Origin: Elusimicrobiota bacterium
GTDB taxonomy: Bacteria; Elusimicrobiota; Elusimicrobia; UBA1565; UBA9628
DNA length: 64,000 nucleotides
Assembly: GCA_016212855.1 (NCBI GenBank)
Contig: JACRDP010000010.1
Location: 174,622-238,621 of the forward strand
Direction: 5' to 3'
The position numbers and the translations under genes were made by a program. Positions within the stretch are counted from its first letter, which is position 1. Each line of letters begins with the position of its first letter. The notes beneath the pieces were generated by a model. That model had not been told where the DNA came from. It saw nothing but the letters and a program-made list of their open reading frames with translations, and did not search any database. Shown piece after piece: positions 1 to 64,000 of the stretch.

Positions 1-436
1 AACCCGGCCCCTTGATCACCTCGACGCGCTCGATCGTGCGGATGTCAAAGCTGCTGTCGTGAAGCCAGTAGCTCCCGCCGTATACGTTGTCGTTCATGCG
101 GTGTCCATTGAGCTGAAGAAGCACGCGGTTGGTGTAGTCGCCGGGACGGCCGAAGCCGCGCACCCAAAGATACGAGTAGTTGCGGTCGGAAATCACGTAG
201 AAGCCGGGCACGCTTTGCATGGCTTCCCCTAAGGTGCGCCAGCCGTACAATTCGATGTCGGCGGCGGTGATGACGAAGGCGTTGGCGGGGGCCTGCGACA
301 GGGGCTGAGGAAGCTTGCTGGCGGCGACGACCTTCGCCTCCTCTTCGAAGAACGTGAAAGCCGTCTCGGGCTCACCCTCGCCGGCGGCGGCGTTCGGCGC
401 GGCGAGGAAAAGGAGCGCGAAAAGCGGGCCGATCAT
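1..436 (-). CDS. TonB-dependent receptor, N-terminal fragment (signal peptide + plug domain); gene runs off the window edge
   Basis: Not in the ORF track because it is open at the edge. My reverse-strand translation from ATG 436-434 reads MIGPLFALLFLAAPNAAAGE...FVITAADIELYGWRTLGEAMQSVPGFYV...VRGFGRPGDYTNRVLLQLNGHRMND...IERVEVIKGPG, a typical TBDR plug pattern. The ATG overlaps the TGA of the upstream kinase (ATGA at 433-436). Confidence 0.7.
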   Translation of the reverse strand, partial: MIGPLFALLFLAAPNAAAGEGEPETAFTFFEEEAKVVAASKLPQPLSQAPANAFVITAADIELYGWRTLGEAMQSVPGFYVISDRNYSYLWVRGFGRPGDYTNRVLLQLNGHRMNDNVYGGSYWLHDSSFDIRTIERVEVIKGPG

Positions 437-2601
437 GAGCCCGTCCGTACGGCAGGGGCCGGGATGTTCTCAACGCTCGGGAACTCGACTCGAAATGTGG
501 TTCCACGTCCCGGAACGGATTCAAGGTCGACATGCCCGCCGTGGCGTTGGATCAACTCCGACACGAGGGCCAGCCCCAGTCCCGTACCCTTGCCCGGCTC
601 TTTCGTCGTAAAGAAGGGCTCGAATATCTTCTTCTGGATGGCCTCAGGGATTCCCTGGCCGTTGTCGGTCACGCTCAGCTGGGCCCAGACAGCGCCGGCT
701 CGCTTGACGGAATTCACGCGCACCACCACCGCGCCGTTCTCGCCGACGGCGTCGAGGGCGTTGGTGCAGAGGTTGACGATGATCTGCTGGAGATGCTGGC
801 GGTCGGCGTGGATGAACACGGGCTTGGACTCTTTTTCATGGGTCAGCGCCGAGGATTTGACCTTGGCTTGGGCCTCGACCAGCGTCAGCGTCTCCGTGAC
901 GACGGCGGCCAGATCGAATACCTCTTCGTCGCGGCGCTGGTTGTGACGCGAGAACGTCAGGAGGTTCTGCACGAGGCGCTTGCAGCGCAGGCTTTCGCGC
1001 TCGATGGCTTGCAGAGGCGCCAGCCACGGGTGTCCCGGCTCCATGCGCTTGAGAACGGACTGAGAGAAGCCCAGGATCACGCCCAGAGGGTTGTTGATTT
1101 CGTGGGCCACGCCCGCGGCGAGTTGACCGACGGCGGAGAGCTTCTCGCTTTGGATCATGCGGCTTTCATAGAGCTTGCGCTCGCCGATATCCTGGATGAT
1201 GGCGACGAAGATCGGCGGCGAGCTCATCGCCGAAAGGTGCAAACGGACCTCGACCGGATACTGGCTGCCGTCCTTGCGGCGGTGTTCGGTTTCAAACAGC
1301 AACGAATCCCTTTCGCCGGATCTCAGCGGGACGAGGATGTCCTCAAACGCGGCCGCCGTAAAGCGGGGCTTGAGGTCGAGAGGCGTCATCGCCAACAGTT
1401 CGCTCATGGAGTAGCCCAGATTGCTCCGCGCGCTGGCGTTGACCGAAGTGAAGTTCAGCGTCTTGGCGTCGAACATGTAGATTTCATTGGGCGACTCGTC
1501 GAGGATTCGTCCGAGACGGCTGAGCTCGCCTTCCACCTTGTTGCGCCGCGTGACGTCACGCAACGTGAAGATGAACGACTCGTACTCGCCGTCTTTGCGC
1601 CGGATGCCCGAGAACGAGAGAAGCGCCGTAATGTCGGCGTTCGGGCGCTTGACGGTCACTTCCGGGGGTTGCTCGGGAAGAAGCGCGCCCGCGTCGTCGA
1701 CGAGCAGCCCCTCGACAAGCTCTTGAATGCGGCGGCCGCGCAACTGCGCGGAGGAGAGGCCCAGCATCTTCTCGACGGCGGGGTTGACGCGGCGGATGGC
1801 GCCCTCGCGGTCGGTGACCAGCAGCATGTCAAGCAGGCTCGAGAGAATGGCGTCGAGCGCGTTACGGCTTAGCGTCGTCGTGTCGAGATTGACGACCATC
1901 GCGTTGAAGCCGTCGCTGAGCGCGCCGAGCTCGTCTTGGCGCAAGACGGGGACCTTCACCCCGCGCTCTCCCGCTCCGACGCGCCGCGCGGCGCTTAAGA
2001 GCGCGCTGATCGGGACGAGCAGGCCTTGGAGGATCAAGACGAGAATGACGATAGTCGCCAAGTTGATGAGAGCGCTCGACATGGCGTTGCGCCTAAAGAC
2101 TTGGCTGCGGACGGCATGGACCCTCGTCAGAGGCAAGCCGACGATGAGCCGCCCAGCGAGGTCGCTTTCGTCGGAAGAAAGCGAGTCAAGGAAATCCTCA
2201 TCGTGGAGCTTGACGGGCACGCTCACGTACACAACGGGCTGCCCGTTCCAAGTGATGATGCCGGGCGCGTCGGAATCGCCTGTCGACGGCCTCTCTTGGA
2301 TTTTGCCGACCTCGGTCACATTGGTGTGGGCGATGATCCTGCTGTCCGAATAGATCGCCGCCGCGAACTCGGCGTCGAGCCCGCGCTGAATCGCTTGAAG
2401 TCGGGGAAGCATCTTCTGCTCGCTATCGAAGTCGGCGGCTATATCGTTATTGAGGCTCTTGGCGAGCACTTCACGCGCCGCAAGCGTCTGCATGCGCACG
2501 AGCTGGGCGTTTAAGGCGTTGTCGGCGATCCATAAGCTCGCGAGCGACGAGATTCCGATCACGGCCGTGGTCAGTCCTGCGATTTTGGCCACGAGCCTCA
2601 T
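433..2601 (-). CDS. Membrane sensor histidine kinase (2 TM with extracytoplasmic loop, HAMP, PAS-like modules, HisKA, HATPase_c)
   Basis: 722-aa ORF. N-terminal TM (IAGLTTAVIGISSLASLWI), second TM plus HAMP (DELGALSDGFNAMVVNL), H-box AAGVAHEINNPLG, N box NLCTNALDAV, G boxes DNGQGIP and GKGTGLGLALV. Confidence 0.9.
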   Translation of the reverse strand: MRLVAKIAGLTTAVIGISSLASLWIADNALNAQLVRMQTLAAREVLAKSLNNDIAADFDSEQKMLPRLQAIQRGLDAEFAAAIYSDSRIIAHTNVTEVGKIQERPSTGDSDAPGIITWNGQPVVYVSVPVKLHDEDFLDSLSSDESDLAGRLIVGLPLTRVHAVRSQVFRRNAMSSALINLATIVILVLILQGLLVPISALLSAARRVGAGERGVKVPVLRQDELGALSDGFNAMVVNLDTTTLSRNALDAILSSLLDMLLVTDREGAIRRVNPAVEKMLGLSSAQLRGRRIQELVEGLLVDDAGALLPEQPPEVTVKRPNADITALLSFSGIRRKDGEYESFIFTLRDVTRRNKVEGELSRLGRILDESPNEIYMFDAKTLNFTSVNASARSNLGYSMSELLAMTPLDLKPRFTAAAFEDILVPLRSGERDSLLFETEHRRKDGSQYPVEVRLHLSAMSSPPIFVAIIQDIGERKLYESRMIQSEKLSAVGQLAAGVAHEINNPLGVILGFSQSVLKRMEPGHPWLAPLQAIERESLRCKRLVQNLLTFSRHNQRRDEEVFDLAAVVTETLTLVEAQAKVKSSALTHEKESKPVFIHADRQHLQQIIVNLCTNALDAVGENGAVVVRVNSVKRAGAVWAQLSVTDNGQGIPEAIQKKIFEPFFTTKEPGKGTGLGLALVSELIQRHGGHVDLESVPGRGTTFRVEFPSVENIPAPAVRTGS

Positions 2602-3440
2602 GGCGTGGTCTCCGCAAAACCGTCATAAAAAGCGGGGTCGCCGCTGAGGCCGGCCGCAGCGGAGCCGGAGAGGCTGACGCGAATCGACAATCGTTCCGGA
2701 TACACCGTCGTGCCGCAGCGCTCCTTTTCTTTCGCTAGGCCGACGACGGACCCGGCGACTCGCCCCATCTCGTGGAAAGTCGAGCCGAGCGAGGCGGTGG
2801 CGCCTTCGGCGACCAGATTGGCGAAAGGCGCATAAAGAGGGATCTTCTTCGTCCGGGCGGCCTGCTTGAGCATCGCGAACGTCGACTCGCTGATGAGCAG
2901 GGGATCCGGCGGCAGCAGGATCGCGGCCGACTCAAAGTCCGCGGCCCGCAGGCGATCGGGAAGTCCCTCCGCCTTTTCCATCCGGTCTGTTTCGACGGCG
3001 ATGCCGGAGGCGAGACCTGCCTTGACGAAGCTCTTCAGGTAAGGGCCGAGGGCGGGGGAAACCCAAGGAACCCAGATGCGCTTTAATCCCGGTTGGAGCC
3101 GGCGCATCGCTGCGACCATCCTCGCGGGCGCGGGCATCGCCGAGACTACGACGGTACAAACGGCTTCATGACCGCTCAGCATGTATCCGGGGGCCATGGC
3201 CACGATGAGCGTGCTCGCATTTTTGTATTTGATCTGAGCCGCCTTCGCGCCGAAGGCGACGACGGTCTCGGCGGCGGCGTCATTGTCAAGCCCGGCGAGC
3301 GCGGGAGGCGCGTCTGGCCCCAGCGCTTCGCGCAGGCCCTCGAGGGCCTCGCGATACGGCTTGGACTGCGAGCTGAGCACGGCCGCGGTCTCGGCGGAGG
3401 CCGGAACGGCGAGCAAGGCGGCGAAGACGACCGTCCTCAT
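2598..3440 (-). CDS. Periplasmic substrate-binding-like protein (resembles the ABC_sub_bind/PF04392-type proteins that accompany sensor kinases)
   Basis: 280-aa ORF with signal peptide MRTVVFAALLAVPASA. ATGA overlap with the kinase start. The family call is from overall pattern only and was not searched. Confidence 0.55.
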   Translation of the reverse strand: MRTVVFAALLAVPASAETAAVLSSQSKPYREALEGLREALGPDAPPALAGLDNDAAAETVVAFGAKAAQIKYKNASTLIVAMAPGYMLSGHEAVCTVVVSAMPAPARMVAAMRRLQPGLKRIWVPWVSPALGPYLKSFVKAGLASGIAVETDRMEKAEGLPDRLRAADFESAAILLPPDPLLISESTFAMLKQAARTKKIPLYAPFANLVAEGATASLGSTFHEMGRVAGSVVGLAKEKERCGTTVYPERLSIRVSLSGSAAAGLSGDPAFYDGFAETTP

Positions 3441-3814
3441 GGGTCGCCCTCACACCGGCTCATCGCCTCGCGGGCGGCGCGCACGAACACCTCGAGGCGG
3501 AAGGGCTTGCTCAGAAACCGCTTCACGCCCAGCCTCTTGGCCCGCTCTTCGATCCCGGAAGTCGGAGAGCCGGTGATCACGATCACCGGCGCGGAGGGCT
3601 TAAGGCGCAGGAACTGCGCGGCCGCGTCGAGGCCGTTGCCGTCGCCGAGCATGATGTCGGTGACCAGCAGATCGTAGGAATCGAGGTCGTCCATGCGCAG
3701 GACGTCCGCCAGACACTCCGCCTGCGTGACCTGCCAGCGCAACGGCGCCAAGGCCCGCGCGCACAGGCGGCGGATGGAGGGCTCATCCTCCAGGATCAGG
3801 ACGCGCGGGGTCAC
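3437..3814 (-). CDS. Single-domain response regulator (receiver only)
   Basis: Receiver motifs LILEDE, LLVTDIMLGDGNG, VIVITG, LSKPF. I trimmed the tracked ORF (3437..3919) to the GTG at 3814-3812, which overlaps the TGA of the upstream gene (GTGA). The longer N-terminus is Arg/Gly-rich junk. Confidence 0.85.
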   Translation of the reverse strand: MTPRVLILEDEPSIRRLCARALAPLRWQVTQAECLADVLRMDDLDSYDLLVTDIMLGDGNGLDAAAQFLRLKPSAPVIVITGSPTSGIEERAKRLGVKRFLSKPFRLEVFVRAAREAMSRCEGDP

Positions 3815-5379
3815 CCGGCCTCCTTTACACGCGGCAGGAGAAGCGCGAAGGTGGCGCCTTCCCCCGGCCGGGAGACCGCCTCGAGCGCGCCGCCGTGCGC
3901 CGCGGCGATGCCGGCGCACACCGACAAGCCCAGCCCCGCTCCTTGGCCGGGGGCCTTGGTCGTAAAAAACGGCTTGAACAGCTTCTTGCGCAACGCCTCG
4001 TCAAAACCTTGGCCGTTGTCGGAAACCTCGACGCGGACCATGTCGCCGTCGGGTCTGATGCGCAAGGTGAGCTTCGGCGCGCGGGCCGAGGCCATCGCCT
4101 GCAGGGCGTTGCGCACGAAGTTGATGAGGACTTGCTTGATCTGCAGCGCATCGGCCAGCACGTCGGGCGTATCCGTGAATTCGCGCGCGATCGCGATGCC
4201 GTCGGCGATGTCCCAGCGAATCAGGCGCAACGCGGACTCGACCAAGGCCACGACCGGCTCGGGCTTGAGGATCGGGGGGGTGCCGCGCCCGAAGGTCAGA
4301 AGGTCCTCGACGATGCGCCGGCAGCGCTCCGTCTGCTCCAGGATGCAGGCGACGTCGTCGGCCTGCTCGGGCGTGAGGTTCGAGGTCTCCAGCATCTGGG
4401 CGGAGCCGAGGATGCCGGTCAACGGGTTGTTGATCTCGTGCGCCACGCTCGCCGCGACGCGGCCGAGGGCGTTGATCCGCTCTGACTCCTTCAAATGAGC
4501 CTGGCTGAGGGACAGTTGACGCATCAAGCGCGCGTTGACGACCGCCTGCACGGCGTGGATGGCGAAAAGGGAGAGGGTTCTCGCCTCGCTCTCGTCGAAG
4601 GGCAGCGGCGAGGCCGTGCGGTTGGCGCAGAGCACGCCGAAGACCGCGCCGGAGGAGACCAGCGGCTGGATGAGGGAGGAACGCACGCCGCGAAGGCCGG
4701 GCACGTCCTTAAAGCGCTCGTCATCGGCCAACGGCCCCAGGATCAGGTAGGACTCGCCGCTGGCCGCGGCCCGGCCGGCCACGCGCTCGCCCAGGGCGAT
4801 GCGCGCGCGACGCGGCTCCTCCCCGTCGAGCCCCGTGCAGGCGGCGACCGTCAGCGCGTCGTCCTCCAAAATCAACAAGGAGGCGTCATCGGCCTGGACC
4901 AGGCGCGCGCCGATCTCCACGATGCGCGTGAGGATCTCGTCGAGTTCGATGCTTTTGTGGATCGCTTGGGCGGCGACGTAGATGGACAAGGTGCTCTTGA
5001 GGTCCTTGCGCTCGAGAGCCTTGTCCGCGGTGCGCATCAGCACGTCGATCTCGAAGGGCTTGAGCACGAAGTCGTAGGCGCCCAGGCGCATGGCCGCCAC
5101 GGCGGTCTCCACCGTTCCGTCGCCGGTCATGAGCACGACCTCGGTCTGCGGCGAGCGCAGCTTGACGATTTCAAGCAGGCTCAAGCCGTCCATGCCGGGC
5201 ATGCGGACATCGCTGAGCATCAGGTGGAAATTCTGCCGGCCGAGCAGTTCCAGCGCCTTCGCCCCGCTCTCCGTCGTGACGACCTCCCAGCCGCGCGCTT
5301 TCAGCTCGAAGTCGAGCATTTCACGCACGCCGGGCTCGTCGTCGACGACAAGCACGCTCGTGCGGGGCGGGTCGGTCAT
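3811..5379 (-). CDS. Cytoplasmic hybrid histidine kinase: receiver + GAF-like + HisKA + HATPase_c
   Basis: 522 aa. N-terminal receiver (VLVVDDEPG, LMLSDVRMPGMDG, LKPF), central GAF-like region, H-box AASVAHEINNPLTG, G boxes DNGQGF and GQGAGLGLSV. No TM segment. Confidence 0.9.
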   Translation of the reverse strand: MTDPPRTSVLVVDDEPGVREMLDFELKARGWEVVTTESGAKALELLGRQNFHLMLSDVRMPGMDGLSLLEIVKLRSPQTEVVLMTGDGTVETAVAAMRLGAYDFVLKPFEIDVLMRTADKALERKDLKSTLSIYVAAQAIHKSIELDEILTRIVEIGARLVQADDASLLILEDDALTVAACTGLDGEEPRRARIALGERVAGRAAASGESYLILGPLADDERFKDVPGLRGVRSSLIQPLVSSGAVFGVLCANRTASPLPFDESEARTLSLFAIHAVQAVVNARLMRQLSLSQAHLKESERINALGRVAASVAHEINNPLTGILGSAQMLETSNLTPEQADDVACILEQTERCRRIVEDLLTFGRGTPPILKPEPVVALVESALRLIRWDIADGIAIAREFTDTPDVLADALQIKQVLINFVRNALQAMASARAPKLTLRIRPDGDMVRVEVSDNGQGFDEALRKKLFKPFFTTKAPGQGAGLGLSVCAGIAAAHGGALEAVSRPGEGATFALLLPRVKEAG

Positions 5380-5738
5380 GGCAGAGGCTCCAGCGCGAAC
5401 GCGATCACTTCATCAAAGCGCGCGGGCTTGGGCAGGCAGGCGAGGGCGCCCGCGGCCAGGGCGGCGGCGGCGATATCCTCGTTCATCACGCTGTAGACGA
5501 GAATTTTCTGGCCGGGACGGGCCGCGATCATACGGCGCACGAGCTCCGGGCCCGTAGCGTCGCCCAGGAATCCGTCGACCAGCACCAAGTCGTAGCCTCG
5601 TTCGCAGACCATGCGAAGGGCCGCGGCGGCGGTGCCGGCCTCGGCGACCAGCCACCCGCGTTCGGACAACGCGAAGCGCGCCAGGTCAAGATAGCTCGGC
5701 TCGTCATCGACGACCAGTATGCGCGAAATGGCCGTCAC
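5376..5738 (-). CDS. Single-domain response regulator (receiver only)
   Basis: 120 aa. ILVVDDEP, LVLVDGFLGDATG, LVYSV, LPKP. 4-nt overlaps on both sides. Confidence 0.85.
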   Translation of the reverse strand: MTAISRILVVDDEPSYLDLARFALSERGWLVAEAGTAAAALRMVCERGYDLVLVDGFLGDATGPELVRRMIAARPGQKILVYSVMNEDIAAAALAAGALACLPKPARFDEVIAFALEPLP

Positions 5739-6109
5739 GCGCCACCCCCCGCGGTCAGGCGCAGCGCCGTGGCGATGAGGGCCCGGGGCTCGGCGGGTTT
5801 GCTGAGGCAGGCATCGGCCCCGCAGGAGCGCCGCAGGGACTCGGCCTCCTCCGGAGGGCAGGCGGTCAGCAGAAGCACGGGCACGGCCGCGGTCGCCGGG
5901 TCGGCCTTGAGCGCGAGACAGGCCTCGGTGCCGTCCATGCCCGGCATGTGCGCGTCGAGCACGATCAAGTCGGGCGTGCGCGCACGCGCGGCGGCCAAGG
6001 CCTGGCCCCCGTCGTCGGCCAGGAAAATGGAGAACCCCGCCGCCTCGAGCCTGAGACGGGAAATTTCGCGTCCGAAGAAATCGTCATCGGCCAAGAGCGC
6101 TTGGGGCAT
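5735..6109 (-). CDS. Single-domain response regulator (receiver only)
   Basis: Trimmed from ORF 5735..6268 to ATG 6109-6107 (MPQALLADDDFFG...). LIVLDAHMPGMDG, LLLTA, LSKP. The discarded N-terminus is Arg/Pro-rich and overlaps the upstream gene. Confidence 0.8.
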   Translation of the reverse strand: MPQALLADDDFFGREISRLRLEAAGFSIFLADDGGQALAAARARTPDLIVLDAHMPGMDGTEACLALKADPATAAVPVLLLTACPPEEAESLRRSCGADACLSKPAEPRALIATALRLTAGGGA

Positions 6110-6488
6110 ACCCTCTCCCTTCGGCCTTGGCCAGCCAGCCGCGCACGAAGGCGACCGCGTCTCGCGGCGAGCAGGGCTTGGCGAGGTAGCCGTCACAACC
6201 CGCCTCGAGGGTGCGGACCTCGTCGCCCGCCATCGCGTGCGCGGTGTAGGCGATGATCGGAGCCGCAAATCCCGGGACCTGCTGGAAACGGGGCGCGGCG
6301 TCCCAGCCGTCGAGACGGGGCATGGTCATGTCGAGCAGGACGAGATCGACCGGCGTCGCGGCGGCGGCGTCCAGGGCCTCGACGCCGTCTCGAGCGAGAA
6401 TGACGCTGAAGCCCGCGGCTTCAAGCGCGGAGCGCATGATGGAGCGGTTGTCGCAATCGTCCTCGGCGAGCAGAATTCGCTTAGACAT
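6084..6488 (-). CDS. Single-domain response regulator (receiver only)
   Basis: 134 aa. ILLAEDD, LVLLDMTMPRLDG, IIAYTA, LAKP. Confidence 0.85.
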   Translation of the reverse strand: MSKRILLAEDDCDNRSIMRSALEAAGFSVILARDGVEALDAAAATPVDLVLLDMTMPRLDGWDAAPRFQQVPGFAAPIIAYTAHAMAGDEVRTLEAGCDGYLAKPCSPRDAVAFVRGWLAKAEGRGYAPSALGR

Positions 6489-8364
6489 GGGAGATCTCCT
6501 CCATTTTCGCCAGACGGCTGCGCACGGCGCTCAGCATCTCTTCGACGCCCGCCTTGCCTTTCTGCATGACGAGTTCGGCGCGGGTCTCGAGCGCCGCTTG
6601 TTCGGCGCGCGTGAGCGTGCGTCCGGTCAGAACGATGACCGGCACCCGGCTCAGCGCGGGCTCGGCCGCCATGGCCTCGAGAATCTTGGCGCCGTCCATG
6701 TCGGGCATGCCCAGGTCCACGAAGGCGAGGTCCGGCGGCTCGGCGCGCATGGACGCGAGCGCGCGCCGGCCGCTGCCGGAGCAGGTGACGCGATAGCCTT
6801 CGGACGTCAGGGCGATCTTCATGAATTCGGCCACGTCCGGGTCGTCGTCGGCGACGTGTATGCGACGGCCCTTGGGGGCGTCGAGCGCGTTGAGCCGGGC
6901 GATGAGGAGCGTGTAGTCCACGGGCTTGACCAGCCAATCGCTCACGCCCAGGGAATAGCCCAGCTCCCGGTTCTCGCCCGAGGTCACCACCAGGACGGGA
7001 ATGGCGGCGGTCTCGGGGTTTGATTTGAGAGACTGAAGAATCGTCCAACCGTCGAGGCGCGGCATCATGATGTCGAGAGTGATCGCGTAAGGCTTGAGAT
7101 TCTTGGCCAGGGCCAGGCCTTCCTCGCCTGATTGGGCCGTCGCCGTCGCGTAGCCTCCGGCCTCCAAGCCGTCGCGCAAGAGAGCCAAGGTGGTCTGGTC
7201 GTCTTCGATGATCAGCACGAGCTTGCTTCCGGCGTTCTGCGCGTGGGAGCGCCCCGCGGGGATGACGATCTGCGCCTGCTCGACGAGCACGTCCGCGCGG
7301 AAGGTCGTTCCGCGTCCCAGGACGCTCTCCACGCTTACGCCGCCGCCCATCAGCTCCGCTATTTTCTTGACGATGGAAAGCCCCAGCCCCGTGCCGCCGT
7401 GACGGCGAACGAGCGTGCCTTCAAGCTGGCGGAATTGTTCGAACAACTTGCCCTGATCCTCCGGGGAAATGCCCGCTCCGGTGTCGGCGACGCTCAACGT
7501 GAGACGGCGTTTGTCCGGCGTGACGACGGCGCAGATATCGATAGAACCCTTCTCGGTGAACTTCACGGCGTTGCCGGCGAGATTGATGAGTATCTGCCGC
7601 AGTTTGCTCTTGTCGGACCGCACGCGCAGTCCTGCGGCAGCCTGCGTACGCAAGGAGAGTCCCTTTTCCTCGGCCAGGACGGAGAGGGTTTGGCGAACTT
7701 CCTCGAGCAGCTCCGTGAGCTCAAAATCCTCCGGATGCACGGGCATCATTCCCGCGTTGAGCTTGGAGAGATCGAGCACGTCGTTGATCAAGGTCAGCAG
7801 CGCCCGGGCGCTGGCCGTGACGCGGCCCAGGGCCTGCGCCTGCGCCGCCGGGGCGGGGCCGTAAACGCCGTCGATGACGAGCTCGGTGTAGCCGATGATC
7901 GAATTGAGCGGCGTGCGCAGTTCATGGCTCATGCTCGCCAGGAACTCGCTTTTGACGCGGTCAGTTTCCTGCAGATCCGTCACGCGGCCTTTGAGCCGCG
8001 CGCGCTCGAGCGCGCGATCGAGCGTCACCGCCAAGCGCTCGATCTCGTAGGGCTTGGTGACATAATCGTAAGCGCCGCAGCGCATCGATTCGATGGCCGT
8101 CTCCAGGGTGGCGCAGCCCGTGGCCATGATCACCTCGGCGTGGGGCATGCGCTCCTTGATGCGCTTGAGCGTTTCCACCCCGCCGATGCCCGGCATCATG
8201 ATGTCGCACAGCACGACTTCGAAGCGGTCGAGGGCGGTCTTCTCGAGGGCCTCCTCGCCGCTGCCGGCGCCCGCGACCTCCCAGCGCTGCGACAGCTCGA
8301 AAGTGAGCATATCTCTCAGTCCGGCCTCGTCATCGACGATCAGAATCTTGGGCTTGGCGTCCAT
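6481..8364 (-). CDS. Cytoplasmic hybrid histidine kinase: receiver + HisKA + HATPase_c + receiver + receiver
   Basis: 627 aa. REC1 (ILIVDDEAG, VLCDIMMPGIGG, TKPY), H-box FLASMSHELRTPLNSIIGY, G boxes DTGAGIS and GGTGLGLSIV, REC2 (LIIEDDQ, ITLDIMMPRLDG, LVKP), REC3 (HVADDDPD, AFVDLGMPDMDG). Confidence 0.9.
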   Translation of the reverse strand: MDAKPKILIVDDEAGLRDMLTFELSQRWEVAGAGSGEEALEKTALDRFEVVLCDIMMPGIGGVETLKRIKERMPHAEVIMATGCATLETAIESMRCGAYDYVTKPYEIERLAVTLDRALERARLKGRVTDLQETDRVKSEFLASMSHELRTPLNSIIGYTELVIDGVYGPAPAAQAQALGRVTASARALLTLINDVLDLSKLNAGMMPVHPEDFELTELLEEVRQTLSVLAEEKGLSLRTQAAAGLRVRSDKSKLRQILINLAGNAVKFTEKGSIDICAVVTPDKRRLTLSVADTGAGISPEDQGKLFEQFRQLEGTLVRRHGGTGLGLSIVKKIAELMGGGVSVESVLGRGTTFRADVLVEQAQIVIPAGRSHAQNAGSKLVLIIEDDQTTLALLRDGLEAGGYATATAQSGEEGLALAKNLKPYAITLDIMMPRLDGWTILQSLKSNPETAAIPVLVVTSGENRELGYSLGVSDWLVKPVDYTLLIARLNALDAPKGRRIHVADDDPDVAEFMKIALTSEGYRVTCSGSGRRALASMRAEPPDLAFVDLGMPDMDGAKILEAMAAEPALSRVPVIVLTGRTLTRAEQAALETRAELVMQKGKAGVEEMLSAVRSRLAKMEEISHV

Positions 8365-8421
8365 AAGACTGAGTATATAGTCCCGGGATTGGGCCCGACT
8401 TACAGGGCGCTTAACTGACGC

Positions 8422-8826
8422 TTAAGTCCGGGCGGCGGGGGGCGCGACGACGCCCGCGAACTTCCACACATAATCACGGACTTTGCGCAAATCGAGAGGC
8501 TTGCTCATCAGGCCGATGGTCGAGTCATTGGCCGGAAGAAGCGCCCGCGCCCGCTGCGGATCCATCGCCGTCATGAAGAGGATGGGCACGCGCGGCAGGC
8601 TCGGGTCATCGCGCAGGAGCTTAAGCGTCCGCGTGCCGTCTCCAAAGCCCGGCATCTGTATATCGGAGATGATCAAGAGGGGAGAGAGGTCGCGCGCTTG
8701 GATGAAGGCTTGCAGGGAGTCTTGCGCGGTCGTGACGGTCAATTCCGGATGTTCCAACGCCGCTTGCAAGACAGCCAGCATCGTCGGATCGTCGTCCACC
8801 ACCAGTATCCAGCGTTTCTTCGCCAT
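8422..8826 (-). CDS. Single-domain response regulator (receiver only)
   Basis: 134 aa. ILVVDDDP, LIISDIQMPGFGDG, LFMTA, MSKP. Confidence 0.85.
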   Translation of the reverse strand: MAKKRWILVVDDDPTMLAVLQAALEHPELTVTTAQDSLQAFIQARDLSPLLIISDIQMPGFGDGTRTLKLLRDDPSLPRVPILFMTAMDPQRARALLPANDSTIGLMSKPLDLRKVRDYVWKFAGVVAPPAART

Positions 8827-8846
8827 GATCGGCCTCGCCCGCGAGC

Positions 8847-9413
8847 TTACGATCCCCTCGTCTCGCGGCCGGACCTGGAAGCGACCGGCAGATCGATGAG
8901 ATAAACCGTTCCCGCGCCCTCTTCGCTCGAGACGTTGATGACGCCGCCGGATCTCTCGATTTGGCGCCGGGCCTCGGAGAGGCCGGAGTGCCCGTTCCCA
9001 TACATCGCGACGAGCTCCTGGACGCTCATCCCGGGGCCGCAGTCGCGCAACTCCAAAGTGAGCCTGCCGGAGGAAGCGCTCAGACGCAGCCCCATGCGGG
9101 CTTTGCGCCCCTTCATGGATTGCGCGGAGAGCGTCATAAGGCTGGAGAGACCGGCGCGCAGAAGGGAAGGATCGGCCAGGACCTGAACTCCTTTCTCGGC
9201 GCGGGAAAAGCGGAATTCAGTCCGGTGCAGGCTCTGCGTCGCATCCGCCTTCGCGAGCCAGATGAGCCGGGAGATGTCGGTCGCCTCGACGACCGCGCGC
9301 GCCGGAGCCGCGCTCCTCGACGCCGGCGCGGCAACGCGGATCGCGACGGGCGACAAAGGGATGAACGGCGAGGAGAACAAGGCCGACGTCACGACGAGCA
9401 GGGCGGGTTTCAT
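8847..9413 (-). CDS. Exported HATPase_c-like protein without HisKA domain (degenerate kinase ATPase module)
   Basis: 188 aa. Hydrophobic N-terminus (MKPALLVVTSALFSSPFIPLS), then LELRDCGPGM (G1-like), GHSGLSEARR (G2-like, degenerate) and GAGTVYLIDLP. No H-box, and the N-box Asn is not evident. Confidence 0.55.
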   Translation of the reverse strand: MKPALLVVTSALFSSPFIPLSPVAIRVAAPASRSAAPARAVVEATDISRLIWLAKADATQSLHRTEFRFSRAEKGVQVLADPSLLRAGLSSLMTLSAQSMKGRKARMGLRLSASSGRLTLELRDCGPGMSVQELVAMYGNGHSGLSEARRQIERSGGVINVSSEEGAGTVYLIDLPVASRSGRETRGS

Positions 9414-9528
9414 GGCGGCACCTCACTGTCGAGAGTATGCCTGCGCCCGCTTATGGGCCGCTGATGCCGCGATAAAAGCGTTCCTAAGTCGCGTGCTCCA
9501 TGGACGCGTCGCGCGAAACGGGCGCGGA

Positions 9529-10128
9529 TTACTTCAGGGACTGCAGGATCTTGAGGACCTCGCCCTTGCGCGTGATGATCGCCTGTCGGGACGCGTCGGT
9601 TTTGGCCGAGTCCGGAAGCCCATCCACCAACTTCGCGTCCTCGGCGATGTCGCCGGAAATCTTGTCCACGGCGCGGATCTGGCGGCCGAGTTTGACGCTT
9701 TGCTTGCTCAGCTCCGCCAGCATTTCGACGTCGTCCGGACGCAGTTGCGCCATCTCGGCGTCCACGCGCTTCTTCTCGGCCTTAAGGGAGTCGCACACGG
9801 CCGTCCAATAGCCGGTCTTCTTTTTTAGGAGCGCCTTGACGTCCTCGATCGAGCCGTCTTTCGTCGCGACCGCGTCACCCTCGTCTCCATAGGGGAAGAC
9901 GACGAGAAGCGGCGCGATTTCGAGGGGGACGCCGGAGAGCTGCCGGGCGTATCCATCGGCCTTGCCCACGGCCGCGGCGATCGCCGCTTTGGCGGCCGCG
10001 GCGCAGACGCTTGCCTTCACGCCGCCGCAGCCGGAACCGTTCGGCGGCTTAGATGCCCCGGCACGAGCCGAGAGGGGGAGAAGGAGGGCCGCCGCCGTCA
10101 GGAGCTTGAGCGCCGTATTGTTGGTCAT
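9529..10128 (-). CDS. Hypothetical secreted protein
   Basis: 199 aa. Signal peptide (LKLLTAAALLLPLSARA), balanced Lys/Asp/Glu-rich composition unlike the overlapping Arg-rich frames. No family recognised. Confidence 0.7.
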   Translation of the reverse strand: MTNNTALKLLTAAALLLPLSARAGASKPPNGSGCGGVKASVCAAAAKAAIAAAVGKADGYARQLSGVPLEIAPLLVVFPYGDEGDAVATKDGSIEDVKALLKKKTGYWTAVCDSLKAEKKRVDAEMAQLRPDDVEMLAELSKQSVKLGRQIRAVDKISGDIAEDAKLVDGLPDSAKTDASRQAIITRKGEVLKILQSLK

Positions 10129-10166
10129 ACCGATAGGATAGCCGCCGCGGACACCGGCGCCGAGTG

Positions 10167-10198
10167 TCCTAGGGCCCCCGCCCCGTGGGGCCCTAGGA
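10167..10198. promoter_or_regulatory. 12-bp-arm perfect inverted repeat in a divergent promoter region (candidate operator)
   Basis: TCCTAGGGCCCC-cgccccgt-GGGGCCCTAGGA lies between the -10 boxes of the divergent genes starting at 10128 (-) and 10226 (+). Confidence 0.4.
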
Positions 10199-10207
10199 CC
10201 CAGACTT

Positions 10208-10216
10208 TGCTAGAAT
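10208..10216 (+). promoter_or_regulatory. Extended -10 promoter element TGcTAGAAT, 9 nt upstream of ATG 10226 (likely leaderless mRNA)
   Basis: TGCTAGAATTCC followed by gaggac then ATG. No Shine-Dalgarno in the gap. The identical 12-mer recurs at 36989-37000. Confidence 0.5.
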
Positions 10217-10225
10217 TCCGAGGAC

Positions 10226-10693
10226 ATGCGCGCACCAGCCGTCTTATTAGCCGCTTTAATAACCCTCGCCGCCTGCGGCGGAGGGGACACCGCCTCGCGC
10301 CTGCCGGACGTGCGCCTGCCCACCTTGGGCGGCCCCCTGGGCCCCTCGCTGGCCACCTGTGCCACGGCGAAATGCCTGACCGTGATCGTGGCTCCGTGGT
10401 GCTCGGTGTGCCACCAGGTCACGCCCGACATCGTGCGCCTGCGCCGCTTCCTCGATAAGACCGGCGTGTCCTCGCGCGTGGTCGTCGGCCTGGCCGAGAT
10501 CGAGCCGATCAAGGAGTTCGCCGCGCTGTACGGCTCCGACGCCTTGCTCGATGATCAAGGAGCGATCAAGGCGCGCGGCGTGCCGCAATTCATCGTGACC
10601 AACCGCGCCGGCGACGTGATCAAGCGCGTCGGAGGCTTTCCTCGCGGAGCCTCGTCGTCCGCAGATTTGGCCGCCTATTTCGATCTTCCCTAA
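10226..10693 (+). CDS. Thioredoxin-fold thiol:disulfide oxidoreductase lipoprotein (TlpA/ResA-like)
   Basis: 155 aa. Lipobox LITLAAC, CxxC active site APWCSVC. Confidence 0.8.
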   Translation: MRAPAVLLAALITLAACGGGDTASRLPDVRLPTLGGPLGPSLATCATAKCLTVIVAPWCSVCHQVTPDIVRLRRFLDKTGVSSRVVVGLAEIEPIKEFAALYGSDALLDDQGAIKARGVPQFIVTNRAGDVIKRVGGFPRGASSSADLAAYFDLP

Positions 10694-10714
10694 TACAACT
10701 CAGGAGACAGAACC

Positions 10715-11824
10715 ATGATCATCGGAGTGCCCAAGGAAATCAAGAACCGCGAGCACCGCGTCGGCCTCGTGCCGGGCGGCGCGCGCGCCCTCGTCAAGGA
10801 CGGCCACAAGGTCCTCATCGAGAAGGGCGCCGGCCTCGGCTCGGGCATCACCGACGACGAGTACAAGGCCGCGGGAGCGGCGATCGTCGACAAGAAGCGA
10901 CTGTTCGCCGACGCGGAGATGATCATCAAGGTCAAGGAGCCGCTCGAGGAGGAGTATTCGCTGTTCCGCGCGGACCAGATTCTCTACACCTACCTGCACC
11001 TCGCTCCGGCACCGGCGCTCACGAAGGCTCTGCTCAAAGCGAAGATCAAGGGCGTGGCCTACGAGACGATTCAGACCAAGGACGGCGCACTCCCGTTGCT
11101 GACCCCGATGAGCGAAGTCGCCGGCAAGATGGCGGTCCAACTCGGGGCCCAGTTCCTCGAGAAGCACCACGGCGGACGCGGCGTGCTCCTCGGCGGCGTG
11201 CCGGGCGTGGCCCGCGGCGTGGTCACCATCATCGGCGGCGGCGTGGTCGGCATCAACGCGGCCAAGATCGCCATCGGCATGGGCGCGCGCGTGAACATAC
11301 TCGACGTCTCCGCCTCGCGCCTGGCCTACCTCGACGACGTGTTCGGAAACTCGGTCAGCACCTTGATGAGCCACGACGAGAACATCATGAACTCCGTGCA
11401 CCGCTCCGACCTGCTCATCGGCGCCGTGCTGATTCCCGGCGCCAAGGCGCCGTCGCTCGTCACCGAGGATATGGTGAAGAAGATGAAGCCCGGCTCCGTC
11501 ATCGTCGACGTCGCCGTGGACCAGGGCGGCTGCATCGAGACGTGCGAGGTGACGAGCCACGACAAGCCGATCGTCGTCAAGCACGGCGTCCTGCACTACG
11601 CGGTGCCCAACATCCCCGGCGCGGTCAGCCACACCTCGACGTACGCGCTGACGAACGTCACGCTCAAGTACGCGCGCGACATCGCCCGCCACGGCCTGGA
11701 AGAGGCGGTCCGTCGGGACGAGGCCCTGCGCAAGGGCGTCAACGTCTATCGCGGCAAGGTCACCCACGCGGCCGTCGCCCACTCCGTCGGGGAGAAGCCC
11801 GTCGAGCTTGCGACCCTCGTTTAA
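10715..11824 (+). CDS. ald: Alanine dehydrogenase
   Basis: 369 aa. [22 protein letters not shown]..., Rossmann motif [26 protein letters not shown] 7 nt upstream. Confidence 0.9.
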
Positions 11825-13364
11825 GCCCGCGGTTCTGGCCGCTCTGCTGCTGCTCGCGCCCGCCGGCGCGAGCGCGCAGCGCGGACGTTCGTACGACCCC
11901 GAGGTCGCCTTGCTCGTGCTCACGATCCAGAAGGCGAGCGTTCAGCTTCTGCGCGAGGAGCTCGTGCGCCAGGCCGAGTGGCTGGAGCTCGGCGGCATGC
12001 AGGTCCTGCTCGCCGAGAAGGTCGGCGGTTTCGCGAAGAACGTCACCAAGGGCCTCACCGCCGACTCGGACATCCTCGAGGATTACCGCCAGCAGATTCT
12101 CAAGGTCGACCCGACCGCGATCGGCGAGGTGGACAAGCTCATCAACGAGATCCGCCGCTACCACGACCTGGTCCCCGGCCCGCCGATGGTGCGCCTGCCC
12201 TGGCCGCCGCCGCCCGGACCCCAACTCGAGTTCCTGGAGGAGGACGGCATCGGCGCGGACGCCGCCTCCGCCCTCAAGGGCACGCCGGCCATGGACGAGC
12301 CCGTGGCCTACGCCGAGCGGCGCTTCGGCACGACCGGGCCCTTCCTGCGCCATAGAATGTGGAACCTCGACTTCTACCTCGGTTCGTTCAGCGACCTGCT
12401 CCTCCATTATAAAAAGCTCGGCTACCGCCGCATCTACCGGCTGCGCTCGCCGTACGTCAGCTACGGCAAGGAAGCCTACGTGCTCTCCCCCGAGCCGGGG
12501 CTTCGCCCGCGCGTGGTCTACTGCGGTTTTTACGGCCAGGATCTCTTTCTCCATACGCGCGCCCAGTGGGCGATCCTCACCGAGCGCGGGAAAGGAGAGA
12601 GCACGACGGTGCGCACCTTGACCTGCCCCTCCTGTACCTGGGTCCTGCCGGGCGTGCGCGCGATGAGGTCTTTGCTCGCCACCGTGCCCTACTCCGCCGA
12701 CACCGTCGTCGTGGGCTACGACTACCTCTTCGAGCCCGAGTGGAAGGACCAGGCGCTCGGCGTCTACGAGAACGACTATTGGCGCCTGTCCTATTTTAAA
12801 ACCGGCCCGACCATCAGCGCGACGGTCGTGCCGCGCCGCACCAATTTCGGCGAGATTCTGGCGGCCTCGCTGACCCCGTTGGTCCGACGCGGCGCCAAGC
12901 GCGTGTACTACGCCGGACCCGCGGCGCGCGTCGACGAGGGCGCCGCCGGCGACGAGCTCCAGATCCCGACGGATTTCGCGGCCTTCACCGGCAGCGTCGT
13001 CGCCTTCGAAAACGCGCTCCTGCCGCGCAAGCCCAAGAAGCGCCTCTTCGCCGCCCTGCCTTCGCCCCTGCTCGCCACGCGCGAGTGGCTCAAGGACGCG
13101 GCCGGCCACGACATCGTCGCCTTCGACGGCGAGATGGCCCGCCTCGCCGAGGAAGCCGCCGCCTGGGGCCGCATCCGCGACCACCGCGTGGAGTGCGGCA
13201 TCGGCGCGGTGCTCGCGGGCCTGGCCAACCTCCACCCCGAGGAGGACCGCGCGGTGTACACGATCAGCTACGAGAGCCAGGCCGGCAAAGAGTCGGCGAA
13301 GCGCCGCTATCGCGACCTGGTGCTCGGCAAGATCAAGACCGCCGGCAAAGCCGCCGAAGAATAG
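11808..13364 (+). CDS. Hypothetical secreted protein (no recognisable family)
   Basis: 518 aa. TTG start gives the signal peptide (M)[22 protein letters not shown]|Q. Realistic composition (Tyr/Phe/Lys/Trp) versus the Arg/Gly-rich competing frames. Overlaps the ald end by 17 nt. Confidence 0.65.
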
Positions 13365-13378
13365 CGCCGGATATAGGC

Positions 13379-13508
13379 CGGGCGGAGAGATCGCCCCTCG
13401 CCGGGGACGGTCGGGATTGACCCTCCCTGCGCTGCCTGTCCGCGACGCATGAGAACGCCCTTGTCGCGGCAGGCAGAGCCCGCCGGCGAGGGTCGATCTC
13501 TCCGCCCG
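13379..13508. repeat. Long imperfect hairpin element A (~130 nt)
   Basis: Outer arms 13379-13404 / 13483-13508 pair 25 of 26. Inner arms 13432-13446 / 13463-13476 (CTGCCTGtCCGCGAC / GTCGCGGCAGGCAG) enclose a 16-nt loop. The large unpaired bulge is on the 5' side. Confidence 0.7.
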
Positions 13509-13623
13509 ATGATATTTCCCGCGGGCTTTTTCGACGACATCGAACGGCTTTATCGCCTGCGGCGATGGGCTTGTGCGTGAGAAAGAAGACGGCGAGGAAC
13601 CGTGCGGGCCGATTCCTTGATAA

Positions 13624-13755
13624 GGCCCGGGGAGACCGTCTAGTCCTCCGGGGCGTCGGTCAAGCCGCGACTAGAGAGCCGTCGCACGTCGCGGACTGAC
13701 CGCCGAGCGAGGTCGATCCGAGCGTCCCCGGAGGGCTAGACGGTCTCCCCGGGCC
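13624..13755. repeat. Long imperfect hairpin element B (~130 nt), same architecture as A but inverted
   Basis: Outer arms 13624-13653 / 13726-13755 pair 29 of 30. Inner arms 13657-13671 / 13688-13702 (CGGTCAAGCCGCGAC / GTCGCGGACTGACCG) enclose a 16-nt loop. The large bulge is on the 3' side. Confidence 0.7.
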
Positions 13756-13792
13756 GTCTCAAGACCTTCGCCGTTCTCAGCTCATCGCCGTT

Positions 13793-14611
13793 TTATTTCG
13801 GAGCGAGGTGGAAGTCGGTCACGAGGGGCGTTTCGGAATTGGGCTCGAGGGAAGCGGGCTCGGAGATCGTCGTCGCGAGTTCCGCGACGAGCTCCTTGCG
13901 GCGCTCGAGCGGCATCTCGGAGACTCCCTCCGTTCCCGGGTTGAGGTAGGTCTTCGCGTAGCCGGCCTTGGAGATCGCCACGAGGTAGCCGTGACCGCGC
14001 AGCGGCGGAAGGATGGTCCGGTACAGGCCCGCGGAATCGCTCACGAGAAACGCCTGCGAGTTCGTCTCGTTGTCCGTGAAGATCAGCTTGGCGCCGGCCA
14101 CCGGCCTGAGGGTGACGAGGTCGTAGACGTGGCCGCGCATCTTCCACTCGCGCACGATCTTCTCTTTCGCGGCGGCCTCGGGCATGATCGAGACGACGCC
14201 GCCGCCCTCCTCGTCGGGATTGACCTTGCGCACGTACTTCACGCGTCCCTTCGGGTCGTAGACGCCGGTGACCTGCTCGTTGACGATGCCCTGGATGGCT
14301 TCGCTGTTGACGGGAACGACGCCGCCGCCCGTGGGGGCCAACGAGACGGAGCGCGCCGCCTTCTGCACCGTGGTGACCGCGCCGCGCGTGGTCTGCTCGG
14401 TGGTCGACCAGAAGAACGAGGCCATCGCCCAAATTCCGTAGCCGAGACCGCCGAAGAGGAGGATCGGCATGATGATGTTGCGGAAGGTGTCGCTCTGGAA
14501 CGCGGTCTTCTCCGGCGGCGCGTCACGGAAGGACAACGGGCAGTTGGGACAGCTCTCCCAATCCGGCAGGAGCTTCGTCCCGCAGCCCGGGCATTTCGCG
14601 GGAGCGGACAT
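13793..14611 (-). CDS. Membrane protein: N-terminal zinc-ribbon (CPGC..CPNC), one TM, extracytoplasmic carboxypeptidase-regulatory-like beta-sandwich
   Basis: 272 aa. CPGCGTKLLPDWESCPNC, TM IIMPILLFGGLGYGIWAMASFFW, then GHVYDLVTLRPVAGAKLIFTDNETN..SDSAGLYR..GYLVAISKAGY. Start lies 3 nt after the serA stop. Confidence 0.7.
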   Translation of the reverse strand: MSAPAKCPGCGTKLLPDWESCPNCPLSFRDAPPEKTAFQSDTFRNIIMPILLFGGLGYGIWAMASFFWSTTEQTTRGAVTTVQKAARSVSLAPTGGGVVPVNSEAIQGIVNEQVTGVYDPKGRVKYVRKVNPDEEGGGVVSIMPEAAAKEKIVREWKMRGHVYDLVTLRPVAGAKLIFTDNETNSQAFLVSDSAGLYRTILPPLRGHGYLVAISKAGYAKTYLNPGTEGVSEMPLERRKELVAELATTISEPASLEPNSETPLVTDFHLAPK

Positions 14612-14614
14612 TCG

Positions 14615-16210
14615 CTACAGCTCCACCCAGTGCACGCGCCGGATGCCCTCGAGGCGCGTGAGCTCGGCGCGCACGGACGGCGAAGCCTCGTCGTCGACGT
14701 TGAGGACCATGACGGCTTCCCCGTGCGCGGAGCGGCGGCCGACCCGCATGTCGGCGATGTTCACGCCCGCCTTGCCGAGCAAGGTGCCGACGCGGCCGAT
14801 CACGCCCGGCGCGTCGTTGTTGGCGATGACGATCATCTTCCCTTGGGGGCGCACGTCGATGAGCAGGCCGCCGAGCTTCAGAATGCGCGGCTCGCCGGGC
14901 GCTAGGACCGCGCCGCTGACCGAGACGGGGCCCTTGTCGGTGGCCGCGGTCAAGGTGAGCATGCGGCGCACGCCGCCGGAGACGCGCGGGTCGGAGGACT
15001 CGCCCACCTTGATGCCCCGGTCGGCCGCGACGGCGGGGGCCGAGATCCAACTGACGCCGGGACCCATGATCGGCGTGAGGAAGCCCTTGAGCGCGGACAC
15101 GCCGAGGGGGCGGCGTTCGCGGCCGGCGAATTCTCCCGCGAACTCGCAGGCGAATTCGCTGACGCCGCCCTCGAGCGTCTGCGCGAGGAAGCGGCCCATC
15201 GCCTCGGCCAGCGGGATCCACTCGCCCAGCGCGGCGAGCGTGTCCGGATCGAAGCCGGGCATGTTGAGCGCGTTGGGCGCGATGCCCTTGTCGTGGAAAT
15301 CGATGACCGCCGTGGCGAGCTCGGTGGCCACGCGGCTCTGCGCCTCGGCCGTCGAGGCGCCGAGGTGAGGGGTGAGGATCAGGCTGGGGCAACCGCGAAG
15401 CGGACTATCCGCCGGAAGGGGCTCCGCGTGGAACACGTCGAGCGCCGCGCCTCCGAGCTGGCCGCTCTTGAGCGCCGCGGCCAGGGCCGCGTCGTCGATG
15501 AGCTCGCCGCGAGCGCAGTTGATCAGGCGCAGGCCCTTCTTCGCCTTCGCGAGCGCGGCGGCGTTGACCATCCCGTTGGTCTTCTCGCCGCCGGGGACAT
15601 GCAAAGTGACGAAATCGGATTGGGCCAGCACGTCGAGAAAGCTCAGCGGCATGATGCCGATCTCTTTGGCCTGCGCGTCGGTGACGAAGGGGTCGAAGCC
15701 GACGAGCTTCATGCCGAAGGACGCGGCGCGCTTGGCGACCTCGCGGCCGATGCGGCCGAGACCGACGACGCCGAGCGTCTTGCCGTGAAGCTCGACGCCC
15801 ATGAACTTGCCGCGCTCCCACTTGCCCGCCTGGGTCGAGGCGTCGGCCTGCGGGATGTGGCGGGCCAAAGCGAGCATCAGGGCGACGGCGTGCTCGGCCG
15901 CCGCCAGGGTATTCGCCGCGGGGGCGTTGACGACGGCGATGCCGCGGCGCGTGGCCGCGGGCAGGTCGATGTTGTCCACGCCGACGCCGGCGCGGCCGAT
16001 GAGCTTGAGGTCCTTGGCCTTGCCGATCCACTCGGCGGTGAGCTTTGTCTCCGAGCGCACGAGCCAGGCGCCCACCCCGGGCAGGAGCTTCTCGAGCTCC
16101 TCGGGCTTCGGGGCGACTTGATAAATCAGCTCGATGCCCGCGTGCGCCTTCAGGGGCTTGAGCCCCTCGGGGTCGATCTTGTCCGTGACGAGGACCTTCA
16201 GCTTGGCCAC
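14615..16210 (-). CDS. serA: D-3-phosphoglycerate dehydrogenase (long form with ASB and ACT domains)
   Basis: 531 aa. GTG start. GVVGLGRIGREVA NAD motif and C-terminal ACT-like region (MIVIANNDAPGVIGRVGTLLGKAGVNIADM). Confidence 0.9.
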   Translation of the reverse strand: MAKLKVLVTDKIDPEGLKPLKAHAGIELIYQVAPKPEELEKLLPGVGAWLVRSETKLTAEWIGKAKDLKLIGRAGVGVDNIDLPAATRRGIAVVNAPAANTLAAAEHAVALMLALARHIPQADASTQAGKWERGKFMGVELHGKTLGVVGLGRIGREVAKRAASFGMKLVGFDPFVTDAQAKEIGIMPLSFLDVLAQSDFVTLHVPGGEKTNGMVNAAALAKAKKGLRLINCARGELIDDAALAAALKSGQLGGAALDVFHAEPLPADSPLRGCPSLILTPHLGASTAEAQSRVATELATAVIDFHDKGIAPNALNMPGFDPDTLAALGEWIPLAEAMGRFLAQTLEGGVSEFACEFAGEFAGRERRPLGVSALKGFLTPIMGPGVSWISAPAVAADRGIKVGESSDPRVSGGVRRMLTLTAATDKGPVSVSGAVLAPGEPRILKLGGLLIDVRPQGKMIVIANNDAPGVIGRVGTLLGKAGVNIADMRVGRRSAHGEAVMVLNVDDEASPSVRAELTRLEGIRRVHWVEL

Positions 16211-17294
16211 TAGGCCTTCGCCCCGACGAGGCGCTTCTCGAGGGCCGCGACGCCGGCGTCGATGTCGCTCTTGGTGATGTAGCCCATGTGCGCGAGGCGG
16301 AAGATCTTGCCCTTCAGGTGGAGCTGGCCGCCCGCGATGGAGATGCCCTCCTCCTTGAGGATGTCGGCGAGCAGCTTGGTGCCGTCCACTCCCTCGGGGA
16401 GGACGACGCCGGTCAGGATGTTCGCCGGATTCTTCGCATAGAAGGGGAGGCCGAGCTTGTCCTTGAGCAGCTTGCGCGCGTGCGCGGCGAGGTCGTCATG
16501 GCGCTTCCAGCAGTTCTCCATGCCTTCGGCGCGCAGCAGCTTCAGCGCCGCCGCCTGGCCGGCGACGATCGAGATCGCGGGCGTCCACGGCGTTTCCTTA
16601 TCGGCCAAGGACTTGCGGATGAGCTTGTAGTCGAAATTGAACTTGGGGAGCTTGGACGCCTCGACGGCCTTCCACGCGCGCTCCGAGACCGAGGCGAACG
16701 CCAGCCCCGGCGCGTTCATCAGGCCCTTCTGCGAGCCGGTGACGACGCAGTCGAGGTTCCAGGCGTCCGTCTCGAGGCGCTCGGCCGCGAGGCCGGACAC
16801 AGAATCGACGACGACGAGCGCTCCGCTCTCCTCATGGACGATTTTGGAGAGCGCCTGGATGTCGTTGACGACACCTGTGGAAGTATCGGTGTGCTGAATA
16901 AAGACGGCCTTCACGCCCTTGTTCTCGCGCAACGAGCTCCGGAGCTTCTCTGGATCCACGGCCGTGCCCCATTCGAAGGCCAAGACCACGGGTTTTAATC
17001 CGAAGGCCTGATGAATCTTCACGAACCGCTCTCCGAAGGCGCCGGTGTTGCAGACGATCGTCAAGTCGCCGGGAGACAGCAGGTTGACCACCGCCGACTC
17101 CATGCCGCCGGTCCCGGAGGCGGTCATCATGAGCACCGAACCCTTCGTGCGGTAGACGAACTGCATGTCCTCGATGACGGACGTGAACATCCTGCCGAAC
17201 TCCGCCGTGCGGTGATGGATCAGGGGCTTCGACATGGCCTCGAGGACCGAAGGGGGAAGCGGCGTGGGGCCCGGCGTGAGCATGATGTTCTTGG

Positions 17295-17298
<4 letters not shown>
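16210..17298 (-). CDS. Class V (AGXT/serine-pyruvate type) aminotransferase; by context probably the phosphoserine aminotransferase
   Basis: 362 aa. MLTPGPTPLPPSVLEAM...HHRTAEF, PLP-Lys context VTGSQKGLM. Stop overlaps the serA GTG by 1 nt, start overlaps the lon stop (ATGA). Confidence 0.8.
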
Positions 17299-19720
<2,422 letters not shown>

Positions 19721-19724
<4 letters not shown>

Positions 19725-20347
19725 GGCTTGAACGCGGGAAAGAGCTTGCTCGGCGGAACGACCTTGTCGACCAGGCCGTACGCGACGGCCTCTTCGGCGG
19801 AGAGGTAGAAGTTGCGCTCGACGTCCTTGTCGAGCTTCTCGTAGGGCTGGCCGCAGTGCTTGGCCAGAATCTCGGAGAGGCGCTTGCGCGTGTGGCCCAT
19901 CTCCTCGCCTTCGATGCGGATATCGGTCTCCTGGCCCTGCATGCCGCCGCGGATCAGGGGCTGGTGGATCATCACGCGCGCGTGGGGGAGGATCATGCGC
20001 TTGCCCTTCGTGCCCGCGGCGAGCAGGACGGCGCCGAAGCTCATCGCCATGCCCATGCACAAAGTGGAGATGGGGGCGCGGATGAACTGCATGGTGTCAT
20101 AGACCGCGAGGCCGGCCGTGACCATGCCGCCGGGGGAGTTGATGTAGAGATGTATATCTTTCTCGCCGTCCTCGCCGTCGAGATAAAGGAGCTGCGAGAT
20201 GAGCAGGTTGGCCGAGTCGGTGGTGACGGCTCCGCCGTCGCCGCCGACAAAGATGATCCGCTCTTTCAACAGACGCGAAAAGATGTCGTAGCCGACGGCG
20301 GAACCTTGGTTCCACTTCTCGAGAACTTGGGGGAGGATGGCGGGCAT
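19721..20347 (-). CDS. clpP: ATP-dependent Clp protease proteolytic subunit (apparent Ser-His-Asn triad)
   Basis: 208 aa. Gapless alignment from memory to E. coli ClpP: YINSPGG, GMAMSFGAVLL (Ser), MIHQP (His), but VERNFYLSAEEAVAYGLVD where E. coli has TERDRFLSAPEAVEYGLVD. Confidence 0.9.
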
Positions 20348-20474
20348 ATTTAGAGGATAACTCTTTTGGAAACGGGGCTCAATAGATGCCGGGTAACGAT
20401 CATCTTTCCGGGCATCAACTCGTCCCGGGACGAGTGATTATCAATAGTAACGCGGCGCTTCGCAAATGTTCCGT

Positions 20475-20508
20475 GAAAAGAGAAGCGCCGGCGATTTCTC
20501 GCCGGCGC
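20475..20508 (-). terminator. Rho-independent terminator after tig
   Basis: On the minus strand: GCGCCGGCGA-gaaa-TCGCCGGCGC followed by TTCTCTTTTC. Confidence 0.8.
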
Positions 20509-20530
20509 ATTTGGCCGCCCAGGGAAGGAA

Positions 20531-21811
20531 TTACGCCTTCGCTTCGGTGTAAACTGCCTTCTCTTTCAGGAAGTTTAATGTCTTGCGCTCGCGGATCATA
20601 TGCGAGATCTGATCCTTGCGCTTGTCGAAGATCTCGCGCAGCTCCTTCTTCTTCGCCTCGTCGGCGGCGTCCTTGAGCCCGGCCTCGAGCTCGGAGGCCA
20701 GCTCGGTCTCCGACACCGCGATCTTCTCCTTCTCGGCGATCGCCGACATCACGAAGGCGAGGCGAACCTCGTCCTCGGCCTTGGGCTGCAGCTTCGTGCG
20801 CAGGTCGGTCAAAACTTTATCGGACAGCTGGGTGGCGCCCATGAGCTGGCGCTTCATGCGCTCCATCATGCCCTCGAGCTGGCGCTCGACCATCGACGGC
20901 GGCAGCGCGAACACGTTCGACTTCACGAGCGACTCCTCGATCTGGCGGACGACGTCGGACTCGGAGGCGGACTTGACCTCGCGGTCGAGAACTTCCTTCA
21001 GCTTGCCCTTGAGTTCCTCGAGGCTCTCGAGGCCCATGTCCTTGGCGAACTCGGCGTCGACGGCCGGAAGCACCTTGGTCTTGATCTCGGCGACGGTCAC
21101 GGCGAGGTCGGCGTCCTTGCCGCCGAGCTTGACCTTGATCGTCTTCTGCTCGCCGCGCTTCATGCCCTTGAGTCCGGCGGCGAGGCCTTCGAGCGTCTGC
21201 TCGGCGGACATGTCCACCAGCTCGCCCGTGCCCTTGGCGTTGGCCATGGGCTTGCCGTTCTGCGAGGCGGCGTAGTCGATGACGACGAAGCTCTTGTCGC
21301 CGGCGGCCTCGTCCTTGGATATCTCGAGGCGGGCCTGCGCGTCGCGCAGCTCCTCGAGGCGTTTGTCGAGCGCGGCGGCATCGGCGGCCTGCGGCTTGCG
21401 CGACACGGGAATCTTCGTATAGTCCTTGGCGATCGGGGTCGGCGCGACTTCGACGCGAACGGTGAGCAGCAGAGGCGAACCCGGATTCCACTTCACGTCC
21501 TCGACGCTGGGCGTCTCCACGACGCGCAGCTTCTGGTCCTCGAGCGCGGCGGGCACGTGCTTGCGGATGAGGACGTCGATGGCCTCCTCGCGCGCGCGGC
21601 CGGCGAAGTGCTGCTTGACCATATCGAGAGGCGCCTTGCCGGGGCGGAAGCCCGGGATCCGGGCCTGGCTCTGGAGGCGGACCAAGGAGGTCTGCGACTG
21701 GTTCTCCACTTCCTCGGCGGGGATTTCGACGGTGAGGGTGACGACGCAGCCCTCTTCCTTGAGCTTCTTGAATTTCGGCTTGCTGGACGTCAGCGCGGAG
21801 AAGATTCCCAT
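20531..21811 (-). CDS. tig: Trigger factor
   Basis: Trimmed from ORF 20531..21874, which would overlap tRNA-Leu, to ATG 21811. 426 aa. Ribosome-binding signature GFRPGKAP. Confidence 0.9.
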   Translation of the reverse strand: MGIFSALTSSKPKFKKLKEEGCVVTLTVEIPAEEVENQSQTSLVRLQSQARIPGFRPGKAPLDMVKQHFAGRAREEAIDVLIRKHVPAALEDQKLRVVETPSVEDVKWNPGSPLLLTVRVEVAPTPIAKDYTKIPVSRKPQAADAAALDKRLEELRDAQARLEISKDEAAGDKSFVVIDYAASQNGKPMANAKGTGELVDMSAEQTLEGLAAGLKGMKRGEQKTIKVKLGGKDADLAVTVAEIKTKVLPAVDAEFAKDMGLESLEELKGKLKEVLDREVKSASESDVVRQIEESLVKSNVFALPPSMVERQLEGMMERMKRQLMGATQLSDKVLTDLRTKLQPKAEDEVRLAFVMSAIAEKEKIAVSETELASELEAGLKDAADEAKKKELREIFDKRKDQISHMIRERKTLNFLKEKAVYTEAKA

Positions 21812-21835
21812 GTTGCCCCCGGCGGGAAAGCGGAA

Positions 21836-21916
21836 TGGGCGAGGGGGGACTTGAACCCCCAAGCCTTTCGGCACGCGGTCCTAAGCCGCGCGCGTCTGCC
21901 GTTCCGCCACCCGCCC
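21836..21916 (-). tRNA. tRNA-Leu (anticodon TAG), long variable arm
   Basis: Hand-folded. Acceptor GGGCGGG/CTCGCCC (one G-U), anticodon stem CGCGG/CCGCG with loop CTTAGGA, variable arm TGCCGAAAGGCTT, T arm GGGGG-TTCAAGT-CCCCC, discriminator A. No encoded CCA. Confidence 0.8.
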
Positions 21917-21935
21917 ATTAGCGGATAAAAAAATT

Positions 21936-22007
21936 TGGACCGGGTGGGGATCGAACCCACGACCTTACGCTTAAGAGGCGTTTGCTCTACCGCTGAGCTA
22001 CCGATCC
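21936..22007 (-). tRNA. tRNA-Lys (anticodon CTT)
   Basis: Hand-folded. Acceptor GGATCGG/CCGGTCC, D arm GCTC-AGCGGTA-GAGC, anticodon loop CTCTTAA, T arm GTGGG-TTCGATC-CCCAC. Confidence 0.8.
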
Positions 22008-22018
22008 GTCGAAACGAG

Positions 22019-22047
22019 ATGATAGCAAATCCCGAAAATAAAGCCAA
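22019..22047 (-). promoter_or_regulatory. Sigma-70-type promoter for tRNA-Lys/tRNA-Leu/tig: TTGGCT-N17-(TGc)TATCAT
   Basis: On the minus strand: TTGGCT (22047-22042), 17-nt spacer ending in TGC, TATCAT (22024-22019), 11 nt before the tRNA-Lys 5' end. Confidence 0.6.
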
Positions 22048-22138
22048 TCCGTGGCCTTGACGCCGGAGGCGGCCGGGGCTATTCTTCGGGGGATGCGCGG
22101 GTTAACAATTCCGACACCGGGGCGGCGCATCTCTCCTT

Positions 22139-22144
22139 TATAAT
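22139..22144 (+). promoter_or_regulatory. -10 box TATAAT 10 nt upstream of ATG 22155 (likely leaderless or very short leader)
   Basis: ctttTATAATcgtacaagccATG, with no SD in the gap. Confidence 0.45.
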
Positions 22145-22154
22145 CGTACAAGCC

Positions 22155-24089
22155 ATGAAATATTGGATCTTCCAGAATAATCAGGTGTTGGGACCGTACG
22201 AGCCCGACGAGATGGGCAAAATTTCCGTCTTTTCTCCCGAAAGCCTGGTTTGCCCCGAAGGCCGCCGCGGCACGAGCATGGGCGACTGGCAGCGCGCCGG
22301 CATGGTGCCCGATCTGTCCGTCGCGCTGGTGCGCGCCAGCTCCGCCGGGGGCCGCACCGCGACGTTGTCGATCGCGGGCCTGCCTCCCGAGCCGACGCTC
22401 AAGGACCTCGCCCAGCTCGGCAGCATCCAGGAAAAAGTGGCGATGCTCGAGGAGGTCGTGCTCCAGCTGCAGGAAGGCCTGCGCGCCAAGGACGCCGAGC
22501 TTTCCTCGGTCCACCAGCAGCTCGCCGGCAAGAGCCTCGAGGCCAGCGAGATTCGCATGGAAGCCGAGAACCGCCAGCGCGAGGCCGACACGCTGCGACG
22601 CCAGATCGCCGGACTCGAAGAGCGCCTGGGCTCGCTGCGCGACATCAGCGAGACCTTGGGCAAAGCCGTCGCCGAAGAGAAGAAAGTCGAGCAGGACGTC
22701 GAGAAGCAGGGCCAGACCTTGTTCGATCTCACCCGCGAGGTCGAGGCCCTGCGCCGCCGCCTCGAGGGAGCCGAGTCGCGGCCGGCCCCCACCGCCGCGC
22801 CCGCGCCCGAGGCGTTCAAGCCGCCCGAGGCCTCGCCGTTCGCTCCGCCGTCCATGCCGCCGGCCGCGGCCGCGCCCGCCCCGTTCGGCGATGTCGCGGC
22901 GCCGGGCGTACCGCCCGGGGCGTTGACGCCGCCGCCGCTGCCCGTCTCCGCGCCCGCTCCCTTGCCCGCGCCCGAGCCGCGTCTTCCCGACCTCTCGGCG
23001 CCGGCCGAATTTCCGACGGTCAACGTCGCCCCGCTGCCCTCCTTGGACTCGCTCGCGCCGCCGCCTCCGCTCCCGCTGCCCAAAGAAGAGCCGCCCGTGC
23101 CGTCGTCCGTGCCCATGCCCATGCCCGGCGAGCCGGCCGCGTTCGACCCCATGCCCTTCGGCGGACCGGAAGGAGGCAGCCTCGCACCCGACCCCCTGGC
23201 CGCGCCGCTTCCGGACGTCGGCGGCGACATGCTCGCCCCGGAGCCGGTCGTTCCGGCTCCTGCCAAGGGAAAGAAGGCGCTCGTCCTCGGCGCCGTGCTC
23301 GGCCTCGCCGCTCTCGGCGGCCTGGCCGTCGTGGGCGGCTACGTGCCCGGCCTGCAAAAGCCCAAAGCGCCCGCGGCCGTCGTCGACCCCGCGCCGCTGC
23401 CCCCGCCCGAGCCGGCCGAGCTGACTCCCGCGCCGGATCCGCGCCAGCTCGCCGTCGATCTAGCCAAGGCCTGGAAGCTGCCGGGCGACCGCACGCTCGA
23501 ACGCGCCTTGGAGGAGCTCGCTCCGTCCAGCGGCAACCTCTCGCCCTGGATGGCCGAAACGCTCGCCGGCAACCGCGTGCAGGTGAACTATTTCGCCCGC
23601 AGCTCGGCGCCCGGCGCGCCGACGATCGCCTACGAATTCGAAGTCGATCTCGACGGCAAGACCTTGGTCGGACGCAACGCGGCGGCGAAATCGGTGCTTT
23701 CGGGCAAGGCCGTCGCGCCGCCCGCGCCGCCCAAGCCCAAGCCCGTCAAGGTCAAGCCCAAGGGCGCGGCGAAGCCCGCGCCGAAGCCGGTCGAGGACGC
23801 CACGCTCGATTCGATGCTCGGCGAAGAGCCGCCGAAGCCCGCCGCCAAGGCCGCCCCCGCGGCCAAGCCCTCGGAGAACCTGCCCTTGCCCGGCCACGCC
23901 GAGGAAGGCGCGACCTTGACCGACACCGGCGACGCGCCGCTCGACGAAGCTCTCGCCCCGCCGGCCGAGGAGAAGCCCCAGCCGCGCGCCAATCCGGCGA
24001 AGCGCGCGACGAAAGCCAAAGGCGCCAAGCCCGAGCCCAAAGAGGCGCCCGCCGACGAGACGTTGCTCGACGACCTGCTCAAGGAGTGA
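22155..24089 (+). CDS. GYF_2 (DUF4339)-domain protein with coiled coil, Pro-rich region, one TM and Lys/Ala/Pro-rich tail
   Basis: 644 aa. N-terminus MKYWIFQNNQVLGPYEPDEMGKI...GDWQRAGMVPDL fits GYF_2. TM ALVLGAVLGLAALGGLAVVGGYV. Confidence 0.7.
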   Translation: MKYWIFQNNQVLGPYEPDEMGKISVFSPESLVCPEGRRGTSMGDWQRAGMVPDLSVALVRASSAGGRTATLSIAGLPPEPTLKDLAQLGSIQEKVAMLEEVVLQLQEGLRAKDAELSSVHQQLAGKSLEASEIRMEAENRQREADTLRRQIAGLEERLGSLRDISETLGKAVAEEKKVEQDVEKQGQTLFDLTREVEALRRRLEGAESRPAPTAAPAPEAFKPPEASPFAPPSMPPAAAAPAPFGDVAAPGVPPGALTPPPLPVSAPAPLPAPEPRLPDLSAPAEFPTVNVAPLPSLDSLAPPPPLPLPKEEPPVPSSVPMPMPGEPAAFDPMPFGGPEGGSLAPDPLAAPLPDVGGDMLAPEPVVPAPAKGKKALVLGAVLGLAALGGLAVVGGYVPGLQKPKAPAAVVDPAPLPPPEPAELTPAPDPRQLAVDLAKAWKLPGDRTLERALEELAPSSGNLSPWMAETLAGNRVQVNYFARSSAPGAPTIAYEFEVDLDGKTLVGRNAAAKSVLSGKAVAPPAPPKPKPVKVKPKGAAKPAPKPVEDATLDSMLGEEPPKPAAKAAPAAKPSENLPLPGHAEEGATLTDTGDAPLDEALAPPAEEKPQPRANPAKRATKAKGAKPEPKEAPADETLLDDLLKE

Positions 24090-24090
24090 C

Positions 24091-24630
24091 ATGGACCTAG
24101 TCCCCGGTTTGAAGCAGCTCGAAGGCCAGCTCTCTCTGACCGGAGACCGCATCGCCGTCGTCAAGGGGAAGCTCGAAGATCTGCTCTTCCGCGCCCAGCG
24201 CATCGCGGCCGCGGCCAAGAACAACATGAAGGACAACGACACGATGTACACCTACGATCTGCAGAACTTCCGCCGCGACATCCGCACCTTCGGCATGGAG
24301 ATCACCACGCTCCCCGGCCTGCTGGCCTCGCTCGAGCGCACGGCCGAGTACGACCCCAACGCGGGCAAATTCGCGACGGGCGTCATGCGCGGCGCCTCGC
24401 GCGTCGCCAACGCGCTCAAGTCCCTGCACGACATGTCCTTGCTCGCCCATCAGCACATCCGCGCCACCGACCAGAAGATGCTCGCCTGGTACATCGCGCA
24501 GGAGATCGAGGAGATGGCCCAGAAAGGCCTGGGCATGCCCGCGACGGCGAACAAGATCGTCATCGCGGTGTCCACGCCGCCGGCGGGGCAGGCTCCCGGT
24601 CCCGCCGCGCCGCCGCCAGCCGCGGGGTGA
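24091..24630 (+). CDS. Hypothetical protein
   Basis: 179 aa. Starts 1 nt after the upstream stop. Realistic composition. No family recognised. Confidence 0.6.
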   Translation: MDLVPGLKQLEGQLSLTGDRIAVVKGKLEDLLFRAQRIAAAAKNNMKDNDTMYTYDLQNFRRDIRTFGMEITTLPGLLASLERTAEYDPNAGKFATGVMRGASRVANALKSLHDMSLLAHQHIRATDQKMLAWYIAQEIEEMAQKGLGMPATANKIVIAVSTPPAGQAPGPAAPPPAAG

Positions 24631-24637
24631 AGGCGCC

Positions 24638-25099
24638 ATGGACCTCCTGCTGCGCCTCATCGAGCGCCGGACCATCCTCGGCCTCGCCTGCGCCGCGGCC
24701 GCGCTCATGATCGTCAACCGCTTCGGGGGCTACTGGCTCGAGCGCGTCGACATGCGCCTGCATCCGCCCGCGGCCGTCTCCCAGCCGCTCGCGACCGACT
24801 TGCTCAAGGACAACGAGGCGCGCGAAGCGGCCCGCATCCGCGGCATGCACCGCTCGGTCAGCGCGGAGCTCGCCGCCGCCCGGGCGCAGGGCTTCAAGGT
24901 CGAGGAGCTGCAGAAGCTCGCCGACGACATTCTCGCGATGGACTCGCCCTCGTACCGCCCCGTCGTCATCGAGCGGCTCAATAAATTGCGCATGGCGATC
25001 CCGCAGAAGAAGCCCTTCACCCGCACGGCCGGCGCGGACGACCAGAACCGCGAGCTCGACGACGCGCCGGTTCCCAAGCAAACGCGGCGGCGGAGATGA
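24638..25099 (+). CDS. Hypothetical membrane-anchored protein
   Basis: 153 aa. N-terminal TM ILGLACAAAALMIV. ATGA overlap with the next gene. Confidence 0.6.
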   Translation: MDLLLRLIERRTILGLACAAAALMIVNRFGGYWLERVDMRLHPPAAVSQPLATDLLKDNEAREAARIRGMHRSVSAELAAARAQGFKVEELQKLADDILAMDSPSYRPVVIERLNKLRMAIPQKKPFTRTAGADDQNRELDDAPVPKQTRRRR

Positions 25100-27249
25100 A
25101 GTTCCTCTTACTGGCCACGCTCCTATTATCGGGAACGTCCGCGCGCAGCGCGGACGCCGAGGAAGCCGTGCTCACCGCGCGCGGCGCCTTCCTGGCCGGG
25201 CGCTACGAGGACGCCGAGACCGCCTGGAAGTATCTCTCCGAGCTCGGCGTCGCCGCCCCCGAGCCCGAGGCGAACCTCGCTTTGACCTTGCGCGATCTGG
25301 GCCGCCACGAGCCCGCCACCGCGCAATGGCTCAAGGCGTCTCTGCTCGAAGGCGCCGACGGCTTCGCCTGGAACCAGCGCGGCTGGTCGTACCTCGCCAC
25401 CGGTCATTACCGCGAGGCGCGCGACGCGTTCACGCGCGCGGTCGATCGCTCCTCGACGACGGCCTCGCAGGCCGAGGCGAGCCTCGGGCTCGGCCTGGGC
25501 TACATCTTCGACGCCAAGCCGCGCGCCGCCGACGCGCCGCTGCGCCGGGCCGCGGCCGCCGGCCCGTACGCGATTTCCGTGTCCGCCCAGTTGACCGCGG
25601 AAGCGGCGCGCATGATCGGCGACCGTCAGACGGCGCTCACCTACCTGCGCCAGGCCGTCGACGTCGACGCCGCCAACAACGAGGCCCTGCGCGGGCTGGC
25701 CTACGCCCTGGCCGAGGCGGGCGACAACCGCGCCGCCTGGCGCGCCTACAAGAAAGTGCTCTCGCTCGACCCCAAGGACGCCGCAGCGCGCAAGGCCTAC
25801 GACAAGGCCGGGCGCTACATCGTCGGCGACCTCGACGCCGCCGCCGGCCTGCGCCGCGTCGCGCGCCCGGCGCTCGACGCCTCGAGCGAAGACCTGCCGC
25901 TGCCGGTCTCCACGCGCACGATCCGCGTCGGCCTGTACGGGGCTCCCGACGGCCGCCCGGCGGTGCTCACGCGCGCCTACGTCATGAGCAACAGCCCCTT
26001 CAAAGTCACCTCCATCTCCCACGGCGTCCTGCGCGACAACGGCCGCGCCGTGGACCAGTGGGAGATCGACTACCGTCCCGAAAACGGCCTCATCGAGGTG
26101 CGCGACGCCTCGCGCAACATCCTCTTCACCTCCAAGACGCCCTTCACCTTCGTGCCCGACGCCGCGCGCGGCTCGATCCTCGTCAAAACCGCCGCCATCG
26201 CCGACATGGTCGGCGTCGATCCCGGCGACCGCGAGGTCCGCGGCGGCGTCGAGGTCGTGCCCAATCCCTGGGGCTTCCGGCTCGTGCAGGTCGCACCCGT
26301 CGAGCAGTACCTCATCGGCGTCGTCTCCTACGCGCTGCCCATCGACAGCCCGCCCGAGGCCATGCGCGCGCAGGCGGTCGTCGCGCGCACCGCCGCCTAT
26401 TGGTCCATGGAGAACCGGGATGAGACGCTCGAACATTGCGATCTCCTCGACGACGATTCCACCCAGCGCACCATCGGCGTCAGCGGCGAGATGCGCGCCG
26501 CCTCTTTGGCCATCGTCGACACCGAAGGCCAGGCCCTCTCCCTCAAGGGGCGGCCGGCCCGCGTCTTCCAGCACCTCGACAGCGGCGGCGTCACCGAAGA
26601 AGGAACCGAAACCGGCCAGCCCGGCCTCGAGCACATCGTCTCGGTGCAGGACAGCGCCAAGACCTTTCTGCCCTGGCGCACGGCCCTCGAGCTCGAACGC
26701 TCCGTCCACGACGCGCCGCCCGAAGGGATGTTCGGCGAGGCCGCGGCCGTCTCCGTGCCCAACGCCACGCGCTGGATGCGGATCATCGACGGCAAGGAGC
26801 TGCGAAAGCGCGTCGAGCGGCGCAAGGATCTCGGCGCGATCCGCCGCGTGCGCGTCGCCGGCCGCACGCCGACCGGCCGCGTGCGCGCGCTCGAGGTGAT
26901 CGGCGCCGACGGAACGGGCCTCTACACCGGGCGCAAGGAGATCGACGAGCTGTTGGGGCCGGGGTCGCTGCGTTCGACCCTCTTCACCGTTCAACCGATC
27001 ATGGACGGCAAAACCGTCTCCCGCCTGATCCTCTGGGGCGCCGGCACCGGCCACGGCCTCGGCTTCGCGCGCCAGGGCGCCTTGGGCCAGGCCGCGCTCG
27101 GCGTGAAATGGAAGGAAATCGTCCGTCACTACTTCCCGCGCCTGGAGCTCAAGGACTTCCTGCATCCCGCCGCCCCGTCGAAAATCCCCAAGGGAGTGGG
27201 GCCCTACAAGCGCACCCTCGACTTCCATAAGCAGAAGAAGAACAAGTAG
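25096..27249 (+). CDS. Secreted TPR-repeat + SpoIID/LytB-domain protein (peptidoglycan remodelling)
   Basis: 717 aa. Signal peptide, TPR-like N-terminal half. SpoIID-like core VEQYLIGVVSYALPIDSPPEAMRAQAVVARTAAY and GHGLGFARQGALGQA. Confidence 0.75.
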   Translation: MKFLLLATLLLSGTSARSADAEEAVLTARGAFLAGRYEDAETAWKYLSELGVAAPEPEANLALTLRDLGRHEPATAQWLKASLLEGADGFAWNQRGWSYLATGHYREARDAFTRAVDRSSTTASQAEASLGLGLGYIFDAKPRAADAPLRRAAAAGPYAISVSAQLTAEAARMIGDRQTALTYLRQAVDVDAANNEALRGLAYALAEAGDNRAAWRAYKKVLSLDPKDAAARKAYDKAGRYIVGDLDAAAGLRRVARPALDASSEDLPLPVSTRTIRVGLYGAPDGRPAVLTRAYVMSNSPFKVTSISHGVLRDNGRAVDQWEIDYRPENGLIEVRDASRNILFTSKTPFTFVPDAARGSILVKTAAIADMVGVDPGDREVRGGVEVVPNPWGFRLVQVAPVEQYLIGVVSYALPIDSPPEAMRAQAVVARTAAYWSMENRDETLEHCDLLDDDSTQRTIGVSGEMRAASLAIVDTEGQALSLKGRPARVFQHLDSGGVTEEGTETGQPGLEHIVSVQDSAKTFLPWRTALELERSVHDAPPEGMFGEAAAVSVPNATRWMRIIDGKELRKRVERRKDLGAIRRVRVAGRTPTGRVRALEVIGADGTGLYTGRKEIDELLGPGSLRSTLFTVQPIMDGKTVSRLILWGAGTGHGLGFARQGALGQAALGVKWKEIVRHYFPRLELKDFLHPAAPSKIPKGVGPYKRTLDFHKQKKNK

Positions 27250-27258
27250 GATCATGTA

Positions 27259-28401
27259 ATGGCGGTCAAGGTCGCGCATCTCGTCACACGTCTCGACATG
27301 GGCGGCGCGCAGCAAAACACGCTGCATACGGTCCGTCATTTGGATCGCGCGAAATTCGACCCGCTCCTGATCTGCGGCTCCGGGGGGCTTCTCGACGAGG
27401 ACGTCGTCAATGATCCTTCCGTACGTTCTCGATTCGTTGATTCCCTGGTTCGAGACATCAATCCGTTTCTCGATCTGCTGGCTCTTTTTGAGCTCTCCAA
27501 TATTCTGTTATCCGAGCGCCCTTCCGTTTTACACACCCACAGTTCCAAAGCCGGCATCCTCGGCCGCCTCGCCGCCGCCCTCGCGGGCGTGCCCGTCGTG
27601 GTCCACACCTATCACGGCTTCGGCTTTCACGACCGCCAGCCGGCCGTCGTGAAGTCGCTTTACGTGTTCCTGGAGAAAATCTGCGCGTATTTCACCGACG
27701 CGCTCGTCTTCGTGTCGAAAGCGAACATCGATTACGCGGTCGCCCACGATCTCGTCCAGCCTCAAGACGCCGTCCTCATCCGCTCCGGCGTGAAGCTCTC
27801 AGGCCTTCCCGCGCCGGTCGACGCCGCCAAGCTCAAGATGTCGGCCGGCGTGGGCATGCACAAGCTCCTCGTCGTCTCCGTCGGCAATTTAAAGCCGCAG
27901 AAGAACGCGGCCGACTTCGTCGAAGCCGCCGCCGCCGTCCTCGCCGAGGTTCCCGACGCGCGCTTCGTCTTCCTCGGCGACGGCCCCCAGCGCCGCGCCC
28001 TCGAGGCGCGCGCCTTCGTCCTCGGCCTCGAGGGCAAGGTCCTCTTCCTCGGCTGGCGCCGCGACGCGGCCGAGTGGCTGGCGGCCGCCGACGTGTTCGT
28101 GATGACCTCCCTATGGGAAGGCCTGCCGCGCGCGCTCGTCGAGGCGATGAAAAGCGGCGCGCCTCCGGTCTGCTACGCCACGGACGGCGTCACCGACCTG
28201 ATCCTGGACGGAGTGAACGGCTATCAGGTCGAGCCGGGCAATTACCGCGCCTTGGCGGCGCGAGTGAGCGCGCTCCTTAAAGACGAGCCTTCCCGCAAAA
28301 AGATGGGCGCCGCCGCCGCGTCCGCGATCGGCCCCGAGTTCGACATCGACGGCATGGTGCGTTCTCAGGAACGCCTGTATGAGCGACTCCTCTCCGTTTA
28401 A
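27259..28401 (+). CDS. Glycosyltransferase family 4 (GT-B, RfaB-like)
   Basis: 380 aa. VLHTHSSKAGILGR and the C-terminal EGLPRALVEAMKSGAPPV motif (E-x7-E type). Confidence 0.8.
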   Translation: MAVKVAHLVTRLDMGGAQQNTLHTVRHLDRAKFDPLLICGSGGLLDEDVVNDPSVRSRFVDSLVRDINPFLDLLALFELSNILLSERPSVLHTHSSKAGILGRLAAALAGVPVVVHTYHGFGFHDRQPAVVKSLYVFLEKICAYFTDALVFVSKANIDYAVAHDLVQPQDAVLIRSGVKLSGLPAPVDAAKLKMSAGVGMHKLLVVSVGNLKPQKNAADFVEAAAAVLAEVPDARFVFLGDGPQRRALEARAFVLGLEGKVLFLGWRRDAAEWLAAADVFVMTSLWEGLPRALVEAMKSGAPPVCYATDGVTDLILDGVNGYQVEPGNYRALAARVSALLKDEPSRKKMGAAAASAIGPEFDIDGMVRSQERLYERLLSV

Positions 28402-29236
28402 ACAGCCGCTCGGTTTATTCCTGCAGGGCGGGGGAGCCCTCGGCGCCTGGCAGGCCGGAGCGCTCGAGGCTCTCGCCGCCGCGGGCGTCCGTTTCGACGC
28501 CGTGATGGGCTTCAGCATCGGCGCTCTCAATGGCTACGCCGTCGCGTACGACAAGCTCGCCGACGGACTCAAACGCTGGCGCCGGCTCGACGGCTGGGCT
28601 TTGCGTCCGAGCCTGCGCCTGTACCCGTTCTCGCTGTGCTCCACCGAGCCCCTGCAGGCCTTCCTCGGCGACGCCCGCGAGGAAGCCGCGGCCAAGTCCG
28701 GCCTGCGCCGCGACTTCACCATCGTCTCCGCCTGCCTCGCCGACGGCGTCCCCATCAACGCCCGCTTCACGCCCGGCGGCAACAACGGCTGGGACGGCCC
28801 GCTTACCGAGCACGCCGCCGCCAGCTGCGCGATCCCTCTGATCTTTCCGCCGGTGGACCTGAATTTCCGGGGGCGCGCCGTGCGCCTCGTGGACGGCGGC
28901 GTCCCGGTGGCCGCTCCTCTCGACTTCTCGCCGCTCGCCGCCAGCCCCGCGGTTCTGGTGCTCGAAATGGTGCGAGCCGACGAGGTCGGCCGTTTCCACT
29001 GGACGCCCTGGCGCGCCGTCGAGCAGGGCTTCCGTGACGCCGGCCGTAAGATCGTCGACGACGCCCTGCTTCCGCTCCTCTCCGCCGGCCGGCCGTTGTA
29101 CCGTCTGGCCCCGTCCCGGCGCCTCGACCCCCTGATGCTCGATTTCCGCTCCGCCGGACTCGCCCGGATGCTCGCCCAGGGCGCGGAGGACGCGAAAGCC
29201 TTCCTCGCCGCGCCCGAAACTGGACGCGCGCGCTAA
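28379..29236 (+). CDS. Patatin-like phospholipase
   Basis: 285 aa. Oxyanion GGGALGAW, nucleophile elbow GFSIG, and DGG near LVDGGV. Confidence 0.8.
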   Translation: MSDSSPFKQPLGLFLQGGGALGAWQAGALEALAAAGVRFDAVMGFSIGALNGYAVAYDKLADGLKRWRRLDGWALRPSLRLYPFSLCSTEPLQAFLGDAREEAAAKSGLRRDFTIVSACLADGVPINARFTPGGNNGWDGPLTEHAAASCAIPLIFPPVDLNFRGRAVRLVDGGVPVAAPLDFSPLAASPAVLVLEMVRADEVGRFHWTPWRAVEQGFRDAGRKIVDDALLPLLSAGRPLYRLAPSRRLDPLMLDFRSAGLARMLAQGAEDAKAFLAAPETGRAR

Positions 29237-29239
29237 AAT

Positions 29240-29248
29240 TGCTTTAAT
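29240..29248 (+). promoter_or_regulatory. Extended -10 element TGcTTTAAT 9 nt upstream of ATG 29258
   Basis: aatTGcTTTAATgacggcgcgATG, with no SD. Confidence 0.45.
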
Positions 29249-29257
29249 GACGGCGCG

Positions 29258-30763
29258 ATGGACATCTCGCGCCGTTCCTTCATCAAATGGGTGATCGCCG
29301 GGGCGGCCTCCGCCTCGCCCTTCGGTTGCTCTCCCGCAGTCCATGGCGGGGGAAAGAACATCCCCGAGGCGAAGCTCGGCAGCGAAAGCAATAAGGTCTG
29401 TCACGACGTCCGCGACGGCCTGCTGCAGTCCGGCTTTCCGCCTCCCTCCAAATCCGTCGACATCGTCATCGTCGGCGGCGGCTCCTCCGGCCTCGCCGCC
29501 GCCGAGCGCTGTTTCGGCTCCGACTTCCTGCTCCTCGAAAAAGATGCCCACATGGGCGGCAACGCCTGGTCCGAGACCTGGGAAGGCCTCGACTACTGCA
29601 CCGGCTCCGCCTGGATGTCCTTCGACAACCCCGAGGTCGTCAAGCTGTTCCAGCGCTGGAAGCTCGAGCTTCCCGAGATCAAGGGCAACGACTCCGCCCA
29701 CTGGGACGGCACGTGGATCAAGGATTTCTGGAACAGCGACCCCGACTACCCGAGCTACGCTCAGCTCCCGTATCCGAAATCCGTCCAGGATGATTTCCGC
29801 CGCTTCATCCGCGAGACCAAGAAGATCGACAGGACCAAGGACGCGGACAAGCTCGACGCGATGACTTTCCAGGACCTGTTCAAGGGCTACGACGGCCGCG
29901 TCCAGCAGTACTGGGACTATTTCGGGCCGTCCAATTGGGGCGCGCAGACCCAAGACACGTCCGCGCTCATCGGCCTGACCGCCGTCCATGAATGGGCGCC
30001 CTGCAAGCGCAACACCTACGAGGGCGGCCTGGGCATGGTCACGCGCAAGGTCTTCGCCTCATTCCCCGATGACAAGAAGAAACGTTGCGTTACCAACGCT
30101 GCGGTCTTCGCGGTGCGCCGCGAGGGCAAACGCGTCAATGTCTCCTTCATGAAAGACGGAAAGCCCGAAACGGTCTCCGCGAAATCCGTCATCATGTGCG
30201 CGCCTAAATTCATCGCCAAGCATCTGCTCAACGACCTCCCCGAAGCGCAGTCCGCCGCGATGGCCAAGATGCGCTACGCGCCCTACCTCGTCTACAACTT
30301 CTGCTTCGACAAGGTCGTCTGGAACCTCAACTACGACAACTGGGCCATCGGCGCCCGGCACTTCACCGACTTCATCCCGGCCGACTACGCCACTCACGCC
30401 GACGGCGGCGACCTGTCGCGAAAGCAGGTCATCACCGTCTACGCCCCGAAAACCGAGGCGGCGCGCGCCGACCTCCTCGACGACGAGGAGGTCCTCGCCG
30501 AAGCCCACGCCGCCGGCAACGAGCTGTGCGGAGTCTTCTTCCCGTCCTGGGCCGAGCAGCTTCGCGAGGTCCGCGTCTACCGCCGGGGCCACCCGATGCC
30601 GATGTCCGCGCCGGGCTCCTGGTCCAAGCTGCAGAAAGCCACCCCGCTCGACCACGCGCCCGTCTATTTCTCGCACAGCGACAATTCCGGAACCGTCTCG
30701 GACCTTTACGAGGCGGCCCTCGGCGCCATCAAGGCGGCCGAGAAAGCGTTGACGCACGTTTAA
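29258..30763 (+). CDS. Tat-exported FAD-dependent oxidoreductase (amine-oxidase/phytoene-desaturase-like fold)
   Basis: 501 aa. Twin-arginine signal [19 protein letters not shown]. Dinucleotide motif [16 protein letters not shown]. Confidence 0.75.
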
Positions 30764-30780
30764 ATTTCAGGAGGACGACC

Positions 30781-32133
<1,353 letters not shown>

Positions 32134-32150
32134 ACTCCTCCTCACCGTCT

Positions 32151-32187
32151 GAGGCCGGCGCTCGAAAGGGCGCCGGCCTCTTCATTT
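32151..32187 (+). terminator. Rho-independent terminator after icd
   Basis: GAGGCCGGCGC-tcgaaagg-GCGCCGGCCTC followed by TTCATTT. Confidence 0.8.
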
Positions 32188-32258
32188 CCCAGGGAACAAT
32201 TCGGGGGGCTCAATCGTATGAAGGGGGATGAAGCAGACCCGACGCCCCTTGACATTTT

Positions 32259-32274
32259 GTGCTATATATGGCAC
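32259..32274. promoter_or_regulatory. 16-bp near-perfect palindrome overlapping a TGcTATATA extended -10 (candidate TA operator/promoter)
   Basis: GTGCTATATATGGCAC (7 of 8 positions symmetric), 8 nt upstream of the toxin ATG at 32282. Confidence 0.4.
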
Positions 32275-32281
32275 ACTCTGA

Positions 32282-32614
32282 ATGAGCCTCTTCGCCTTGA
32301 GACTCTTTTTGACGCCGGAGTTCCACGCCTGGCGCGATACACTCGACAAAGCCGCAGACAGTCGACTGGAAGTCCGAATCGAACGGCTTCAGTCGGGGCA
32401 TTTCGGGGACTCGCGCAGTCTGGGCAATGGACTTTTCGAACTGCGCTGGCGAAATGGGATGCGCGTTTATTATACGCGCAAGAGAATTCGTGATATCGAC
32501 TCGATCGTGCTCCACGGCGGGTTCAAAGGGACACAATATGCCGACATCGACAAAGCGCGCGCGCTCAAAATCCGCTACGAACAACGATTCGGACACGAGG
32601 ACAAAGATGCTTAA
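32282..32614 (+). CDS. RelE/HigB-superfamily toxin (putative addiction module killer protein, TIGR02683-like)
   Basis: 110 aa. FHAWRDTLDKAADSRLEVRIERLQSGHFGDSRSLGNGLFELRWRNGMRVYY...IVLHGGFKGTQYADIDKA matches the family pattern F..WL..L.D..A...I..RI.RL..GN.GD..PVG.GV.ELRI..GPGYRVYF...LL.GGDK..Q..DI..A. Confidence 0.75.
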   Translation: MSLFALRLFLTPEFHAWRDTLDKAADSRLEVRIERLQSGHFGDSRSLGNGLFELRWRNGMRVYYTRKRIRDIDSIVLHGGFKGTQYADIDKARALKIRYEQRFGHEDKDA

Positions 32615-40507: not shown

Positions 40508-41182
40508 ATGCCTCGGCCTCTCGAAGAGGTCGTCGGGTACCGGTTTAAGGATCCCGCCCTGCTCAAGCAGGCGCTGTCGCACAAGTCGTTCGCCAGCGAA
40601 AGCGGAAGCGGGATCTATAACGAGCGGTTGGAGTTTTTAGGCGACAGCGTTCTCGCCTCGGTGGTCGCGCACGCCGTGTACTCGGGCTATCCGGACGAGC
40701 CTGAGGGCAACCTCTCCAAAAAGAAGTCTCTGCTCGTCTCGAGGCCCAGCCTCGCCCAATGGGGCGAGGATCTGGGCATCGGAGCCCACCTCCACCTCGG
40801 CGTCGGCGAGGAGTCGACCGGCGGACGTACGCGGCAAAGCCTTCTGGCCAACTCGGTCGAGGCCCTGATCGGGGCCATCTACCTCGACGGCGGCTATGAG
40901 GCGTCGGCCAAGTTCATCCGCGCATGGTACGAAGAGCGCCATGGCTCGTTGCTCGAGACCGATCACAAGAGCAAGCTGCAGGAAATTCTTCAAAAGCGGC
41001 ACAAGTCGCCGCCGACGTACGAGACGGCCTCCGCCACCGGGCCGGATCACGACAAGGTCTTCTCGATCACGGTGCGCATCGGAGAACGCGAGCTCGGCCG
41101 GGGAACCGGCAAGAGCAAGAAGGAAGCCGAGCAGGCCGCGGCCTGCGACGCGCTGAAGAAGATGGACAGGGGGGACTTATGA
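40508..41182 (+). CDS. rnc: Ribonuclease III
   Basis: 224 aa. NERLEFLGDSVL signature and a C-terminal dsRBD (GPDHDKVFSITVRIG...GTGKSKKEAEQAAA). Confidence 0.9.
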   Translation: MPRPLEEVVGYRFKDPALLKQALSHKSFASESGSGIYNERLEFLGDSVLASVVAHAVYSGYPDEPEGNLSKKKSLLVSRPSLAQWGEDLGIGAHLHLGVGEESTGGRTRQSLLANSVEALIGAIYLDGGYEASAKFIRAWYEERHGSLLETDHKSKLQEILQKRHKSPPTYETASATGPDHDKVFSITVRIGERELGRGTGKSKKEAEQAAACDALKKMDRGDL

Positions 41183-42432
41183 GCTACATTTACGAGCTGA
41201 CCGAGACTCAGAAAGAAATCCAGAATTTGGCGTGGCAGATCGCCGTTCGCGACATCAAGCCCGTGCGCGAGCAGCTCGACGAGCAGGAAAAGTTCCCCTG
41301 GGAAGTGGTCAAGAAGATGGCCGCGGCCGACCTGTACTCCGTCTACCTCCCCGAGGCGTACGGCGGCATGGGCGGCGGCCTCGCCGAGCAGGTGCTCGTC
41401 ATCGAGCAGCTCTCCCGCGCGTGCGGCGGCATCGCGCTCGCGTTCGCCGCCTCCGGCCTCGGCGTGCTCCCGATCCTGCTCTTGGGCAACCCCGAGCAGC
41501 GCGCCCGCTTCATCCCCGACCTCGCGTCGGGCAAGAAGCTCGCCGCGTTCTCCATCACCGAGGCGAACGCCGGCTCCGACGCGACCGCGACGGAGTGCAC
41601 GGCCAAGCTCGACGGCGACCACTACATCTTGAACGGCTCGAAGATCTTCGTGTCGAACGGCGAGGTCGCCGAGACCTACGTCGTCTTCGCGACGACCAAC
41701 CGCTCCCGCGGCGCGCGCGGCGTCACCGCGTTCGTCGTTGAGAAGGGCACGCCCGGCTTCGGCTTCGGCAAGAAAGAGCACAAGATGGGCATCCGGGCCA
41801 ACCCGACCTATCAGCTCGACTTCCAGAACTGCCGCGTGCCGGTCAAGAACCGCCTCTACAAAGAGGGCTACGGCCTGTTCACGGCGCAGACGACCTTCGA
41901 CTGCTCGCGCCCCGGCGTGGCCGCGCAGGCACTGGGCATCGCGCAGGGCGCGCTCGATGAGACCGTGTCCTACATCCGCCAGCGCCGCCAGTTCGGCCAG
42001 CCGATCTCGAGCTTCCAGGCCATCCAGCACATGATGGCCAACTGCGCCACGCAGATCGAGATGAGCCGGGCGCTGCTCTACACCACGGCGAAGGCGATGG
42101 ACAAGTACATGCTGCCCATCTACAAGAAGGCTATCGACGAGAACGCGATCGTCTACGACGTGCTCCAGGCCGGCGACGGCAAGCGCTGGACGAAGGAATC
42201 GGCCATGTGCAAGCTGTCCTGCTCCGACACCGCGATGTTCGTCACCAACGAATGCGTTCAGATGTGCGGCGGCATCGGCTACATGCGCGACTTCCCCGTC
42301 GAGAAGTTCATGCGCGACGCGAAGATCACGCAGATCTACGAAGGCACCAACCAGATCCAGCGCAACGAGATCGCCGCGATGATGATCAAGGAAGCCGCCT
42401 CCGCGACCAAGCCGGAAGCCGTGGCCGCCTAA
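41179..42432 (+). CDS. Acyl-CoA dehydrogenase
   Basis: 417 aa from ATG 41179 (ATGA overlap with rnc). AAFSITEANAGSD, IYEGTNQIQRNEIA. Confidence 0.85.
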   Translation: MSYIYELTETQKEIQNLAWQIAVRDIKPVREQLDEQEKFPWEVVKKMAAADLYSVYLPEAYGGMGGGLAEQVLVIEQLSRACGGIALAFAASGLGVLPILLLGNPEQRARFIPDLASGKKLAAFSITEANAGSDATATECTAKLDGDHYILNGSKIFVSNGEVAETYVVFATTNRSRGARGVTAFVVEKGTPGFGFGKKEHKMGIRANPTYQLDFQNCRVPVKNRLYKEGYGLFTAQTTFDCSRPGVAAQALGIAQGALDETVSYIRQRRQFGQPISSFQAIQHMMANCATQIEMSRALLYTTAKAMDKYMLPIYKKAIDENAIVYDVLQAGDGKRWTKESAMCKLSCSDTAMFVTNECVQMCGGIGYMRDFPVEKFMRDAKITQIYEGTNQIQRNEIAAMMIKEAASATKPEAVAA

Positions 42433-44868
42433 ATGGCCTCCTCGGACCGGGAGTTCCTCGGCTGCGGGCGCAGGCTCGCGGTCGAGGGCTCCGGTCCGGG
42501 GGTGCAGTCCGCCCTCTTGGGCGTGCCGCCGGTTTATACCCCCGACCGGCCCTTCGATACGGTCCATGTCTTTCTGGACCTGAACGTCGACCTCAAGAAA
42601 AAGAAGCTAGCCGGCTTCTGCCGCACGAAGGTGAAGCCGCTGCGGGCCGGCTTACGATCCCTGTCGTTTAACGCTGTCGACCTGAAGATATCCAAAGTCT
42701 TCTTCGATGGAAAGGCTGCGCGATTTAAAAACGGCGGGGGGAACCTTGTCGTCACAACCCCTAAGGTCCTGATCGAAGGCGATGAGCACGAGGTCGAGGT
42801 CCGGTACTCGGTTGCAAATCCCGAATCCGGTCTTCACTTCGTCCAGAATCCCTCCCAAATGTGGTCGCAGAGCCAACCGGAAGACGCGCGGCGGTGGTTC
42901 CCCTGCCACGACACTCCCGGGGAAAAGGCCACATCCGAGATACGGGCCACCGTTCCGGCCGGCTTCCGCGCCGTCTCCAACGGCATCCTGCTCGATCACT
43001 CCAAGTCCGGCTCCAAAGAAGTCTGGCACTGGAAGATGGACCGCCCGCACTCGATTTATTTGATCACGCTTGCCGTGGCGCGCTTCGCCGAGGTCGTGGA
43101 GGATTGGGACGGGATCCCCGTCGTCTATTACTGCGAAAAGGGCCGCGAGGCCGACGCCAGGCGCGGCTTCGGCAAGACCGCGGCGGCGATGAAAATCCTC
43201 TCCGAGAAAACCGGCGTGCGCTATCCCTACGCGCGTTACGCCCAGGTCGCCGTCGCCGAGTACCCGGGCGGGATGGAGCACACCACCGCGACGACCCAGA
43301 CCGACGCGTGCCTCATCGACAAGCAGGCCTTCGTCGATCACGATCTCGATACCCTCGTCGCGCATGAGCTTGCGCACCAATGGTTCGGCGACCTCGTGAC
43401 CTGCGCCGAGTGGCCGCACGCCTGGCTCAACGAGGGCTTCGCCACCTATTCCGAGGTCGTTTTTCTCGATGAGGAAAAAGGCCGCGACGAGGCGCTCTAC
43501 GAGTTGCTCCAGAACCGCCGCATCTACCTCGACGAGGACGCAGGCCGCTACCGGCGCGCGATCGTGTGCCGCACCTACACCGACCCGTGGACGATCTTCG
43601 ACCGACACCTCTATGAGAAGGGCTGCTGGGTGCTGCGCATGCTCCACCTCGAGCTGGGCGATCACCTGTTCTGGAAAGGCGTCAACCTTTGGCTCACGCG
43701 CCACCGCGACGCCGTCGCGGAGACGCAGGACCTCGTCGCCGCCTTCGAGGACGCCTCGGGCCGCGGCCTCCAGTCTTTCTTCGATCAGTGGGTGTACCGC
43801 TCCGGCCACCCGGCCCTGCGCCTGCGTTGGTCCTGGGACGCGAAAAAGAAGAAGGGAGAACTGCACGTCACCCAGACCCAGGACGTCTCCGATGCCGCGC
43901 GCGCCTACAAGCTCAAGGCCAAGATTCGCGTCGTCGGTCGCGGCTGGACGAAGAACTTCACCGAGACGATCGATCAGAAAGAACATCGTTTTGTCTGGAC
44001 GCTGCCCGGGGAGCCGCTCGACGTCGAATTCGATCCCGAGCTCGAGATTCTGGCCTCCGTCAAGTTCGCCAAGCCCCACTCCTACTGGCTGCGCCAGCTG
44101 CGGTCCGGGTTGACCTCCGTTTCCCGCCTGCAGGCCGCCTCCCACGTCGCGTCCTGGGGCGGAGCCGGGGCGATCGCGGAGCTCGAGGCCGCCGCCGCAC
44201 GCGAGAAATTCTGGGGCGCGGCCTCGGAGATTGTCTCCGCGCTCGGCTCCGTCTCCGGGCAGAAGGCCGTGCCCGCGCTCCGCCGCCTTCTGCGCAAGCT
44301 CAAGAACTCCAAAGTCCGCCGCGCCGTCATCGCCCAGCTCGGCGTCCGCGGCACGGCCGCGGACGCTTCGATCCTAGCGCCGGTCGCGCGTTCCGGCCGC
44401 AGCCTCCTCGAGAGAGCGGAGGCGACCGTGGCCGTCGGGCGACTCGACTACGCCCGCCACAAGAGCCTCATCGCCGGGAATATCAAGGCTTCGACCTACC
44501 GCGACGGCGTCTCCGCCGCGGCCGTGTCCGCCGTGGCCGCGTCCCGCGACGCGGGAGCCGGGAAGCTCCTGCTCGCCGCGCTCAAGCCCTCGCACAGCTA
44601 CGGGGCGCGCGTCGCCGCGATTCGGGGCCTCGCCGACTACGCTTCGGCCTTGCCCGGGGCCGTGCCCGCCTTGCTGGAGCTCTTGAACGAATCCGACGAG
44701 CGCATCAGCCTGATCGCCTGCGCGGCCTTAGGGCGCACGGGAGATGAACGGGCGCTGCCCGCCCTCGAGAAGGCCGCCAAGTCCGCCGGCAACCCGCGCA
44801 TCCGCGTGTACGCGACGGAGTCCGTCGCGCGCATCAAGGCCGGCAGCAAGACGAAGAGCAGGCTCTAG
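42433..44868 (+). CDS. M1-family aminopeptidase (PepN-like) with C-terminal HEAT-like repeats
   Basis: 811 aa. GGMEHTT, HELAHQWFGD...WLNEGFATY zinc motif. Confidence 0.85.
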   Translation: MASSDREFLGCGRRLAVEGSGPGVQSALLGVPPVYTPDRPFDTVHVFLDLNVDLKKKKLAGFCRTKVKPLRAGLRSLSFNAVDLKISKVFFDGKAARFKNGGGNLVVTTPKVLIEGDEHEVEVRYSVANPESGLHFVQNPSQMWSQSQPEDARRWFPCHDTPGEKATSEIRATVPAGFRAVSNGILLDHSKSGSKEVWHWKMDRPHSIYLITLAVARFAEVVEDWDGIPVVYYCEKGREADARRGFGKTAAAMKILSEKTGVRYPYARYAQVAVAEYPGGMEHTTATTQTDACLIDKQAFVDHDLDTLVAHELAHQWFGDLVTCAEWPHAWLNEGFATYSEVVFLDEEKGRDEALYELLQNRRIYLDEDAGRYRRAIVCRTYTDPWTIFDRHLYEKGCWVLRMLHLELGDHLFWKGVNLWLTRHRDAVAETQDLVAAFEDASGRGLQSFFDQWVYRSGHPALRLRWSWDAKKKKGELHVTQTQDVSDAARAYKLKAKIRVVGRGWTKNFTETIDQKEHRFVWTLPGEPLDVEFDPELEILASVKFAKPHSYWLRQLRSGLTSVSRLQAASHVASWGGAGAIAELEAAAAREKFWGAASEIVSALGSVSGQKAVPALRRLLRKLKNSKVRRAVIAQLGVRGTAADASILAPVARSGRSLLERAEATVAVGRLDYARHKSLIAGNIKASTYRDGVSAAAVSAVAASRDAGAGKLLLAALKPSHSYGARVAAIRGLADYASALPGAVPALLELLNESDERISLIACAALGRTGDERALPALEKAAKSAGNPRIRVYATESVARIKAGSKTKSRL

Positions 44869-44899
44869 AGGATATAAGGCTTTCCGCTGCGTCCTCTGT

Positions 44900-44920
44900 G
44901 CCGGGCGTCTCGCGCCCGGC
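44900..44920. terminator. GC hairpin between convergent genes (possible bidirectional terminator)
   Basis: GCCGGGCG-tctcg-CGCCCGGC. No clear T tract. Confidence 0.35.
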
Positions 44921-44928
44921 CGGCCCGC

Positions 44929-45984
44929 TCAGAGATCCTTCTTGCCGAACTTCCAGCCCAGCCCCAGCCGGAACGCCTCGCCGAGCGCGCCCAGGGGCTG
45001 AAACGCCAGATCGAAGGTGAAGCCGTTGACGCGCACCCCGGTGCCCACGGTGAGCCCCGATAGCGGGCCCAGGTCGGGAGCGCTGCGGCCCTGGAAGCCG
45101 ACGCGGCCGATGGCGTAGACGCCCTTGGACACGGTCCTCTCCCACTCCGCGCCCAGCTTCGCGTAGGGCCGCGCGTGCAGAGGGACGACGGCCTCGGCCG
45201 AGGTGATCACATGACCTTTCTCGGGCTCCCAGTCGTGCGCGAGCGCGAACGACAGCTCGAAAGGCAGCGGCTCGGAGTCCCGCAGATAATGCAGGCGCCC
45301 GCCCGCGTTGCGAAACGCCCACGCCATCGCCAGCGCGGGCCTCGTCGACGGGCGATAGACGACGCCGCCGTCGCCGGAGGCCGTGGTCGCCGAGCGCGTG
45401 CCCAGGGTCTCGCTGACGACCTTGATCGCCGCACCCGCCCGGAACGACCCGGTCCATGGCTCGCGCTCATCGTCTTCATAGCGCCGCCCGGTCCCGGCCA
45501 GATTCCACGTGTCGCGGAAATAGCCGCGGTCTTTCGTCACGTTGTCCTCCTCGGTGAAGGCGCGCGCGTAGCCGAAGGAGAAAGCCTCGGAGTGCGGCGA
45601 GAACGAGCCGCGCTGGATGCCGACGTTGTCGACCTGCGGGATAGACCCCTGGGAGAGCCGGGTGAAGGCGAAGCCGAGCGCGCCTCCGGACCAGTGCGCG
45701 GGAAAGGCCAGCGCCGCGTAGTCGTGGTGCACCGTGTCCGGGAGCTCCGCGCGCGCGTACGACAGCTCGAGGCCGCGCGCGGCCGCGATGCCGGCCGGAT
45801 TCCAGTACATGGCCTCGGGTCCTTCGGCGTTCGCGGTCACGGCCTCGCCCATCCCCAGGGCCCGCGCGCCGGCTCCGATCTTCAGGAACTGGGCGCCGTT
45901 GACGCCGGCGTCGGTCGCAAACGCCGCCAGCGCCGGCCGGGCCGGACCGAGGAGCAGCAGCGCGACGAGTGCCGGGCGCCTCAT
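44929..45984 (-). CDS. PorV/PorQ-family outer-membrane beta-barrel protein
   Basis: Trimmed from ORF 44929..46368 to ATG 45984 (ATGA overlap with the protease stop). 351 aa. Signal peptide MRRPALVALLLLGPARPALA, N-terminal GAQFLKIGAGARALGMGEAVTANAEGPEAMYWNPAGIA typical of PorV/PorQ, C-terminal aromatic-rich barrel end. Confidence 0.7.
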   Translation of the reverse strand: MRRPALVALLLLGPARPALAAFATDAGVNGAQFLKIGAGARALGMGEAVTANAEGPEAMYWNPAGIAAARGLELSYARAELPDTVHHDYAALAFPAHWSGGALGFAFTRLSQGSIPQVDNVGIQRGSFSPHSEAFSFGYARAFTEEDNVTKDRGYFRDTWNLAGTGRRYEDDEREPWTGSFRAGAAIKVVSETLGTRSATTASGDGGVVYRPSTRPALAMAWAFRNAGGRLHYLRDSEPLPFELSFALAHDWEPEKGHVITSAEAVVPLHARPYAKLGAEWERTVSKGVYAIGRVGFQGRSAPDLGPLSGLTVGTGVRVNGFTFDLAFQPLGALGEAFRLGLGWKFGKKDL

Positions 45985-48900
45985 CGGATGAGCACCACCC
46001 GGCGAACCTTGCGCGCTCCGCCGCCCTCGATGATCGCGTAATACGTGCCGCTCGCGCAGTTGCGCCCGTGGCTGTTGCGCCCGTCCCAGGTCAGCACGCC
46101 GTTGGCGGCCGCCGTGCCTTCCCAAACCTGCTCGCCGGTCAGAGACAGGACCCGGATCTTGGTGCCGTCCGGAAAATTCGCGAACGTCAGCGCCTGCGAG
46201 CCGTAGGCGCCGTTGGGCTCGCCGACCTCCCACGGCTGAGGAAACACCACGCCGTCGGACACCGAGCCGCCGGCCGCGGCGAAGAAGGGCGAGTAGGAGG
46301 AGAAATGATCGAGCGTGGCGACGATCTGGTTGGCGGACGTATCCGCGGCGGAGGGAACCAAGGTCCACAGAGCCGAGGCCTCGTCATAACGCGCGATCAG
46401 CAACTTCCGGGGATCGGCGCCGAGCGGCAGCAGGAGCGGATCGTAGGACATCGCCAACCGTACGGGCTTGAGGGGCTGAATGCCGCCGGCCGAGATGTCG
46501 ATGCCCACCGAGCTTCCGAGCGCGGTGAGCTTGGCGACCGCGCTGGGCGGGTTGGTCAGATCCTGGGTCACTCCGGCGAGCATCGTCACGACCGTGCCCG
46601 GAGCGAACGCCCCGGCCGGAATCGTCACGTTCACGGCGGGGGCCACCAGGAACGACGGAGGCAAGGTCAAGGTCAGCCCGGAGCCGGTGACCGTGCCGGA
46701 CGAGAGCATCGGGGTGCCGGTTCTCGTGGAGCCGATCACGAGGTAATTCGGATTGCCCTCCCAGTCGAGCGCGGCCACGCGCATGTAATACAGCGTCCCG
46801 TAGGCGAGTCCGGTGAAGGTGGCCGTCGATTGCGCCGTCGTCGCCGTGACCGAGCGCAGGATAGGCGAGAAGCCGGGCGTCACCGACAGTTCGGCGAGAT
46901 AGCCCTCGCAGGCCGCGGGCTGGGGCGCGAGCGGCAGCGCCGTCCACGCCACGGTCACGCTCGCCACGCCGATCGTGGTAAACGGCGACCCCGCGGCGCC
47001 GGGCGCGTTCGCCAAAGTCGAGCCCGAGCCGATCGCCGTCCAGGACCCGTCCGGCGTCGGGGGGTTGAGGCTGAGCGCGCGCACGCGCAGGTAGTGCAAG
47101 GTGTTCGCCGGAAGCGCCGAGACCGTCGCGGTGACGTTGAGCGTCGTCGAGGAGCCGGCGATCAAGGAGAAGTTGGCGAACGACGAGGCCTGCACGACGT
47201 ACTGCGTGCCGGGGCCCAACGTCGAGGCCGACCACGAAGTCGACAGGGAAGACGTCGTGCGCGCGCTGACCGCGGCTCCCGGCGCGCCCGGCGCGACGAC
47301 GGTCGTGCCGGTGGAGACCGCGGCGGTGAAAGCGGTCGGCGAACCCGAAAGATTCAAGGCCGCGACGGCGGCGTAGTAGAGTCGGTTCGAGTTCAGGCCG
47401 CTGAAGGCCGTGAACGTGCTCGTGATGTTCACGCTCCCGGCGAGGGCCCCGAAGCCGGGGTCCGTCGAGATCCGGACGACATAGACCGTGCCGGCCGGAT
47501 TGCCGCCGCCGTTGAACGAGAACGTAAATCCGTCCGGGCCGACGTTCGAGAACGGGGCCGCGGGCAGGGTCGGGTCGAGAACAAAGGTCGGCGTCGAGCC
47601 GAACGTCGTGTAGGCGCTCGCGATGCCGCCGTGGGAAATCGCCAGGGCGCGGGTGTAATAGAGGGTGTTGGGCGTCAGACCGCCGAACGTCGCGAAGACG
47701 TTGCGGGTGATCGAGGACGCGAGCACGGGGACGAAAGAGGCTGAAACGGAGATATCGGCCTGGTACAAGGTGTCGCCCGCGTTGCCTCCCGAGGACCAGG
47801 CGACCGTGAAGCCGGTTTGCGTGACCCCGGAATACGGCGCGGTGGAGAGGCCCGGATTCGTCGCGATCGTCGGCGTGGGGGGGGCGCCGACGATGAGGTA
47901 GGGCCCGCCGACCGCCTGCACGCGGAAGTAGTAGCTCGTGTTCGTCGCCAGACCCGAGAGAATCGCGAAGGCGTTCTTCGTCGCGCTGCTGAGGACGGTC
48001 CCGGAGAACGACGCGGCCGTCGACGCCTCGGCGAGATAGGTCAGCCCCGGGGCGTTGCCGGCCGTGTTCCAGTCGAAGCGGATCGTCGAGGTCGTCGCGC
48101 CGCTTAACGACGGGTTGATGGGCGCGACGAGATCGGTCAACGTCGTCGATTTCACGGCCCCGGTCGCGGCCGGGGCCGCGTAGAAGTTCAAGGTCGACTG
48201 GCGGAAATAATACGTCGTCAGCGCCTGCAGTCCCGTCACCTGAAGCGACGAGTTCGCGCGGTTGAGCGTCGTCGCCGAGAACACCGTGCCGGTCAGGTTC
48301 GCGGCGGTCGAGGCTTCGACCGCGTAGCCCCAGCACGACACCGCAGCCGGCGACGGGGGGCACACCGTCCACGAGACGGTCACGCTGTCGATGTGCGGCG
48401 TCACCGTGGGCAAAGCCGCGGGCGGCGCGGGGTAGGTCGACGTGCTGGCGAACCCGGACGGGCCGTCGACGCCCGCGCCGCTGCCTTTGACGATCACGCC
48501 CGTCGTGGTGTTCGTCTGCAGCGCGGTCTGGGTGTACGTCAGCGCCGAGACCGACGCGAGACGTGAGGCGGGGTTGGTCGCGTAGTAGAGCGAGTAGGCG
48601 TCGGCGCCCGTCACCGCGCTCCAGGTCCAGGTGATCGAACTGACGCCCAGCGCCGTCCCGCTGAGGCCGGTGGGGGGGACCACCGGCTGCGGGCTCGCGT
48701 TGACCTTGCCGTAGCCCCACGCGCCGTTGGGCACGGAGCCGGTCGCGCCGTCCGTCTTCGCCGCCGTGCGCAGCAACGAGCGCAGGCCCGCGACGGTGAT
48801 TCCGGGATTCCACTGCAGCCGCGCCGCGAGGATGCCCGCGACGACGGGCGACGCCATGCTCGTGCCTCGGTTGACGCGGTGCTTCCCGTCGGGCGTGACG

Positions 48901-50576
48901 TAGGGGGCGCCGGGGTAGGCCACCGGGTCCGTCGACAGGGCCGAGATGAGCATTTCGCCCGGAGCCGCGACGTCGGGCTGCTGACGTCCGTCGCGCGTCG
49001 GCCCCTGGGAGCTGAAGACGGACAGGTTCCCGGGCGTCGCCGTGTTGCCGAAGGCGTAGGGGCCGAGCCCGTCGATCGAGTCCCAAAATTTCCTCGAGAC
49101 GTACGAGGCGGCGCCGAAGACGTTCTGCGCGCACGCCGGCTCGCCGAGCGTCATCGTGTTGTCCACGTTCGAGCTGTAGCTCGTCGAGCTGATGTCCACC
49201 CAGCCGTCGACCCGGCCGGTGCCGCCGTTGCTCGTGCGCGCGATGGAGACGCTGACCGCCGCCGCGGTGATCCCGACGCCGGTGAGCCGTTCGATTTCGA
49301 CGTAGATCTGCTTGTGGCCGAGCGGATGCGCGGGATTGACGCCGTTGTAGATGCGGATCGTGTGCCCGCCCAGAAGGCCCCCCGTGCTCGAGCCGGCGAC
49401 GGCGAAAGTGCTGCCGCCGATGCCCGCCAGGCTCACCGTCGCCGTATAGGCGTCGCCGCCCGGATGCCAGAGTTCGACGTCGGCGAAGGCGGTCTGGTAG
49501 TCCACGCCGATGGTGAAGACGGTGGAGCCGCCGGAGCCGACGGTCGCGCTCGCGTGCGGCTTGTCGCCGCCCTCGTTGCCCATCGCGACGACGACGGGCG
49601 TACTCGCCGCGACGGCCGCGACCCCGGTCTCGAACGTCGAGGTGCCGTCATGGGGCCCGTACTGGGAGCCGAGGCTGAGGTTGATCACCGCGCGCTTGCC
49701 CGCCGCGGCCGCCTTCGCGACGATGTAGTTCATGCCGTTGACGATGCCGGTCAGCGAGAAGTCCGTGCGGACCATCACGATGTCCGCCGACGGCGCCATG
49801 CCCATGTACCCGCCCGTCTCGGTGCCGTCGCTGGCGGCGATGCCGGCGACGTGCGTCCCGTGACCGACGTCGTCGGTCGTGTTGATGACGACGACGCCGC
49901 CCTGTATCTTGCTGGTCAGCTGGGCGTTCGTGTATTCGGCGCCGTACGTGAAGCCCGCCGGAAACGGGCCGCTCGCGTGCGAGCTGATCGTCTGGTCCCA
50001 AATGCTGAGAATGCGCGAGGTGTTCGGACCGTCGTTGATGAAGTCCTTGTGCGTGTAGTCGATGCCCGTGTCCACGATGCCGACGACGACGCCGGCGCCC
50101 GTCGCGTTGGTCAGGTCGCTCGCGGCCGCGCCGTAGATCGCTCCCAGCGCGAGTCCGCTCGCGCTCGAGCTCGAGCGCACGACGTTCATCGACGGATGCG
50201 CGTAGACCGCGTGCTCGATCGCCTGCACGCGCCCGTCGAGGGCGAGCGCGTCGATCGCCGCGTCGCTCAACCGCGCCGCGACGACGTCGCCGGCCTGGCT
50301 GTCGAGTTCGGCGGACGGGAAGGCGGCCCGCAGAGCCGCGAGCGGCGTTCCCGGGGAGACGCGGATCAGCACGTTGCGCAACGGACCGGCCGCCGGCGCG
50401 CCGCCGCCGGCGCCGAGGGGGGAGTACCCGCCGCCGCCCCCGCCGCCTAAAGCGGCGGAAGCGCTTCTACGCGCGCGTAAACGCGCGTCGAGCTTCGAGG
50501 CCTGCGCCGCCGCGGACACCGACAAAGACGCGGCGAGCAGGGCCCCGAGCATCAACGGCATGCTCCGGATGACCAT
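45981..50576 (-). CDS. Secreted subtilisin-family (S8) serine protease with ~8 Fn3-like repeats and a FlgD-Ig/T9SS-type C-terminal domain
   Basis: 1531 aa. Signal peptide, triad motifs GIVDTGID, HGTHVAGIAAS, GTSMASPVVAG. Repeated ~95-aa units with (L/T)YY.R motifs roughly at nt 46590-48660. C-terminal ...GTKIRVLSLTGEQVW...GVLTWDGRNSHGRNCASGTYYAII. Confidence 0.85.
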   Translation of the reverse strand: MVIRSMPLMLGALLAASLSVSAAAQASKLDARLRARRSASAALGGGGGGGYSPLGAGGGAPAAGPLRNVLIRVSPGTPLAALRAAFPSAELDSQAGDVVAARLSDAAIDALALDGRVQAIEHAVYAHPSMNVVRSSSSASGLALGAIYGAAASDLTNATGAGVVVGIVDTGIDYTHKDFINDGPNTSRILSIWDQTISSHASGPFPAGFTYGAEYTNAQLTSKIQGGVVVINTTDDVGHGTHVAGIAASDGTETGGYMGMAPSADIVMVRTDFSLTGIVNGMNYIVAKAAAAGKRAVINLSLGSQYGPHDGTSTFETGVAAVAASTPVVVAMGNEGGDKPHASATVGSGGSTVFTIGVDYQTAFADVELWHPGGDAYTATVSLAGIGGSTFAVAGSSTGGLLGGHTIRIYNGVNPAHPLGHKQIYVEIERLTGVGITAAAVSVSIARTSNGGTGRVDGWVDISSTSYSSNVDNTMTLGEPACAQNVFGAASYVSRKFWDSIDGLGPYAFGNTATPGNLSVFSSQGPTRDGRQQPDVAAPGEMLISALSTDPVAYPGAPYVTPDGKHRVNRGTSMASPVVAGILAARLQWNPGITVAGLRSLLRTAAKTDGATGSVPNGAWGYGKVNASPQPVVPPTGLSGTALGVSSITWTWSAVTGADAYSLYYATNPASRLASVSALTYTQTALQTNTTTGVIVKGSGAGVDGPSGFASTSTYPAPPAALPTVTPHIDSVTVSWTVCPPSPAAVSCWGYAVEASTAANLTGTVFSATTLNRANSSLQVTGLQALTTYYFRQSTLNFYAAPAATGAVKSTTLTDLVAPINPSLSGATTSTIRFDWNTAGNAPGLTYLAEASTAASFSGTVLSSATKNAFAILSGLATNTSYYFRVQAVGGPYLIVGAPPTPTIATNPGLSTAPYSGVTQTGFTVAWSSGGNAGDTLYQADISVSASFVPVLASSITRNVFATFGGLTPNTLYYTRALAISHGGIASAYTTFGSTPTFVLDPTLPAAPFSNVGPDGFTFSFNGGGNPAGTVYVVRISTDPGFGALAGSVNITSTFTAFSGLNSNRLYYAAVAALNLSGSPTAFTAAVSTGTTVVAPGAPGAAVSARTTSSLSTSWSASTLGPGTQYVVQASSFANFSLIAGSSTTLNVTATVSALPANTLHYLRVRALSLNPPTPDGSWTAIGSGSTLANAPGAAGSPFTTIGVASVTVAWTALPLAPQPAACEGYLAELSVTPGFSPILRSVTATTAQSTATFTGLAYGTLYYMRVAALDWEGNPNYLVIGSTRTGTPMLSSGTVTGSGLTLTLPPSFLVAPAVNVTIPAGAFAPGTVVTMLAGVTQDLTNPPSAVAKLTALGSSVGIDISAGGIQPLKPVRLAMSYDPLLLPLGADPRKLLIARYDEASALWTLVPSAADTSANQIVATLDHFSSYSPFFAAAGGSVSDGVVFPQPWEVGEPNGAYGSQALTFANFPDGTKIRVLSLTGEQVWEGTAAANGVLTWDGRNSHGRNCASGTYYAIIEGGGARKVRRVVLIR

Positions 50577-50584
50577 CTCCCGAC

Positions 50585-50613
50585 AGGATAGCCCCGACCC
50601 TAGACCGTGTCAA
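50585..50613 (-). promoter_or_regulatory. Near-consensus promoter TTGACA-N17-TATCCT, 8 nt upstream of the protease ATG (leaderless-type)
   Basis: The minus strand reads cATTGACAcggtctagggtcggggcTATCCTgtcgggagATG. No SD. Confidence 0.6.
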
Positions 50614-50661
50614 TGCCGTACATATTAAGAGGAAGAGGGTGAAAAAGGGTGATTTTCTCGG

Positions 50662-50694
50662 TAAAAAAAGACGCCGGGCGCAAGCGCCCGGCGC
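50662..50694 (-). terminator. Rho-independent terminator after the LuxR-type regulator
   Basis: On the minus strand: CGCCGGGCG-cttg-CGCCCGGCG followed by TCTTTTTTTA. Confidence 0.8.
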
Positions 50695-50701
50695 AAAAGT
50701 G

Positions 50702-50718
50702 TTAAGGAAATTCCTTAA
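50702..50718. promoter_or_regulatory. Perfect 8-1-8 palindrome TTAAGGAAaTTCCTTAA
   Basis: AT-rich palindrome in a GC-rich genome, 13 nt downstream of the regulator stop and about 125 nt upstream of the protease start. Confidence 0.35.
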
Positions 50719-50730
50719 ACTTTTAGCCTT

Positions 50731-51414
50731 TCAGTCGGCTTTTTCGGCGGAAATCAGCCCCATATCGATGCCCTTGACCACCGCTTCGGTGCGGTTGGAG
50801 ACGCTGAGCTTCTGGAACATGCTGTTGAGATGATTTTTGATCGTCTTGACGCTGCAGGTGAGCGACGAAGCGATCTCTTTGTTGGACTGCCCTTGTCCGA
50901 GGTTCGACAGAACCTTGATTTCGGTCTTGGTCAGCGCGACCAAGGAGGCCTCGGAGCTGGCCGAGCCCATCTGGCGCAGGCCGTCGATGAGCTTGCTCAT
51001 GACCGGCTGGGGAATCATCACGCCTTGATTGGCGAACGTTTTGAGCGCGTTGACGAGCTCGGCGGCGGGAAGCATCTTGGACAGGTAACCGTTGGCGCCG
51101 GCCTGGATGGCCTCCATCACGTGCGCCTCGTCTTCGTAGGAAGAAAGGATCAACACGTTGGTGGTCGGGCAGTCCTTGTGAATCTGCCTCGTGGCTTCGA
51201 TGCCGTCCATGTGGGGCAGTTTGATGTCGAGCAGGATCACGTTGGGCTTGAGCTTCTTGACGAGGCGCAGCGCCTCGCGCCCGTCGGCGGCCTCGGCGAT
51301 CACGGTAATGTTCTTCTCGTTCTCGAGAAGATCCTTGATGCCTTCGCGGAACAAGGTCTGATCGTCGGCGATGATGACGGAGATCTTTTTAGCGGGAGAA
51401 TTCTTCTTGGCCAT
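50731..51414 (-). CDS. NarL/FixJ (LuxR-type HTH) response regulator
   Basis: 227 aa. VIIADDQ, VILLDIKLPHMDG, LSKM, C-terminal LTKTEIKVLSNLGQGQSNKEIASSLTCSVKTIKNHL. Confidence 0.9.
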   Translation of the reverse strand: MAKKNSPAKKISVIIADDQTLFREGIKDLLENEKNITVIAEAADGREALRLVKKLKPNVILLDIKLPHMDGIEATRQIHKDCPTTNVLILSSYEDEAHVMEAIQAGANGYLSKMLPAAELVNALKTFANQGVMIPQPVMSKLIDGLRQMGSASSEASLVALTKTEIKVLSNLGQGQSNKEIASSLTCSVKTIKNHLNSMFQKLSVSNRTEAVVKGIDMGLISAEKAD

Positions 51415-51443
51415 GAATCAATACTACACAATTTAGCGTCGCG

Positions 51444-51473
51444 TTGTCGCGAACGTGCGCGTTGTGATACAAT
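51444..51473 (+). promoter_or_regulatory. Promoter for tRNA-Met: TTGTCG-N18-(TGa)TACAAT
   Basis: -10 at 51468-51473 with TG at 51465-51466, 11 nt before the tRNA 5' end. Confidence 0.5.
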
Positions 51474-51484
51474 GTCGGCCTTCC

Positions 51485-51556
51485 GGCGCCGTAGCTCAGT
51501 GGTAGAGCGGGCGTTTCATAAGCGCCATGTCGGAAGTTCGATCCTTCCCGGCGCCA
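51485..51556 (+). tRNA. tRNA with CAT anticodon (elongator Met, or Ile2 if lysidine-modified)
   Basis: Hand-folded. Acceptor GGCGCCG/CGGCGCC, D arm GCTC-AGTGGTA-GAGC, anticodon loop TTCATAA, T arm GGAAG-TTCGATC-CTTCC. The G1-C72 pair and the absence of a 3x G-C run in the anticodon stem argue against an initiator. Confidence 0.8.
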
Positions 51557-51578
51557 AGATTTGGAAGATGGTGAAGAC

Positions 51579-51610
51579 GCCCGGACATTGATCTAGGTCA
51601 ATGTCCGGGC
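51579..51610 (+). terminator. 13-bp perfect hairpin after tRNA-Met (terminator-like)
   Basis: GCCCGGACATTGA-tctagg-TCAATGTCCGGGC followed by tcgtcctatctgttt (weak T tract). Confidence 0.45.
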
Positions 51611-51665
51611 TCGTCCTATCTGTTTAAATCCGTTTGCTTCTTATAGAGAACTAAAGGAGATTACA

Positions 51666-51848
51666 ATGGCCGAAGCCCTCGTCGTCGCCAGCAAGGTGAA
51701 GAAGATCGTCAAGGAAGCGGGTCTGCGCACCGGCGGCGACTACCTCGACGCCCTCTCCGGCAAGATCGAAGCGACGGTCAAGTCCTCGATCCAGAAGGTC
51801 CAGGCCGAAGGAAAGAAGAAGACGCTCGGCGCCGAAGACCTCGCTTAA
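51666..51848 (+). CDS. Bacterial histone-fold protein (singlet histone, Bd0055/HBb-like)
   Basis: 60 aa, MAEALVVASKVKKIVKEAGLRTGGDYLDALSGKIEATVKSSIQKVQAEGKKKTLGAEDLA. Aligns without gaps to archaeal HMfB ([58 protein letters not shown]). Strong SD AGGAG 6 nt upstream. Confidence 0.75.
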   Translation: MAEALVVASKVKKIVKEAGLRTGGDYLDALSGKIEATVKSSIQKVQAEGKKKTLGAEDLA

Positions 51849-51859
51849 GGATCCGGCGA

Positions 51860-52849
51860 ATGCGCTCGTTCAGGGACTTCATGGAGTCCGCGCTCTACGA
51901 TCCTGAACGCGGCTATTATTCCCTGCGCGATAAATCCGCGGACTTCTACACCGCGCCCGAGCTTCACGCCGCGTTCGGCTCCGTCCTGGCCGACCGGCTC
52001 GCGGTCCTGCTCGAGAAGATTCGGCCGGAAGGTCCGCTGTCGCTCGTCGAAGCGGGCTGCGGGGACGGGACCCTGGCCTGTCAGGTTGCCCGCCGCCTCC
52101 GCGAAAAATACCCTGGCCTCGCGGCCCGGATTTCTTTCATTCTGGTGGAACGCGGGCGAAAGGACCTGACGACGGCCGCGCGCCGCCTCAACGCCTTCGG
52201 CGTCAAGGTGACGGCCTACACCGAGATCGCGAAGATTCCGCAGTTCTCCGGCGTCCTGTACTCCAACGAACTGCTCGACGCGCTCCCGGTGCACCTCCTC
52301 GAGTCACGGGGCGGGGAGATCAAGGAAGTGTTCGTCGACGAGAGCGGGCGGGAAATTCTCGCCCCGCTGTCCCGCCCCGAGCTTGCGGGTCCCGCCGCCG
52401 CGCTCACGAGCCTGTCCGACGGCGAGCGGCACGCGGTCTCGCTCGAAGCCCGCGCTTGGATCGCCTCCGCCGCATCTAAAGTGAAGGAAGGCTTCATCGT
52501 CTCGATCGACTACGGCAAGCGCTTCGCCGCGGGGACGCCGAATCCTCCGCGCGCGTTCCATCGCCACGCGATCGAGACCGAGCTGACGCGCGAGCCCGGC
52601 GCCCAGGACCTGACCGCCTCCGTGGACTTCGAGGCGGTGATCGCCGCGGGCGCCGATGCGAAGCTGGAACTCGTGTCCTTCAATACCCTCTCCAAGTTCA
52701 TGATCGACGGCGGCCTGCTCGCCTGGCTCGAGGCCGCGGCCGGCGACGATAGCGCGGCCTACCGCGAACGCGCCAAGCTCAAGACTTTGATCCACCCCGA
52801 GGGAATGGGCGAGGTCTTCAAGGTCCTTATACAGAGGAAAGAGAAATGA
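51860..52849 (+). CDS. SAM-dependent methyltransferase of the MidA/NDUFAF7 (DUF185, COG1565) family
   Basis: 329 aa. FRDFMESALYDPERGYYS, DFYTAPELHAAFG, LVEAGCGDGTLA, SNELLDALPVH, IDYG. ATGA overlap with nuoA. Confidence 0.75.
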   Translation: MRSFRDFMESALYDPERGYYSLRDKSADFYTAPELHAAFGSVLADRLAVLLEKIRPEGPLSLVEAGCGDGTLACQVARRLREKYPGLAARISFILVERGRKDLTTAARRLNAFGVKVTAYTEIAKIPQFSGVLYSNELLDALPVHLLESRGGEIKEVFVDESGREILAPLSRPELAGPAAALTSLSDGERHAVSLEARAWIASAASKVKEGFIVSIDYGKRFAAGTPNPPRAFHRHAIETELTREPGAQDLTASVDFEAVIAAGADAKLELVSFNTLSKFMIDGGLLAWLEAAAGDDSAAYRERAKLKTLIHPEGMGEVFKVLIQRKEK

Positions 52850-53202
52850 TGAGCGCCTACGCCGTGGTCTACGCCTTCGTCATCGTCGCGGTGGCCTTCG
52901 CCGCGGTCACCCTCGGCGCGGCCAAGGTCCTGCGCGCGAGCGTGCCCTACGCGCGCAAGGAAAGCACCTACGAGTGCGGCATTCCCGCGACCGGTTCGAC
53001 CGAGGTGAAGCTCAATATCCGCTTTCACGTTTTCGCCCTGCTGTTCGTGCTCTTCGACGTCGAAGTCCTGTACGTCTACCCTTGGGCGGTGACCGCGCGT
53101 GAGCTCGGTCCGATCGCCTTAATTGAAATGGGCATTTTCATCGCGATCCTGCTCCTGGGCCTGGCGTTCGCCTGGCGCAAGGGCGCGCTGAGCTGGGAGT
53201 AA
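52846..53202 (+). CDS. nuoA: NADH-quinone oxidoreductase subunit A
   Basis: 118 aa. YECGI...[12 protein letters not shown]. Confidence 0.9.
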
Positions 53203-53206
53203 AACG

Positions 53207-53755
53207 ATGGGAATGATTCTCGAGAAGCTGCCGGGATTGACGAAGGGGCTCCCCGGAGGGGAGCTGCTCCTGACGACTTCGGACTACTTCATCGACCTGG
53301 GCCGCCGCCAGTCGATGTGGCCGATGACCTTCGGCCTCGCCTGCTGCGCCATCGAGATGATGGCCTCCTACGCCTCGCGTCTCGACTTCGACCGCATGGG
53401 CGTCATTCCGCGCGCCAGCCCGCGCCAGGCCGACGTGATGATCGTCGCCGGCACCGTCTGCAAGAAGATGGCCGAGCCGATCCTCGAGATCTACCACCAG
53501 ATGCCCGAGCCCCGCTTCGTGATCTCGATGGGCTCCTGCGCCAACTGCGGCGGCCCTTACTACGACTCCTACTCCGTGGTGAAGGGTGTCGACCGCATCG
53601 TGCCCGTCGACGTGTATATCGCGGGCTGCCCGCCTCGCCCCGAAGCCCTGCAGTACGCCGTCGTCAAGCTGCAGGAAAAGATCGCCAAGATGTCGCTCAA
53701 GAAAGGCCTCGCGACCTCCCAGCAGGAAAAGGGAAGCCGGGACATCAACGCTTAA
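53207..53755 (+). CDS. nuoB: NADH-quinone oxidoreductase subunit B
   Basis: 182 aa. [30 protein letters not shown] (N2 cluster ligands). Confidence 0.92.
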
Positions 53756-53759
53756 CAAC

Positions 53760-54326
53760 ATGACCCAAGACGAACTGTTCGCCAAACTGCAGGCCAAGTT
53801 TCCGAAGCTCGAGAAGGCCGCTTTACCGGTCAAGGACTATCTCACGGTCCGCCTCGCCTCGAAGGGCGGACTCGTTCCGCTCGCTTCTTTCCTTAAGGAC
53901 TCCGGCTTCGACATCCTCGACATGCTCACCGCGACCGACCTGCTCGGCCCGGTCGACATGAAGGGCTTCATCCGCCAGCAGAACTTCAACCCTTTCCTGC
54001 CCGACGGCGCCACGCCCGAAATCGAGTCCGCGGCCACGCCGGGTTATCCCTACAAGCCCGCGATGGACCTGCTCTGGTCCTGGATCTCCGTCGAGCACAA
54101 GTTGCGCGTCATCGTCCGCCTCGAGCAGCCGCGCGAAGCCACGTCGGTGCCGAGCCTCACGCCTCTGTTCAAGAGCGCGGACTGGCAGGAGCGCGAGACC
54201 TTCGACCTGCTCGGCATCAAGTTCGAGGGGCATCCGAACCTGACCAAGATCCTGACGCCCGATTTCACCGTCGGCCATCCCCTGCGCAAAGACTACGTGC
54301 ACGTTAAGGACCGCTACGATGAGTAA
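53760..54326 (+). CDS. nuoC: NADH-quinone oxidoreductase subunit C
   Basis: Trimmed from ORF 53586..54326 to ATG 53760. 188 aa. [22 protein letters not shown]. Confidence 0.85.
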
Positions 54327-55464
54327 CGCGCTGATGCAGACGCACGACGCCTCGACGATGGCGGGGCTCAAGACCGACCAGCTCTTCATCAACCTCGGCC
54401 CCCAGCACCCGTCCACGCACGGCGTGCTGCGCATCGGCCTCACGATCGAGGGCGAGGTGATCGTCAAGGCCGTCCCCGACATCGGCTACCTGCATCGCGG
54501 CACCGAGAAGCTCTCCGAGGTCCGCAACTACCACCACTGCGTCGTGCTCACCGACCGCTGGGACTACGTCTCCGCGATGCCGAACAATCTCGTGTTCTGC
54601 CTGGCCGCCGAGAAGCTCGCCGGAGTCAAGACGACTCCGCGCGCCGACGCGCTGCGCGTGATCATGTGCGAGATGAACCGCATCGCCTCGCACCTTTTGT
54701 TCTTCGGGACGTACGGCATCGACCTCGGCGCCTACACGCCCTTCCTGTACGCCTTCCGCGAGCGTGAGATGGTCCTCGACCTCTTCGAGATGCTGTGCGG
54801 GGCGCGCCTGACCTACAACTATATCCGGTTAGGGGGCGTCATGGTCGACGCGAGCCCCGAGTGGCTCAAACGCACGTCGGAGTTCCTCGAGTACTTCAAG
54901 CCGCGCCTCGACGAGTACGACACGCTCCTGACCTACAATCCCATCTTCATGGCCCGCACCAAGGGCATCGGCATCGTGAGCGCGGCCGAGGCCAAGGACT
55001 GGGCGCTGTCCGGCCCGAACCTGCGCGGCTCCGGCGTGAACTACGACGTACGCAAGTTCGCGCCGTACTCCGGCTACGAGAACTACGACTTCGAAGTTCC
55101 TCTCGGCAAGGACGGCTCCTGCTGGGACCGCTACTTCTGCCGCGTCTCCGAGATGCGCCAGTCCGTGCGCATCGTGTCGCAGGCGATCGCGAAGCTTCCC
55201 GAGGGCCCGTTCCAGGCCTCCGGCTTCGCGAAAGTCCCCAAGCCCATCGCCGGCGAGTCGTACGCCAACGTCGAGGCCTCGCGCGGCGACCTCGGCATCT
55301 ATCTCGCCTCCGACGGCGGAATCTCGCCCTACCGCATGCACGTGCACGCCCCGTCCTTCATCAATCTCGCGATGCTCCAGGACAAGCTCGTCGGCATGAA
55401 GGTCTCCGACGTGATCGCGTTGCTCGGCTCCATCGACATCGTCCTCGGCGAGGTGGATCGCTAA
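54319..55464 (+). CDS. nuoD: NADH-quinone oxidoreductase subunit D
   Basis: 381 aa. [30 protein letters not shown]-terminus. Confidence 0.92.
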
Positions 55465-55465
55465 C

Positions 55466-56851
55466 ATGAGCGACAAGCCCGAAGATAAGAAGCCGGAGCC
55501 CGCCAAGACTGCGCCCGTTCCCGCTGCAGCGCCTGCCGCCGCCGCTCCTGCCGCCCCTAAGCCGGCGGCTCCGAAGTACGTCCCGCCCGAGCCGGTGTTG
55601 AACCGCAAGAACGGCCGCCTCATCGAGGACCGCTTCACGACCTGGCCCACCCAGGTCTTCATCAACCGCTGGTCGCGCAGCGGCTACCAGGCCGGCGCGG
55701 CGATGCTCACGGGCATATTGCTCGGCCTCGCCGTCACCGGCGGGGTCGTCGGCGAACTCGCCAAGTGGGCGGATAAGTTTTACGCCCTGCTGACCGCCGT
55801 GGCCGCCGCTAAAGGCCTCCCCGTGCTGGCCGTGGAAATCGCCTGGGTGGCGATCAAGGTCCTCATCGTCCTGCACATCGTCCTCATCAACGGCCTGTGG
55901 TCCATTTGGTGGGAGCGCAAGATCTCGGCTCACATCCAGTCCCGCGTCGGCCCGACGTACGCCGGCAGCCCGTCGGGCTGGAACTTCCATGGCTGGGCGC
56001 AGACGGCGATCGACGGCATCAAGCTGCTTCTTAAGGAAGACGTCACGCCCGCCGCCGCCGACAAGTGGGTTCACGCGCTGGCCCCGGGCCTCGTGGTGGC
56101 GCCCTGCATCATCGCCTTCGCGCCGGTGCTCTTCGGCGACAACATGGCCGCCGCGAGCCTCGACATCGGCACTTTGTATATCTTCGCCTTCGCCGGCATC
56201 TCGGTAATCGGCATCGTGATGGCGGGCTGGGCCTCGGGAAACAAGTACTCGCTCCTCGGCGGCCTGCGCGGCGCCGCGCAGATCGTCAGCTACGAGCTGC
56301 CCCGCGGCTTCTCCGTGGTGCCCGTGCTGATGTTCGCCGGCTCGCTCGATCTGCAGGTGATCTCCAACGCTCAGGCCGGTTATTGGCATGGGATACCGCG
56401 CTGGTTCGTGTTCTACCCCGTCGTCGGCCAGCTCGCCTTCGTGATCTTCCTGATCGCCTCGGTGGCCGAGACCAACCGCACGCCCTTCGATATCCCCGAG
56501 GCGGAGTCCGAGCTCGTCAGCGGCTTCCACACCGAGTACTCGGGCATGAAGTGGTCCATTTTCTTCCTGGCCGAATACGCTTACGTGCTCCTCGGCTCCT
56601 TCCTTCTCGCGACCTTCTTCCTGGGCGGGGGAGCTTCTCCGATCAACTCCGTCCCGTTCACCTTGGTTCCGAGCTGGATGTGGATGCTCGCCAAGGCGAT
56701 GCTCATGATGTTCGTGTTCCTATGGATCCGCTGGACGCTCCCGCGCTTCCGCGTCGACCAGCTCATGGACTTCACCTGGAAGTTCCTGCTCCCGTGGAGC
56801 TTCGTGAACATCGCGATCGCCGGGCTCTATCTCGCGTTTTGGCTGAAATGA
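55466..56851 (+). CDS. nuoH: NADH-quinone oxidoreductase subunit H with ~110-aa N-terminal extension
   Basis: 461 aa. Canonical WERKISAHIQSRVGP appears only at about aa 150. Preceded by a Pro/Ala/Lys-rich segment and an extra hydrophobic helix. Confidence 0.85.
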   Translation: MSDKPEDKKPEPAKTAPVPAAAPAAAAPAAPKPAAPKYVPPEPVLNRKNGRLIEDRFTTWPTQVFINRWSRSGYQAGAAMLTGILLGLAVTGGVVGELAKWADKFYALLTAVAAAKGLPVLAVEIAWVAIKVLIVLHIVLINGLWSIWWERKISAHIQSRVGPTYAGSPSGWNFHGWAQTAIDGIKLLLKEDVTPAAADKWVHALAPGLVVAPCIIAFAPVLFGDNMAAASLDIGTLYIFAFAGISVIGIVMAGWASGNKYSLLGGLRGAAQIVSYELPRGFSVVPVLMFAGSLDLQVISNAQAGYWHGIPRWFVFYPVVGQLAFVIFLIASVAETNRTPFDIPEAESELVSGFHTEYSGMKWSIFFLAEYAYVLLGSFLLATFFLGGGASPINSVPFTLVPSWMWMLAKAMLMMFVFLWIRWTLPRFRVDQLMDFTWKFLLPWSFVNIAIAGLYLAFWLK

Positions 56852-56858
56852 GGACCCG

Positions 56859-57371
56859 ATGATCAAATACTTCGCCAACGTTTTCAACAACTCGCGAGCG
56901 ATCGTGCAGGGCCACTGGATCACGCTCAAGTACATGTTCAAGCCGGCCGTGACGATCCACTACCCCGATGAGAAGCTGGTGCCCTTCGAGAAATTTAGGG
57001 GGGCGCTCCTATTTGATCAGCAGGTCTGCATCTCCTGCAACCTTTGCGTGAAGGCCTGCCCGTCCAACTGCATCCAGCTCGAGAACGCGAAGAACGAGAC
57101 CGGCAAGAAGATCGCCAAGGTCGAGTGGTACTCCATCGACTTCGGCAAGTGCAATTTCTGCCGCCTGTGCGAGGAGGCCTGCCCCACCAAGCCCAAGTCC
57201 GTGTGGCACTCCCTCGACTACGAGGTGATCTTCGTCAAGCGCGACGAGATGGTGCGCTGCTGGAAGAAGGATTTCCCGTTCGTCGGCAAGTACTTCGACC
57301 GCAAGACCCAGGACTTCATGGACGCCGAGGGCCAGGTCAGCATTCACGACGTGCAGCCCAGGAGATCCTAA
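56859..57371 (+). CDS. nuoI: NADH-quinone oxidoreductase subunit I (2x[4Fe-4S])
   Basis: 170 aa. CISCNLCVKACP and CNFCRLCEEACP. Confidence 0.9.
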   Translation: MIKYFANVFNNSRAIVQGHWITLKYMFKPAVTIHYPDEKLVPFEKFRGALLFDQQVCISCNLCVKACPSNCIQLENAKNETGKKIAKVEWYSIDFGKCNFCRLCEEACPTKPKSVWHSLDYEVIFVKRDEMVRCWKKDFPFVGKYFDRKTQDFMDAEGQVSIHDVQPRRS

Positions 57372-57372
57372 G

Positions 57373-57867
57373 GTGCTTGATCAGATCGTCTTCTACTCGC
57401 TGTCCGTCCTCGTCCTGCTTTCGGCCCTCGGAGTCGTCCTGCAGCGCAACGCCGTGCACTCCTCGTTGTTCCTGGGGCTCTCTCTCGCCGGCGTCGCGGG
57501 GCTGTTCGCCTCGCTCGGCGCGGATTTCCTGTTCGGCGCGCAGATCATGGTCTACGTCAGCGGCATCGCGGTACTCGTGATGTTCGTCGTCATGTTGCTC
57601 GGCCGCGCGTCGGATCTGCACCTGCGCCAGGTCAACGACCGCTGGATGGCGGCCCTGCTGGTCTGCGCCGTCGCTTCGGTCGGCCTGCTCAAGATCGCGC
57701 GCCTCTCCTCGGCGACCGTCGCGACCGTCGCGGCCCGCCCCGGCACGCACGACATCGGCCGCCTGTTCCTGGGCCAGTGGCTGGTGCCCTTCGAGCTGAT
57801 CTCGCTGGTGCTGCTCGCCGCCTTGCTCGGCGCCGTCTTCTTCACCCGCACGGAGAACGCTTCATGA
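57373..57867 (+). CDS. nuoJ: NADH-quinone oxidoreductase subunit J
   Basis: 164 aa. GTG start. Hydrophobic, position and pattern (YVSGIAVLVMFVVML) typical. Confidence 0.85.
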   Translation: MLDQIVFYSLSVLVLLSALGVVLQRNAVHSSLFLGLSLAGVAGLFASLGADFLFGAQIMVYVSGIAVLVMFVVMLLGRASDLHLRQVNDRWMAALLVCAVASVGLLKIARLSSATVATVAARPGTHDIGRLFLGQWLVPFELISLVLLAALLGAVFFTRTENAS

Positions 57868-58181
57868 ACGCGCCCCTCACGCTCGCCCACTACATGACGG
57901 TCGCCGGGCTTCTCTTCCTCATCGGCGTCTTCGGCGCGCTTACACGCCGCAACATCATCGGCATCCTGATGTCGATCGAGCTCATGTTCAACGCCGCCAA
58001 CATCAACCTCGCCGCCTTCGACCGCTTTCTGCACCCCGAGGGCGTGACCGGCCAGGCGCTGGCGCTGTTCGTCATGACCGTCGCGGCCGCCGAGATCGTC
58101 GTCGGCCTCGCCTTGCTGCTCGCGATTTACCGCGGCACGGACACCGTGTACGCCGAAGACTTCAACCTCCTCAGGGGCTGA
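57864..58181 (+). CDS. nuoK: NADH-quinone oxidoreductase subunit K
   Basis: Trimmed to ATG 57864 (ATGA overlap with nuoJ). 105 aa. SIELMFNAANINLAAF, AAAEIVVGLALLLAIYR. Confidence 0.9.
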   Translation: MNAPLTLAHYMTVAGLLFLIGVFGALTRRNIIGILMSIELMFNAANINLAAFDRFLHPEGVTGQALALFVMTVAAAEIVVGLALLLAIYRGTDTVYAEDFNLLRG

Positions 58182-58185
58182 TGAC

Positions 58186-60309
58186 ATGATCGAACACGCC
58201 TATCTGATTCCTCTGATTCCCCTGGCCGCCTCGGCGCTGATGCACTTCGGCGCGAAGGAAGACCCGCATTCGCCCGCGCCGTGGATCGGCGTCGTCGCGA
58301 TGGCGATCTGTCTGGGAATGTCCCTGAGCATCTTGTCGGCCGTGGCGTCCGGCTCCGTGGCCGTCCCTTACGAGCACAACTGGCCCTGGTTCTCCTTCGC
58401 CGCCTCGATCGGCGGCAAGTCGTTCATCTACGACATGCCCGTCGGCGTGCTCATCGACGGCCCGGCCGCCGTTTTGCTCGTCGTGGTGACCCTCGTCAGC
58501 CTGATGGTGCAGATCTACTCGATCGCCTATATGCACGACGACACGCGCTACATGCGCTACTTCGGCTTCGTGTCTTTCTTCACGGCCTCCATGCTCGGCC
58601 TCGTCGTCTCGAGCAACCTGCTCGTCGGCTTCATGAGCTGGGAGCTGATGGGATTGGCGTCCTACCTCTTGATCGGCTTCTGGTTCGAAAAGGACGGCCC
58701 CACCGAGGCGCAGAAAAAGGCGTTCATGACGACCAAGCTCGGCGACTCCGGCCTGTACGTGGCGCTGCTGTTCCTCTTCGCCAAGGTCGGCTCGTTCCAG
58801 CTCACCCAGATCCACCACTTCTACGACAAGGGCTACATGCCCGCCGCGGCGGCCGCCGCGATCGCGATCGGGCTCCTGTTCGGGGCCATGGGCAAGTCCG
58901 CCCAGTTCCCGCTGTTCATCTGGCTGCCCGACGCGATGGAAGGTCCCACGCCCGGCTCCGCTCTGATCCACGCCGCGACCATGGTCGCGGCCGGCATCTT
59001 CCTCGTCTCCCGCACGTACTTCTGCTTCCTGGCCGCGCCCCAGGTTATGCACGCCGCGGCCTGGATCGGCTGCGCCACGGCCTTTCTCGCCGCCGCGATG
59101 GCGCTCGTCAGCTACGACATCAAGCGCGTGCTGGCCTTCTCCACCGTGTCCCAGCTGGGCTTTATGATGTGCGCGCTCGGCGTCGGCGGCTACACCGCCG
59201 GACTCTTCCACCTGACCACGCACGCCTTCTTCAAGGCCCTGCTCTTCCTCGGCGCGGGCTCGGTGATCCACTCCGTGCACACCAACGACCTGCGGCTTAT
59301 GGGCGGCTTGTCGAAGAAGATGATCGTCTCCTTCTTCACCATACTCGCCGCGATCGCGGCCATCTCGGGCATCCCCTTCACCTCGGGCTACTACTCCAAG
59401 GACATGATCCTGGCCAACATCTGGCATAGCGGCGACCGGCCGCTATTCTTCATAATGCTGTTCACCGCGCTGATGACCGCGTTCTACATGTCGCGACTGT
59501 TCATCCTGGCCTTCTGGGGGGAGGCGCGCGACCACGAGAAGCACCACCACGCGCACGAGTCGCCCTTCCTGATGACGGGCCCGCTCGTCCTGCTCGCCTT
59601 CCTCGCGCTGACCTCAGGCTTCATGCTCGACCGCCACGGCCTCGTCTACAAGCTCCTGCCCAAGCCGACGATCTCGGTGATGCCGGGCGAGGTAGCCCGA
59701 GAGCACGCCCCTCCCGCGACCTTAGTCTCTGCGACCATGCCCGCCGAAGGGGGGGAGCACGCTGCCGCGCCCTCCGAGGCGAAGGCTGAGGAGCACGCCC
59801 CGGCCCATGAGGCCGCCGCCGAGCACGGCGAGCATCACGAAGGCCACCTCCCTCACGCCCTGCACCTGGCTTTGCCGTTCCTCGTCCTGGGCTCGATCGG
59901 CTTCGCCTTCTTCCTTTACAAGGGCCCCGACTACGCGGCCGCCGAGTCGCTCAAGGCCACGTTCGCGCCCGTGTTCACCGTGCTCGACCGCCGCTGGTAC
60001 CTCGACGACGCCTTCGACCTGCTGGTCGTTTTCTGCGACAAGGTCGCCGCGCTGGCCTTCTGGATCGACGCCAACGTCGTCGACCGCGTGTTCGTCGACG
60101 GCTGGGGGCTGCTCATGCGCATCGTCTCCGAGATCAGCAACCTCATCGACGCGCTGTTCGTCGACCGCACCGTCGACGGCTTCGGCGGCCTGAGCCTCGA
60201 CCTCGGCGTGGGCCTGCGCGGCCTCGTCAAAGACGGCCAGGTGCAGGAATATCTGATGTACGTCGCGATCGCCTTCAGCCTCGCGGCGACCTTGATTCTG
60301 ACCCGATAA
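58186..60309 (+). CDS. nuoL: NADH-quinone oxidoreductase subunit L (with His/Glu/Ala-rich insert)
   Basis: 707 aa. WELMGLASYLLIGFW, HAATMVAAGIFL, HAFFKALLFLGAGSVIH. Confidence 0.9.
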   Translation: MIEHAYLIPLIPLAASALMHFGAKEDPHSPAPWIGVVAMAICLGMSLSILSAVASGSVAVPYEHNWPWFSFAASIGGKSFIYDMPVGVLIDGPAAVLLVVVTLVSLMVQIYSIAYMHDDTRYMRYFGFVSFFTASMLGLVVSSNLLVGFMSWELMGLASYLLIGFWFEKDGPTEAQKKAFMTTKLGDSGLYVALLFLFAKVGSFQLTQIHHFYDKGYMPAAAAAAIAIGLLFGAMGKSAQFPLFIWLPDAMEGPTPGSALIHAATMVAAGIFLVSRTYFCFLAAPQVMHAAAWIGCATAFLAAAMALVSYDIKRVLAFSTVSQLGFMMCALGVGGYTAGLFHLTTHAFFKALLFLGAGSVIHSVHTNDLRLMGGLSKKMIVSFFTILAAIAAISGIPFTSGYYSKDMILANIWHSGDRPLFFIMLFTALMTAFYMSRLFILAFWGEARDHEKHHHAHESPFLMTGPLVLLAFLALTSGFMLDRHGLVYKLLPKPTISVMPGEVAREHAPPATLVSATMPAEGGEHAAAPSEAKAEEHAPAHEAAAEHGEHHEGHLPHALHLALPFLVLGSIGFAFFLYKGPDYAAAESLKATFAPVFTVLDRRWYLDDAFDLLVVFCDKVAALAFWIDANVVDRVFVDGWGLLMRIVSEISNLIDALFVDRTVDGFGGLSLDLGVGLRGLVKDGQVQEYLMYVAIAFSLAATLILTR

Positions 60310-60325
60310 TCGCCAGGAGAATGGA

Positions 60326-61786
60326 ATGAACATGCTCAGCCTCGTCACCTTCGCGCCGCTCGCCGGCGCGCTGATCATCCTCTGCATCCCCAAGGAAAAG
60401 GAGAAGGCCATCCAGGCCGTCGCCTTCCTCTTCGCGGGCATATCCTTGATCGCCTCTTTGGCCATGCTCCCCGGCTTCAGCCGCGGCACGCACGAGATGC
60501 AGTTCGTCGAGCGCTTCGCCTGGATTCCCTCGTTCGGCGTCCAGTACTTCATGGGCGTGGACGGCCTCTCCTACCCGCTCGTGCTCCTCACGACCTTCAT
60601 GAGCGTGATCGCGCTCGTCGGTTCGCTCGGCATCGAGAAGCGGGTCAAGGAGTACTTCTTCTGGTTCCTCGTGCTCGAGGTCGGCATGCTCGGCGTGTTC
60701 TGCGCGCTGGACCTGATCCTCTTCTACGTGTTCTGGGAGCTCACCCTCGTGCCCATGTACTTCCTCATCGGCGTCTGGGGAGGTCCCCGCAAGGAATTCG
60801 CCGCGATCAAGTTCTTCCTCTATACCTTGACCGGCTCGGTGTTCATGCTCCTGGCGATCCTCGCGCTGTACTTCGCGAGCACCGGCCCGGCGCACACCTT
60901 CGACATGCTCGAGCTCGCCAAGATGACGGGCGGCTGGGACCGCCACTTCCAAATTCTGGTCTTCTTGGGCCTGTACTTCGGCATGGCGATCAAGGTGCCC
61001 GCGTTCCCGTTCCACACCTGGCTGCCGCTGGCTCACGTCGAAGCGCCGACCGCCATCTCCGTCATCCTGGCCGCGGTTCTCCTCAAGATGGGCGTCTACG
61101 GCCTGTTGCGCATCTCCTATTCGCTGGCGCCGCTGGGCTTCCAGTGGTTCCTGCCGGCGCTCATCGTCATCGCGGTCATCAACATCGTTTACGGCGCGCT
61201 GTGCGCCATGGCGCAGACCGACATGAAGAAGATGGTCGCCTACTCGTCGGTCAACCACATGGGCTACTGCCTGCTCGGCATCGCCGGCATGACCACCGCG
61301 GGCTTTACCGGCGCGGTGTTCCAGATGCTGACGCACGGGATCATCACGGGCGCGCTGTTCCTTCTCGTGGGCGTGATCTACGACCGCGCCCATACGAGAG
61401 ATATCTCGGCCTTCGGCGGTTTGGCGGTGAAGCTTCCGGTCTACGCCGCCTTGATGTCTTTGACCTGCTTCGCCTCGCTCGGCCTGCCCGGCCTCGCCGG
61501 CTTCATCGGCGAGTTCCTGTGCTTCCTGGGCGCGTTCCAGGCCTGGAAGCTCGCGGCGACGATCTCGGTACTCGGCATCATCGCCACCGCGGCGTTCTTC
61601 TTGCGCATGATGCAGAAGGTGTTCCTCGGCAAATTCAACGAGAAGTGGGCCGACCTGCCGGACATGACCGCGCGCGAGCTGATCTCGATCGTGCCGCTGG
61701 CGGCGCTGACCGTGCTGTTCGGCGTGTACCCGAAGTGGCCGCTCGACCTCATGAACGTCACGTTGACGCACATGCTCGGCAAATAA
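60326..61786 (+). CDS. nuoM: NADH-quinone oxidoreductase subunit M
   Basis: 486 aa. FWELTLVPMYFLIGVWGG, HTWLPLAHVEAPTA. SD AGGAGA upstream. Confidence 0.9.
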   Translation: MNMLSLVTFAPLAGALIILCIPKEKEKAIQAVAFLFAGISLIASLAMLPGFSRGTHEMQFVERFAWIPSFGVQYFMGVDGLSYPLVLLTTFMSVIALVGSLGIEKRVKEYFFWFLVLEVGMLGVFCALDLILFYVFWELTLVPMYFLIGVWGGPRKEFAAIKFFLYTLTGSVFMLLAILALYFASTGPAHTFDMLELAKMTGGWDRHFQILVFLGLYFGMAIKVPAFPFHTWLPLAHVEAPTAISVILAAVLLKMGVYGLLRISYSLAPLGFQWFLPALIVIAVINIVYGALCAMAQTDMKKMVAYSSVNHMGYCLLGIAGMTTAGFTGAVFQMLTHGIITGALFLLVGVIYDRAHTRDISAFGGLAVKLPVYAALMSLTCFASLGLPGLAGFIGEFLCFLGAFQAWKLAATISVLGIIATAAFFLRMMQKVFLGKFNEKWADLPDMTARELISIVPLAALTVLFGVYPKWPLDLMNVTLTHMLGK

Positions 61787-61787
61787 A

Positions 61788-63200
61788 ATGAACAACCTGC
61801 GCCTGCTGCTCCCGGAGACCGTCCTCGCGACTTTGGCGCTCGTCATCGCGTTCGCCGATCTCGTCGTGCCGGCCAAGCGCGCGCGGGTCTTGTACCACCT
61901 CGCCTGGCTCTCCGCCGCGGGCGTGCTTGCCTGGATCGCCTTCACGATGGGTGACGCCTCCACGCACGGCGTCGGCACGCTTTGGAGCGTGGACCCGTTC
62001 AGCCAGTTCTTCAAGCTGACGACCTTGCTGACCTGCGTGCTCTGCCTTCTGCTCGGCCTGGACTACGCCGAGCTCCCGGAGAATCAGGCCGGGACGTTCT
62101 CCGCGCTGATGCTGCTGTCGACGGCGGGGCTCATGTATCTCGTCTCCGCGACCGACCTCCTGCTCATCTTCGTGGCGCTCGAGCTCGTCTCGATCTCCTC
62201 GTTCATCCTCGCGGGCTTCGAGCGGGGGAACCCGAAGTCCAACGAAGGCTCGATGAAGTATTTCCTGTTCGGAGCGTTCTCGTCGGCCGTCATGGTGTTC
62301 GGCATCTCGCTGTACTTCGGCGCGACGGGCACGACGCACTTGGCGGCCTCCGCCGCGGCGCCCGGCCCGATGCTGATCTTGGGCCTGGTTCTGATCTTGC
62401 TCGGCTTCGGCTTCAAGGCTTCGCTGGCGCCCATGCACTTCTGGGTGCCCGACGCGTACGAGGGCGCCCCGACGCCGGTGACCACCTTCCTGTCCGTCGC
62501 CCCCAAGCTGGCGACGTTCGCCGCGCTGGCCCGGGTGTTCGGCGCGATCTTCCCGCTGCAGGCCTACGACCTGACCTTGCTCTTCTCGATCATGGCCGCG
62601 CTCACGATGACGATCGGAAACTTCACCGCGATGTTCCAGACCGACGTCAAGCGCCTGCTCGCCTACTCCTCGATCGCGCAGGCCGGCTACCTGCTCATCG
62701 GCCTCGCCGTCGGCACGCCGCTCGGGCGGGAAGGCGTGATGCTCTACTCCTTCGTGTACGTCGCGATGAACGTCGGCGCGTTCGCCGTCGTGCAGGCGGT
62801 CGGCTCGGCCAAGGGCAGCTACGACCTCTCCGCCTTCGACGGCCTGTGCAAGCGCCGCTTGGGCCTGTCCCTCTCGCTGATGTTCTGCCTGCTCTCGTTG
62901 GCCGGCATCCCGCCGCTGGCCGGCTTCATGGGCAAGCTGTACATCTTCTCGGCCGCGGTGCAGACGGGCCAGTGGTGGCTCGCCGTCGTGGGCGTGCTCA
63001 ACAGCGTCGTGTCCGTCTACTACTACTTCGCCATCGCGCACCGGATGTTCTTCAAGGAGCCCTCCGACGACGCCGCGATCCCGGTCGGCGCCTACATCTA
63101 CGGCGGCGTGGCCGTGGCGGTGGTCGGCGTGCTGCTGTTCGGCGTCAACCCCGAGCCGCTGATCGCGGGCGTGCGCGCCTCGACTCAGATTCTGCCTTAG
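61788..63200 (+). CDS. nuoN: NADH-quinone oxidoreductase subunit N
   Basis: 470 aa. ALELVSISSFILAGF, MHFWVPDAYEGAPTPVT. Confidence 0.9.
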   Translation: MNNLRLLLPETVLATLALVIAFADLVVPAKRARVLYHLAWLSAAGVLAWIAFTMGDASTHGVGTLWSVDPFSQFFKLTTLLTCVLCLLLGLDYAELPENQAGTFSALMLLSTAGLMYLVSATDLLLIFVALELVSISSFILAGFERGNPKSNEGSMKYFLFGAFSSAVMVFGISLYFGATGTTHLAASAAAPGPMLILGLVLILLGFGFKASLAPMHFWVPDAYEGAPTPVTTFLSVAPKLATFAALARVFGAIFPLQAYDLTLLFSIMAALTMTIGNFTAMFQTDVKRLLAYSSIAQAGYLLIGLAVGTPLGREGVMLYSFVYVAMNVGAFAVVQAVGSAKGSYDLSAFDGLCKRRLGLSLSLMFCLLSLAGIPPLAGFMGKLYIFSAAVQTGQWWLAVVGVLNSVVSVYYYFAIAHRMFFKEPSDDAAIPVGAYIYGGVAVAVVGVLLFGVNPEPLIAGVRASTQILP

Positions 63201-63213
63201 CGCTCATCCGGGC

Positions 63214-63235
63214 CGCCGGCCGCAAGCGGCCGGCG
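63214..63235 (+). terminator. GC hairpin after nuoN (terminator-like)
   Basis: CGCCGGCCG-caag-CGGCCGGCG. No T tract. Same CAAG loop as the hairpin at 50672-50693. Confidence 0.4.
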
Positions 63236-63265
63236 CAGAAGTGCCGCGGAATGGGCTGTAACTTC

Positions 63266-63274
63266 TGGTATAAT
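63266..63274 (+). promoter_or_regulatory. Consensus extended -10 TGgTATAAT 9 nt upstream of ATG 63284
   Basis: tcTGgTATAATcttatcgcgATG, with no SD. Confidence 0.55.
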
Positions 63275-63283
63275 CTTATCGCG

Positions 63284-63871
63284 ATGACAAAGGTGCCGCT
63301 GCTGCTCCTGCTGGCCGTTCCGGCCGCCGCGAATCCCCAGGCGATGACCGCCACGCTCGAGGCGCTGCGCAGCGAAGCCGCCGCCGACCCCGCCGCGCTG
63401 CGCAACCGCGAAACCGCCTCCGCGCGCGCCGGCAAGGGTTTCGATCAGTCCTTCACGATCCAGACCTTGACGCCCGTCGAATACGTCCAGTACGGCGAAC
63501 CGCGCAAGAATCCTCCGCCCGTGATCGAGGAGAAGCTCCCGCCGGCTCCGTCCGAGCGCAAACTCCCTGCCGCCGAGGACGCTCCCAAGACCGACGGCAC
63601 CGGCGCCGACTACTACTTCGAGGGCAAGAAGCCGCTCAACGGCATCACGATCTACACGCCCGTCAAGGGCGAGGGCTCGACGAGCGAGGGCGCCTCGCCG
63701 ACGGACAAGTACGGGAAATACGGCAAGATCGGCATCGGCGTGGGCGTCGGGCTCATCGTCGCCGGCCTCCTCCTCGGCGGCTGGCCGCTCGTGGCGCTCG
63801 GCATCGTCGGCGGCATCCTGATCGGCGCCGGCGCGGTCCTCTCCTTCCTCTTCGGCAAGAAGAAGAAATAG
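63284..63871 (+). CDS. Hypothetical secreted protein with C-terminal double-TM/Gly-rich anchor
   Basis: 195 aa, read in the frame of tracked ORF 61982..63871 from ATG 63284. MTKVPLLLLLAVPAAA signal and C-terminal IGIGVGVGLIVAGLLLGGWPLVALGIVGGILIGAGAVLSFLFGKKKK. Confidence 0.65.
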   Translation: MTKVPLLLLLAVPAAANPQAMTATLEALRSEAAADPAALRNRETASARAGKGFDQSFTIQTLTPVEYVQYGEPRKNPPPVIEEKLPPAPSERKLPAAEDAPKTDGTGADYYFEGKKPLNGITIYTPVKGEGSTSEGASPTDKYGKYGKIGIGVGVGLIVAGLLLGGWPLVALGIVGGILIGAGAVLSFLFGKKKK

Positions 63872-63907
63872 AGCGCGTCCGCGCTCACCTCTCATCGTTT
63901 TGTCCGG

Positions 63908-63947
63908 TTATCCCCAGCGTTTCCAGCGTTGGAAGCGTTGGGGATAA
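63908..63947 (+). terminator. 18-bp RNA hairpin (two G-U pairs, so specific to the + strand) after the last gene
   Basis: UUAUCCCCAGCGUUUCCA-gcgu-UGGAAGCGUUGGGGAUAA. Contains AGCGTT three times at 9-nt spacing. No T tract. Confidence 0.4.
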
Positions 63948-64000
63948 GCGACACCTCCAGTAGTCGGCGCAACCGCTCTGTCGCCGCTATTTATTCCAGT

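Follow-up and report, generated by a model that had tools for sequence, protein, structure and literature searches.

A Conserved Receiver-Rich Signaling Operon with a TonB-Dependent Receptor and a Transporter-Less Binding Protein in an Uncultured Elusimicrobiota Lineage

Organization and Conservation of the Operon

The window, the 64-kb stretch of DNA analyzed here, opens with a conserved operon for signal transduction from an uncultured, high-GC Elusimicrobiota lineage. ORF listing and Pfam place eleven densely packed genes (g1-g11) on the minus strand at positions 1-9413, reproducing the gene set, domains, and order given in a preliminary description of the sequence. The first two junctions are gaps (20 nt between g1 and g2, 57 nt between g2 and g3), g3 and g4 overlap by 8 nt, g4 and g5 by 26 nt, and every remaining junction from g5 through g11, g10/g11 included, is a 4-nt overlap. 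In all, 8 of the 10 junctions overlap by 4-26 nt, with Shine-Dalgarno sequences located within the upstream genes. A comparison of gene order shows that the ten genes g2-g11 recur with identical order and overlaps in the metagenomic contigs L083 and L082/L087 at 57-83% protein identity, and chance assembly of the cluster is therefore rejected. The sensor parts (g9, 57-66%; g10, 66%) have diverged faster than the cytoplasmic parts (71-83%), and gene lengths are the same in independent gene calls on Logan/JGI contigs. The operon is built from three sub-modules, each of which is found otherwise arranged in related genomes.

Upstream on the same strand, an ORF at 9529-10128 encodes a protein of 199 aa whose N-terminus, judged by eye, is likely a signal peptide; a hydrophobic-segment scan was negative, and no Pfam family matched. 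The protein contains no histidine and so cannot be an Hpt domain. Synteny with L087 was not found for this gene, and its membership in the operon is doubtful.

Kinases and Receivers

The first gene, g1 (8847-9413), encodes an exported protein consisting of a signal peptide and a degenerate histidine-kinase CA domain only (HATPase_c, 32.6 bits). Residues 45-178 of its AF2 model match the CA domains of HK853, ZraS, and CckA (E 3e-11), and the DHp domain, the His, the N-box Asn, and the F box are missing and the ATP lid is truncated. The family is small, with 5 representatives of 170-190 aa at E<1e-10 that have AxA signal peptides and an invariant DxGPG; the N-box Asn is present in one member only. 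An orthologue of g1 precedes g2 in L089 and is absent from L087. We conclude that g1 is a pseudo-kinase domain peripheral to the conserved core. The four kinase-type proteins counted previously are therefore three kinases plus g1; in those three (g3, g7, and g10) the H, N, G1, F, and G2 boxes are all complete.

The stand-alone receiver g2 (8422-8826, 134 aa, class B, D12-D13-D57-T87-K109) has an 80% identical orthologue in L087. It is followed by g3 (6481-8364), a 627-aa hybrid kinase in which Pfam finds three receiver stretches (REC-HisKA-HATPase-REC-REC), with an SHELRTP H-box and full CA boxes; its orthologues (∼50% identity) are confined to Elusimicrobiota MAGs. The gene has no Shine-Dalgarno sequence, and a TATACT hexamer (8372-8377, minus strand) lies 7 nt before its ATG. 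This hexamer had been read as an internal -10 box. It is present as described, but the reading finds no statistical support: a promoter scan returned neither a minus-strand promoter site nor a -35 partner, and YATACT is not enriched (5 found vs 5.98 expected). Nor is the hexamer kept at the aligned position: L087 has nothing there, and in L083 a TATAAT lies some 6 nt farther upstream.

Directly after g3 lies its conserved partner g4 (6084-6488, 134 aa), a stand-alone class B receiver. In L001, L002, L005, L006, L009, and L012, all of them Elusimicrobiota loci, the gene directly after the g3 orthologue is a g4 orthologue (46-55% identity), and in L004, L007, and L008, further loci with enough flank, a stand-alone REC ORF comes after it. 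The next class B receiver, g5 (5735-6109, 124 aa), starts at ATG 6109 with a GGAGAGG Shine-Dalgarno sequence upstream, and its 26-nt overlap with g4 is also found in L083 and L087. It occupies the position that an ATPase-REC gene takes in relatives and is at most 43% identical to the ATPase-fused receiver. The class A receiver g6 (5376-5738, 120 aa, D12-D13-D57-S87-K109) has an unusual beta3-alpha3 loop, DGFLGDA. With full kinase boxes and the architecture REC-GAF-HisKA-HATPase, g7 (3811-5379) is a second-tier kinase that is controlled by a receiver and takes a cytoplasmic input through GAF; the closest paralogue of its receiver is the N-terminal receiver of g3 (119 bits). The last stand-alone receiver, g8 (3437-3814, 125 aa), belongs to class A (NtrC/CpdR-like, E12-D13-D57-T87-K109) and starts at GTG 3814 rather than at 3919, as indicated by the GTGA overlap with the g7 stop and a GGAGG Shine-Dalgarno sequence 5 nt upstream.

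When the nine receivers of the operon are aligned with CheY/Spo0F, D13, D57, T/S87, and K109 are kept in 9 of 9, in agreement with the earlier claim that the phospho-acceptor residues are intact; three of them (g3_R2, g4, and g8) have E at position 12, and the other six have D. The five stand-alone receivers are each 71-82% identical across the syntenic contigs, also with intact active sites. Their density had been considered unusual, but it is not special to this operon, as related Elusimicrobiota loci are equally receiver-rich.

A Recurrent Input Module

The remaining genes encode a binding protein, a membrane kinase, and a TonB-dependent receptor (TBDR). The first, g9 (2598-3440), is an exported, two-lobed periplasmic protein of family PF04392 (ABC_sub_bind, Pfam 3.6e-08) with a signal peptide ending AVPASA/ET, and is identical to P0001 (HY923_03780). 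The top Foldseek matches of its AF2 model (pLDDT 91.3) are 3lkv, 3lft, and CD0873, aromatic-amino-acid binding proteins (E 2e-12, TM about 0.6-0.69), to which its identity is 13-15% despite the likeness in fold; the XylFII structure 5xss is also among the matches. Pfam finds no ABC permease or ATPase genes for g9 in the operon, so we presume that g9 is a co-sensor of the kinase encoded beside it.

In that kinase, g10 (433-2601, 722 aa), TM1 and TM2 enclose a periplasmic Cache-like domain of ∼145 aa, and behind TM2 Pfam finds HAMP, two PAS domains, HisKA, and HATPase. Two hydrophobic segments (residues 3-26 and 171-206) flank the Cache-like domain. Residues 29-134 match sCache_3_2 weakly, below threshold (E 0.056), and the match reaches significance in the kinases that occupy the orthologous position in L005, L009, L094, and L097. 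In both g10 and g7 the phospho-acceptor helix is NtrB-like (AHEINNP). The start of g11 overlaps the g10 stop. The window holds the 5′ part of g11 (1-436, 145 codons of 652 aa), the remainder lying past its edge, and the translation matches the N-terminus of P0035 exactly; P0035 carries Plug and TonB_dep_Rec_b-barrel. We find a signal peptide, a TonB-box-like AKVVAAS, and a plug, and an N-terminal signaling extension is absent. The closest solved relatives are CirA and BtuB, and against NCBIfam g11 scores under every cutoff.

TBDR, PF04392 binding protein, and membrane sensor form a recurrent input module. Searches with the g9 family yielded 43 metagenomic loci; in these, a TBDR adjoins the binding-protein gene in all 25 with at least 1.5 kb of upstream flank (23 upstream, 2 downstream), and a Cache/HAMP kinase directly follows it in 14 of the 22 with at least 2 kb of downstream flank, usually succeeded by a stand-alone receiver. 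The triad is also present in L084/L085, and the pairs binding protein-TBDR and binding protein-dCache hybrid kinase occur in Acidobacteriota and Colwellia, respectively. In a Nitrospirota relative, a HAMP-GGDEF-EAL sensor replaces the kinase. The window order, binding protein-kinase-TBDR, is permuted relative to the common order TBDR-binding protein-kinase. The preliminary description suggested that the operon may be tied to uptake through the TBDR; the link itself is real, as the module recurs across contigs and phyla, but the missing ABC permease and ATPase and the GGDEF-EAL partner in Nitrospirota indicate sensing, not necessarily nutrient uptake.

Binding-protein-assisted sensor kinases include LuxP-LuxQ, TorT-TorS, and XylFII-LytS. 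As in these systems, a transporter-less periplasmic type-I binding protein is encoded beside a membrane kinase with a periplasmic domain, and the adjacency is kept across taxa. LuxP, TorT, and XylFII are ribose-binding-protein-like, whereas g9 is a PF04392 protein; the present module also includes a TBDR, either a kinase or a GGDEF-EAL protein can serve as its partner sensor, and the g9-g10 interaction is putative. TBDR genes are linked to two-component sensors in Pseudomonas (PfeA-PfeSR, PirA-PirSR) and to hybrid systems in Bacteroides (SusC/SusD), where, as here, a TonB-dependent channel delivers a periplasmic ligand detected by a neighboring sensor kinase. In contrast to those systems, our operon has no DNA-binding domain or regulator, has an extra soluble binding protein, and continues downstream into a multikinase, receiver-only network. 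A PF04392-like protein of Rhodothermus marinus (5z6v, 6k1w) is reported to be encoded near methyl-accepting chemotaxis protein genes (PMC10805632). It shares with g9 its family and the nearby signaling genes, but it is single-domain, whereas g9 has both lobes, a kinase partner, and an adjoining TBDR.

Output of the Network

No Hpt or output domain was found by Pfam in any protein of the operon at E<=0.01 or in unassigned segments at E<=10, and when every six-frame ORF of the 64 kb was searched with a lineage-specific Hpt HMM, the best E was 0.48. The operon thus lacks an Hpt and an output domain, as first described, while its receivers are intact, and an output encoded elsewhere or exerted through protein-protein contact is still the most reasonable reading.

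More distantly related Elusimicrobiota genomes point to a target. An MshEN-T2SSE-REC gene, a GspE/PilB-type ATPase fused to a class B receiver nearest to g4 and g5, follows g3-g4 in L001, L002, L004, L005, L006, L007, and L009; in L012 it comes before g3-g4, and there a stand-alone Hpt is encoded two genes upstream of the g3 orthologue. In L122, PilB and a PilS-like kinase are present in addition. The presence of this ATPase in most relatives suggests that a type IV filament motor is the likely target. The link rests on orthologues of only ∼50% identity, since a GspE/PilB homologue is found neither in the 64-kb window nor in 22 kb around the closest syntenic relative.

Output-less receivers control type IV pilus ATPases in the Chp system (PilG/PilH) and in PixE-PilB1. 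DrdR of Xanthomonas offers a further precedent for such receivers acting on PilB/PilT (PMC13507683). Our cluster resembles these systems in its receivers without output domains and, in relatives, in a GspE/PilB-family ATPase within the cluster. It differs in that the receiver of those relatives is fused to the ATPase itself, CheA, CheW, and MCP are lacking, and the window lineage has no ATPase gene in the cluster.

The data establish the gene content, the intact catalytic residues, the conservation of the operon, and the recurrence of the input triad. How the parts are wired, what class of ligand they sense, and what they act on we infer from these features, and we give the following account overall about an even chance. 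Ligand would cross the outer membrane through g11 and be captured in the periplasm by the orphan g9, which would dock onto the Cache-like domain of g10 and set its autokinase/phosphatase balance, as in LuxP-LuxQ, TorT-TorS, and XylFII-LytS. Together with g7, which would contribute its GAF input, g10 would phosphorylate the class A receivers, namely g8, g6, and those at the N-termini of g7 and g3. In this way the first kinase would act as a switch for the other two. Through its SHELRTP helix, g3 would phosphorylate the class B receivers, its own two C-terminal ones, g4, g5, and g2, and these would act by protein-protein contact, most likely on the motor of a type IV filament (pilus or secretion), encoded at another site in the genome. 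This wiring follows receiver and DHp class, a family-level assignment rather than a specificity-residue analysis.

Counting against this account, the C-terminal receivers of a hybrid kinase like g3 normally hand on to an Hpt, which such an architecture usually requires. A classical multistep phosphorelay would run from these receivers to an Hpt and then a DNA-binding or enzymatic regulator, both encoded elsewhere, with the five stand-alone receivers mainly as sinks or buffers that shape kinetics. Besides the Hpt in L012, related Elusimicrobia possess Hpt-bearing hybrid kinases, the TBDR of L087 is closely followed by an OmpR-type regulator, a REC-GGDEF protein, and an HK-REC-Hpt protein, and the window holds an orphan NarL-type regulator (50731-51414). 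We nevertheless consider this route rather unlikely: an Hpt is nowhere in the 64 kb, the gene after the TBDR in the window genome encodes a lipoprotein instead of an OmpR regulator, none of the best 120 matches to the L087 Hpt kinase is an orthologue on the window contig (239 kb), and the conservation and intact sites of the five receivers fit specific partners better than redundant sinks. On a dedicated phosphate-sink role, raised in the preliminary description, the evidence is otherwise neutral.

The sub-modules could instead be independent two-component systems that share a transcript, with signal flow between them absent. The triad does stand alone in many loci, g3-g4 occurs without it in L002, L004, L006, and L008, and receivers and DHp helices fall into two distinct classes. 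Such accretion is improbable given that ten genes stay united with identical overlaps in contigs at 57-83% protein identity, that g3-g4 adjoins the triad again, in a different gene order, in L001, L005, L007, L009, and L122, and that the N-terminal receivers of two kinases, close paralogues of one another, need an upstream kinase. A REC/REC-HK/REC block resembling g6-g7-g8, found in L002, also counts toward coupling of the sub-modules. We hold it least probable that the system only tunes expression of its own TBDR to the imported substrate in the manner of PfeS/PfeR-PfeA, with the transcription factor elsewhere. Cotranscription of the TBDR with the kinases through 4-nt overlaps, and the known pairing of such receptors with two-component systems, would suit that role, but a DNA-binding regulator is missing from the operon and its syntenic core, what comes after the canonical triad is a stand-alone receiver and not a transcription factor, the Nitrospirota sensor is a c-di-GMP enzyme, and the substrate has no inner-membrane transporter.

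Multikinase networks with output-less receivers are known from Myxococcus (RedCDEF), Caulobacter (LovK/PhyK-MrrA and HmrABCX), and Pseudomonas (GacS/RetS/LadS). The favored scheme, from input triad through kinase relay and output-less receivers to a filament motor, would share with them several kinases per pathway, kinases governed by their own receiver, stand-alone connector receivers, and a gene cluster without an output domain. It differs from them in its single translationally coupled operon with nine receivers, in its TBDR/binding-protein input, and in that its wiring is predicted. Orthologous clusters carry an obvious effector, the GspE/PilB ATPase-receiver fusion, and once an Hpt, both invisible from the window sequence on which the preliminary description was based. 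The operon is an elaborate yet recognizable variant of bacterial two-component signaling, one that combines a multikinase network with a binding-protein-assisted sensor.

Organization and Conservation of the Operon

The minus strand of the window carries eleven closely packed genes at positions 1-9413 (g1 to g11 in transcription order), and an ORF listing combined with Pfam reproduced the gene content and domain list of the preliminary description. The operon begins with g1 (8847-9413), in which Pfam detects a HATPase_c domain only (32.6 bits), followed by the stand-alone receiver g2 (8422-8826), the hybrid kinase g3 (6481-8364, REC-HisKA-HATPase-REC-REC), the stand-alone receivers g4 (6084-6488), g5 (5735-6109), and g6 (5376-5738), the kinase g7 (3811-5379, REC-GAF-HisKA-HATPase), and a last stand-alone receiver, g8 (3437-3814). 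The 3′ part encodes the binding protein g9 (2598-3440, ABC_sub_bind, PF04392), the sensor kinase g10 (433-2601, HAMP-PAS-PAS-HisKA-HATPase), and g11 (1-436), the first 145 codons of a TonB-dependent receptor (TBDR). From g1 to g11, the junctions are +20, +57, -8, and -26 nt and then six times -4 nt. The start of g8 is GTG 3814, with a GTGA overlap and GGAGG upstream, and that of g5 is ATG 6109; both match independent gene calls on public contigs. None of the operon proteins falls into a curated NCBIfam equivalog. Upstream of g1, the flank is housekeeping in nature, with SerA, SerC, Lon, and trigger factor, and alanine dehydrogenase as judged by eye rather than by a domain scan.

When aligned with CheY and Spo0F, all nine receivers retain D57, T/S87, K109, and D13, in keeping with what had been read from the sequence initially; at position 12, six have D and three have E. 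Alignment with EnvZ and HK853 shows complete H, N, G1, F, and G2 boxes in g3, g7, and g10. Three of the four proteins originally counted as kinase-type are therefore kinases by this measure, but g1 is a degenerate CA domain only. In its kinases and receivers, the operon is a two-component His-Asp signaling system. A hydrophobicity scan places membrane segments at 3-26 and 171-206 of g10, which flank a periplasmic part of ∼145 aa with a subthreshold sCache_3_2 match (E 0.056). Signal-peptide-like N-terminal segments are seen in g9, g11, and g1, and the remaining proteins besides g10 are soluble by the same scan.

Gene order had been proposed as a point to check, and it is conserved: on L083 (a 7.6-kb metagenomic contig) and on L082/L087 (one 50-kb JGI contig), the stretch from g2/g3 to g9/g11 is found with order and overlaps unchanged. 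Identities to L087 are 80% for g2, 79% for g3, 71% for g4, 75% for g5, 82% for g6, 81% for g7, 79% for g8, 57% for g9, 66% for g10, and 81% for g11. Several kinases, receiver-controlled ones among them, and stand-alone receivers thus make up one conserved unit in L083 and L087, which is the composition of a multikinase network. We note that the periplasmic sensing proteins (433-3440) diverge faster (g9 57-66%, g10 66%) than the cytoplasmic relay (3437-8826, 71-83%) or the TBDR (81%). The g9 protein is 100% identical to the database protein P0001 (HY923_03780), annotated as "hypothetical protein" from an Elusimicrobia bacterium, and the best relatives of g3 among species-representative genomes are all from Elusimicrobiota MAGs, at about 50% identity.

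The g2-g3 Spacer

The preliminary description placed an internal -10 box in front of g3. The hexamer itself is real: TATACT precedes the ATG of g3 by 7 nt, and this gene has no Shine-Dalgarno sequence, a combination that would fit a leaderless start. A promoter, however, finds no support in a consensus promoter scan, which gave no -35 partner, in enrichment (5 occurrences of YATACT against 5.98 expected), or in conservation, as the orthologous spacer of L083 has TATAAT displaced upstream by about 6 nt and that of L087 has nothing. What is kept in the spacers of the window (8378-8421, minus strand), L083, and L087 is a block of ∼30 nt (ACTTAAGCGTCAGTTAAGCGCC..TCTAAG) that immediately follows the g2 stop and contains TTAAGCG as a direct repeat; the remainder of the spacer is not conserved among the three.

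Absence of an Hpt and of an Output Domain

Pfam detected no Hpt or output domain in the operon proteins at E ≤ 0.01 and none in their unassigned stretches at E ≤ 10. A custom Hpt HMM, built on 38 Hpt tails from related hybrid kinases, returned a best E value of 0.48 against every six-frame ORF of the 64-kb window. These searches agree with the original statement that the operon has neither module. Pfam found no output-domain response regulator within the operon that could terminate a relay, and with no Hpt in 64 kb either, the genes do not have the composition of a multistep (His-Asp-His-Asp) phosphorelay. Nor do they have that of a Che/Chp chemosensory system: no CheA, CheW, or MCP is among the operon Pfam hits, and there is no Hpt. 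REC and kinase HMMs found a single further receiver protein in the 64-kb window, a NarL/GerE-type response regulator (50731-51414, minus strand) 41 kb from the operon, and no further kinase. This regulator is an orphan with no kinase gene nearby, and besides the operon genes it is the window's only two-component gene.

An output could in principle lie just beyond the TBDR, which is cut by the window edge. The nearest long syntenic contig, L087, is arranged in this way (L087:12149-20661): its TBDR is succeeded by genes for an OmpR-type regulator, a PAS-GAF kinase, a REC-GGDEF protein, and an HK-REC-Hpt kinase, and then by another TBDR and a further receiver. For the window genome, we reject such an edge artifact. 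The full-length TBDR was recovered as P0035 (652 aa, with an N-terminus identical to that in the window), and on L086, a contig from the same sample, a lipoprotein gene (L086:2239-2523) lies 89 nt downstream of the TBDR. Among the 120 best hits, no orthologue of the L087 Hpt kinase comes from the window's 239-kb contig. Because the next gene encodes a lipoprotein and no such orthologue appears among these hits, the absence of an output and of an Hpt from the operon holds for the window genome as far as can be seen.

Two nearby proteins were also considered as hidden phosphotransferases. The 199-aa product of a gene 115 nt upstream of g1 and on the same strand (9529-10128, minus strand) is probably coiled, matches no family, has a likely signal peptide by eye, and is not syntenic in L087; it is ruled out as a cryptic Hpt because it contains no histidine. 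For g1, the comparison is with the ChpT/Spo0B type, a cytoplasmic protein that combines a DHp-like hairpin bearing a conserved His with a degenerate CA domain. Such a role is rejected, as g1, unlike these proteins, carries a signal peptide and has neither the helical hairpin nor the conserved His.

g1 Is a Putatively Exported CA Domain

In a predicted structure, residues 45-178 of g1 adopt the histidine-kinase CA fold, with matches to HK853, ZraS, and CckA (E 3e-11). The family is very small: among 1.84 billion, five representatives reach E < 1e-10, and all five have 170-190 aa. Its members share AxA-type signal peptides and an invariant DxGPG, have lost most of the ATP lid, and, with the exception of one member, do not have the Mg-ATP (N-box) Asn. 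The g1 protein would be an exported and presumably inactive CA domain; a periplasmic CA domain of this kind is odd and has no obvious role. The idea that g1 is the frameshifted remnant of a full kinase is rejected, because the proteins of its family are likewise full-length at this size and have signal peptides. The gene is also not an obligatory operon member: it is missing from L087, and a 40% relative occurs elsewhere, next to a toxin-antitoxin pair and a nucleoside transporter. A 71% relative in L089 is again followed by a g2 orthologue. The g1 gene is outside the conserved core.

The TBDR-Binding Protein-Sensor Triad

The AF2 model of g9 (pLDDT 91.3) is a two-lobed type-I binding protein whose best Foldseek matches are the PF04392 Phe/Trp/Tyr binders 3lkv, 3lft, and CD0873 (E 2e-12, TM 0.6-0.69, 13-15% identity). 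No ABC permease or ATPase is present among the operon domains detected by Pfam. As in LuxPQ/TorTS-type systems, an exported two-lobed binding protein that lacks an adjacent ABC permease or ATPase is the conserved neighbor of a membrane sensor bearing a periplasmic domain.

We surveyed 43 metagenomic loci retrieved with the g9 family and annotated with our own HMMs and Pfam. A TBDR gene adjoins every one of the 25 binding-protein genes with at least 1.5 kb of upstream flank (23 upstream, 2 downstream). Among the 22 with at least 2 kb downstream, an sCache_3_2/HAMP kinase comes directly next in 14, usually followed by a stand-alone receiver, and tandem binding protein-TBDR units occur in 5. This receiver of the canonical triad is 30-35% identical to g4, the second receiver of g3 (g3_R2), and g5, and is not the clear orthologue of any particular window receiver. 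Repeated units, for example, SBP-TBDR-SBP-kinase, are seen in L104, L114, L116, and L117, which suggests duplication of the input device ahead of one sensor. The triad is also carried by L084/L085. Outside Elusimicrobiota, a Nitrospirota MAG has TBDR-ABC_sub_bind-HAMP/GGDEF/EAL, with the sensor downstream, and in an Acidobacteriota MAG the binding protein and TBDR genes form a pair on their own (L134:6001-11329 and L135:5006-8013). In Colwellia, ABC_sub_bind is followed by a dCache hybrid kinase.

The TBDR itself (P0035) has the Plug and TonB_dep_Rec_b-barrel domains of a TonB-dependent transporter, and its alignment with CirA and BtuB starts at residue ∼33. It scores under every curated cutoff and is a generic small receptor, closest to these two; its N-terminal AKVVAAS is read as a TonB box by eye only. 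The mature N-terminus leads straight into the TonB box and plug; there is no STN extension, and no sigma or anti-sigma genes are present in the operon, so the protein is not a FecA-type transducer. In a further database protein, P0047, predicted at 1047 aa, GAF-HisKA-HATPase occurs together with a Plug and a TonB-dependent barrel; either kinase and TBDR are genuinely fused here, or the gene caller joined two overlapping genes.

We read the triad as an input device made up of a channel, a binding protein, and a sensor whose transmitter can be exchanged. No specific description of it was found in the searchable literature, where the nearest report concerns short PF04392-like proteins near chemoreceptor genes (PMC10805632).

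Relay Wiring and a Candidate Target

The nine receivers fall into two groups. Class A, which is NtrC/FixJ/CpdR-like, comprises g6, g8, the first receiver of g3 (g3_R1), and the g7 receiver (g7_R), with g3_R1 and g7_R matching at 119 bits; class B comprises g2, g4, g5, and the second and third receivers of g3 (g3_R2, g3_R3). The H-box AHEINNP is common to g7 and g10, and that of g3 is SHELRTP. These classes suggest, without proving it, a wiring in which g10 and g7 would phosphorylate class A receivers and g3 would phosphorylate class B receivers.

A candidate for the target comes from the relatives. In most of the related Elusimicrobiota, at seven loci with ∼50% orthologues (L001, L002, L004, L005, L006, L007, and L009), g3-g4 are followed by a gene for an MshEN-T2SSE ATPase of ∼700 aa with a C-terminal receiver (L001:12681-14807, L002:12238-14340, L005:12243-14366, L006:12286-14331, and L009:6315-8477). 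The protein belongs to the GspE/PilB family, under the equivalog cutoffs of both GspE and PilB, and its receiver is of class B, closest to g4 and g5. The TBDR, and with it the triad, comes after in L001, L005, L007, and L009. In L012, the receiver-fused ATPase (L012:8342-10423) is instead just upstream of the g3 orthologue and is itself directly preceded by a stand-alone Hpt (L012:7851-8339, Pfam 2.7e-13), the only Hpt found adjoining a g3 orthologue. Further combinations include a REC/REC-HK/REC block resembling g6-g7-g8 in L002 and, in L122, a g3-like hybrid kinase, PilB, a PilS-like kinase, and the triad together. The window operon represents one way in which a modular supercluster of Elusimicrobiota is arranged. 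In the window lineage, the ATPase gene is missing from the cluster, and no PilB homologue is present in the 64-kb window. Output-less receivers that act directly on PilB/PilT are exemplified by PilG/PilH. Another precedent is DrdR (PMC13507683).

These findings describe a recognizable system in which a binding-protein-assisted sensor feeds a multikinase network. They confirm what was observed in the preliminary description and partly support its interpretation; the wiring, ligand, and target are what we infer. For the window, the result is mostly solid annotation, and the missing output now has a concrete candidate. Taken together, the data could be read as a widespread outer-membrane-gated input class, in which TonB-driven import serves sensing, not eating, and the transmitter (a kinase or a c-di-GMP enzyme) is swappable; in Elusimicrobiota, an Hpt-less cascade of receiver-controlled kinases would act directly on a type IV filament ATPase via fused or free receivers, with the exported pseudokinase g1 as an extra periplasmic partner. 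We regard this joint reading as rather unlikely.

Two leads emerge, the cross-phylum TBDR-binding protein-sensor triad and the receiver-fused GspE/PilB ATPases. If the proposed model holds, a TonB-dependent channel and an orphan binding protein would form a reusable sensory input device, present in at least three phyla and pluggable onto kinases or c-di-GMP enzymes. The operon would constitute a compact, fully cotranscribed three-kinase cascade, well suited to phosphotransfer profiling because all of its players are known. Elusimicrobiota is a phylum with few cultivated members, and the model would point to direct control of its GspE/PilB-type motor ATPases by phosphorylation.

Follow-up and report, generated by a model that had tools for sequence, protein, structure and literature searches.

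The locus analysed here lies in a 64-kb window (64,000 nucleotides; "the window" refers to this whole stretch) from an Elusimicrobiota bacterium, and is bounded by two convergent genes. The upstream gene encodes a 518-aa protein in which a Pfam search found no domain, and which matches an NCBI MAG protein exactly (locus tag HY923_03840). The downstream gene, on the opposite strand, encodes a 272-aa protein. The two open reading frames end 428 nt apart, in agreement with the 430-bp gap between convergent genes from which this study set out. The gap is filled from one stop codon to the other by a composite element made up of a left terminal motif, a long branched hairpin (module A), a spacer, a second hairpin on the minus strand (module B) and a right terminal segment (Table 1).

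Table 1 Features of the composite element and its flanking genes (positions in the 64-kb window).
Feature	Position	Strand	Description and basis
Upstream flanking gene	11808..13364	+	518-aa conserved hypothetical protein; C-terminus intact (compared with relatives)
Downstream convergent flanking gene	13793..14611	-	272 aa, CarboxypepD_reg-like domain; C-terminus ..DFHLAPK (stop) intact
Whole composite element	13365..13792	.	From stop codon TAG (13362-13364, + gene) to stop codon TTA/TAA (13793-13795, - gene)
Left terminal motif CGCCGGATATAGGC	13365..13378	+	Consensus (A)ACGCCGATGnnGGCC; similarity between copies stops about here (flanks of 41 copies)
Module A, long branched hairpin	13379..13508	+	Inverted-repeat arms, folding, covariance model, covariation
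Module A outer stem	13379-13404/13483-13508	+	26 nt, 96% complementary (repeat finder)
Module A 5'-side bulge	13405-13428	+	Carries small hairpin; conserved ATTGA loop 13416-13420
Module A inner stem	~13429-13446/13463-13479	+	Tip stem CCGCGAC/GTCGCGG; 16-nt loop 13447-13462
Conserved spacer	13509..13615	+	~100 nt; 12 spacers from different loci aligned
Spacer small hairpin ATCGCC-TGC-GGCGAT	13552-13566	+	Followed by GGGCTTGTG, then motifs GACGGCGAGGAA and GCCGATTCCTTGATAAGG
Module B, architecture as module A	13616..13763	-	Inverted repeats, A/B alignment, folding
Module B outer arms	13616-13653/13726-13763	-	38 nt, 92% complementary; include the earlier 30-nt arms at 13624-13755
Module B tip stem CCGCGAC/GTCGCGG	13665-13694	-	
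Module B bulge with ATCGA loop		-	5' side of the minus strand
Right terminal segment	13764..13792	-	(AA)AACGGCGATGAGCTGAGAACGGCGAAGG on the minus strand; end motif AACGGCGATG

The original prediction, made from the sequence of the gap, had described both hairpins. For module A, the repeat finder returned the same 26-nt outer arms; module B had been drawn with 30-nt arms at 13624-13755, and this hairpin is real but extends outward to 38-nt arms. Inner arms ending in CCGCGAC/GTCGCGG around a 16-nt loop had been noted in both modules, and the pattern CCGCGAC-N16-GTCGCGG indeed matches exactly twice in the 64-kb window, against 0.09 matches expected by chance. Folded as RNA, both strands of A and B form very stable branched hairpins (-98 to -107 kcal/mol; z-scores of -8.3 to -10.0), with stability equalled by none of 200 shuffles, and folding with DNA parameters gives z-scores of -8.0 and -8.3. 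A covariance model built from the wider family (see below) scores module A at 138 bits on the plus strand versus 29 bits on the minus strand, and module B at 103 bits on the minus strand versus 37.5 bits on the plus strand. As had been proposed, the reverse complement of B mirrors A: the two align over their full length (~140 nt), and the alignment takes in both the unpaired bulge sequence GGGGACG.TCGG.AT.GACC and an unpaired GT before the tip stem. Elsewhere in the window, we found no other long inverted repeats of such size and, in a covariance-model search with filters off, no third copy of the module.

Comparison with orthologous loci identifies the 428 nt as an insertion. We fetched eight such loci through homologues of the 518-aa protein (61-87% amino-acid identity), and all eight relatives have a common neighbourhood of ald, the 518-aa gene, the CarboxypepD_reg gene, serA, serC, lon, clpP and tig. 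The convergent stop codons of the relatives lie 1-12 nt apart (spacings of 1, 7, 9, 9 and 11 nt), or else the two genes share an overlap of 32 nt, versus 428 nt in the window. The locus therefore shows the presence/absence polymorphism typical of a MITE, filled in the window and empty in L079-L086, L113, L114 and L116. Both flanking proteins end at the same residues as those of the relatives, and neither gene is disrupted by the element. The covariance model found no module copies in ~75 kb from the empty-site relatives. These data are most simply explained if the composite was gained once, as a whole, in the lineage of the window, and this is the one gain event that is directly documented. 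The empty sites, together with the recurrence of the same A-spacer-B architecture at many other loci, support the bounds of the element given in Table 1. We detected no recognisable target-site duplication between the window and the eight empty sites, whose flanking proteins are only 61-87% identical; since even the closest of them reaches only 87%, a very short duplication (2-4 nt) could be hidden. The tetranucleotide CGCC occurs on both sides, and was rejected as a duplication because it is not adjacent to the ends.

A and B are two inverted arms of one composite unit that was inserted whole, and are not separate insertions. In every two-module locus, whether from genomes or metagenomes, a plus-strand module is followed by a minus-strand module, with a gap of 0-110 nt. 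The modules fall into two subtypes that differ in their flanks and base (AACGCCGATGnnGGCCGGGG for A, AACGGCTTGAGACGGCCCGGCGG for B). The spacer between them is conserved across unrelated loci, where the hairpin ATCGCC-TGC-GGCGAT is followed by GGGCTTCTTTGTGAG, AACGGCGAGGAAGC and GGCCGATTCCTTGATAAGG; the spacer motif has one occurrence in the window. The right terminal segment is a partial inverted copy of spacer positions 13560-13598, and both ends of the element begin with AACG(C/G)C, giving it the terminal inverted repeats of a MITE. It is also small and non-coding, as MITEs are, at 428 nt, and copies vary by insertions and deletions in loops and stems. When the whole unit is folded, A and B each fold locally and not with each other, and since their outer helices differ within one unit, the covariation described below supports pairing within each module. 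A sigma-70 scan found no promoter inside the unit; the bulge-loop TTGACC and the tip-loop TATAAA lie 25 nt apart, too distant to form one promoter. We also considered a small open reading frame in the spacer (ATG/ATC AAG GAA TCG...), and rejected it because neither its start codon nor its frame is conserved between copies.

A search for the pattern GGGGACG-N20-40-GTCCGCGAC-N12-20-GTCGCGGC in prokaryotic genomes, with each species represented by one genome, returned 76 loci. Of these, 26 came from nine Elusimicrobiota MAG species and are obvious full-length homologues; the other 50 are scattered within coding DNA of actinomycetes and other high-GC taxa, and look like chance matches. We aligned 30 copies and built a covariance model from them. 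With this model, the Elusimicrobiota loci yielded 45 modules, and a further 33 were found in 26 metagenome contigs fetched by a second pattern. At least nine Elusimicrobiota MAG species share the composite architecture, which also recurs in metagenomes from groundwater and soil. Copy number per genome appears low: under the strict pattern we found up to five contigs per MAG, for example in LC012 (L006, L019, L028, L052 and L072). As far as sampled, the family is confined to a clade of high-GC Elusimicrobiota. The 428-nt unit had no BLASTN match in plasmid and phage collections, and the pattern scan gave zero matches in viral contigs.

No known RNA family accounts for these elements. At permissive thresholds, a search of Rfam 15 over positions 13000-14200 gave only chance-level matches, none relevant (VA at 23.6 bits, threshold 62, and MIR3454 at 22.3 bits, threshold 142); at the gathering threshold, the whole window contains three tRNAs only. 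A literature search on repeats and palindromes of Elusimicrobia found no description of such an element. As far as these searches show, the repeat family is previously undescribed; the kind of bacterial repeat is already familiar. These results bear out most of what the original prediction had proposed, namely a repeat family of REP/BIME- or MITE-like kind with further copies at many loci. The prediction's reading of A and B as two diverged copies within a family that preserves its structure stands as regards the family; the two are not independent copies, and this single composite element in place of two is the one correction to a reading that was essentially right. The arrangement is BIME-like, in that the two subtypes alternate in orientation around a conserved linker.

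Across the family, a module is 130-150 nt long and adopts a three-way branched fold. Its base is conserved as GGCC(G/C)GG.../...CC(G/C)GG, and supports an outer helix of ~17 bp whose sequence varies from copy to copy. A conserved segment found on the 5' side only (CCGGGGACG...) holds a small hairpin with an almost invariant ATTGA loop, the stem of which covaries among GGG/CCC, GGC/GCC and GCC/GGC. Above the small hairpin come an inner helix and then the tip helix CCGCGAC/GTCGCGG, closed by an A-rich loop of ~15 nt. The tip helix covaries as well, to ACGCAAC/GTTGCGT and CCGCGGC/GCCGCGG, in copies that were not picked by the search pattern. Conservation of the ATTGA loop and of the A-rich tip loop is confined to one strand.

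All four helices covary strongly. In a structure-blind MAFFT alignment, 91.7% of cells are paired, versus 78% after shuffling and 40-53% in slid controls, and 186 cells are changed on both sides versus 54 in shuffles. In the model-fitted alignment, 93.9% of cells are paired (slid controls, 40-52%) and 39 of 47 pairs show changes on both sides, so that the outer arms, which had been seen to differ between A and B and yet stay paired, do so through compensatory changes across the family. Pairing in the outer stem is almost exclusively Watson-Crick: of 1080 cells, 1003 are Watson-Crick, 4 are G-T and 17 are A-C. The exceptions to Watson-Crick pairing fall mainly in an internal loop that is conserved in subtype B. 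In the inner and small helices, we counted 29 G-T cells and 1 A-C cell. An attempt to read the functional strand from G-U versus A-C mismatches was dropped because most mismatches depend on alignment register. One variant, TTG/CGAA, needs no wobble pair if a G is allowed to bulge out.

G-U pairs are usually common in RNA helices under selection. Their near absence from the outer stem suggests a constraint on the DNA itself (as a hairpin or cruciform), a requirement that transcripts of both strands fold, or a template switch that copies one arm from the other. Template-switch correction of quasi-palindromes is a known mutational mechanism that does this, and part of the apparent compensation may come from it and not from selection. 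The asymmetric bulge and the loops have not been "corrected" away, and must therefore be under selection.

The modules are concentrated at the 3' ends of genes. Of the 65 informative module ends, 41 have a co-oriented stop codon at a distance of -3 to +25 nt, counted from the start of the covariance model (17 nt ahead of the stem). This proximity could reflect targeting, or equally the survival of only harmless insertions; the latter is possible because units in tandem contexts hug the upstream stop and leave the downstream promoter region free. Pairs occur between convergent genes (the window, L005, L006, L015, L027, L038, L040, L043, L053 and others), between tandem genes (L019, L036, L063, L052, L072 and L017) and between divergent genes (L028; L007 and L045 also have the composite in this setting). 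One element per convergent gene was rejected as an explanation because pairs also lie between tandem and divergent genes, and because single modules are what deletion leaves of a pair. Such remnants are seen at a uvrC-like locus with a 437-aa gene. There, L005, L015, L038, L040 and L106 have full pairs; in L108, A and the spacer remain and module B is reduced to its base (GATAAGGCCCGGCGG/GCCGTCTCAAG); and in L097, B remains beside a decayed spacer and module A is reduced to its 5' flank.

Several loci are occupied across species, including the 437-aa locus (seven genomes), the lgt locus (five) and an 839-aa locus (four), which indicates that copies are old and mostly vertically inherited. Many orthologous pairs of copies are more conserved than synonymous sites of the neighbouring gene. 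At the 437-aa locus, identity is 0.54-0.90 between modules and 0.59-0.76 between third codon positions of the gene next to them; for L005 and L040, the values are 0.89 and 0.61. Module similarity does not track gene similarity, in that L005 and L040, among the more distant pairs by gene, have near-identical modules and L015 and L038 show the reverse, a mismatch suggesting that copies convert or replace one another, as happens in other repeat families. Among ~70 loci, we found no autonomous partner and no module-flanked gene. A Pfam search of the genes beside single and divergent-context copies found no transposase; these neighbours encode histidine kinases, response regulators, a PRTase, squalene-hopene cyclase, Lgt and acetyl-CoA synthetase.

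In architecture, the nearest known system is BIME-1/RIP. Enterobacterial BIME-1/RIP consists of two REP subtypes, Y and Z, which are inverted relative to each other and separated by a conserved linker, and the unit described here likewise has two palindromic subtypes in opposite orientation with a conserved linker, the alternation and linkers that define a BIME. The two are also alike in being non-coding, intergenic and present at many loci, frequently where a gene ends or where two genes converge. They differ in that the Elusimicrobiota modules are 130-150-nt branched hairpins and not 35-40-nt REPs, in the low apparent copy number, in phylum and in the lack of any known sequence similarity. 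The modules are also not REPs in the strict sense: they are not imperfect palindromes of ~20-40 nt, and in place of a GTAG-like 5' tetranucleotide the 5' flank has the consensus AACGCCGATGnnGGCC. GTAG is present in only a few copies (L036, L063 and L017).

In evolutionary behaviour, REPINs, which are mobilised by RAYT transposases, are closest. A REPIN is a non-autonomous inverted-repeat hairpin unit whose variable part is kept paired by compensatory changes (Bertels & Rainey 2011, PMC3116915), and compensatory change and long vertical persistence in a lineage are common to both families (PMC3116915). Each REPIN is one hairpin of ~100 nt formed by two REPs; here, each arm is itself a hairpin of ~150 nt, with two arms per unit, so that the hairpin-forming doublet with compensatory stem changes becomes a doublet of hairpins. 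In the REPIN-RAYT system, a single-copy Y1 (HUH) transposase gene is flanked by the repeats; the ~70 loci fetched here contain no RAYT or module-flanked gene.

A third parallel is with bacterial MITEs. Correia/NEMIS of Neisseria and ERIC/IRU of enterobacteria have long hairpin potential, and are co-transcribed into stable RNA hairpins able to affect mRNA fate. The composite resembles Correia/ERIC-type MITEs in size and insertion polymorphism (100-400 bp, non-coding, with terminal inverted symmetry, near genes). It is unlike them in that no TA or other duplication is recognisable in the one comparison of filled and empty sites, and in that its inverted termini are themselves palindromic and evolve by Watson-Crick-only compensation. 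We know of no related insertion sequence.

Taken together, we consider it likely that the composite represents a new non-autonomous, BIME/REPIN/MITE-like family of mobile repeats, which probably also acts as a two-way barrier at the 3' ends of transcripts. The unit would be moved in trans by an enzyme. That enzyme probably reads the folded module, as a single-stranded DNA hairpin or a cruciform, an interpretation suggested by the combination of almost Watson-Crick-only pairing with a constant asymmetric bulge and loops. There is precedent for such reading, since REP sequences are read by RAYT and the ends of IS200/IS605 elements are recognised as single-stranded DNA hairpins. The lack of a visible target-site duplication is compatible with single-strand hairpin recognition, and proves nothing.

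At the transcript level, the symmetry of the unit means that a transcript arriving from either side meets a sense-oriented module. At a convergent locus, either transcript would run into a hairpin of about -100 kcal/mol within a few nucleotides of its stop codon. By virtue of this placement, the unit probably acts as a two-way barrier to read-through and to 3' exonucleases, and its hairpins perhaps impede RNA polymerase. The original prediction had likewise suggested that the hairpins could serve as bidirectional terminators or mRNA stabilisers. Termination as a primary role is disfavoured: a terminator scan found no U-tract after A or B (tails CGAUGAUAUUU and CCUUAUCAAGG), and in L043 and L053 the unit lies directly beside canonical terminators (GCGGCCGGTCCCC..GGGGACCGGCCGC then TTCATTTT).

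The strongest competitor to a mobile repeat, though in our judgement an unlikely one, is a host-functional cis element, in which each module is a 3'-UTR RNA structure (a terminator, insulator, stabiliser or protein-binding site) selected locus by locus, with mobility a matter of history. Sense-oriented modules directly after stop codons in 41 of the 65 informative cases are what it would predict, as are the covariation of all helices and the conservation of the ATTGA and A-rich tip loops on a single strand. Orthologous copies that persist across species, often with more similarity than third codon positions (0.89 versus 0.61 for L005-L040), speak for it too; copies of such age are no less compatible with a host function than with a selfish element. 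Moreover, the convergent genes of the element-free relatives leave no room for any terminator. Several observations weigh against this reading. The almost complete lack of G-U pairs in ~1000 outer-stem cells is unusual for a constraint at the RNA level, the hairpins have no U-tract, and no Rfam family matches them. The composite also occurs between divergent genes (L028, L007 and L045), where it serves no gene end, and adjoins canonical intrinsic terminators in L043 and L053. Finally, hairpins get lost by deletion, and eight relatives do without the composite at the window's own locus.

More speculatively, and with somewhat less probability still, the modules might be substrates of an undescribed structure-guided system of Elusimicrobiota, or a domesticated two-way transcription insulator. 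In the former case, an enzyme would recognise the folded strand of ~150 nt through the constant ATTGA-loop bulge and tip hairpin, tolerating any change in the outer helix that preserves Watson-Crick pairing, and the unit would be copied or inserted precisely at gene 3' ends. In the latter case, the unit would have been selected at each locus over the time of species divergence.

The remaining explanations are all highly improbable. Two independent, ordinary Rho-independent terminators that are merely alike, one for each convergent gene, would agree with GC-rich, stable hairpins that lie between convergent genes, each in sense orientation after its own gene. Intrinsic terminators are short GC-rich hairpins with a U-tract, and neither A nor B is of this kind: the modules are 130-150 nt long, branched and without a U-tract, and the clade uses short canonical terminators elsewhere. 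Unpaired sequence is common to both modules and to ~75 copies elsewhere, and the conserved spacer accompanies the pair even between tandem or divergent genes. The existence of the family and its composite architecture already refute this reading.

There is just as little to recommend integron-like or other site-specific recombination sites, folded as single strands in the manner of attC. Similar to an attC site in length, each module forms an imperfect palindrome directly after an open reading frame, part of its stem keeps structure over sequence, and it has conserved extrahelical features. The base of the stem is GGCC(G/C)GG, however, and lacks the R and L core boxes of attC (GTTRRRY/RYYYAAC); the modules form convergent pairs and not same-orientation arrays between cassettes; and the neighbours are housekeeping genes in conserved synteny, with no integrase nearby. 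Least credible of all is a chimeric or fold-back join in the MAG assembly: short-read unitig assemblies do break inside both hairpins (L001 and L002), but separately assembled Logan contigs reproduce both gene-module junctions base for base to the start of the second arm, and dozens of MAGs and metagenomes unrelated to this one have the same architecture in their assemblies, among them one complete genome (L025, CP096137.1).

The finding is of moderate interest, on account of its clean covariation, the Watson-Crick-only pairing, the exact insertion between two stop codons and the little-studied phylum in which it occurs. As far as Rfam, the literature and the plasmid and phage collections show, this is the first such repeat to be described in Elusimicrobiota. 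On the practical side, these hairpins break short-read assemblies and annotators may take them for RNA genes; the covariance model would let pipelines mask them. With a comparison of filled and empty sites and clear covariation, the family could help to separate selection on structure from template-switch correction of palindromes. It may also help to ask how compact genomes gain spacers or terminators between convergent genes that abut or overlap.

The hairpins of the element cause assembly fragmentation. Two short-read unitig contigs from the window's organism end inside the composite of module A, spacer and inverted module B: L001 terminates within module B, at 3931, and L002 within module A, at 2696, with the break falling in both at the start of the module's second arm. 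Among genome loci, a module lies at a contig end in 6 of 26 (L003, L029, L032, L061, L062 and L073).

Several copies carry further repeats at or beside the composite. In the window copy, an additional inverted repeat encloses module B; the right terminal 29 nt represent the spacer, partly copied in inverted form, and repeat the AACGGCGATG end motif. This nested arrangement was not seen in the other element copies inspected. At the orthologous locus defined by an 839-aa gene, a small GGGCCC palindrome lies directly beyond the B end of the composite in four MAGs. At another copy, L053, the composite has a canonical terminator-like hairpin on either side, the two forming a ~40-nt direct repeat with differing loops, and the same hairpin precedes the composite at L043, which belongs to a different MAG. 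This hairpin could belong to a second family of REP-like repeats; alternatively, the insertion could have generated a duplication of unusual length.

Inverted repeats and related features in the window, at other copies of the element (L017, L036, L043, L053, L063, L072) and in relatives without it (L084, L086, L116)
Feature	Position	Description
tRNA-Met	window 51485-51556	
12-bp hairpin	window ~51571-51612	CCCGGACATTGA/TCAATGTCCGGG; in lower-GC stretch after tRNA-Met (region 51485-51640)
Inverted repeat, moderate	window 56845-56869 with 57010-57034	25 nt at 80%
Inverted repeat, moderate	window 20228-20249 with 20284-20305	22 nt at 82%
Additional inverted repeat	window 13560-13598 with 13779-13799	around module B
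Small extra palindrome	L036 ~2990-3040; L063 ~6815-6850; L072 ~2190-2228; L017 ~4940-4980	GGGCCC-N10-GGGCCC; 839-aa-gene locus, four MAGs
Terminator-like hairpin, canonical	L053:5105-5146 and L053:5489-5528; L043 ~1620-1659	GCGGCCGGTCCCC-loop-GGGGACCGGCCGC, then TTCATTT
Convergent gene junctions	L084:11523-11554; L086:11526-11557; L116:2273-2275	relatives without element

Elsewhere in the window, the lower-GC stretch with the 12-bp hairpin after tRNA-Met matched the covariance model built from 30 aligned module copies only weakly, at chance level, and the hairpin is probably the terminator of tRNA-Met. The two moderate inverted repeats have no sequence relation to the element.

Beside the composite, the window encodes a 518-aa protein (11808-13364) in which we found no Pfam domain. 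It has at least 100 homologues, all named ones from Elusimicrobia/Elusimicrobiota, and its gene neighborhood is constant: ald, the 518-aa gene, a gene for a CarboxypepD_reg protein, serA, serC, lon, clpP and tig. In three relatives that lack the element, the convergent genes either overlap by 32 nt or are separated by 1 nt, and are thus packed so tightly that these genomes leave no space at the junction for any terminator.

What the first reader, a model, noticed from the sequence alone, without database searches (positions are those of the whole stretch)
50574..50613. Operon-first genes have a -10 box 6-10 nt from the ATG and no Shine-Dalgarno, suggesting widespread leaderless mRNAs
Seen: the best example is the S8 protease, TTGACA-N17-TATCCT-N8-ATG (50613-50574, minus strand). 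Other cases with the same geometry:
- Plus strand: TGcTAGAAT-N9-ATG 10226; TATAAT-N10-ATG 22155; TAGGAT-N6-ATG 27259; TGcTTTAAT-N9-ATG 29258; TAAAAT-N7 to the second ATG at 33976; TGcTAGAAT-N8-ATG 37006; TGgTATAAT-N9-ATG 63284.
- Minus strand: TATACT-N7-ATG 8364; TATCCT-N6-ATG 10128; TTGAGC-N17-TATCCT-N6-ATG 20347 (clpP); TAGTAT-N6-ATG 51414.
None of these gaps contains an AGGAG-like motif. By contrast, ald, icd, rpmF, acpP, the histone gene and nuoM have clear SDs (AGGAG/AGGAGG/AAGGAG).
Established: transcription starts about 6-8 nt downstream of the -10 hexamer, so these geometries place the transcription start at or next to the start codon.
Inference: a dual translation-initiation regime, leaderless for first genes and SD-led or coupled for internal genes.
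Basis: partly seen in the sequence, partly recalled or inferred. Interest (0 to 1): 0.5.

Follow-up and report, generated by a model that had tools for sequence, protein, structure and literature searches.

The report
Promoters abutting start codons: leaderless genes
In this high-GC Elusimicrobiota genome fragment, most genes that begin a transcription unit have a promoter -10 box only 6-10 bases before the ATG and no ribosome-binding site, so their mRNAs probably start at or next to the start codon; this is a known bacterial strategy, seen here in a phylum where it has not been described.

Summary
All 13 quoted geometries are in the sequence at the stated coordinates, and I found one more (GT2 gene, TAGAAT-N8-ATG 32950).

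- **Enrichment:** 10 of 13 genes preceded by a gap of 50 nt or more, or by a divergent gene, carry TANNNT 5-10 nt before the ATG. Only 2 of 43 other genes do (Fisher 5e-7; resampling expects 1.2).
- **Start codons:** these ATGs are the 5'-most possible start of their ORFs.
- **Shine-Dalgarno (SD) motifs:** 60% of the other genes have an SD 4-mer (background 15%). Only 1 of 13 -10-proximal genes does.
- **Conservation:** orthologous loci from Elusimicrobiota MAGs keep the -35, the -10 and the spacing while the spacer sequence drifts (clpP, S8, GYF, GT4, amine oxidase).
- **Leader gain or loss:** more distant orthologues of the LuxR-type regulator keep the -10 but have a 20-35 nt leader with a strong SD, often with a TTG or GTG start.

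This is the known "TA-led" or GeneMarkS-2 "group C" regime, in a new clade.

Caveats:
- No transcription start data exist.
- N8-N10 cases, including the flagged S8 promoter, may have 1-4 nt leaders.
- Two examples are internal promoters, not operon-first.

Interest is low to moderate.

The parts
50574..50613 (-). S8 protease promoter and start: -35 TTGACA 50613-50608, 17-nt spacer, -10 TATCCT 50590-50585, 8-nt spacer gtcgggag, ATG 50576-50574
   Evidence: 6/6 match at -35. The geometry is conserved in 4 orthologues (window, L037, L116, L117), all N8. The ATG is the 5'-most start, with an in-frame stop 11 codons upstream.
50662..50694 (-). Intrinsic terminator of the upstream LuxR-type regulator gene (10-bp GC stem plus T7). 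It makes the S8 gene its own transcription unit.
20345..20382 (-). clpP promoter and start: TTGAGC 20382-20377, N17, TATCCT 20359-20354, N6, ATG 20347
   Evidence: The consensus of 14 orthologous upstreams keeps TTGAG and TAnnCT but not the spacer sequence. In distant orthologues the -10 moves together with a shifted ATG.
51412..51426 (-). LuxR-type response regulator: TAGTAT 51426-51421, N6, ATG 51414
   Evidence: The closest relatives keep TA(G/A/C)TAT-N5-7-ATG. More distant relatives keep the -10 but have a 20-35 nt leader with an SD and often a TTG or GTG start.
10126..10140 (-). hyp199 (signal-peptide protein): TATCCT 10140-10135, N6, ATG 10128
10208..10228 (+). Redoxin-like lipoprotein: extended -10 TGcTAGAAT (hexamer 10211-10216), N9, ATG 10226
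   Evidence: Seven family members in the related loci have N6-N9 geometry.
8362..8377 (-). Hybrid response-regulator/histidine-kinase gene: TATACT 8377-8372, N7, ATG 8364
   Evidence: 57-nt gap upstream.
22139..22157 (+). GYF-domain gene: TATAAT 22139-22144, N10, ATG 22155
   Evidence: TTTATAAT-N9/10-ATGAAATATTGG is conserved in more than 20 loci. L034 instead has TATACT followed by a 31-nt leader with AGGAG.
27247..27261 (+). GT4 glycosyltransferase: TAGGAT 27247-27252 (its TAG is the stop codon of the upstream gene), N6, ATG 27259. This is an internal promoter.
   Evidence: TAGAAT-N6-8-ATG is conserved in orthologues, including ones where the stop codon is separate.
29240..29260 (+). Amine oxidase: TGcTTTAAT (hexamer 29243-29248), N9, ATG 29258. 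Internal promoter in a 21-nt gap.
   Evidence: AAAATTGCTTTAAT-N7-9-ATG/GTG is conserved in 7 loci.
32936..32952 (+). GT2 glycosyltransferase: TAGAAT 32936-32941, N8, ATG 32950.
   Evidence: Orthologues have TAGAAT-N9-ATG (L041) and TAGAAT-N7-GTG (L118).
33963..33978 (+). hyp991: TAAAAT 33963-33968, N7, ATG 33976. The ATG at 33970 would lie upstream of the predicted transcription start.
   Evidence: The L117 orthologue has TAAACT-N7-ATG with no upstream ATG.
36989..37008 (+). hyp208: TGcTAGAAT (hexamer 36992-36997), N8, ATG 37006
   Evidence: The L117 orthologue has TGcTACGAT-N10-ATG. The L120 orthologue is SD-led with a GTG start.
63266..63286 (+). hyp195: TGgTATAAT (hexamer 63269-63274), N9, ATG 63284
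   Evidence: 83-nt gap after nuoN.
51444..51484 (+). Control: tRNA-Met promoter TTGTCG-N18-TGaTACAAT, 11 nt before the mature tRNA 5' end at 51485
22008..22047 (-). Control: tRNA-Lys promoter TTGGCT-N17-TGcTATCAT, 11 nt before the mature tRNA 5' end at 22007

Best explanation
The hexamers are sigma-70-type -10 promoter elements. Some are paired with a good -35 (S8, clpP). Others are near-consensus with an extended TGn.

Because they sit 6-10 nt before the start codon, RNA polymerase should initiate at the A of the ATG or within 1-4 nt upstream of it. The resulting mRNAs are leaderless or nearly so, with no room for a Shine-Dalgarno site, and would be translated by direct recognition of a 5'-terminal AUG. 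Genes inside operons, and the minority of first genes that have a leader, use a canonical GGAGG-type Shine-Dalgarno site and/or start-stop overlap coupling.

This is the 'TA-led' (Zheng 2011) or GeneMarkS-2 'group C' regime, here in a high-GC groundwater-type Elusimicrobiota lineage.

Shown: the motif, its spacing, its enrichment, its restriction to unit-first genes, the SD contrast and the evolutionary conservation.
Inferred: the transcription start positions and the mode of translation initiation.
For: 1. Geometry and statistics. 10 of 13 first genes against 2 of 43 others, Fisher 4.7e-7. There is a sharp offset peak at N6-N10 in the window and in two independent sets of related loci.
2. Start codons are secure.
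- Each is the 5'-most start of its ORF, with a nearby in-frame stop upstream.
- Pfam domains or signal peptides begin within a few residues of the start.
- The next in-frame starts would truncate conserved domains.
3. Promoter character.
- S8 has TTGACA-N17-TATCCT directly after an intrinsic terminator.
- TGn extensions occur on promoters that lack a -35.
- The same architecture precedes two tRNA genes.
4. Conservation.
- The clpP -35 and -10 are conserved and the spacer sequence is not.
- The -10 moves with a shifted ATG in distant clpP orthologues.
- S8 is N8 in all 4 orthologues.
- The GYF, GT4, amine oxidase and hyp991 geometries are conserved.
5. Natural switches. Orthologues of the LuxR-type regulator, the GYF gene and hyp208 that have leaders carry a strong SD and often a TTG or GTG start.
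6. SD contrast: 26 of 43 against 1 of 13, background 15%.
7. Literature. TANNNT about 10-12 bp upstream of the start codon is read as leaderless (PMC3160421). Group C is defined the same way (PMC6028130). The modal transcription start lies 7 bp after the -10 (PMC5730371).
Against: - There are no transcription start or ribosome data for this organism or any relative.
- Spacers N8-N10 (7 of 13 cases, including S8) put the ATG at positions 9-11 after the -10. E. coli RNA polymerase uses position 9 in about 7% of starts and rarely initiates further downstream. Many of these may therefore have 1-4 nt leaders.
- The purine-rich end of the S8 spacer (GGAG, AAGG, GAAG) is conserved and unexplained.
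- Only 64 kb plus syntenic loci were examined, so 'genome-wide' is an extrapolation. Crude automatic gene calling finds the geometry in only about 11-37% of apparent first ORFs across the window and the Elusimicrobiota locus sets, although that method mis-extends starts.
- The ATG preference (13 of 13) does not differ significantly from other genes, and some orthologues use GTG.
Confidence: 0.8

Rival explanations
1. The promoters are real, but transcripts start at the modal position 7 bp after the -10. Only the N6/N7 genes would then be truly leaderless. The N8-N10 genes, including the flagged S8 gene, would carry 1-4 nt stub leaders. This refines the main reading rather than opposing it.
For: E. 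coli transcription starts fall at positions 6, 7, 8 and 9 in 8, 55, 29 and 7% of cases (PMC5730371). S8 has an A at position 7 (gtcgggAg). N8 is strictly conserved in 4 S8 orthologues. The TGn promoters all have N8-N9.
Against: Pyrimidine-rich discriminators shift starts downstream, and 4 of the 7 N8-N10 promoters have such discriminators (TCC, CTC, TCC, CTT). The RNA polymerase of this phylum has not been characterised. The N6 peak dominates in the related loci.
Confidence: 0.45
2. Start codons are mis-assigned. The real starts lie downstream, so the promoters make ordinary short-leadered mRNAs.
For: S8 has in-frame ATGs at codons 6 and 9. The ATG at codon 9 has GGAG 10 nt upstream.
Against: - The S8 orthologues L037, L116 and L117 begin MVFSR, MQFRRRK and MHFRGRK, with the positively charged signal-peptide n-region directly after the first ATG.
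- Receiver, GT2, GT4, GYF and ClpP domains begin within 3-18 residues of the proposed starts.
- The next in-frame starts fall inside conserved domains.
- The N-termini are conserved across orthologues.
Confidence: 0.05
3. The A/T-rich hexamer is a non-SD translational element on leadered mRNAs (an unstructured or S1-binding site, as in 'group B' genomes). The promoters would lie further upstream.
For: The motif is A/T-rich in a 66% GC genome and lies where ribosome-binding sites normally sit.
Against: - It is almost absent from internal genes (2 of 43), and those use SD motifs.
- It has the specific T-A...T pattern, with TGn or a -35 at 17 nt.
- The same element precedes tRNA genes.
- In leadered orthologues it stays about 30-40 nt upstream while an SD appears near the start.
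- The S8 unit has a terminator 70 nt upstream and no other promoter-like site.
Confidence: 0.05
4. The pattern is a chance co-occurrence, picked out by eye.
For: TANNNT is a loose motif.
Against: See for the statistics. Conservation in orthologues is shown.
Confidence: 0.01

Closest known systems
GeneMarkS-2 'group C' genomes (Lomsadze et al. 2018, PMC6028130)
   Same: [quoted passage not shown] This is the same dual pattern, inferred in the same sequence-based way.
   Different: Group C is reported mainly for Actinobacteria (90%) and Deinococcus-Thermus (97%). Elusimicrobia are not mentioned in the text, and the supplementary tables were not available. The spacer range here reaches N9-N10.
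'TA-led' leaderless genes of Zheng et al. 2011 (PMC3160421)
   Same: [quoted passage not shown] The initiation mode changes between orthologues with phylogenetic distance.
   Different: That survey of 953 genomes does not mention Elusimicrobia. Here the leader gain or loss can be seen directly at single loci (LuxR-type regulator, GYF, hyp208).
Experimentally mapped leaderless transcriptomes (Deinococcus deserti, Mycobacterium tuberculosis and M. smegmatis), as cited in PMC6028130 and PMC4633059
   Same: High-GC bacteria with a large share of leaderless first genes. In D. deserti, 167 of 262 genes with mapped transcription starts were leaderless.
   Different: Those cases have dRNA-seq, proteogenomic or ribosome-profiling support. 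Here the evidence is sequence only.

Membership tests
Bacterial leaderless-mRNA regime (TA-led / GeneMarkS-2 group C) | A -10-like TANNNT about 6-8 nt upstream of the start codon of first genes in operons, enriched over background | tested here: met
   10 of 13 first genes against 2 of 43 others. Offset peak at N6-N10. Also seen in related loci.
Bacterial leaderless-mRNA regime (TA-led / GeneMarkS-2 group C) | These genes lack an SD, while internal or leadered genes carry an SD-type RBS | tested here: met
   SD 4-mer in 1 of 13 against 26 of 43 genes, background 15%. Conserved GGAGG before tig and AAGGAG before hyp179 and the histone gene.
Bacterial leaderless-mRNA regime (TA-led / GeneMarkS-2 group C) | Transcription start mapped at, or within a few nt of, the start codon | not testable with these tools
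   No RNA 5'-end data are available. The position is inferred only from the -10 location and E. coli start-site rules.
Bacterial leaderless-mRNA regime (TA-led / GeneMarkS-2 group C) | Translation initiates on the 5'-terminal start codon, with AUG preferred | tested here: inconclusive
   13 of 13 window cases use ATG, but most other genes do as well. In the LuxR-type regulator family, leaderless orthologues use ATG while leadered ones often use TTG or GTG. Amine oxidase and GT2 orthologues with the same geometry use GTG.
Sigma-70-type promoter | -35 TTGACA-like and -10 TATAAT-like hexamers 16-18 bp apart, or an extended TGn -10 | tested here: met
   S8 matches 6/6 at -35 and 4/6 at -10, with N17. 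clpP has TTGAGC-N17-TATCCT. Four promoters have a TGn extension. The same architecture is found at tRNA-Met and tRNA-Lys. Several promoters (hyp199, 8364, GYF) have no recognisable -35.
Non-SD RBS regime (GeneMarkS-2 group B, Bacteroidetes-like) | The same non-SD motif precedes all genes, internal ones included | tested here: not met
   The motif is found at 2 of 43 non-first genes, and SD is enriched there.

The most novel reading that the evidence does not exclude
A whole high-GC branch of Elusimicrobiota may run most of its transcription units (about three quarters in this window) as leaderless mRNAs. That share would match or exceed Deinococcus. Individual genes would flip between leaderless-ATG and leadered-SD (often TTG or GTG) forms over short evolutionary distances, making the clade a natural series for studying how leaders are gained and lost.
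Probability: 0.45. Interest if true: 0.45.

Novelty: new member of a known kind. Interest (0 to 1): 0.3.

Why it matters
- **Gene annotation:** in these uncultured genomes, start calling should use a leaderless-aware model. SD-biased callers will misplace starts; one public call for a hyp208 orthologue already starts at an internal ATG.
- **Taxonomic reach:** it extends leaderless-dominated gene expression to a phylum outside Actinobacteria and Deinococcus-Thermus.
- **Study material:** the orthologue pairs that differ only by the presence of a leader plus SD are ready-made for studying how initiation modes evolve.

It does not reveal a new mechanism.

Tried and rejected
- **Exact-protein look-up of the LuxR-type regulator** to find the source contig: not on record.
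- **GeneMarkS-2 supplementary tables**, to check whether any Elusimicrobia genome was classed as group C: not held.
- **Automatic gene calling** (5'-most start plus a GC3 filter) to estimate the leaderless fraction across all loci. It mis-extends starts and recovers only 7 of the 10 curated first-gene cases in the window, so I use it only as a crude lower bound.
- **Start-codon bias as a discriminator:** not significant within the window.
- **Rfam scan:** only the three tRNAs were found, and no riboswitch or leader RNA lies upstream of the candidate genes.
- **Y(-1)R(+1) rule**, read by eye, to place the transcription start in the N8-N10 spacers: ambiguous.
- **Unused tools:** I did not run the large protein-homology searches or structure prediction, because start-codon placement was settled by orthologous loci.
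Full report
**Source and context**

The window is 66% GC. Its trigger factor, ClpP and other proteins are 75-96% identical to those of groundwater and soil Elusimicrobiota MAGs, including the complete genome CP096137.1. No exact source record was found.

Pfam annotation gives this gene map:
- a two-component gene cluster (433-9413, minus strand);
- ald;
- serA-serC-lon-clpP-tig preceded by tRNA-Lys and tRNA-Leu;
- a GYF-domain operon;
- glycosyltransferases and icd;
- a toxin-antitoxin pair;
- yceD-rpmF-plsX-fabG-acpP-rnc;
- an M1 peptidase;
- a 1531-aa S8 protease;
- a LuxR-type response regulator;
- tRNA-Met;
- a histone-fold gene;
- an 11-gene nuo operon.

**Checking the observation**

A motif-centred scan that uses no gene calls shows an excess of ATG after TANNNT at spacers 5-9: 32 occurrences, against about 2.5 per spacer elsewhere.

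I then listed every start codon that lies 4-11 nt after a TANNNT.

I also took the 5'-most start of every coding-like ORF and plotted where TANNNT falls upstream.
- Window: 10 hits at N6-N10, against 8 over the other 41 offsets.
- 35 related genome loci: 53 hits at N6-N10, against about 1.3 per offset.
- 67 more diverse metagenome loci: a weaker peak, N6=15 and N7=7 against about 3 per offset.

**Curated gene table**

I fixed the gene starts by Pfam domain boundaries, tRNA positions, start-stop overlaps and orthologue N-termini.
- 13 genes are preceded by a gap of 50 nt or more, or by a divergent neighbour. 10 of them have TANNNT at N5-N10.
- Only 2 of the 43 other genes do (Fisher 4.7e-7).
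- Markov-resampled upstream regions give a mean of 1.2 and never more than 6 in 5000 trials.
- The rate over all ATGs in the window is 2.3%.

The three first genes without the geometry are:
- the HATPase gene at 9413 (TACTCT-N19, with GAGGTG);
- the histone gene (AAGGAG; it follows tRNA-Met);
- the higB-like toxin gene.

rpmF and tig are also leadered and have SD-like motifs.

Their gaps are 9 and 21 nt, and the TAG of TAGGAT is the upstream gene's stop codon. Their motifs are nevertheless conserved in relatives. One example is aagTAG-ttg-TAGAAT-N6-ATG, where the stop codon is separate. Another is AAAATTGCTTTAAT-N7-9-ATG/GTG in seven loci. They look like genuine internal promoters.

**Are these promoters?**

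- The S8 unit is the cleanest case. A strong intrinsic terminator (50694-50662) ends the regulator gene. TTGACA-N17-TATCCT-N8-ATG follows.
- clpP has TTGAGC-N17-TATCCT-N6-ATG.
- Promoters without a recognisable -35 tend to have near-consensus -10 boxes with a TGn extension (10226, 29258, 37006, 63284).
- The same architecture precedes tRNA-Met (TTGTCG-N18-TGaTACAAT) and tRNA-Lys (TTGGCT-N17-TGcTATCAT), in each case 11 nt before the mature 5' end. This serves as an internal positive control for sigma-70-type promoters in this organism.

**Comparative evidence**

- **clpP:** fourteen orthologous upstream regions give the consensus TTGAG...AAgAGCTAtcCT.T...t-ATG. The -35 and -10 are conserved and the 6-nt spacer is not.
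  - In distant orthologues whose N-terminus is three residues shorter, the -10 has moved with the ATG (TATAAT-N6-ATG, TATCAT-N6-ATG).
  - In genomes where clpP abuts the tig stop codon, the promoter is absent.
- **S8 protease:** all four orthologues have TTGACA-N15/17-TATCCT-N8-ATG. A positively charged signal-peptide n-region follows directly after the ATG.
- **hyp991:** the orthologue has TAAACT-N7-ATG and no upstream ATG. This supports the second ATG (33976) as the start in the window.
- **LuxR-type regulator:** this is the most telling case.
  - The closest relatives keep TA(G/A/C)TAT-N5-7-ATG.
  - Orthologues at 73-89% protein identity keep a TGn-TAGTAT/TAGACT -10 but have a 20-35 nt leader with GAGGAGG-type SD motifs, and often TTG or GTG starts.
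- **Other switches:** the same change is seen for the GYF gene in L034 (a 31-nt leader with AGGAG) and for hyp208 in L120 (an SD-led GTG start).

The hexamer therefore behaves as a promoter element whose distance to the start codon is free when an SD is present and fixed at 6-10 nt when none is.

**The other half of the regime**

An SD 4-mer (AGGA, GGAG or GAGG) lies at -18..-4 in 26 of 43 non-proximal genes. The background at random positions is 15%. Only 1 of 13 proximal genes has one, and that is the AGGA inside TAGGAT.

Twelve internal genes overlap the upstream stop by 4 nt as ATGA, GTGA or TTGA, and several more overlap by other lengths or abut it. The lon start overlapping the clpP stop is conserved as TTGA, GTGA or ATGA in many orthologues.

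Published data list a canonical CCUCCUUU anti-SD for Elusimicrobia (PMC10783764).

**Mechanism and its limits**

In E. coli the modal transcription start is 7 bp downstream of the -10. Positions 6, 7, 8 and 9 are used in 8, 55, 29 and 7% of cases, and pyrimidine-rich discriminators shift starts downstream (PMC5730371).
- N6 and N7 spacers (six window genes) put the A of the ATG at positions 7-8, so these should be strictly leaderless.
- N8-N10 spacers (seven genes, including the flagged S8 promoter) put it at positions 9-11. These may carry 1-4 nt leaders, which is still too short for an SD.
- Nothing here measures RNA 5' ends or translation, so these steps are inferred.

**Comparison with known systems**

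The pattern matches two published descriptions.
- Zheng et al. 2011 describe 'TA-led' genes, with TANNNT about 10-12 bp upstream of the start codon and only T, A and the final T informative in high-GC genomes (PMC3160421).
- GeneMarkS-2 defines 'group C' genomes by a Pribnow box 6-8 nt from the first gene in an operon and SD-type RBSs elsewhere. Group C comprises 1028 of 4769 bacteria, mainly Actinobacteria and Deinococcus-Thermus (PMC6028130).

Neither paper mentions Elusimicrobia. Full-text searches found no paper describing leaderless expression in this phylum.

**Verdict**

This is a real, conserved and well-supported instance of a known regime in a new clade, not a new mechanism. I put confidence at about 0.8 that these are promoters giving leaderless or near-leaderless mRNAs. 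Interest is 0.3.

Noticed in passing
window 51666-51848 (+): A 60-aa protein (MAEALVVASKVKK...) is homologous to the Bdellovibrio bacterial histone Bd0055 (PDB 8cmp and 8fvx, E about 1.5e-7). It has no Pfam hit at E 0.01. It is conserved next to tRNA-Met in many relatives and has a strong AAGGAG/GGGAGG SD.
   Followed up: partly
window 10166-10199: A perfect 13-nt inverted repeat (GTCCTAGGGCCCC / GGGGCCCTAGGAC, 8-nt loop) sits in the 97-nt gap between the two divergent -10-proximal promoters (genes at 10128 and 10226). It covers both expected -35 positions, so it may be a shared operator.
   Followed up: partly
window 50614-50640 (-); L037, L116, L117: A conserved CTTCCCTTAATA element lies immediately upstream of the S8 -35 in all four orthologues. 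It could be an UP element or a binding site, possibly for the adjacent LuxR-type regulator.
   Followed up: no
window 50577-50584 (-) and orthologues: The 8-nt S8 spacer always ends in a purine run abutting the ATG (GGGAG, GGAG, AAAGG, GGAAG). This is too close to act as an SD, and the reason for its conservation is unknown.
   Followed up: no
L038, L040, L041, L044, L062, L086 and others, compared with window 51414: Orthologues of the LuxR-type regulator switch between a leaderless ATG form and a leadered form (about 20-35 nt) with a strong SD and a TTG or GTG start, while keeping the same -10 box.
   Followed up: yes
window 32282-32993 (+): A higB-like (Gp49/DUF891) toxin and HTH antidote pair lies in a lower-GC patch. 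The GT2 gene's -10 and ATG lie inside the 3' end of the antidote ORF.
   Followed up: partly
window 52846-63200 (+): The nuo operon runs nuoA-B-C-D-H-I-J-K-L-M-N with no nuoE, nuoF or nuoG (an 11-subunit type). It starts by ATGA overlap with a Methyltransf_28 gene.
   Followed up: no
window 19721-19724 (-) and loci L001-L035: lon starts with TTG overlapping the clpP stop codon (TTGA). The overlap is kept as TTGA, GTGA or ATGA in many orthologues (shown directly for about a dozen), which suggests termination-reinitiation coupling.
   Followed up: partly
L116 14405-18975 (CP096137.1): In the complete genome, the S8 protease orthologue is called as two genes (639 and 884 aa) instead of one of about 1525 aa. 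This could be a frameshift, a pseudogene or an assembly error.
   Followed up: no
L010, L011, L018, L027, L030: In some relatives clpP follows the tig stop codon within a few nucleotides, with neither the promoter nor an obvious SD.
   Followed up: no

Follow-up and report, generated by a model that had tools for sequence, protein, structure and literature searches.

An HBb-Type Truncated Bacterial Histone Encoded between tRNA-Met and a Complex I Operon in Elusimicrobia

Introduction

It was only in 2023-2025 that bacterial histones were found to be major chromatin proteins, and characterisation is limited to two of them, HBb (Bd0055) of Bdellovibrio bacteriovorus and HLp of Leptospira perolatii. 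HBb bends and compacts DNA, which is unlike nucleosome-like wrapping, and its crystals together with molecular dynamics have revealed ten principal contacts with the DNA backbone. According to Schwab 2024, the truncated histones have an alpha3 helix of 3-4 residues and an alpha2 helix that falls ~4-5 residues short of its nucleosomal counterpart, and the genes of these alpha3 histones follow a single-gene-operon pattern. A conserved S9-K10 motif and the lysines of alpha1 have been described as marks of the family (Hocher 2023, Schwab 2024), and an RKTxxxxD motif with an Arg-Asp pair, the 'RD clamp', has been described for HMfB, HBb, and HLp. Three residues (R49, N53, and R55 in HLp numbering) are conserved in the bacterial histones that form face-to-face (FtF) tetramers.

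The phylum Elusimicrobiota has been named as histone-bearing by Hocher 2023, Hu 2024, and Schwab 2024, and the latter two studies credit it with 'bacterial dimer' histones of the HBb-like kind. Here, we describe a gene of this type in a 64-kb stretch of DNA from an Elusimicrobiota bacterium (64,000 nucleotides, hereafter the window), compare it with its orthologues in related genomes, and set the locus beside the systems described so far.

Histone Gene and Coding Evidence

The histone gene and the features surrounding it are listed in Table 1. The initial annotation had reported a 60-aa ORF with a strong Shine-Dalgarno sequence between tRNA-Met and the nuo genes, and these points agree with our analysis: the translation of the ORF is exactly as quoted there, AGGAG precedes the ATG at the spacing given, and the tRNA-Met(CAT) gene lies upstream on the same strand, with the nuo genes downstream. 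The ORF had also been called stand-alone, which does not hold; the next gene starts only 11 nt past its stop codon, so that the histone gene leads an operon as its first cistron.

Table 1. Coordinates of the features at the histone locus of the window (position 1 is its first letter)
Feature	Position	Strand	Basis or remark
NarL/LuxR-type response regulator (Response_reg + GerE), divergent	50731..51414	-	Pfam
Candidate sigma-70-like promoter TTGTCG-18-TACAAT with TG, just 5' of tRNA	51444..51473	+	Consensus match only
tRNA-Met(CAT)	51485..51556	+	ARAGORN and Rfam
14-bp hairpin, tRNA trailer / histone leader	51579..51610	+	Conserved in close clade
Shine-Dalgarno AGGAG	51655..51659	+	6-nt spacer to ATG at 51666
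Histone gene	51666..51848	+	60-aa ORF, HBb-type alpha3-truncated bacterial singlet histone (by sequence and predicted fold)
Methyltransf_28 (PF02636; NDUFAF7/MidA-like)	51860..52849	+	Starts 11 nt past histone stop; 4-nt overlap with nuoA
nuoA-B-C-D-H-I-J-K-L-M-N, 11-subunit complex I operon	52846..63200	+	Pfam; nuoEFG absent

Relatives were collected by a scan with one genome per GTDB species, in which 120 genomes contained a relative and 80 loci were kept; the 81 ORFs compared here are these 80 species-level loci and the window copy. All 81 orthologues are intact at 58-60 aa, 80 of them start with ATG, and an SD-like motif is present at 74 of the 81 loci, while a median pairwise dN/dS of ~0.25 across the 81 orthologues indicates purifying selection. 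The ORF at 51666-51848 is a real gene. It encodes a basic protein of 6.2 kDa with a pI of 9.35 and a net charge of +3.

Sequence Relationship to Known Histones

A phmmer search of the protein against all PDB chains retrieved four sequences only, namely two constructs of HBb, HTkC of Thermococcus kodakarensis, and HLp, with E values of 1.4e-7 for Bd0055/HBb (8FVX, 8CMP), 2.6e-6 for HTkC (9F2C), and 7e-6 for HLp (9QT0). The clade profile, which was built from 37 relatives (alignment A1), matched HBb in the PDB with an E value of 6.4e-11 and matched no other kind of protein; its bit scores were 45 for HBb, 39 for HLp, and 36 for HTkC. Comparison with 24 Bdellovibrionota homologues of HBb by hhalign gave a probability of 97.8% (E 6.7e-13, 45% identity). 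The protein can be aligned with HBb without gaps at 40-45% identity, and HBb begins MAEVLVVTSKVKK, in agreement with the likeness to the Bd0055/HBb N-terminus noted initially. The core of the initial annotation, a singlet histone fold with truncated alpha3 akin to Bd0055/HBb, is thus supported by significant matches to HBb, HLp, and HTkC and by the predicted fold, which matches these structures best. On sequence grounds, the protein is homologous to HBb/Bd0055, a bacterial histone of solved structure.

A gapless alignment had been claimed for archaeal HMfB, for which the best gapless register yields just 10 identities in 60 positions. The spacing from KEAG to KKT, i.e., from the end of alpha1 to the KT motif, is 35 residues here and in HBb but 39 in HMfB; BLASTP against HMfB required two gaps and gave 27% identity with a pairwise E value of 0.013, and hhalign gave a probability of 5.5%. 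A direct link to HMfB is therefore not significant by BLASTP, gapless scan, or hhalign. The 'hallmark RKT' proposed for the protein turned out to be KKT, and K51-K52-T53 are invariant in the protein and all 37 aligned relatives.

The HMMER check against PF00808 that had been suggested was negative for both the window protein and its clade. PF00808 (CBFD_NFYB_HMF), PF00125, and PF09123 did not match the window protein even at an E value of 10, and PF00808 matched 0 of the 37 clade members. This result reflects the limited sensitivity of the model, because PF00808 matches 24 of 24 HBb-clade proteins used as a control, which are also matched by DUF1931 and mostly by PF00125. Scans of the histone protein against NCBIfam and PHROGs gave no meaningful match. 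Since the clade is missed by Pfam, the Elusimicrobia proteins carry the label 'hypothetical' or 'phage-related' in public databases, and the former label runs throughout genome annotation.

Predicted Structure

AlphaFold2 produced a model with a pLDDT of 73 from the 37-sequence alignment and of 84 from a 55-sequence alignment spanning both the Elusimicrobia and the HBb clades. The predicted structure has the histone-fold topology alpha1-L1-long alpha2-L2-alpha3, in which alpha1 covers residues 2-17, L1 18-23, alpha2 24-48 (25 residues), and L2 49-55; alpha3 is a single turn of residues 56-59 or 56-58, consistent with the truncated helix 3 noted initially. With predicted lengths of 3-4 residues for alpha3 and 25 for alpha2, the protein falls within the limits given by Schwab 2024, and, as judged from its sequence and model, it belongs to the alpha3-truncated singlet histones as that study defines them. 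When the predicted model was used as the query in Foldseek against the PDB, the top six matches were HBb (TM 0.76), HLp (TM 0.71), and HTkC (TM 0.70), each with a probability of at least 0.99, and the lower matches were almost only histone folds, such as H4, H2B, NF-Y, TAFs, and MHF.

Conserved Residues and Proposed DNA Binding

S9, K10, K12, and K16 show no variation among the 37 relatives, in which K13 is conserved to at least 90%. The residues invariant across both the Elusimicrobia and the HBb clades are M1, V7, S9, K10, K12, K16, T22, L30, K52, T53, and D58, and six of them (S9, K10, K12, K16, K52, and T53) correspond to six of the ten main DNA contacts of HBb. T22 and G24 align with T27 and G29, the DNA-contacting residues in loop L1 of HLp, and the hydrophobic character of the HLp dimer interface is retained at V11, V15, L30, I34, I42, and L59. 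R21 in L1 is invariant as well; it is aligned with the archaeal L1 'sprocket' arginine by BLASTP, but lies one residue apart from it by hhalign. The RD-clamp motif is present in part: K52, T53, and D58 are found, but the clamp Arg is replaced by Lys (KKTLGxED) in 37 of 37 sequences, which is a conservative change. In addition, R57, the second-ranked DNA contact of HBb, is an invariant Glu in the Elusimicrobia clade. With both of these substitutions, the DNA-binding geometry may differ from that of HBb.

By homology, the evidence best supports a handshake homodimer, which would bend DNA from the minor groove in a nonspecific manner. Two chains of 6.2 kDa would interlock via the histone-fold handshake, and the dimer would bind the minor groove by backbone contacts without sequence specificity; contacts would be made from the first turn of alpha1 (S9, K10, K12, and K16), and R21-T22-G23-G24 and K52-T53 in the paired L1/L2 loops would provide further ones. 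The outcome would be bending and compaction of DNA as for HBb, with no nucleosome-like wrapping. The protein is thus most likely a dimeric, nonspecific DNA-binding nucleoid protein, with DNA binding, dimer state, and abundance extrapolated from HBb, a protein of 40-45% identity. Its use as an abundant nucleoid protein may reasonably be supposed, and the 'strongly expressed context' read from the strong SD and the tRNA linkage is only suggestive. For HU and IHF, tblastn with E. coli sequences gave no match in the 64-kb window or at any of the loci with their flanks.

Upstream Region

The tRNA-Met of the window has its position 1 paired with the 3' partner and is hence not initiator-like. A same-strand tRNA-Met(CAT) gene was found within 1.3 kb upstream of the histone gene at 54 of the 75 loci with enough upstream sequence, and other tRNA types never occurred at this position in the same 75 loci. 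Most of these tRNA-Met genes lie 22-161 nt from the histone ATG; at 14 Elusimicrobia loci the spacer is as short as 22-62 nt and could not accommodate both a terminator and a promoter. In the window, the sigma-70-like sequence just 5' of the tRNA (Table 1) is a candidate tRNA promoter, from which transcription might possibly read through into the histone gene.

The spacer between the tRNA and the histone gene has a predicted folding energy of -47.5 kcal/mol (z = -7.1). Its 14-bp hairpin, which sits within a longer predicted stem (51558-51630), precedes a T-rich stretch, and 5 of 13 pairs carry compensatory double changes among 21 loci; the hairpin has no Rfam family, since the tRNA alone was matched when 51300-52000 was searched against Rfam. 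It is probably a terminator or a processing hairpin. At more distant loci, the histone gene is preceded by its own promoter, TTGACA-N17-TATAGA. Because the hairpin has a T-rich tail and the distant loci have a promoter of their own, co-transcription of the tRNA and the histone gene is probably lineage-dependent. An orthologue of the divergent response regulator is present at 37 of 64 loci with a median identity of 89%, and a regulatory link between it and the operon would be speculative.

Downstream Genes and Conserved Gene Order

The initial annotation had named the nuo operon as the downstream neighbour, and the gene order is widely conserved when the 80 histone loci are compared, counts that give the presence of nuo where a histone gene is found. 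The order histone - Methyltransf_28 - nuoA occurs at 54 of the 80 loci, and at four more the contig ends after histone - Methyltransf_28, so that Methyltransf_28 is the neighbour at 58 loci in total. At 15 loci a UbiE/COQ5-type methyltransferase stands between histone and nuoA, at three the histone gene is followed directly by nuoA, and at the remaining four no nuo gene is present within 6 kb downstream, although three of these four still have the upstream tRNA-Met. Consequently, nuoA lies within ~1.3 kb 3' of the histone gene at 72 of 80 loci, with four more ending inside the methyltransferase gene, and the histone gene is located directly 5' of nuo, or of the methyltransferase preceding nuo, at 76 of 80 species-level loci. 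This synteny holds while the identity of the histone falls to 56% and that of nuoA to 41%. A previous genomics paper on Elusimicrobia reported that complex I lacks the N-module in groundwater lineages.

The gap between the histone and methyltransferase genes has a median of 12 nt and is mostly 3-25 nt, with overlaps at three junctions; a TAAGGA-N7-ATG junction is conserved in the window clade. With junctions this short or overlapping, co-transcription of the histone gene with the methyltransferase and the genes downstream appears close to unavoidable. A specific pairing of the histone with Methyltransf_28 was also considered; it is weakened by the 15 loci with the UbiE-type enzyme and the three in which nuoA follows directly, and the persistence of nuo adjacency where Methyltransf_28 is replaced or absent argues against such a pair.

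The expression setup is unusual for a nucleoid protein, whose gene would be transcribed after a tRNA-Met and as the first cistron before a methyltransferase and an N-module-less complex I. In the simplest view, one strong promoter region of housekeeping type serves the tRNA, the histone gene, and the respiratory operon. The junctions of the downstream genes have a weak SD only, and the strong SD of the histone gene would therefore raise its output relative to theirs. Tight co-transcription with a membrane complex fits poorly with the very high copy number that a major nucleoid protein is expected to have, which poses a problem of stoichiometry, and the histone could have an operon-specific role instead.

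Alternative Interpretations

Taken together, the observations are likely explained best by an HBb-type 'bacterial dimer' histone that bends DNA and is encoded by the first cistron of a tRNA-linked nuo operon. That the ORF is a chance one, or the untranslated leader of the nuo operon, might be argued from its very short length, the lack of a Pfam or NCBIfam match, and the 'hypothetical' label in databases; the 81 intact orthologues, with 80 ATG starts, 74 SD-like motifs, and a dN/dS of ~0.25, as well as the significant phmmer matches to solved structures, rule this out for practical purposes. A canonical HMfB-like nucleosomal histone forming hypernucleosomes, which would account for the KT...ED motif of loop L2 and the weak local similarity, is effectively refuted by an alpha3 of one turn instead of about ten residues, an alpha2 shorter by ~four residues, the missing C-terminal helix and the missing His of the four-helix-bundle tetramer, the insignificant sequence match (5.5% probability by hhalign), and a clade profile that matches no PDB nucleosomal histone even at an E value of 10. 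Harder to dismiss, though still unlikely, is a protein of the same fold and DNA-binding role that forms an FtF tetramer and wraps or bridges DNA like HLp or HTkC. Both of these histones score just below HBb (39 and 36 vs 45 bits; TM 0.71 and 0.70 vs 0.76), L1 has the length and the G-x-x-T-x-G-D pattern of HLp, the alpha2 end KVQAEGKKKT resembles KRAQAEGRKT of HTkC, and opposite the tetramer Arg stands a Lys that is nearly invariant, being Arg in two sequences. On the other hand, none of R49, N53, and R55 is kept literally, as they align with K44/Q46, E48/K50, and K51, a weak negative given that the register around the alpha2 end can shift by 1-2 residues; Schwab 2024 places the Elusimicrobiota sequences in the dimer-only class, and HBb is the best match by both sequence and profile. 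With an L1 of HLp length and an HTkC-like alpha2 end, the dimer-only state is not secure.

The gene order invites a further reading, in which the histone has been recruited to respiration beyond a general nucleoid role, be it as a complex I accessory or assembly factor (e.g., by offering a basic surface on which an acidic electron donor docks), a dedicated regulator of the operon, or a substrate of the adjacent NDUFAF7-like arginine methyltransferase. The position directly upstream of nuo or the methyltransferase at 76 of 80 loci, despite sequence divergence and a changing intervening gene, would fit such a role, as would the junctions of 3-25 nt or overlaps, which imply co-translation units, and the invariance of R21 in L1; moreover, the HBb genes of Bdellovibrionota lie outside such an operon, and Schwab 2024 calls alpha3 histones single-gene operons. 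Nevertheless, the residues common to the Elusimicrobia clade and HBb are DNA-contact residues, the histone persists at four loci that have no nuo in the 6 kb downstream (three of them with tRNA-Met), the nuo adjacency outlives the replacement or loss of Methyltransf_28, and no Pfam similarity connects the protein to any known complex I accessory subunit. We regard a tie to respiration as improbable. If it were true, the histone could couple chromatin state to the expression of respiratory genes, it could be methylated on arginine, e.g., on the invariant R21, which would be a bacterial histone modification system, or it could serve complex I as an accessory or assembly factor.

Prior Record and Significance

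The initial annotation had presented the histone as a finding in a new high-GC lineage. All named homologues come from metagenome-assembled genomes (MAGs) of Elusimicrobia or Elusimicrobiota. Elusimicrobia sequences with the RTGGD and KKTLG motifs are contained in supplement files 3 and 19 (table and alignment) of Hocher 2023, and OGS00328.1 of Elusimicrobia bacterium RBG_16_66_12, listed in the singlet histone table of that study, is identical to the protein of one of our loci (L029); sequences with the clade motifs were not found in the available supplement files of Schwab 2024. The claim of a new lineage is refuted, since this clade was catalogued by Hocher 2023 and the phylum was published as histone-bearing, also by Hu 2024 and Schwab 2024. 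The protein is a further orthologue of a clade published in 2023 and represents no new family or phylum.

The linkage of histone and nuo is not mentioned in Hocher 2023, Schwab 2024, or the Elusimicrobia genomics paper, and the phylum-wide order of tRNA-Met, histone, methyltransferase, and 11-subunit complex I seems to be undescribed. This gene order contradicts the statement that alpha3 histones are encoded in single-gene operons, and it raises the question of whether, and in what way, a nucleoid protein and a respiratory complex are expressed together. The Elusimicrobia branch also differs at two residues that are important in HBb, the clamp Arg and R57, and these clade-specific substitutions are undescribed and potentially useful.

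Comparison with Known Systems

HBb/Bd0055 of B. bacteriovorus (PDB 8FVX, 8CMP, 9EZZ, 9F0E) is the best match by sequence, profile, and fold. It has the same length of ~60 aa, a similar pI (9.25 for residues 1-59 vs 9.35 here), the same N-terminus MAExLVVxSKVKK, a short alpha2, and a one-turn alpha3, and S9, K10, K12, K16, K52, T53, and D58 are identical. The two proteins differ at the clamp R51 (Lys here), at R57 (Glu here), and in L1, which reads MNTSA in HBb and RTGGD here; HBb has an extra IDHI tail, whereas the Elusimicrobia protein ends at residue 59-60, and the relatives of HBb are detected by PF00808, unlike the Elusimicrobia clade. The gene contexts differ as well: in the three Bdellovibrionota contexts compared, the HBb gene is monocistronic and convergent with ligA, with no nearby nuo and no tRNA among the called genes.

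HLp of L. perolatii (PDB 9QT0-2) and HTkC of T. kodakarensis (PDB 9F2C) share the same truncated fold, with TM scores of 0.71 and 0.70, respectively; HLp is alike in L1 length and in the T-x-G contact pattern, and HTkC in the QAEG at the alpha2 end. Both score lower by sequence than HBb, and their FtF residues R49, N53, and R55 are absent here. The HLp gene is located in an SMC/MAP locus, in contrast to the nuo operon described here. HMfB-type histones (PF00808) have the same helix-loop-helix-loop-helix order, the KT...ED of L2, and an L1 Arg that coincides with or adjoins the sprocket position, but they have an alpha2 that is ~four residues longer and a full alpha3 with the four-helix-bundle interface, and they show no significant sequence match.

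As for the gene order, mixed tRNA-protein operons exist, e.g., thrU-tyrU-glyT-thrT-tufB of E. coli, in which a highly expressed gene follows a same-strand tRNA. The Elusimicrobia loci resemble this operon in that a protein gene stands directly after a same-strand tRNA, as is most evident from the 14 loci with spacers of 22-62 nt, whereas the window clade differs from it by the hairpin with a T-rich tail between the tRNA and the histone gene.

Detection and naming of the Elusimicrobia histones

None of the 37 Elusimicrobia relatives of the window histone was matched by the Pfam histone models PF00808, PF00125, and PF09123, and all 24 HBb-clade proteins of Bdellovibrionota, used as control, were matched by the Pfam histone models. 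In the databases, the Elusimicrobia homologues are named 'hypothetical' or 'phage-related protein'. The clade profile built from the 37 relatives recovered 435 representative clusters from the representative proteins (E <=0.001). Many of these clusters are 118-134 aa in length and contain two matched stretches (putative natural tandem doublets). In a small number of very long proteins, short matches are repeated.

Conserved hairpin between tRNA-Met and the histone gene

A conserved hairpin occupies the spacer between the tRNA-Met and histone genes in the window as well as in related Elusimicrobia loci (L008-L031, L037, L062, L063, L068, and L079). Its apex carries a near-invariant TTGAY-N4-RTCAA across these loci. 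Its G+C-rich base shows covariation: 5 of 13 pairs have undergone compensatory double changes. The hairpin is followed by a T-rich run. No matching family is present in Rfam. The hairpin could terminate the tRNA transcript, serve as a stem for RNase processing, or act as a leader element.

Features of the window and of related loci lacking nuo downstream of the histone gene
Feature	Location	Strand	Remarks
991-aa ORF	window 33970-36945	+	
S8 subtilase	window 45981-50576	-	1531 aa; secreted-looking; multiple fibronectin type III repeats
NarL/LuxR-type response regulator	window 50731-51414	-	divergent, upstream
Conserved hairpin	window 51579-51610		extended stem 51558-51630; tRNA-Met/histone spacer
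Methyltransf_28 (NDUFAF7/MidA-like) gene	window 51860-52849		directly 5' of nuoA; 4-nt overlap
nuo operon	window 52846-63200		11-subunit form: A, B, C, D, H, I, J, K, L, M, N
GNAT acetyltransferase	L058:930-1445		13 nt past histone stop codon
Pyr_redox_2 flavoprotein	L055:6211-7581		downstream of histone
136-aa protein, then class-III aminotransferase	L047:6211-7851		in this order downstream of histone; 136-aa protein uncharacterized

Genes flanking the histone gene

The divergent response regulator is kept upstream in 37 of 64 loci, where its median identity of 89% makes it the most conserved of four genes, ahead of nuoA (82%), the histone (78%), and the methyltransferase (60%). It is possible that this protein regulates the tRNA-histone-nuo unit. 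Further upstream in the window lies the large S8 subtilase, and a similar large fibronectin type III protein takes the same relative position in the related locus L003. The 991-aa ORF had no Pfam match at E <=0.001.

Downstream, the nuo operon of the window lacks nuoEFG. Four related loci (L058, L055, L047, and L067) have no nuo downstream of the histone gene, and the ORF found there in L067 has no Pfam match. The Methyltransf_28 gene is present in 58 of the 80 related loci, and a UbiE/COQ5-type methyltransferase takes its place in 15 loci. According to PMC3829151, NDUFAF7 dimethylates an arginine of the NuoD homologue while complex I is being assembled in eukaryotes. A bacterial NDUFAF7 homologue fused into a nuo operon is notable.

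Comparison with HBb loci of Bdellovibrionota

A histone-ligA neighbourhood is conserved in the Bdellovibrionota HBb loci L088-L093: ligA, which encodes NAD-dependent DNA ligase, consistently lies in convergent orientation to the HBb-type gene. gatCAB lies beyond ligA, and the genes upstream of the HBb-type gene differ among these loci.
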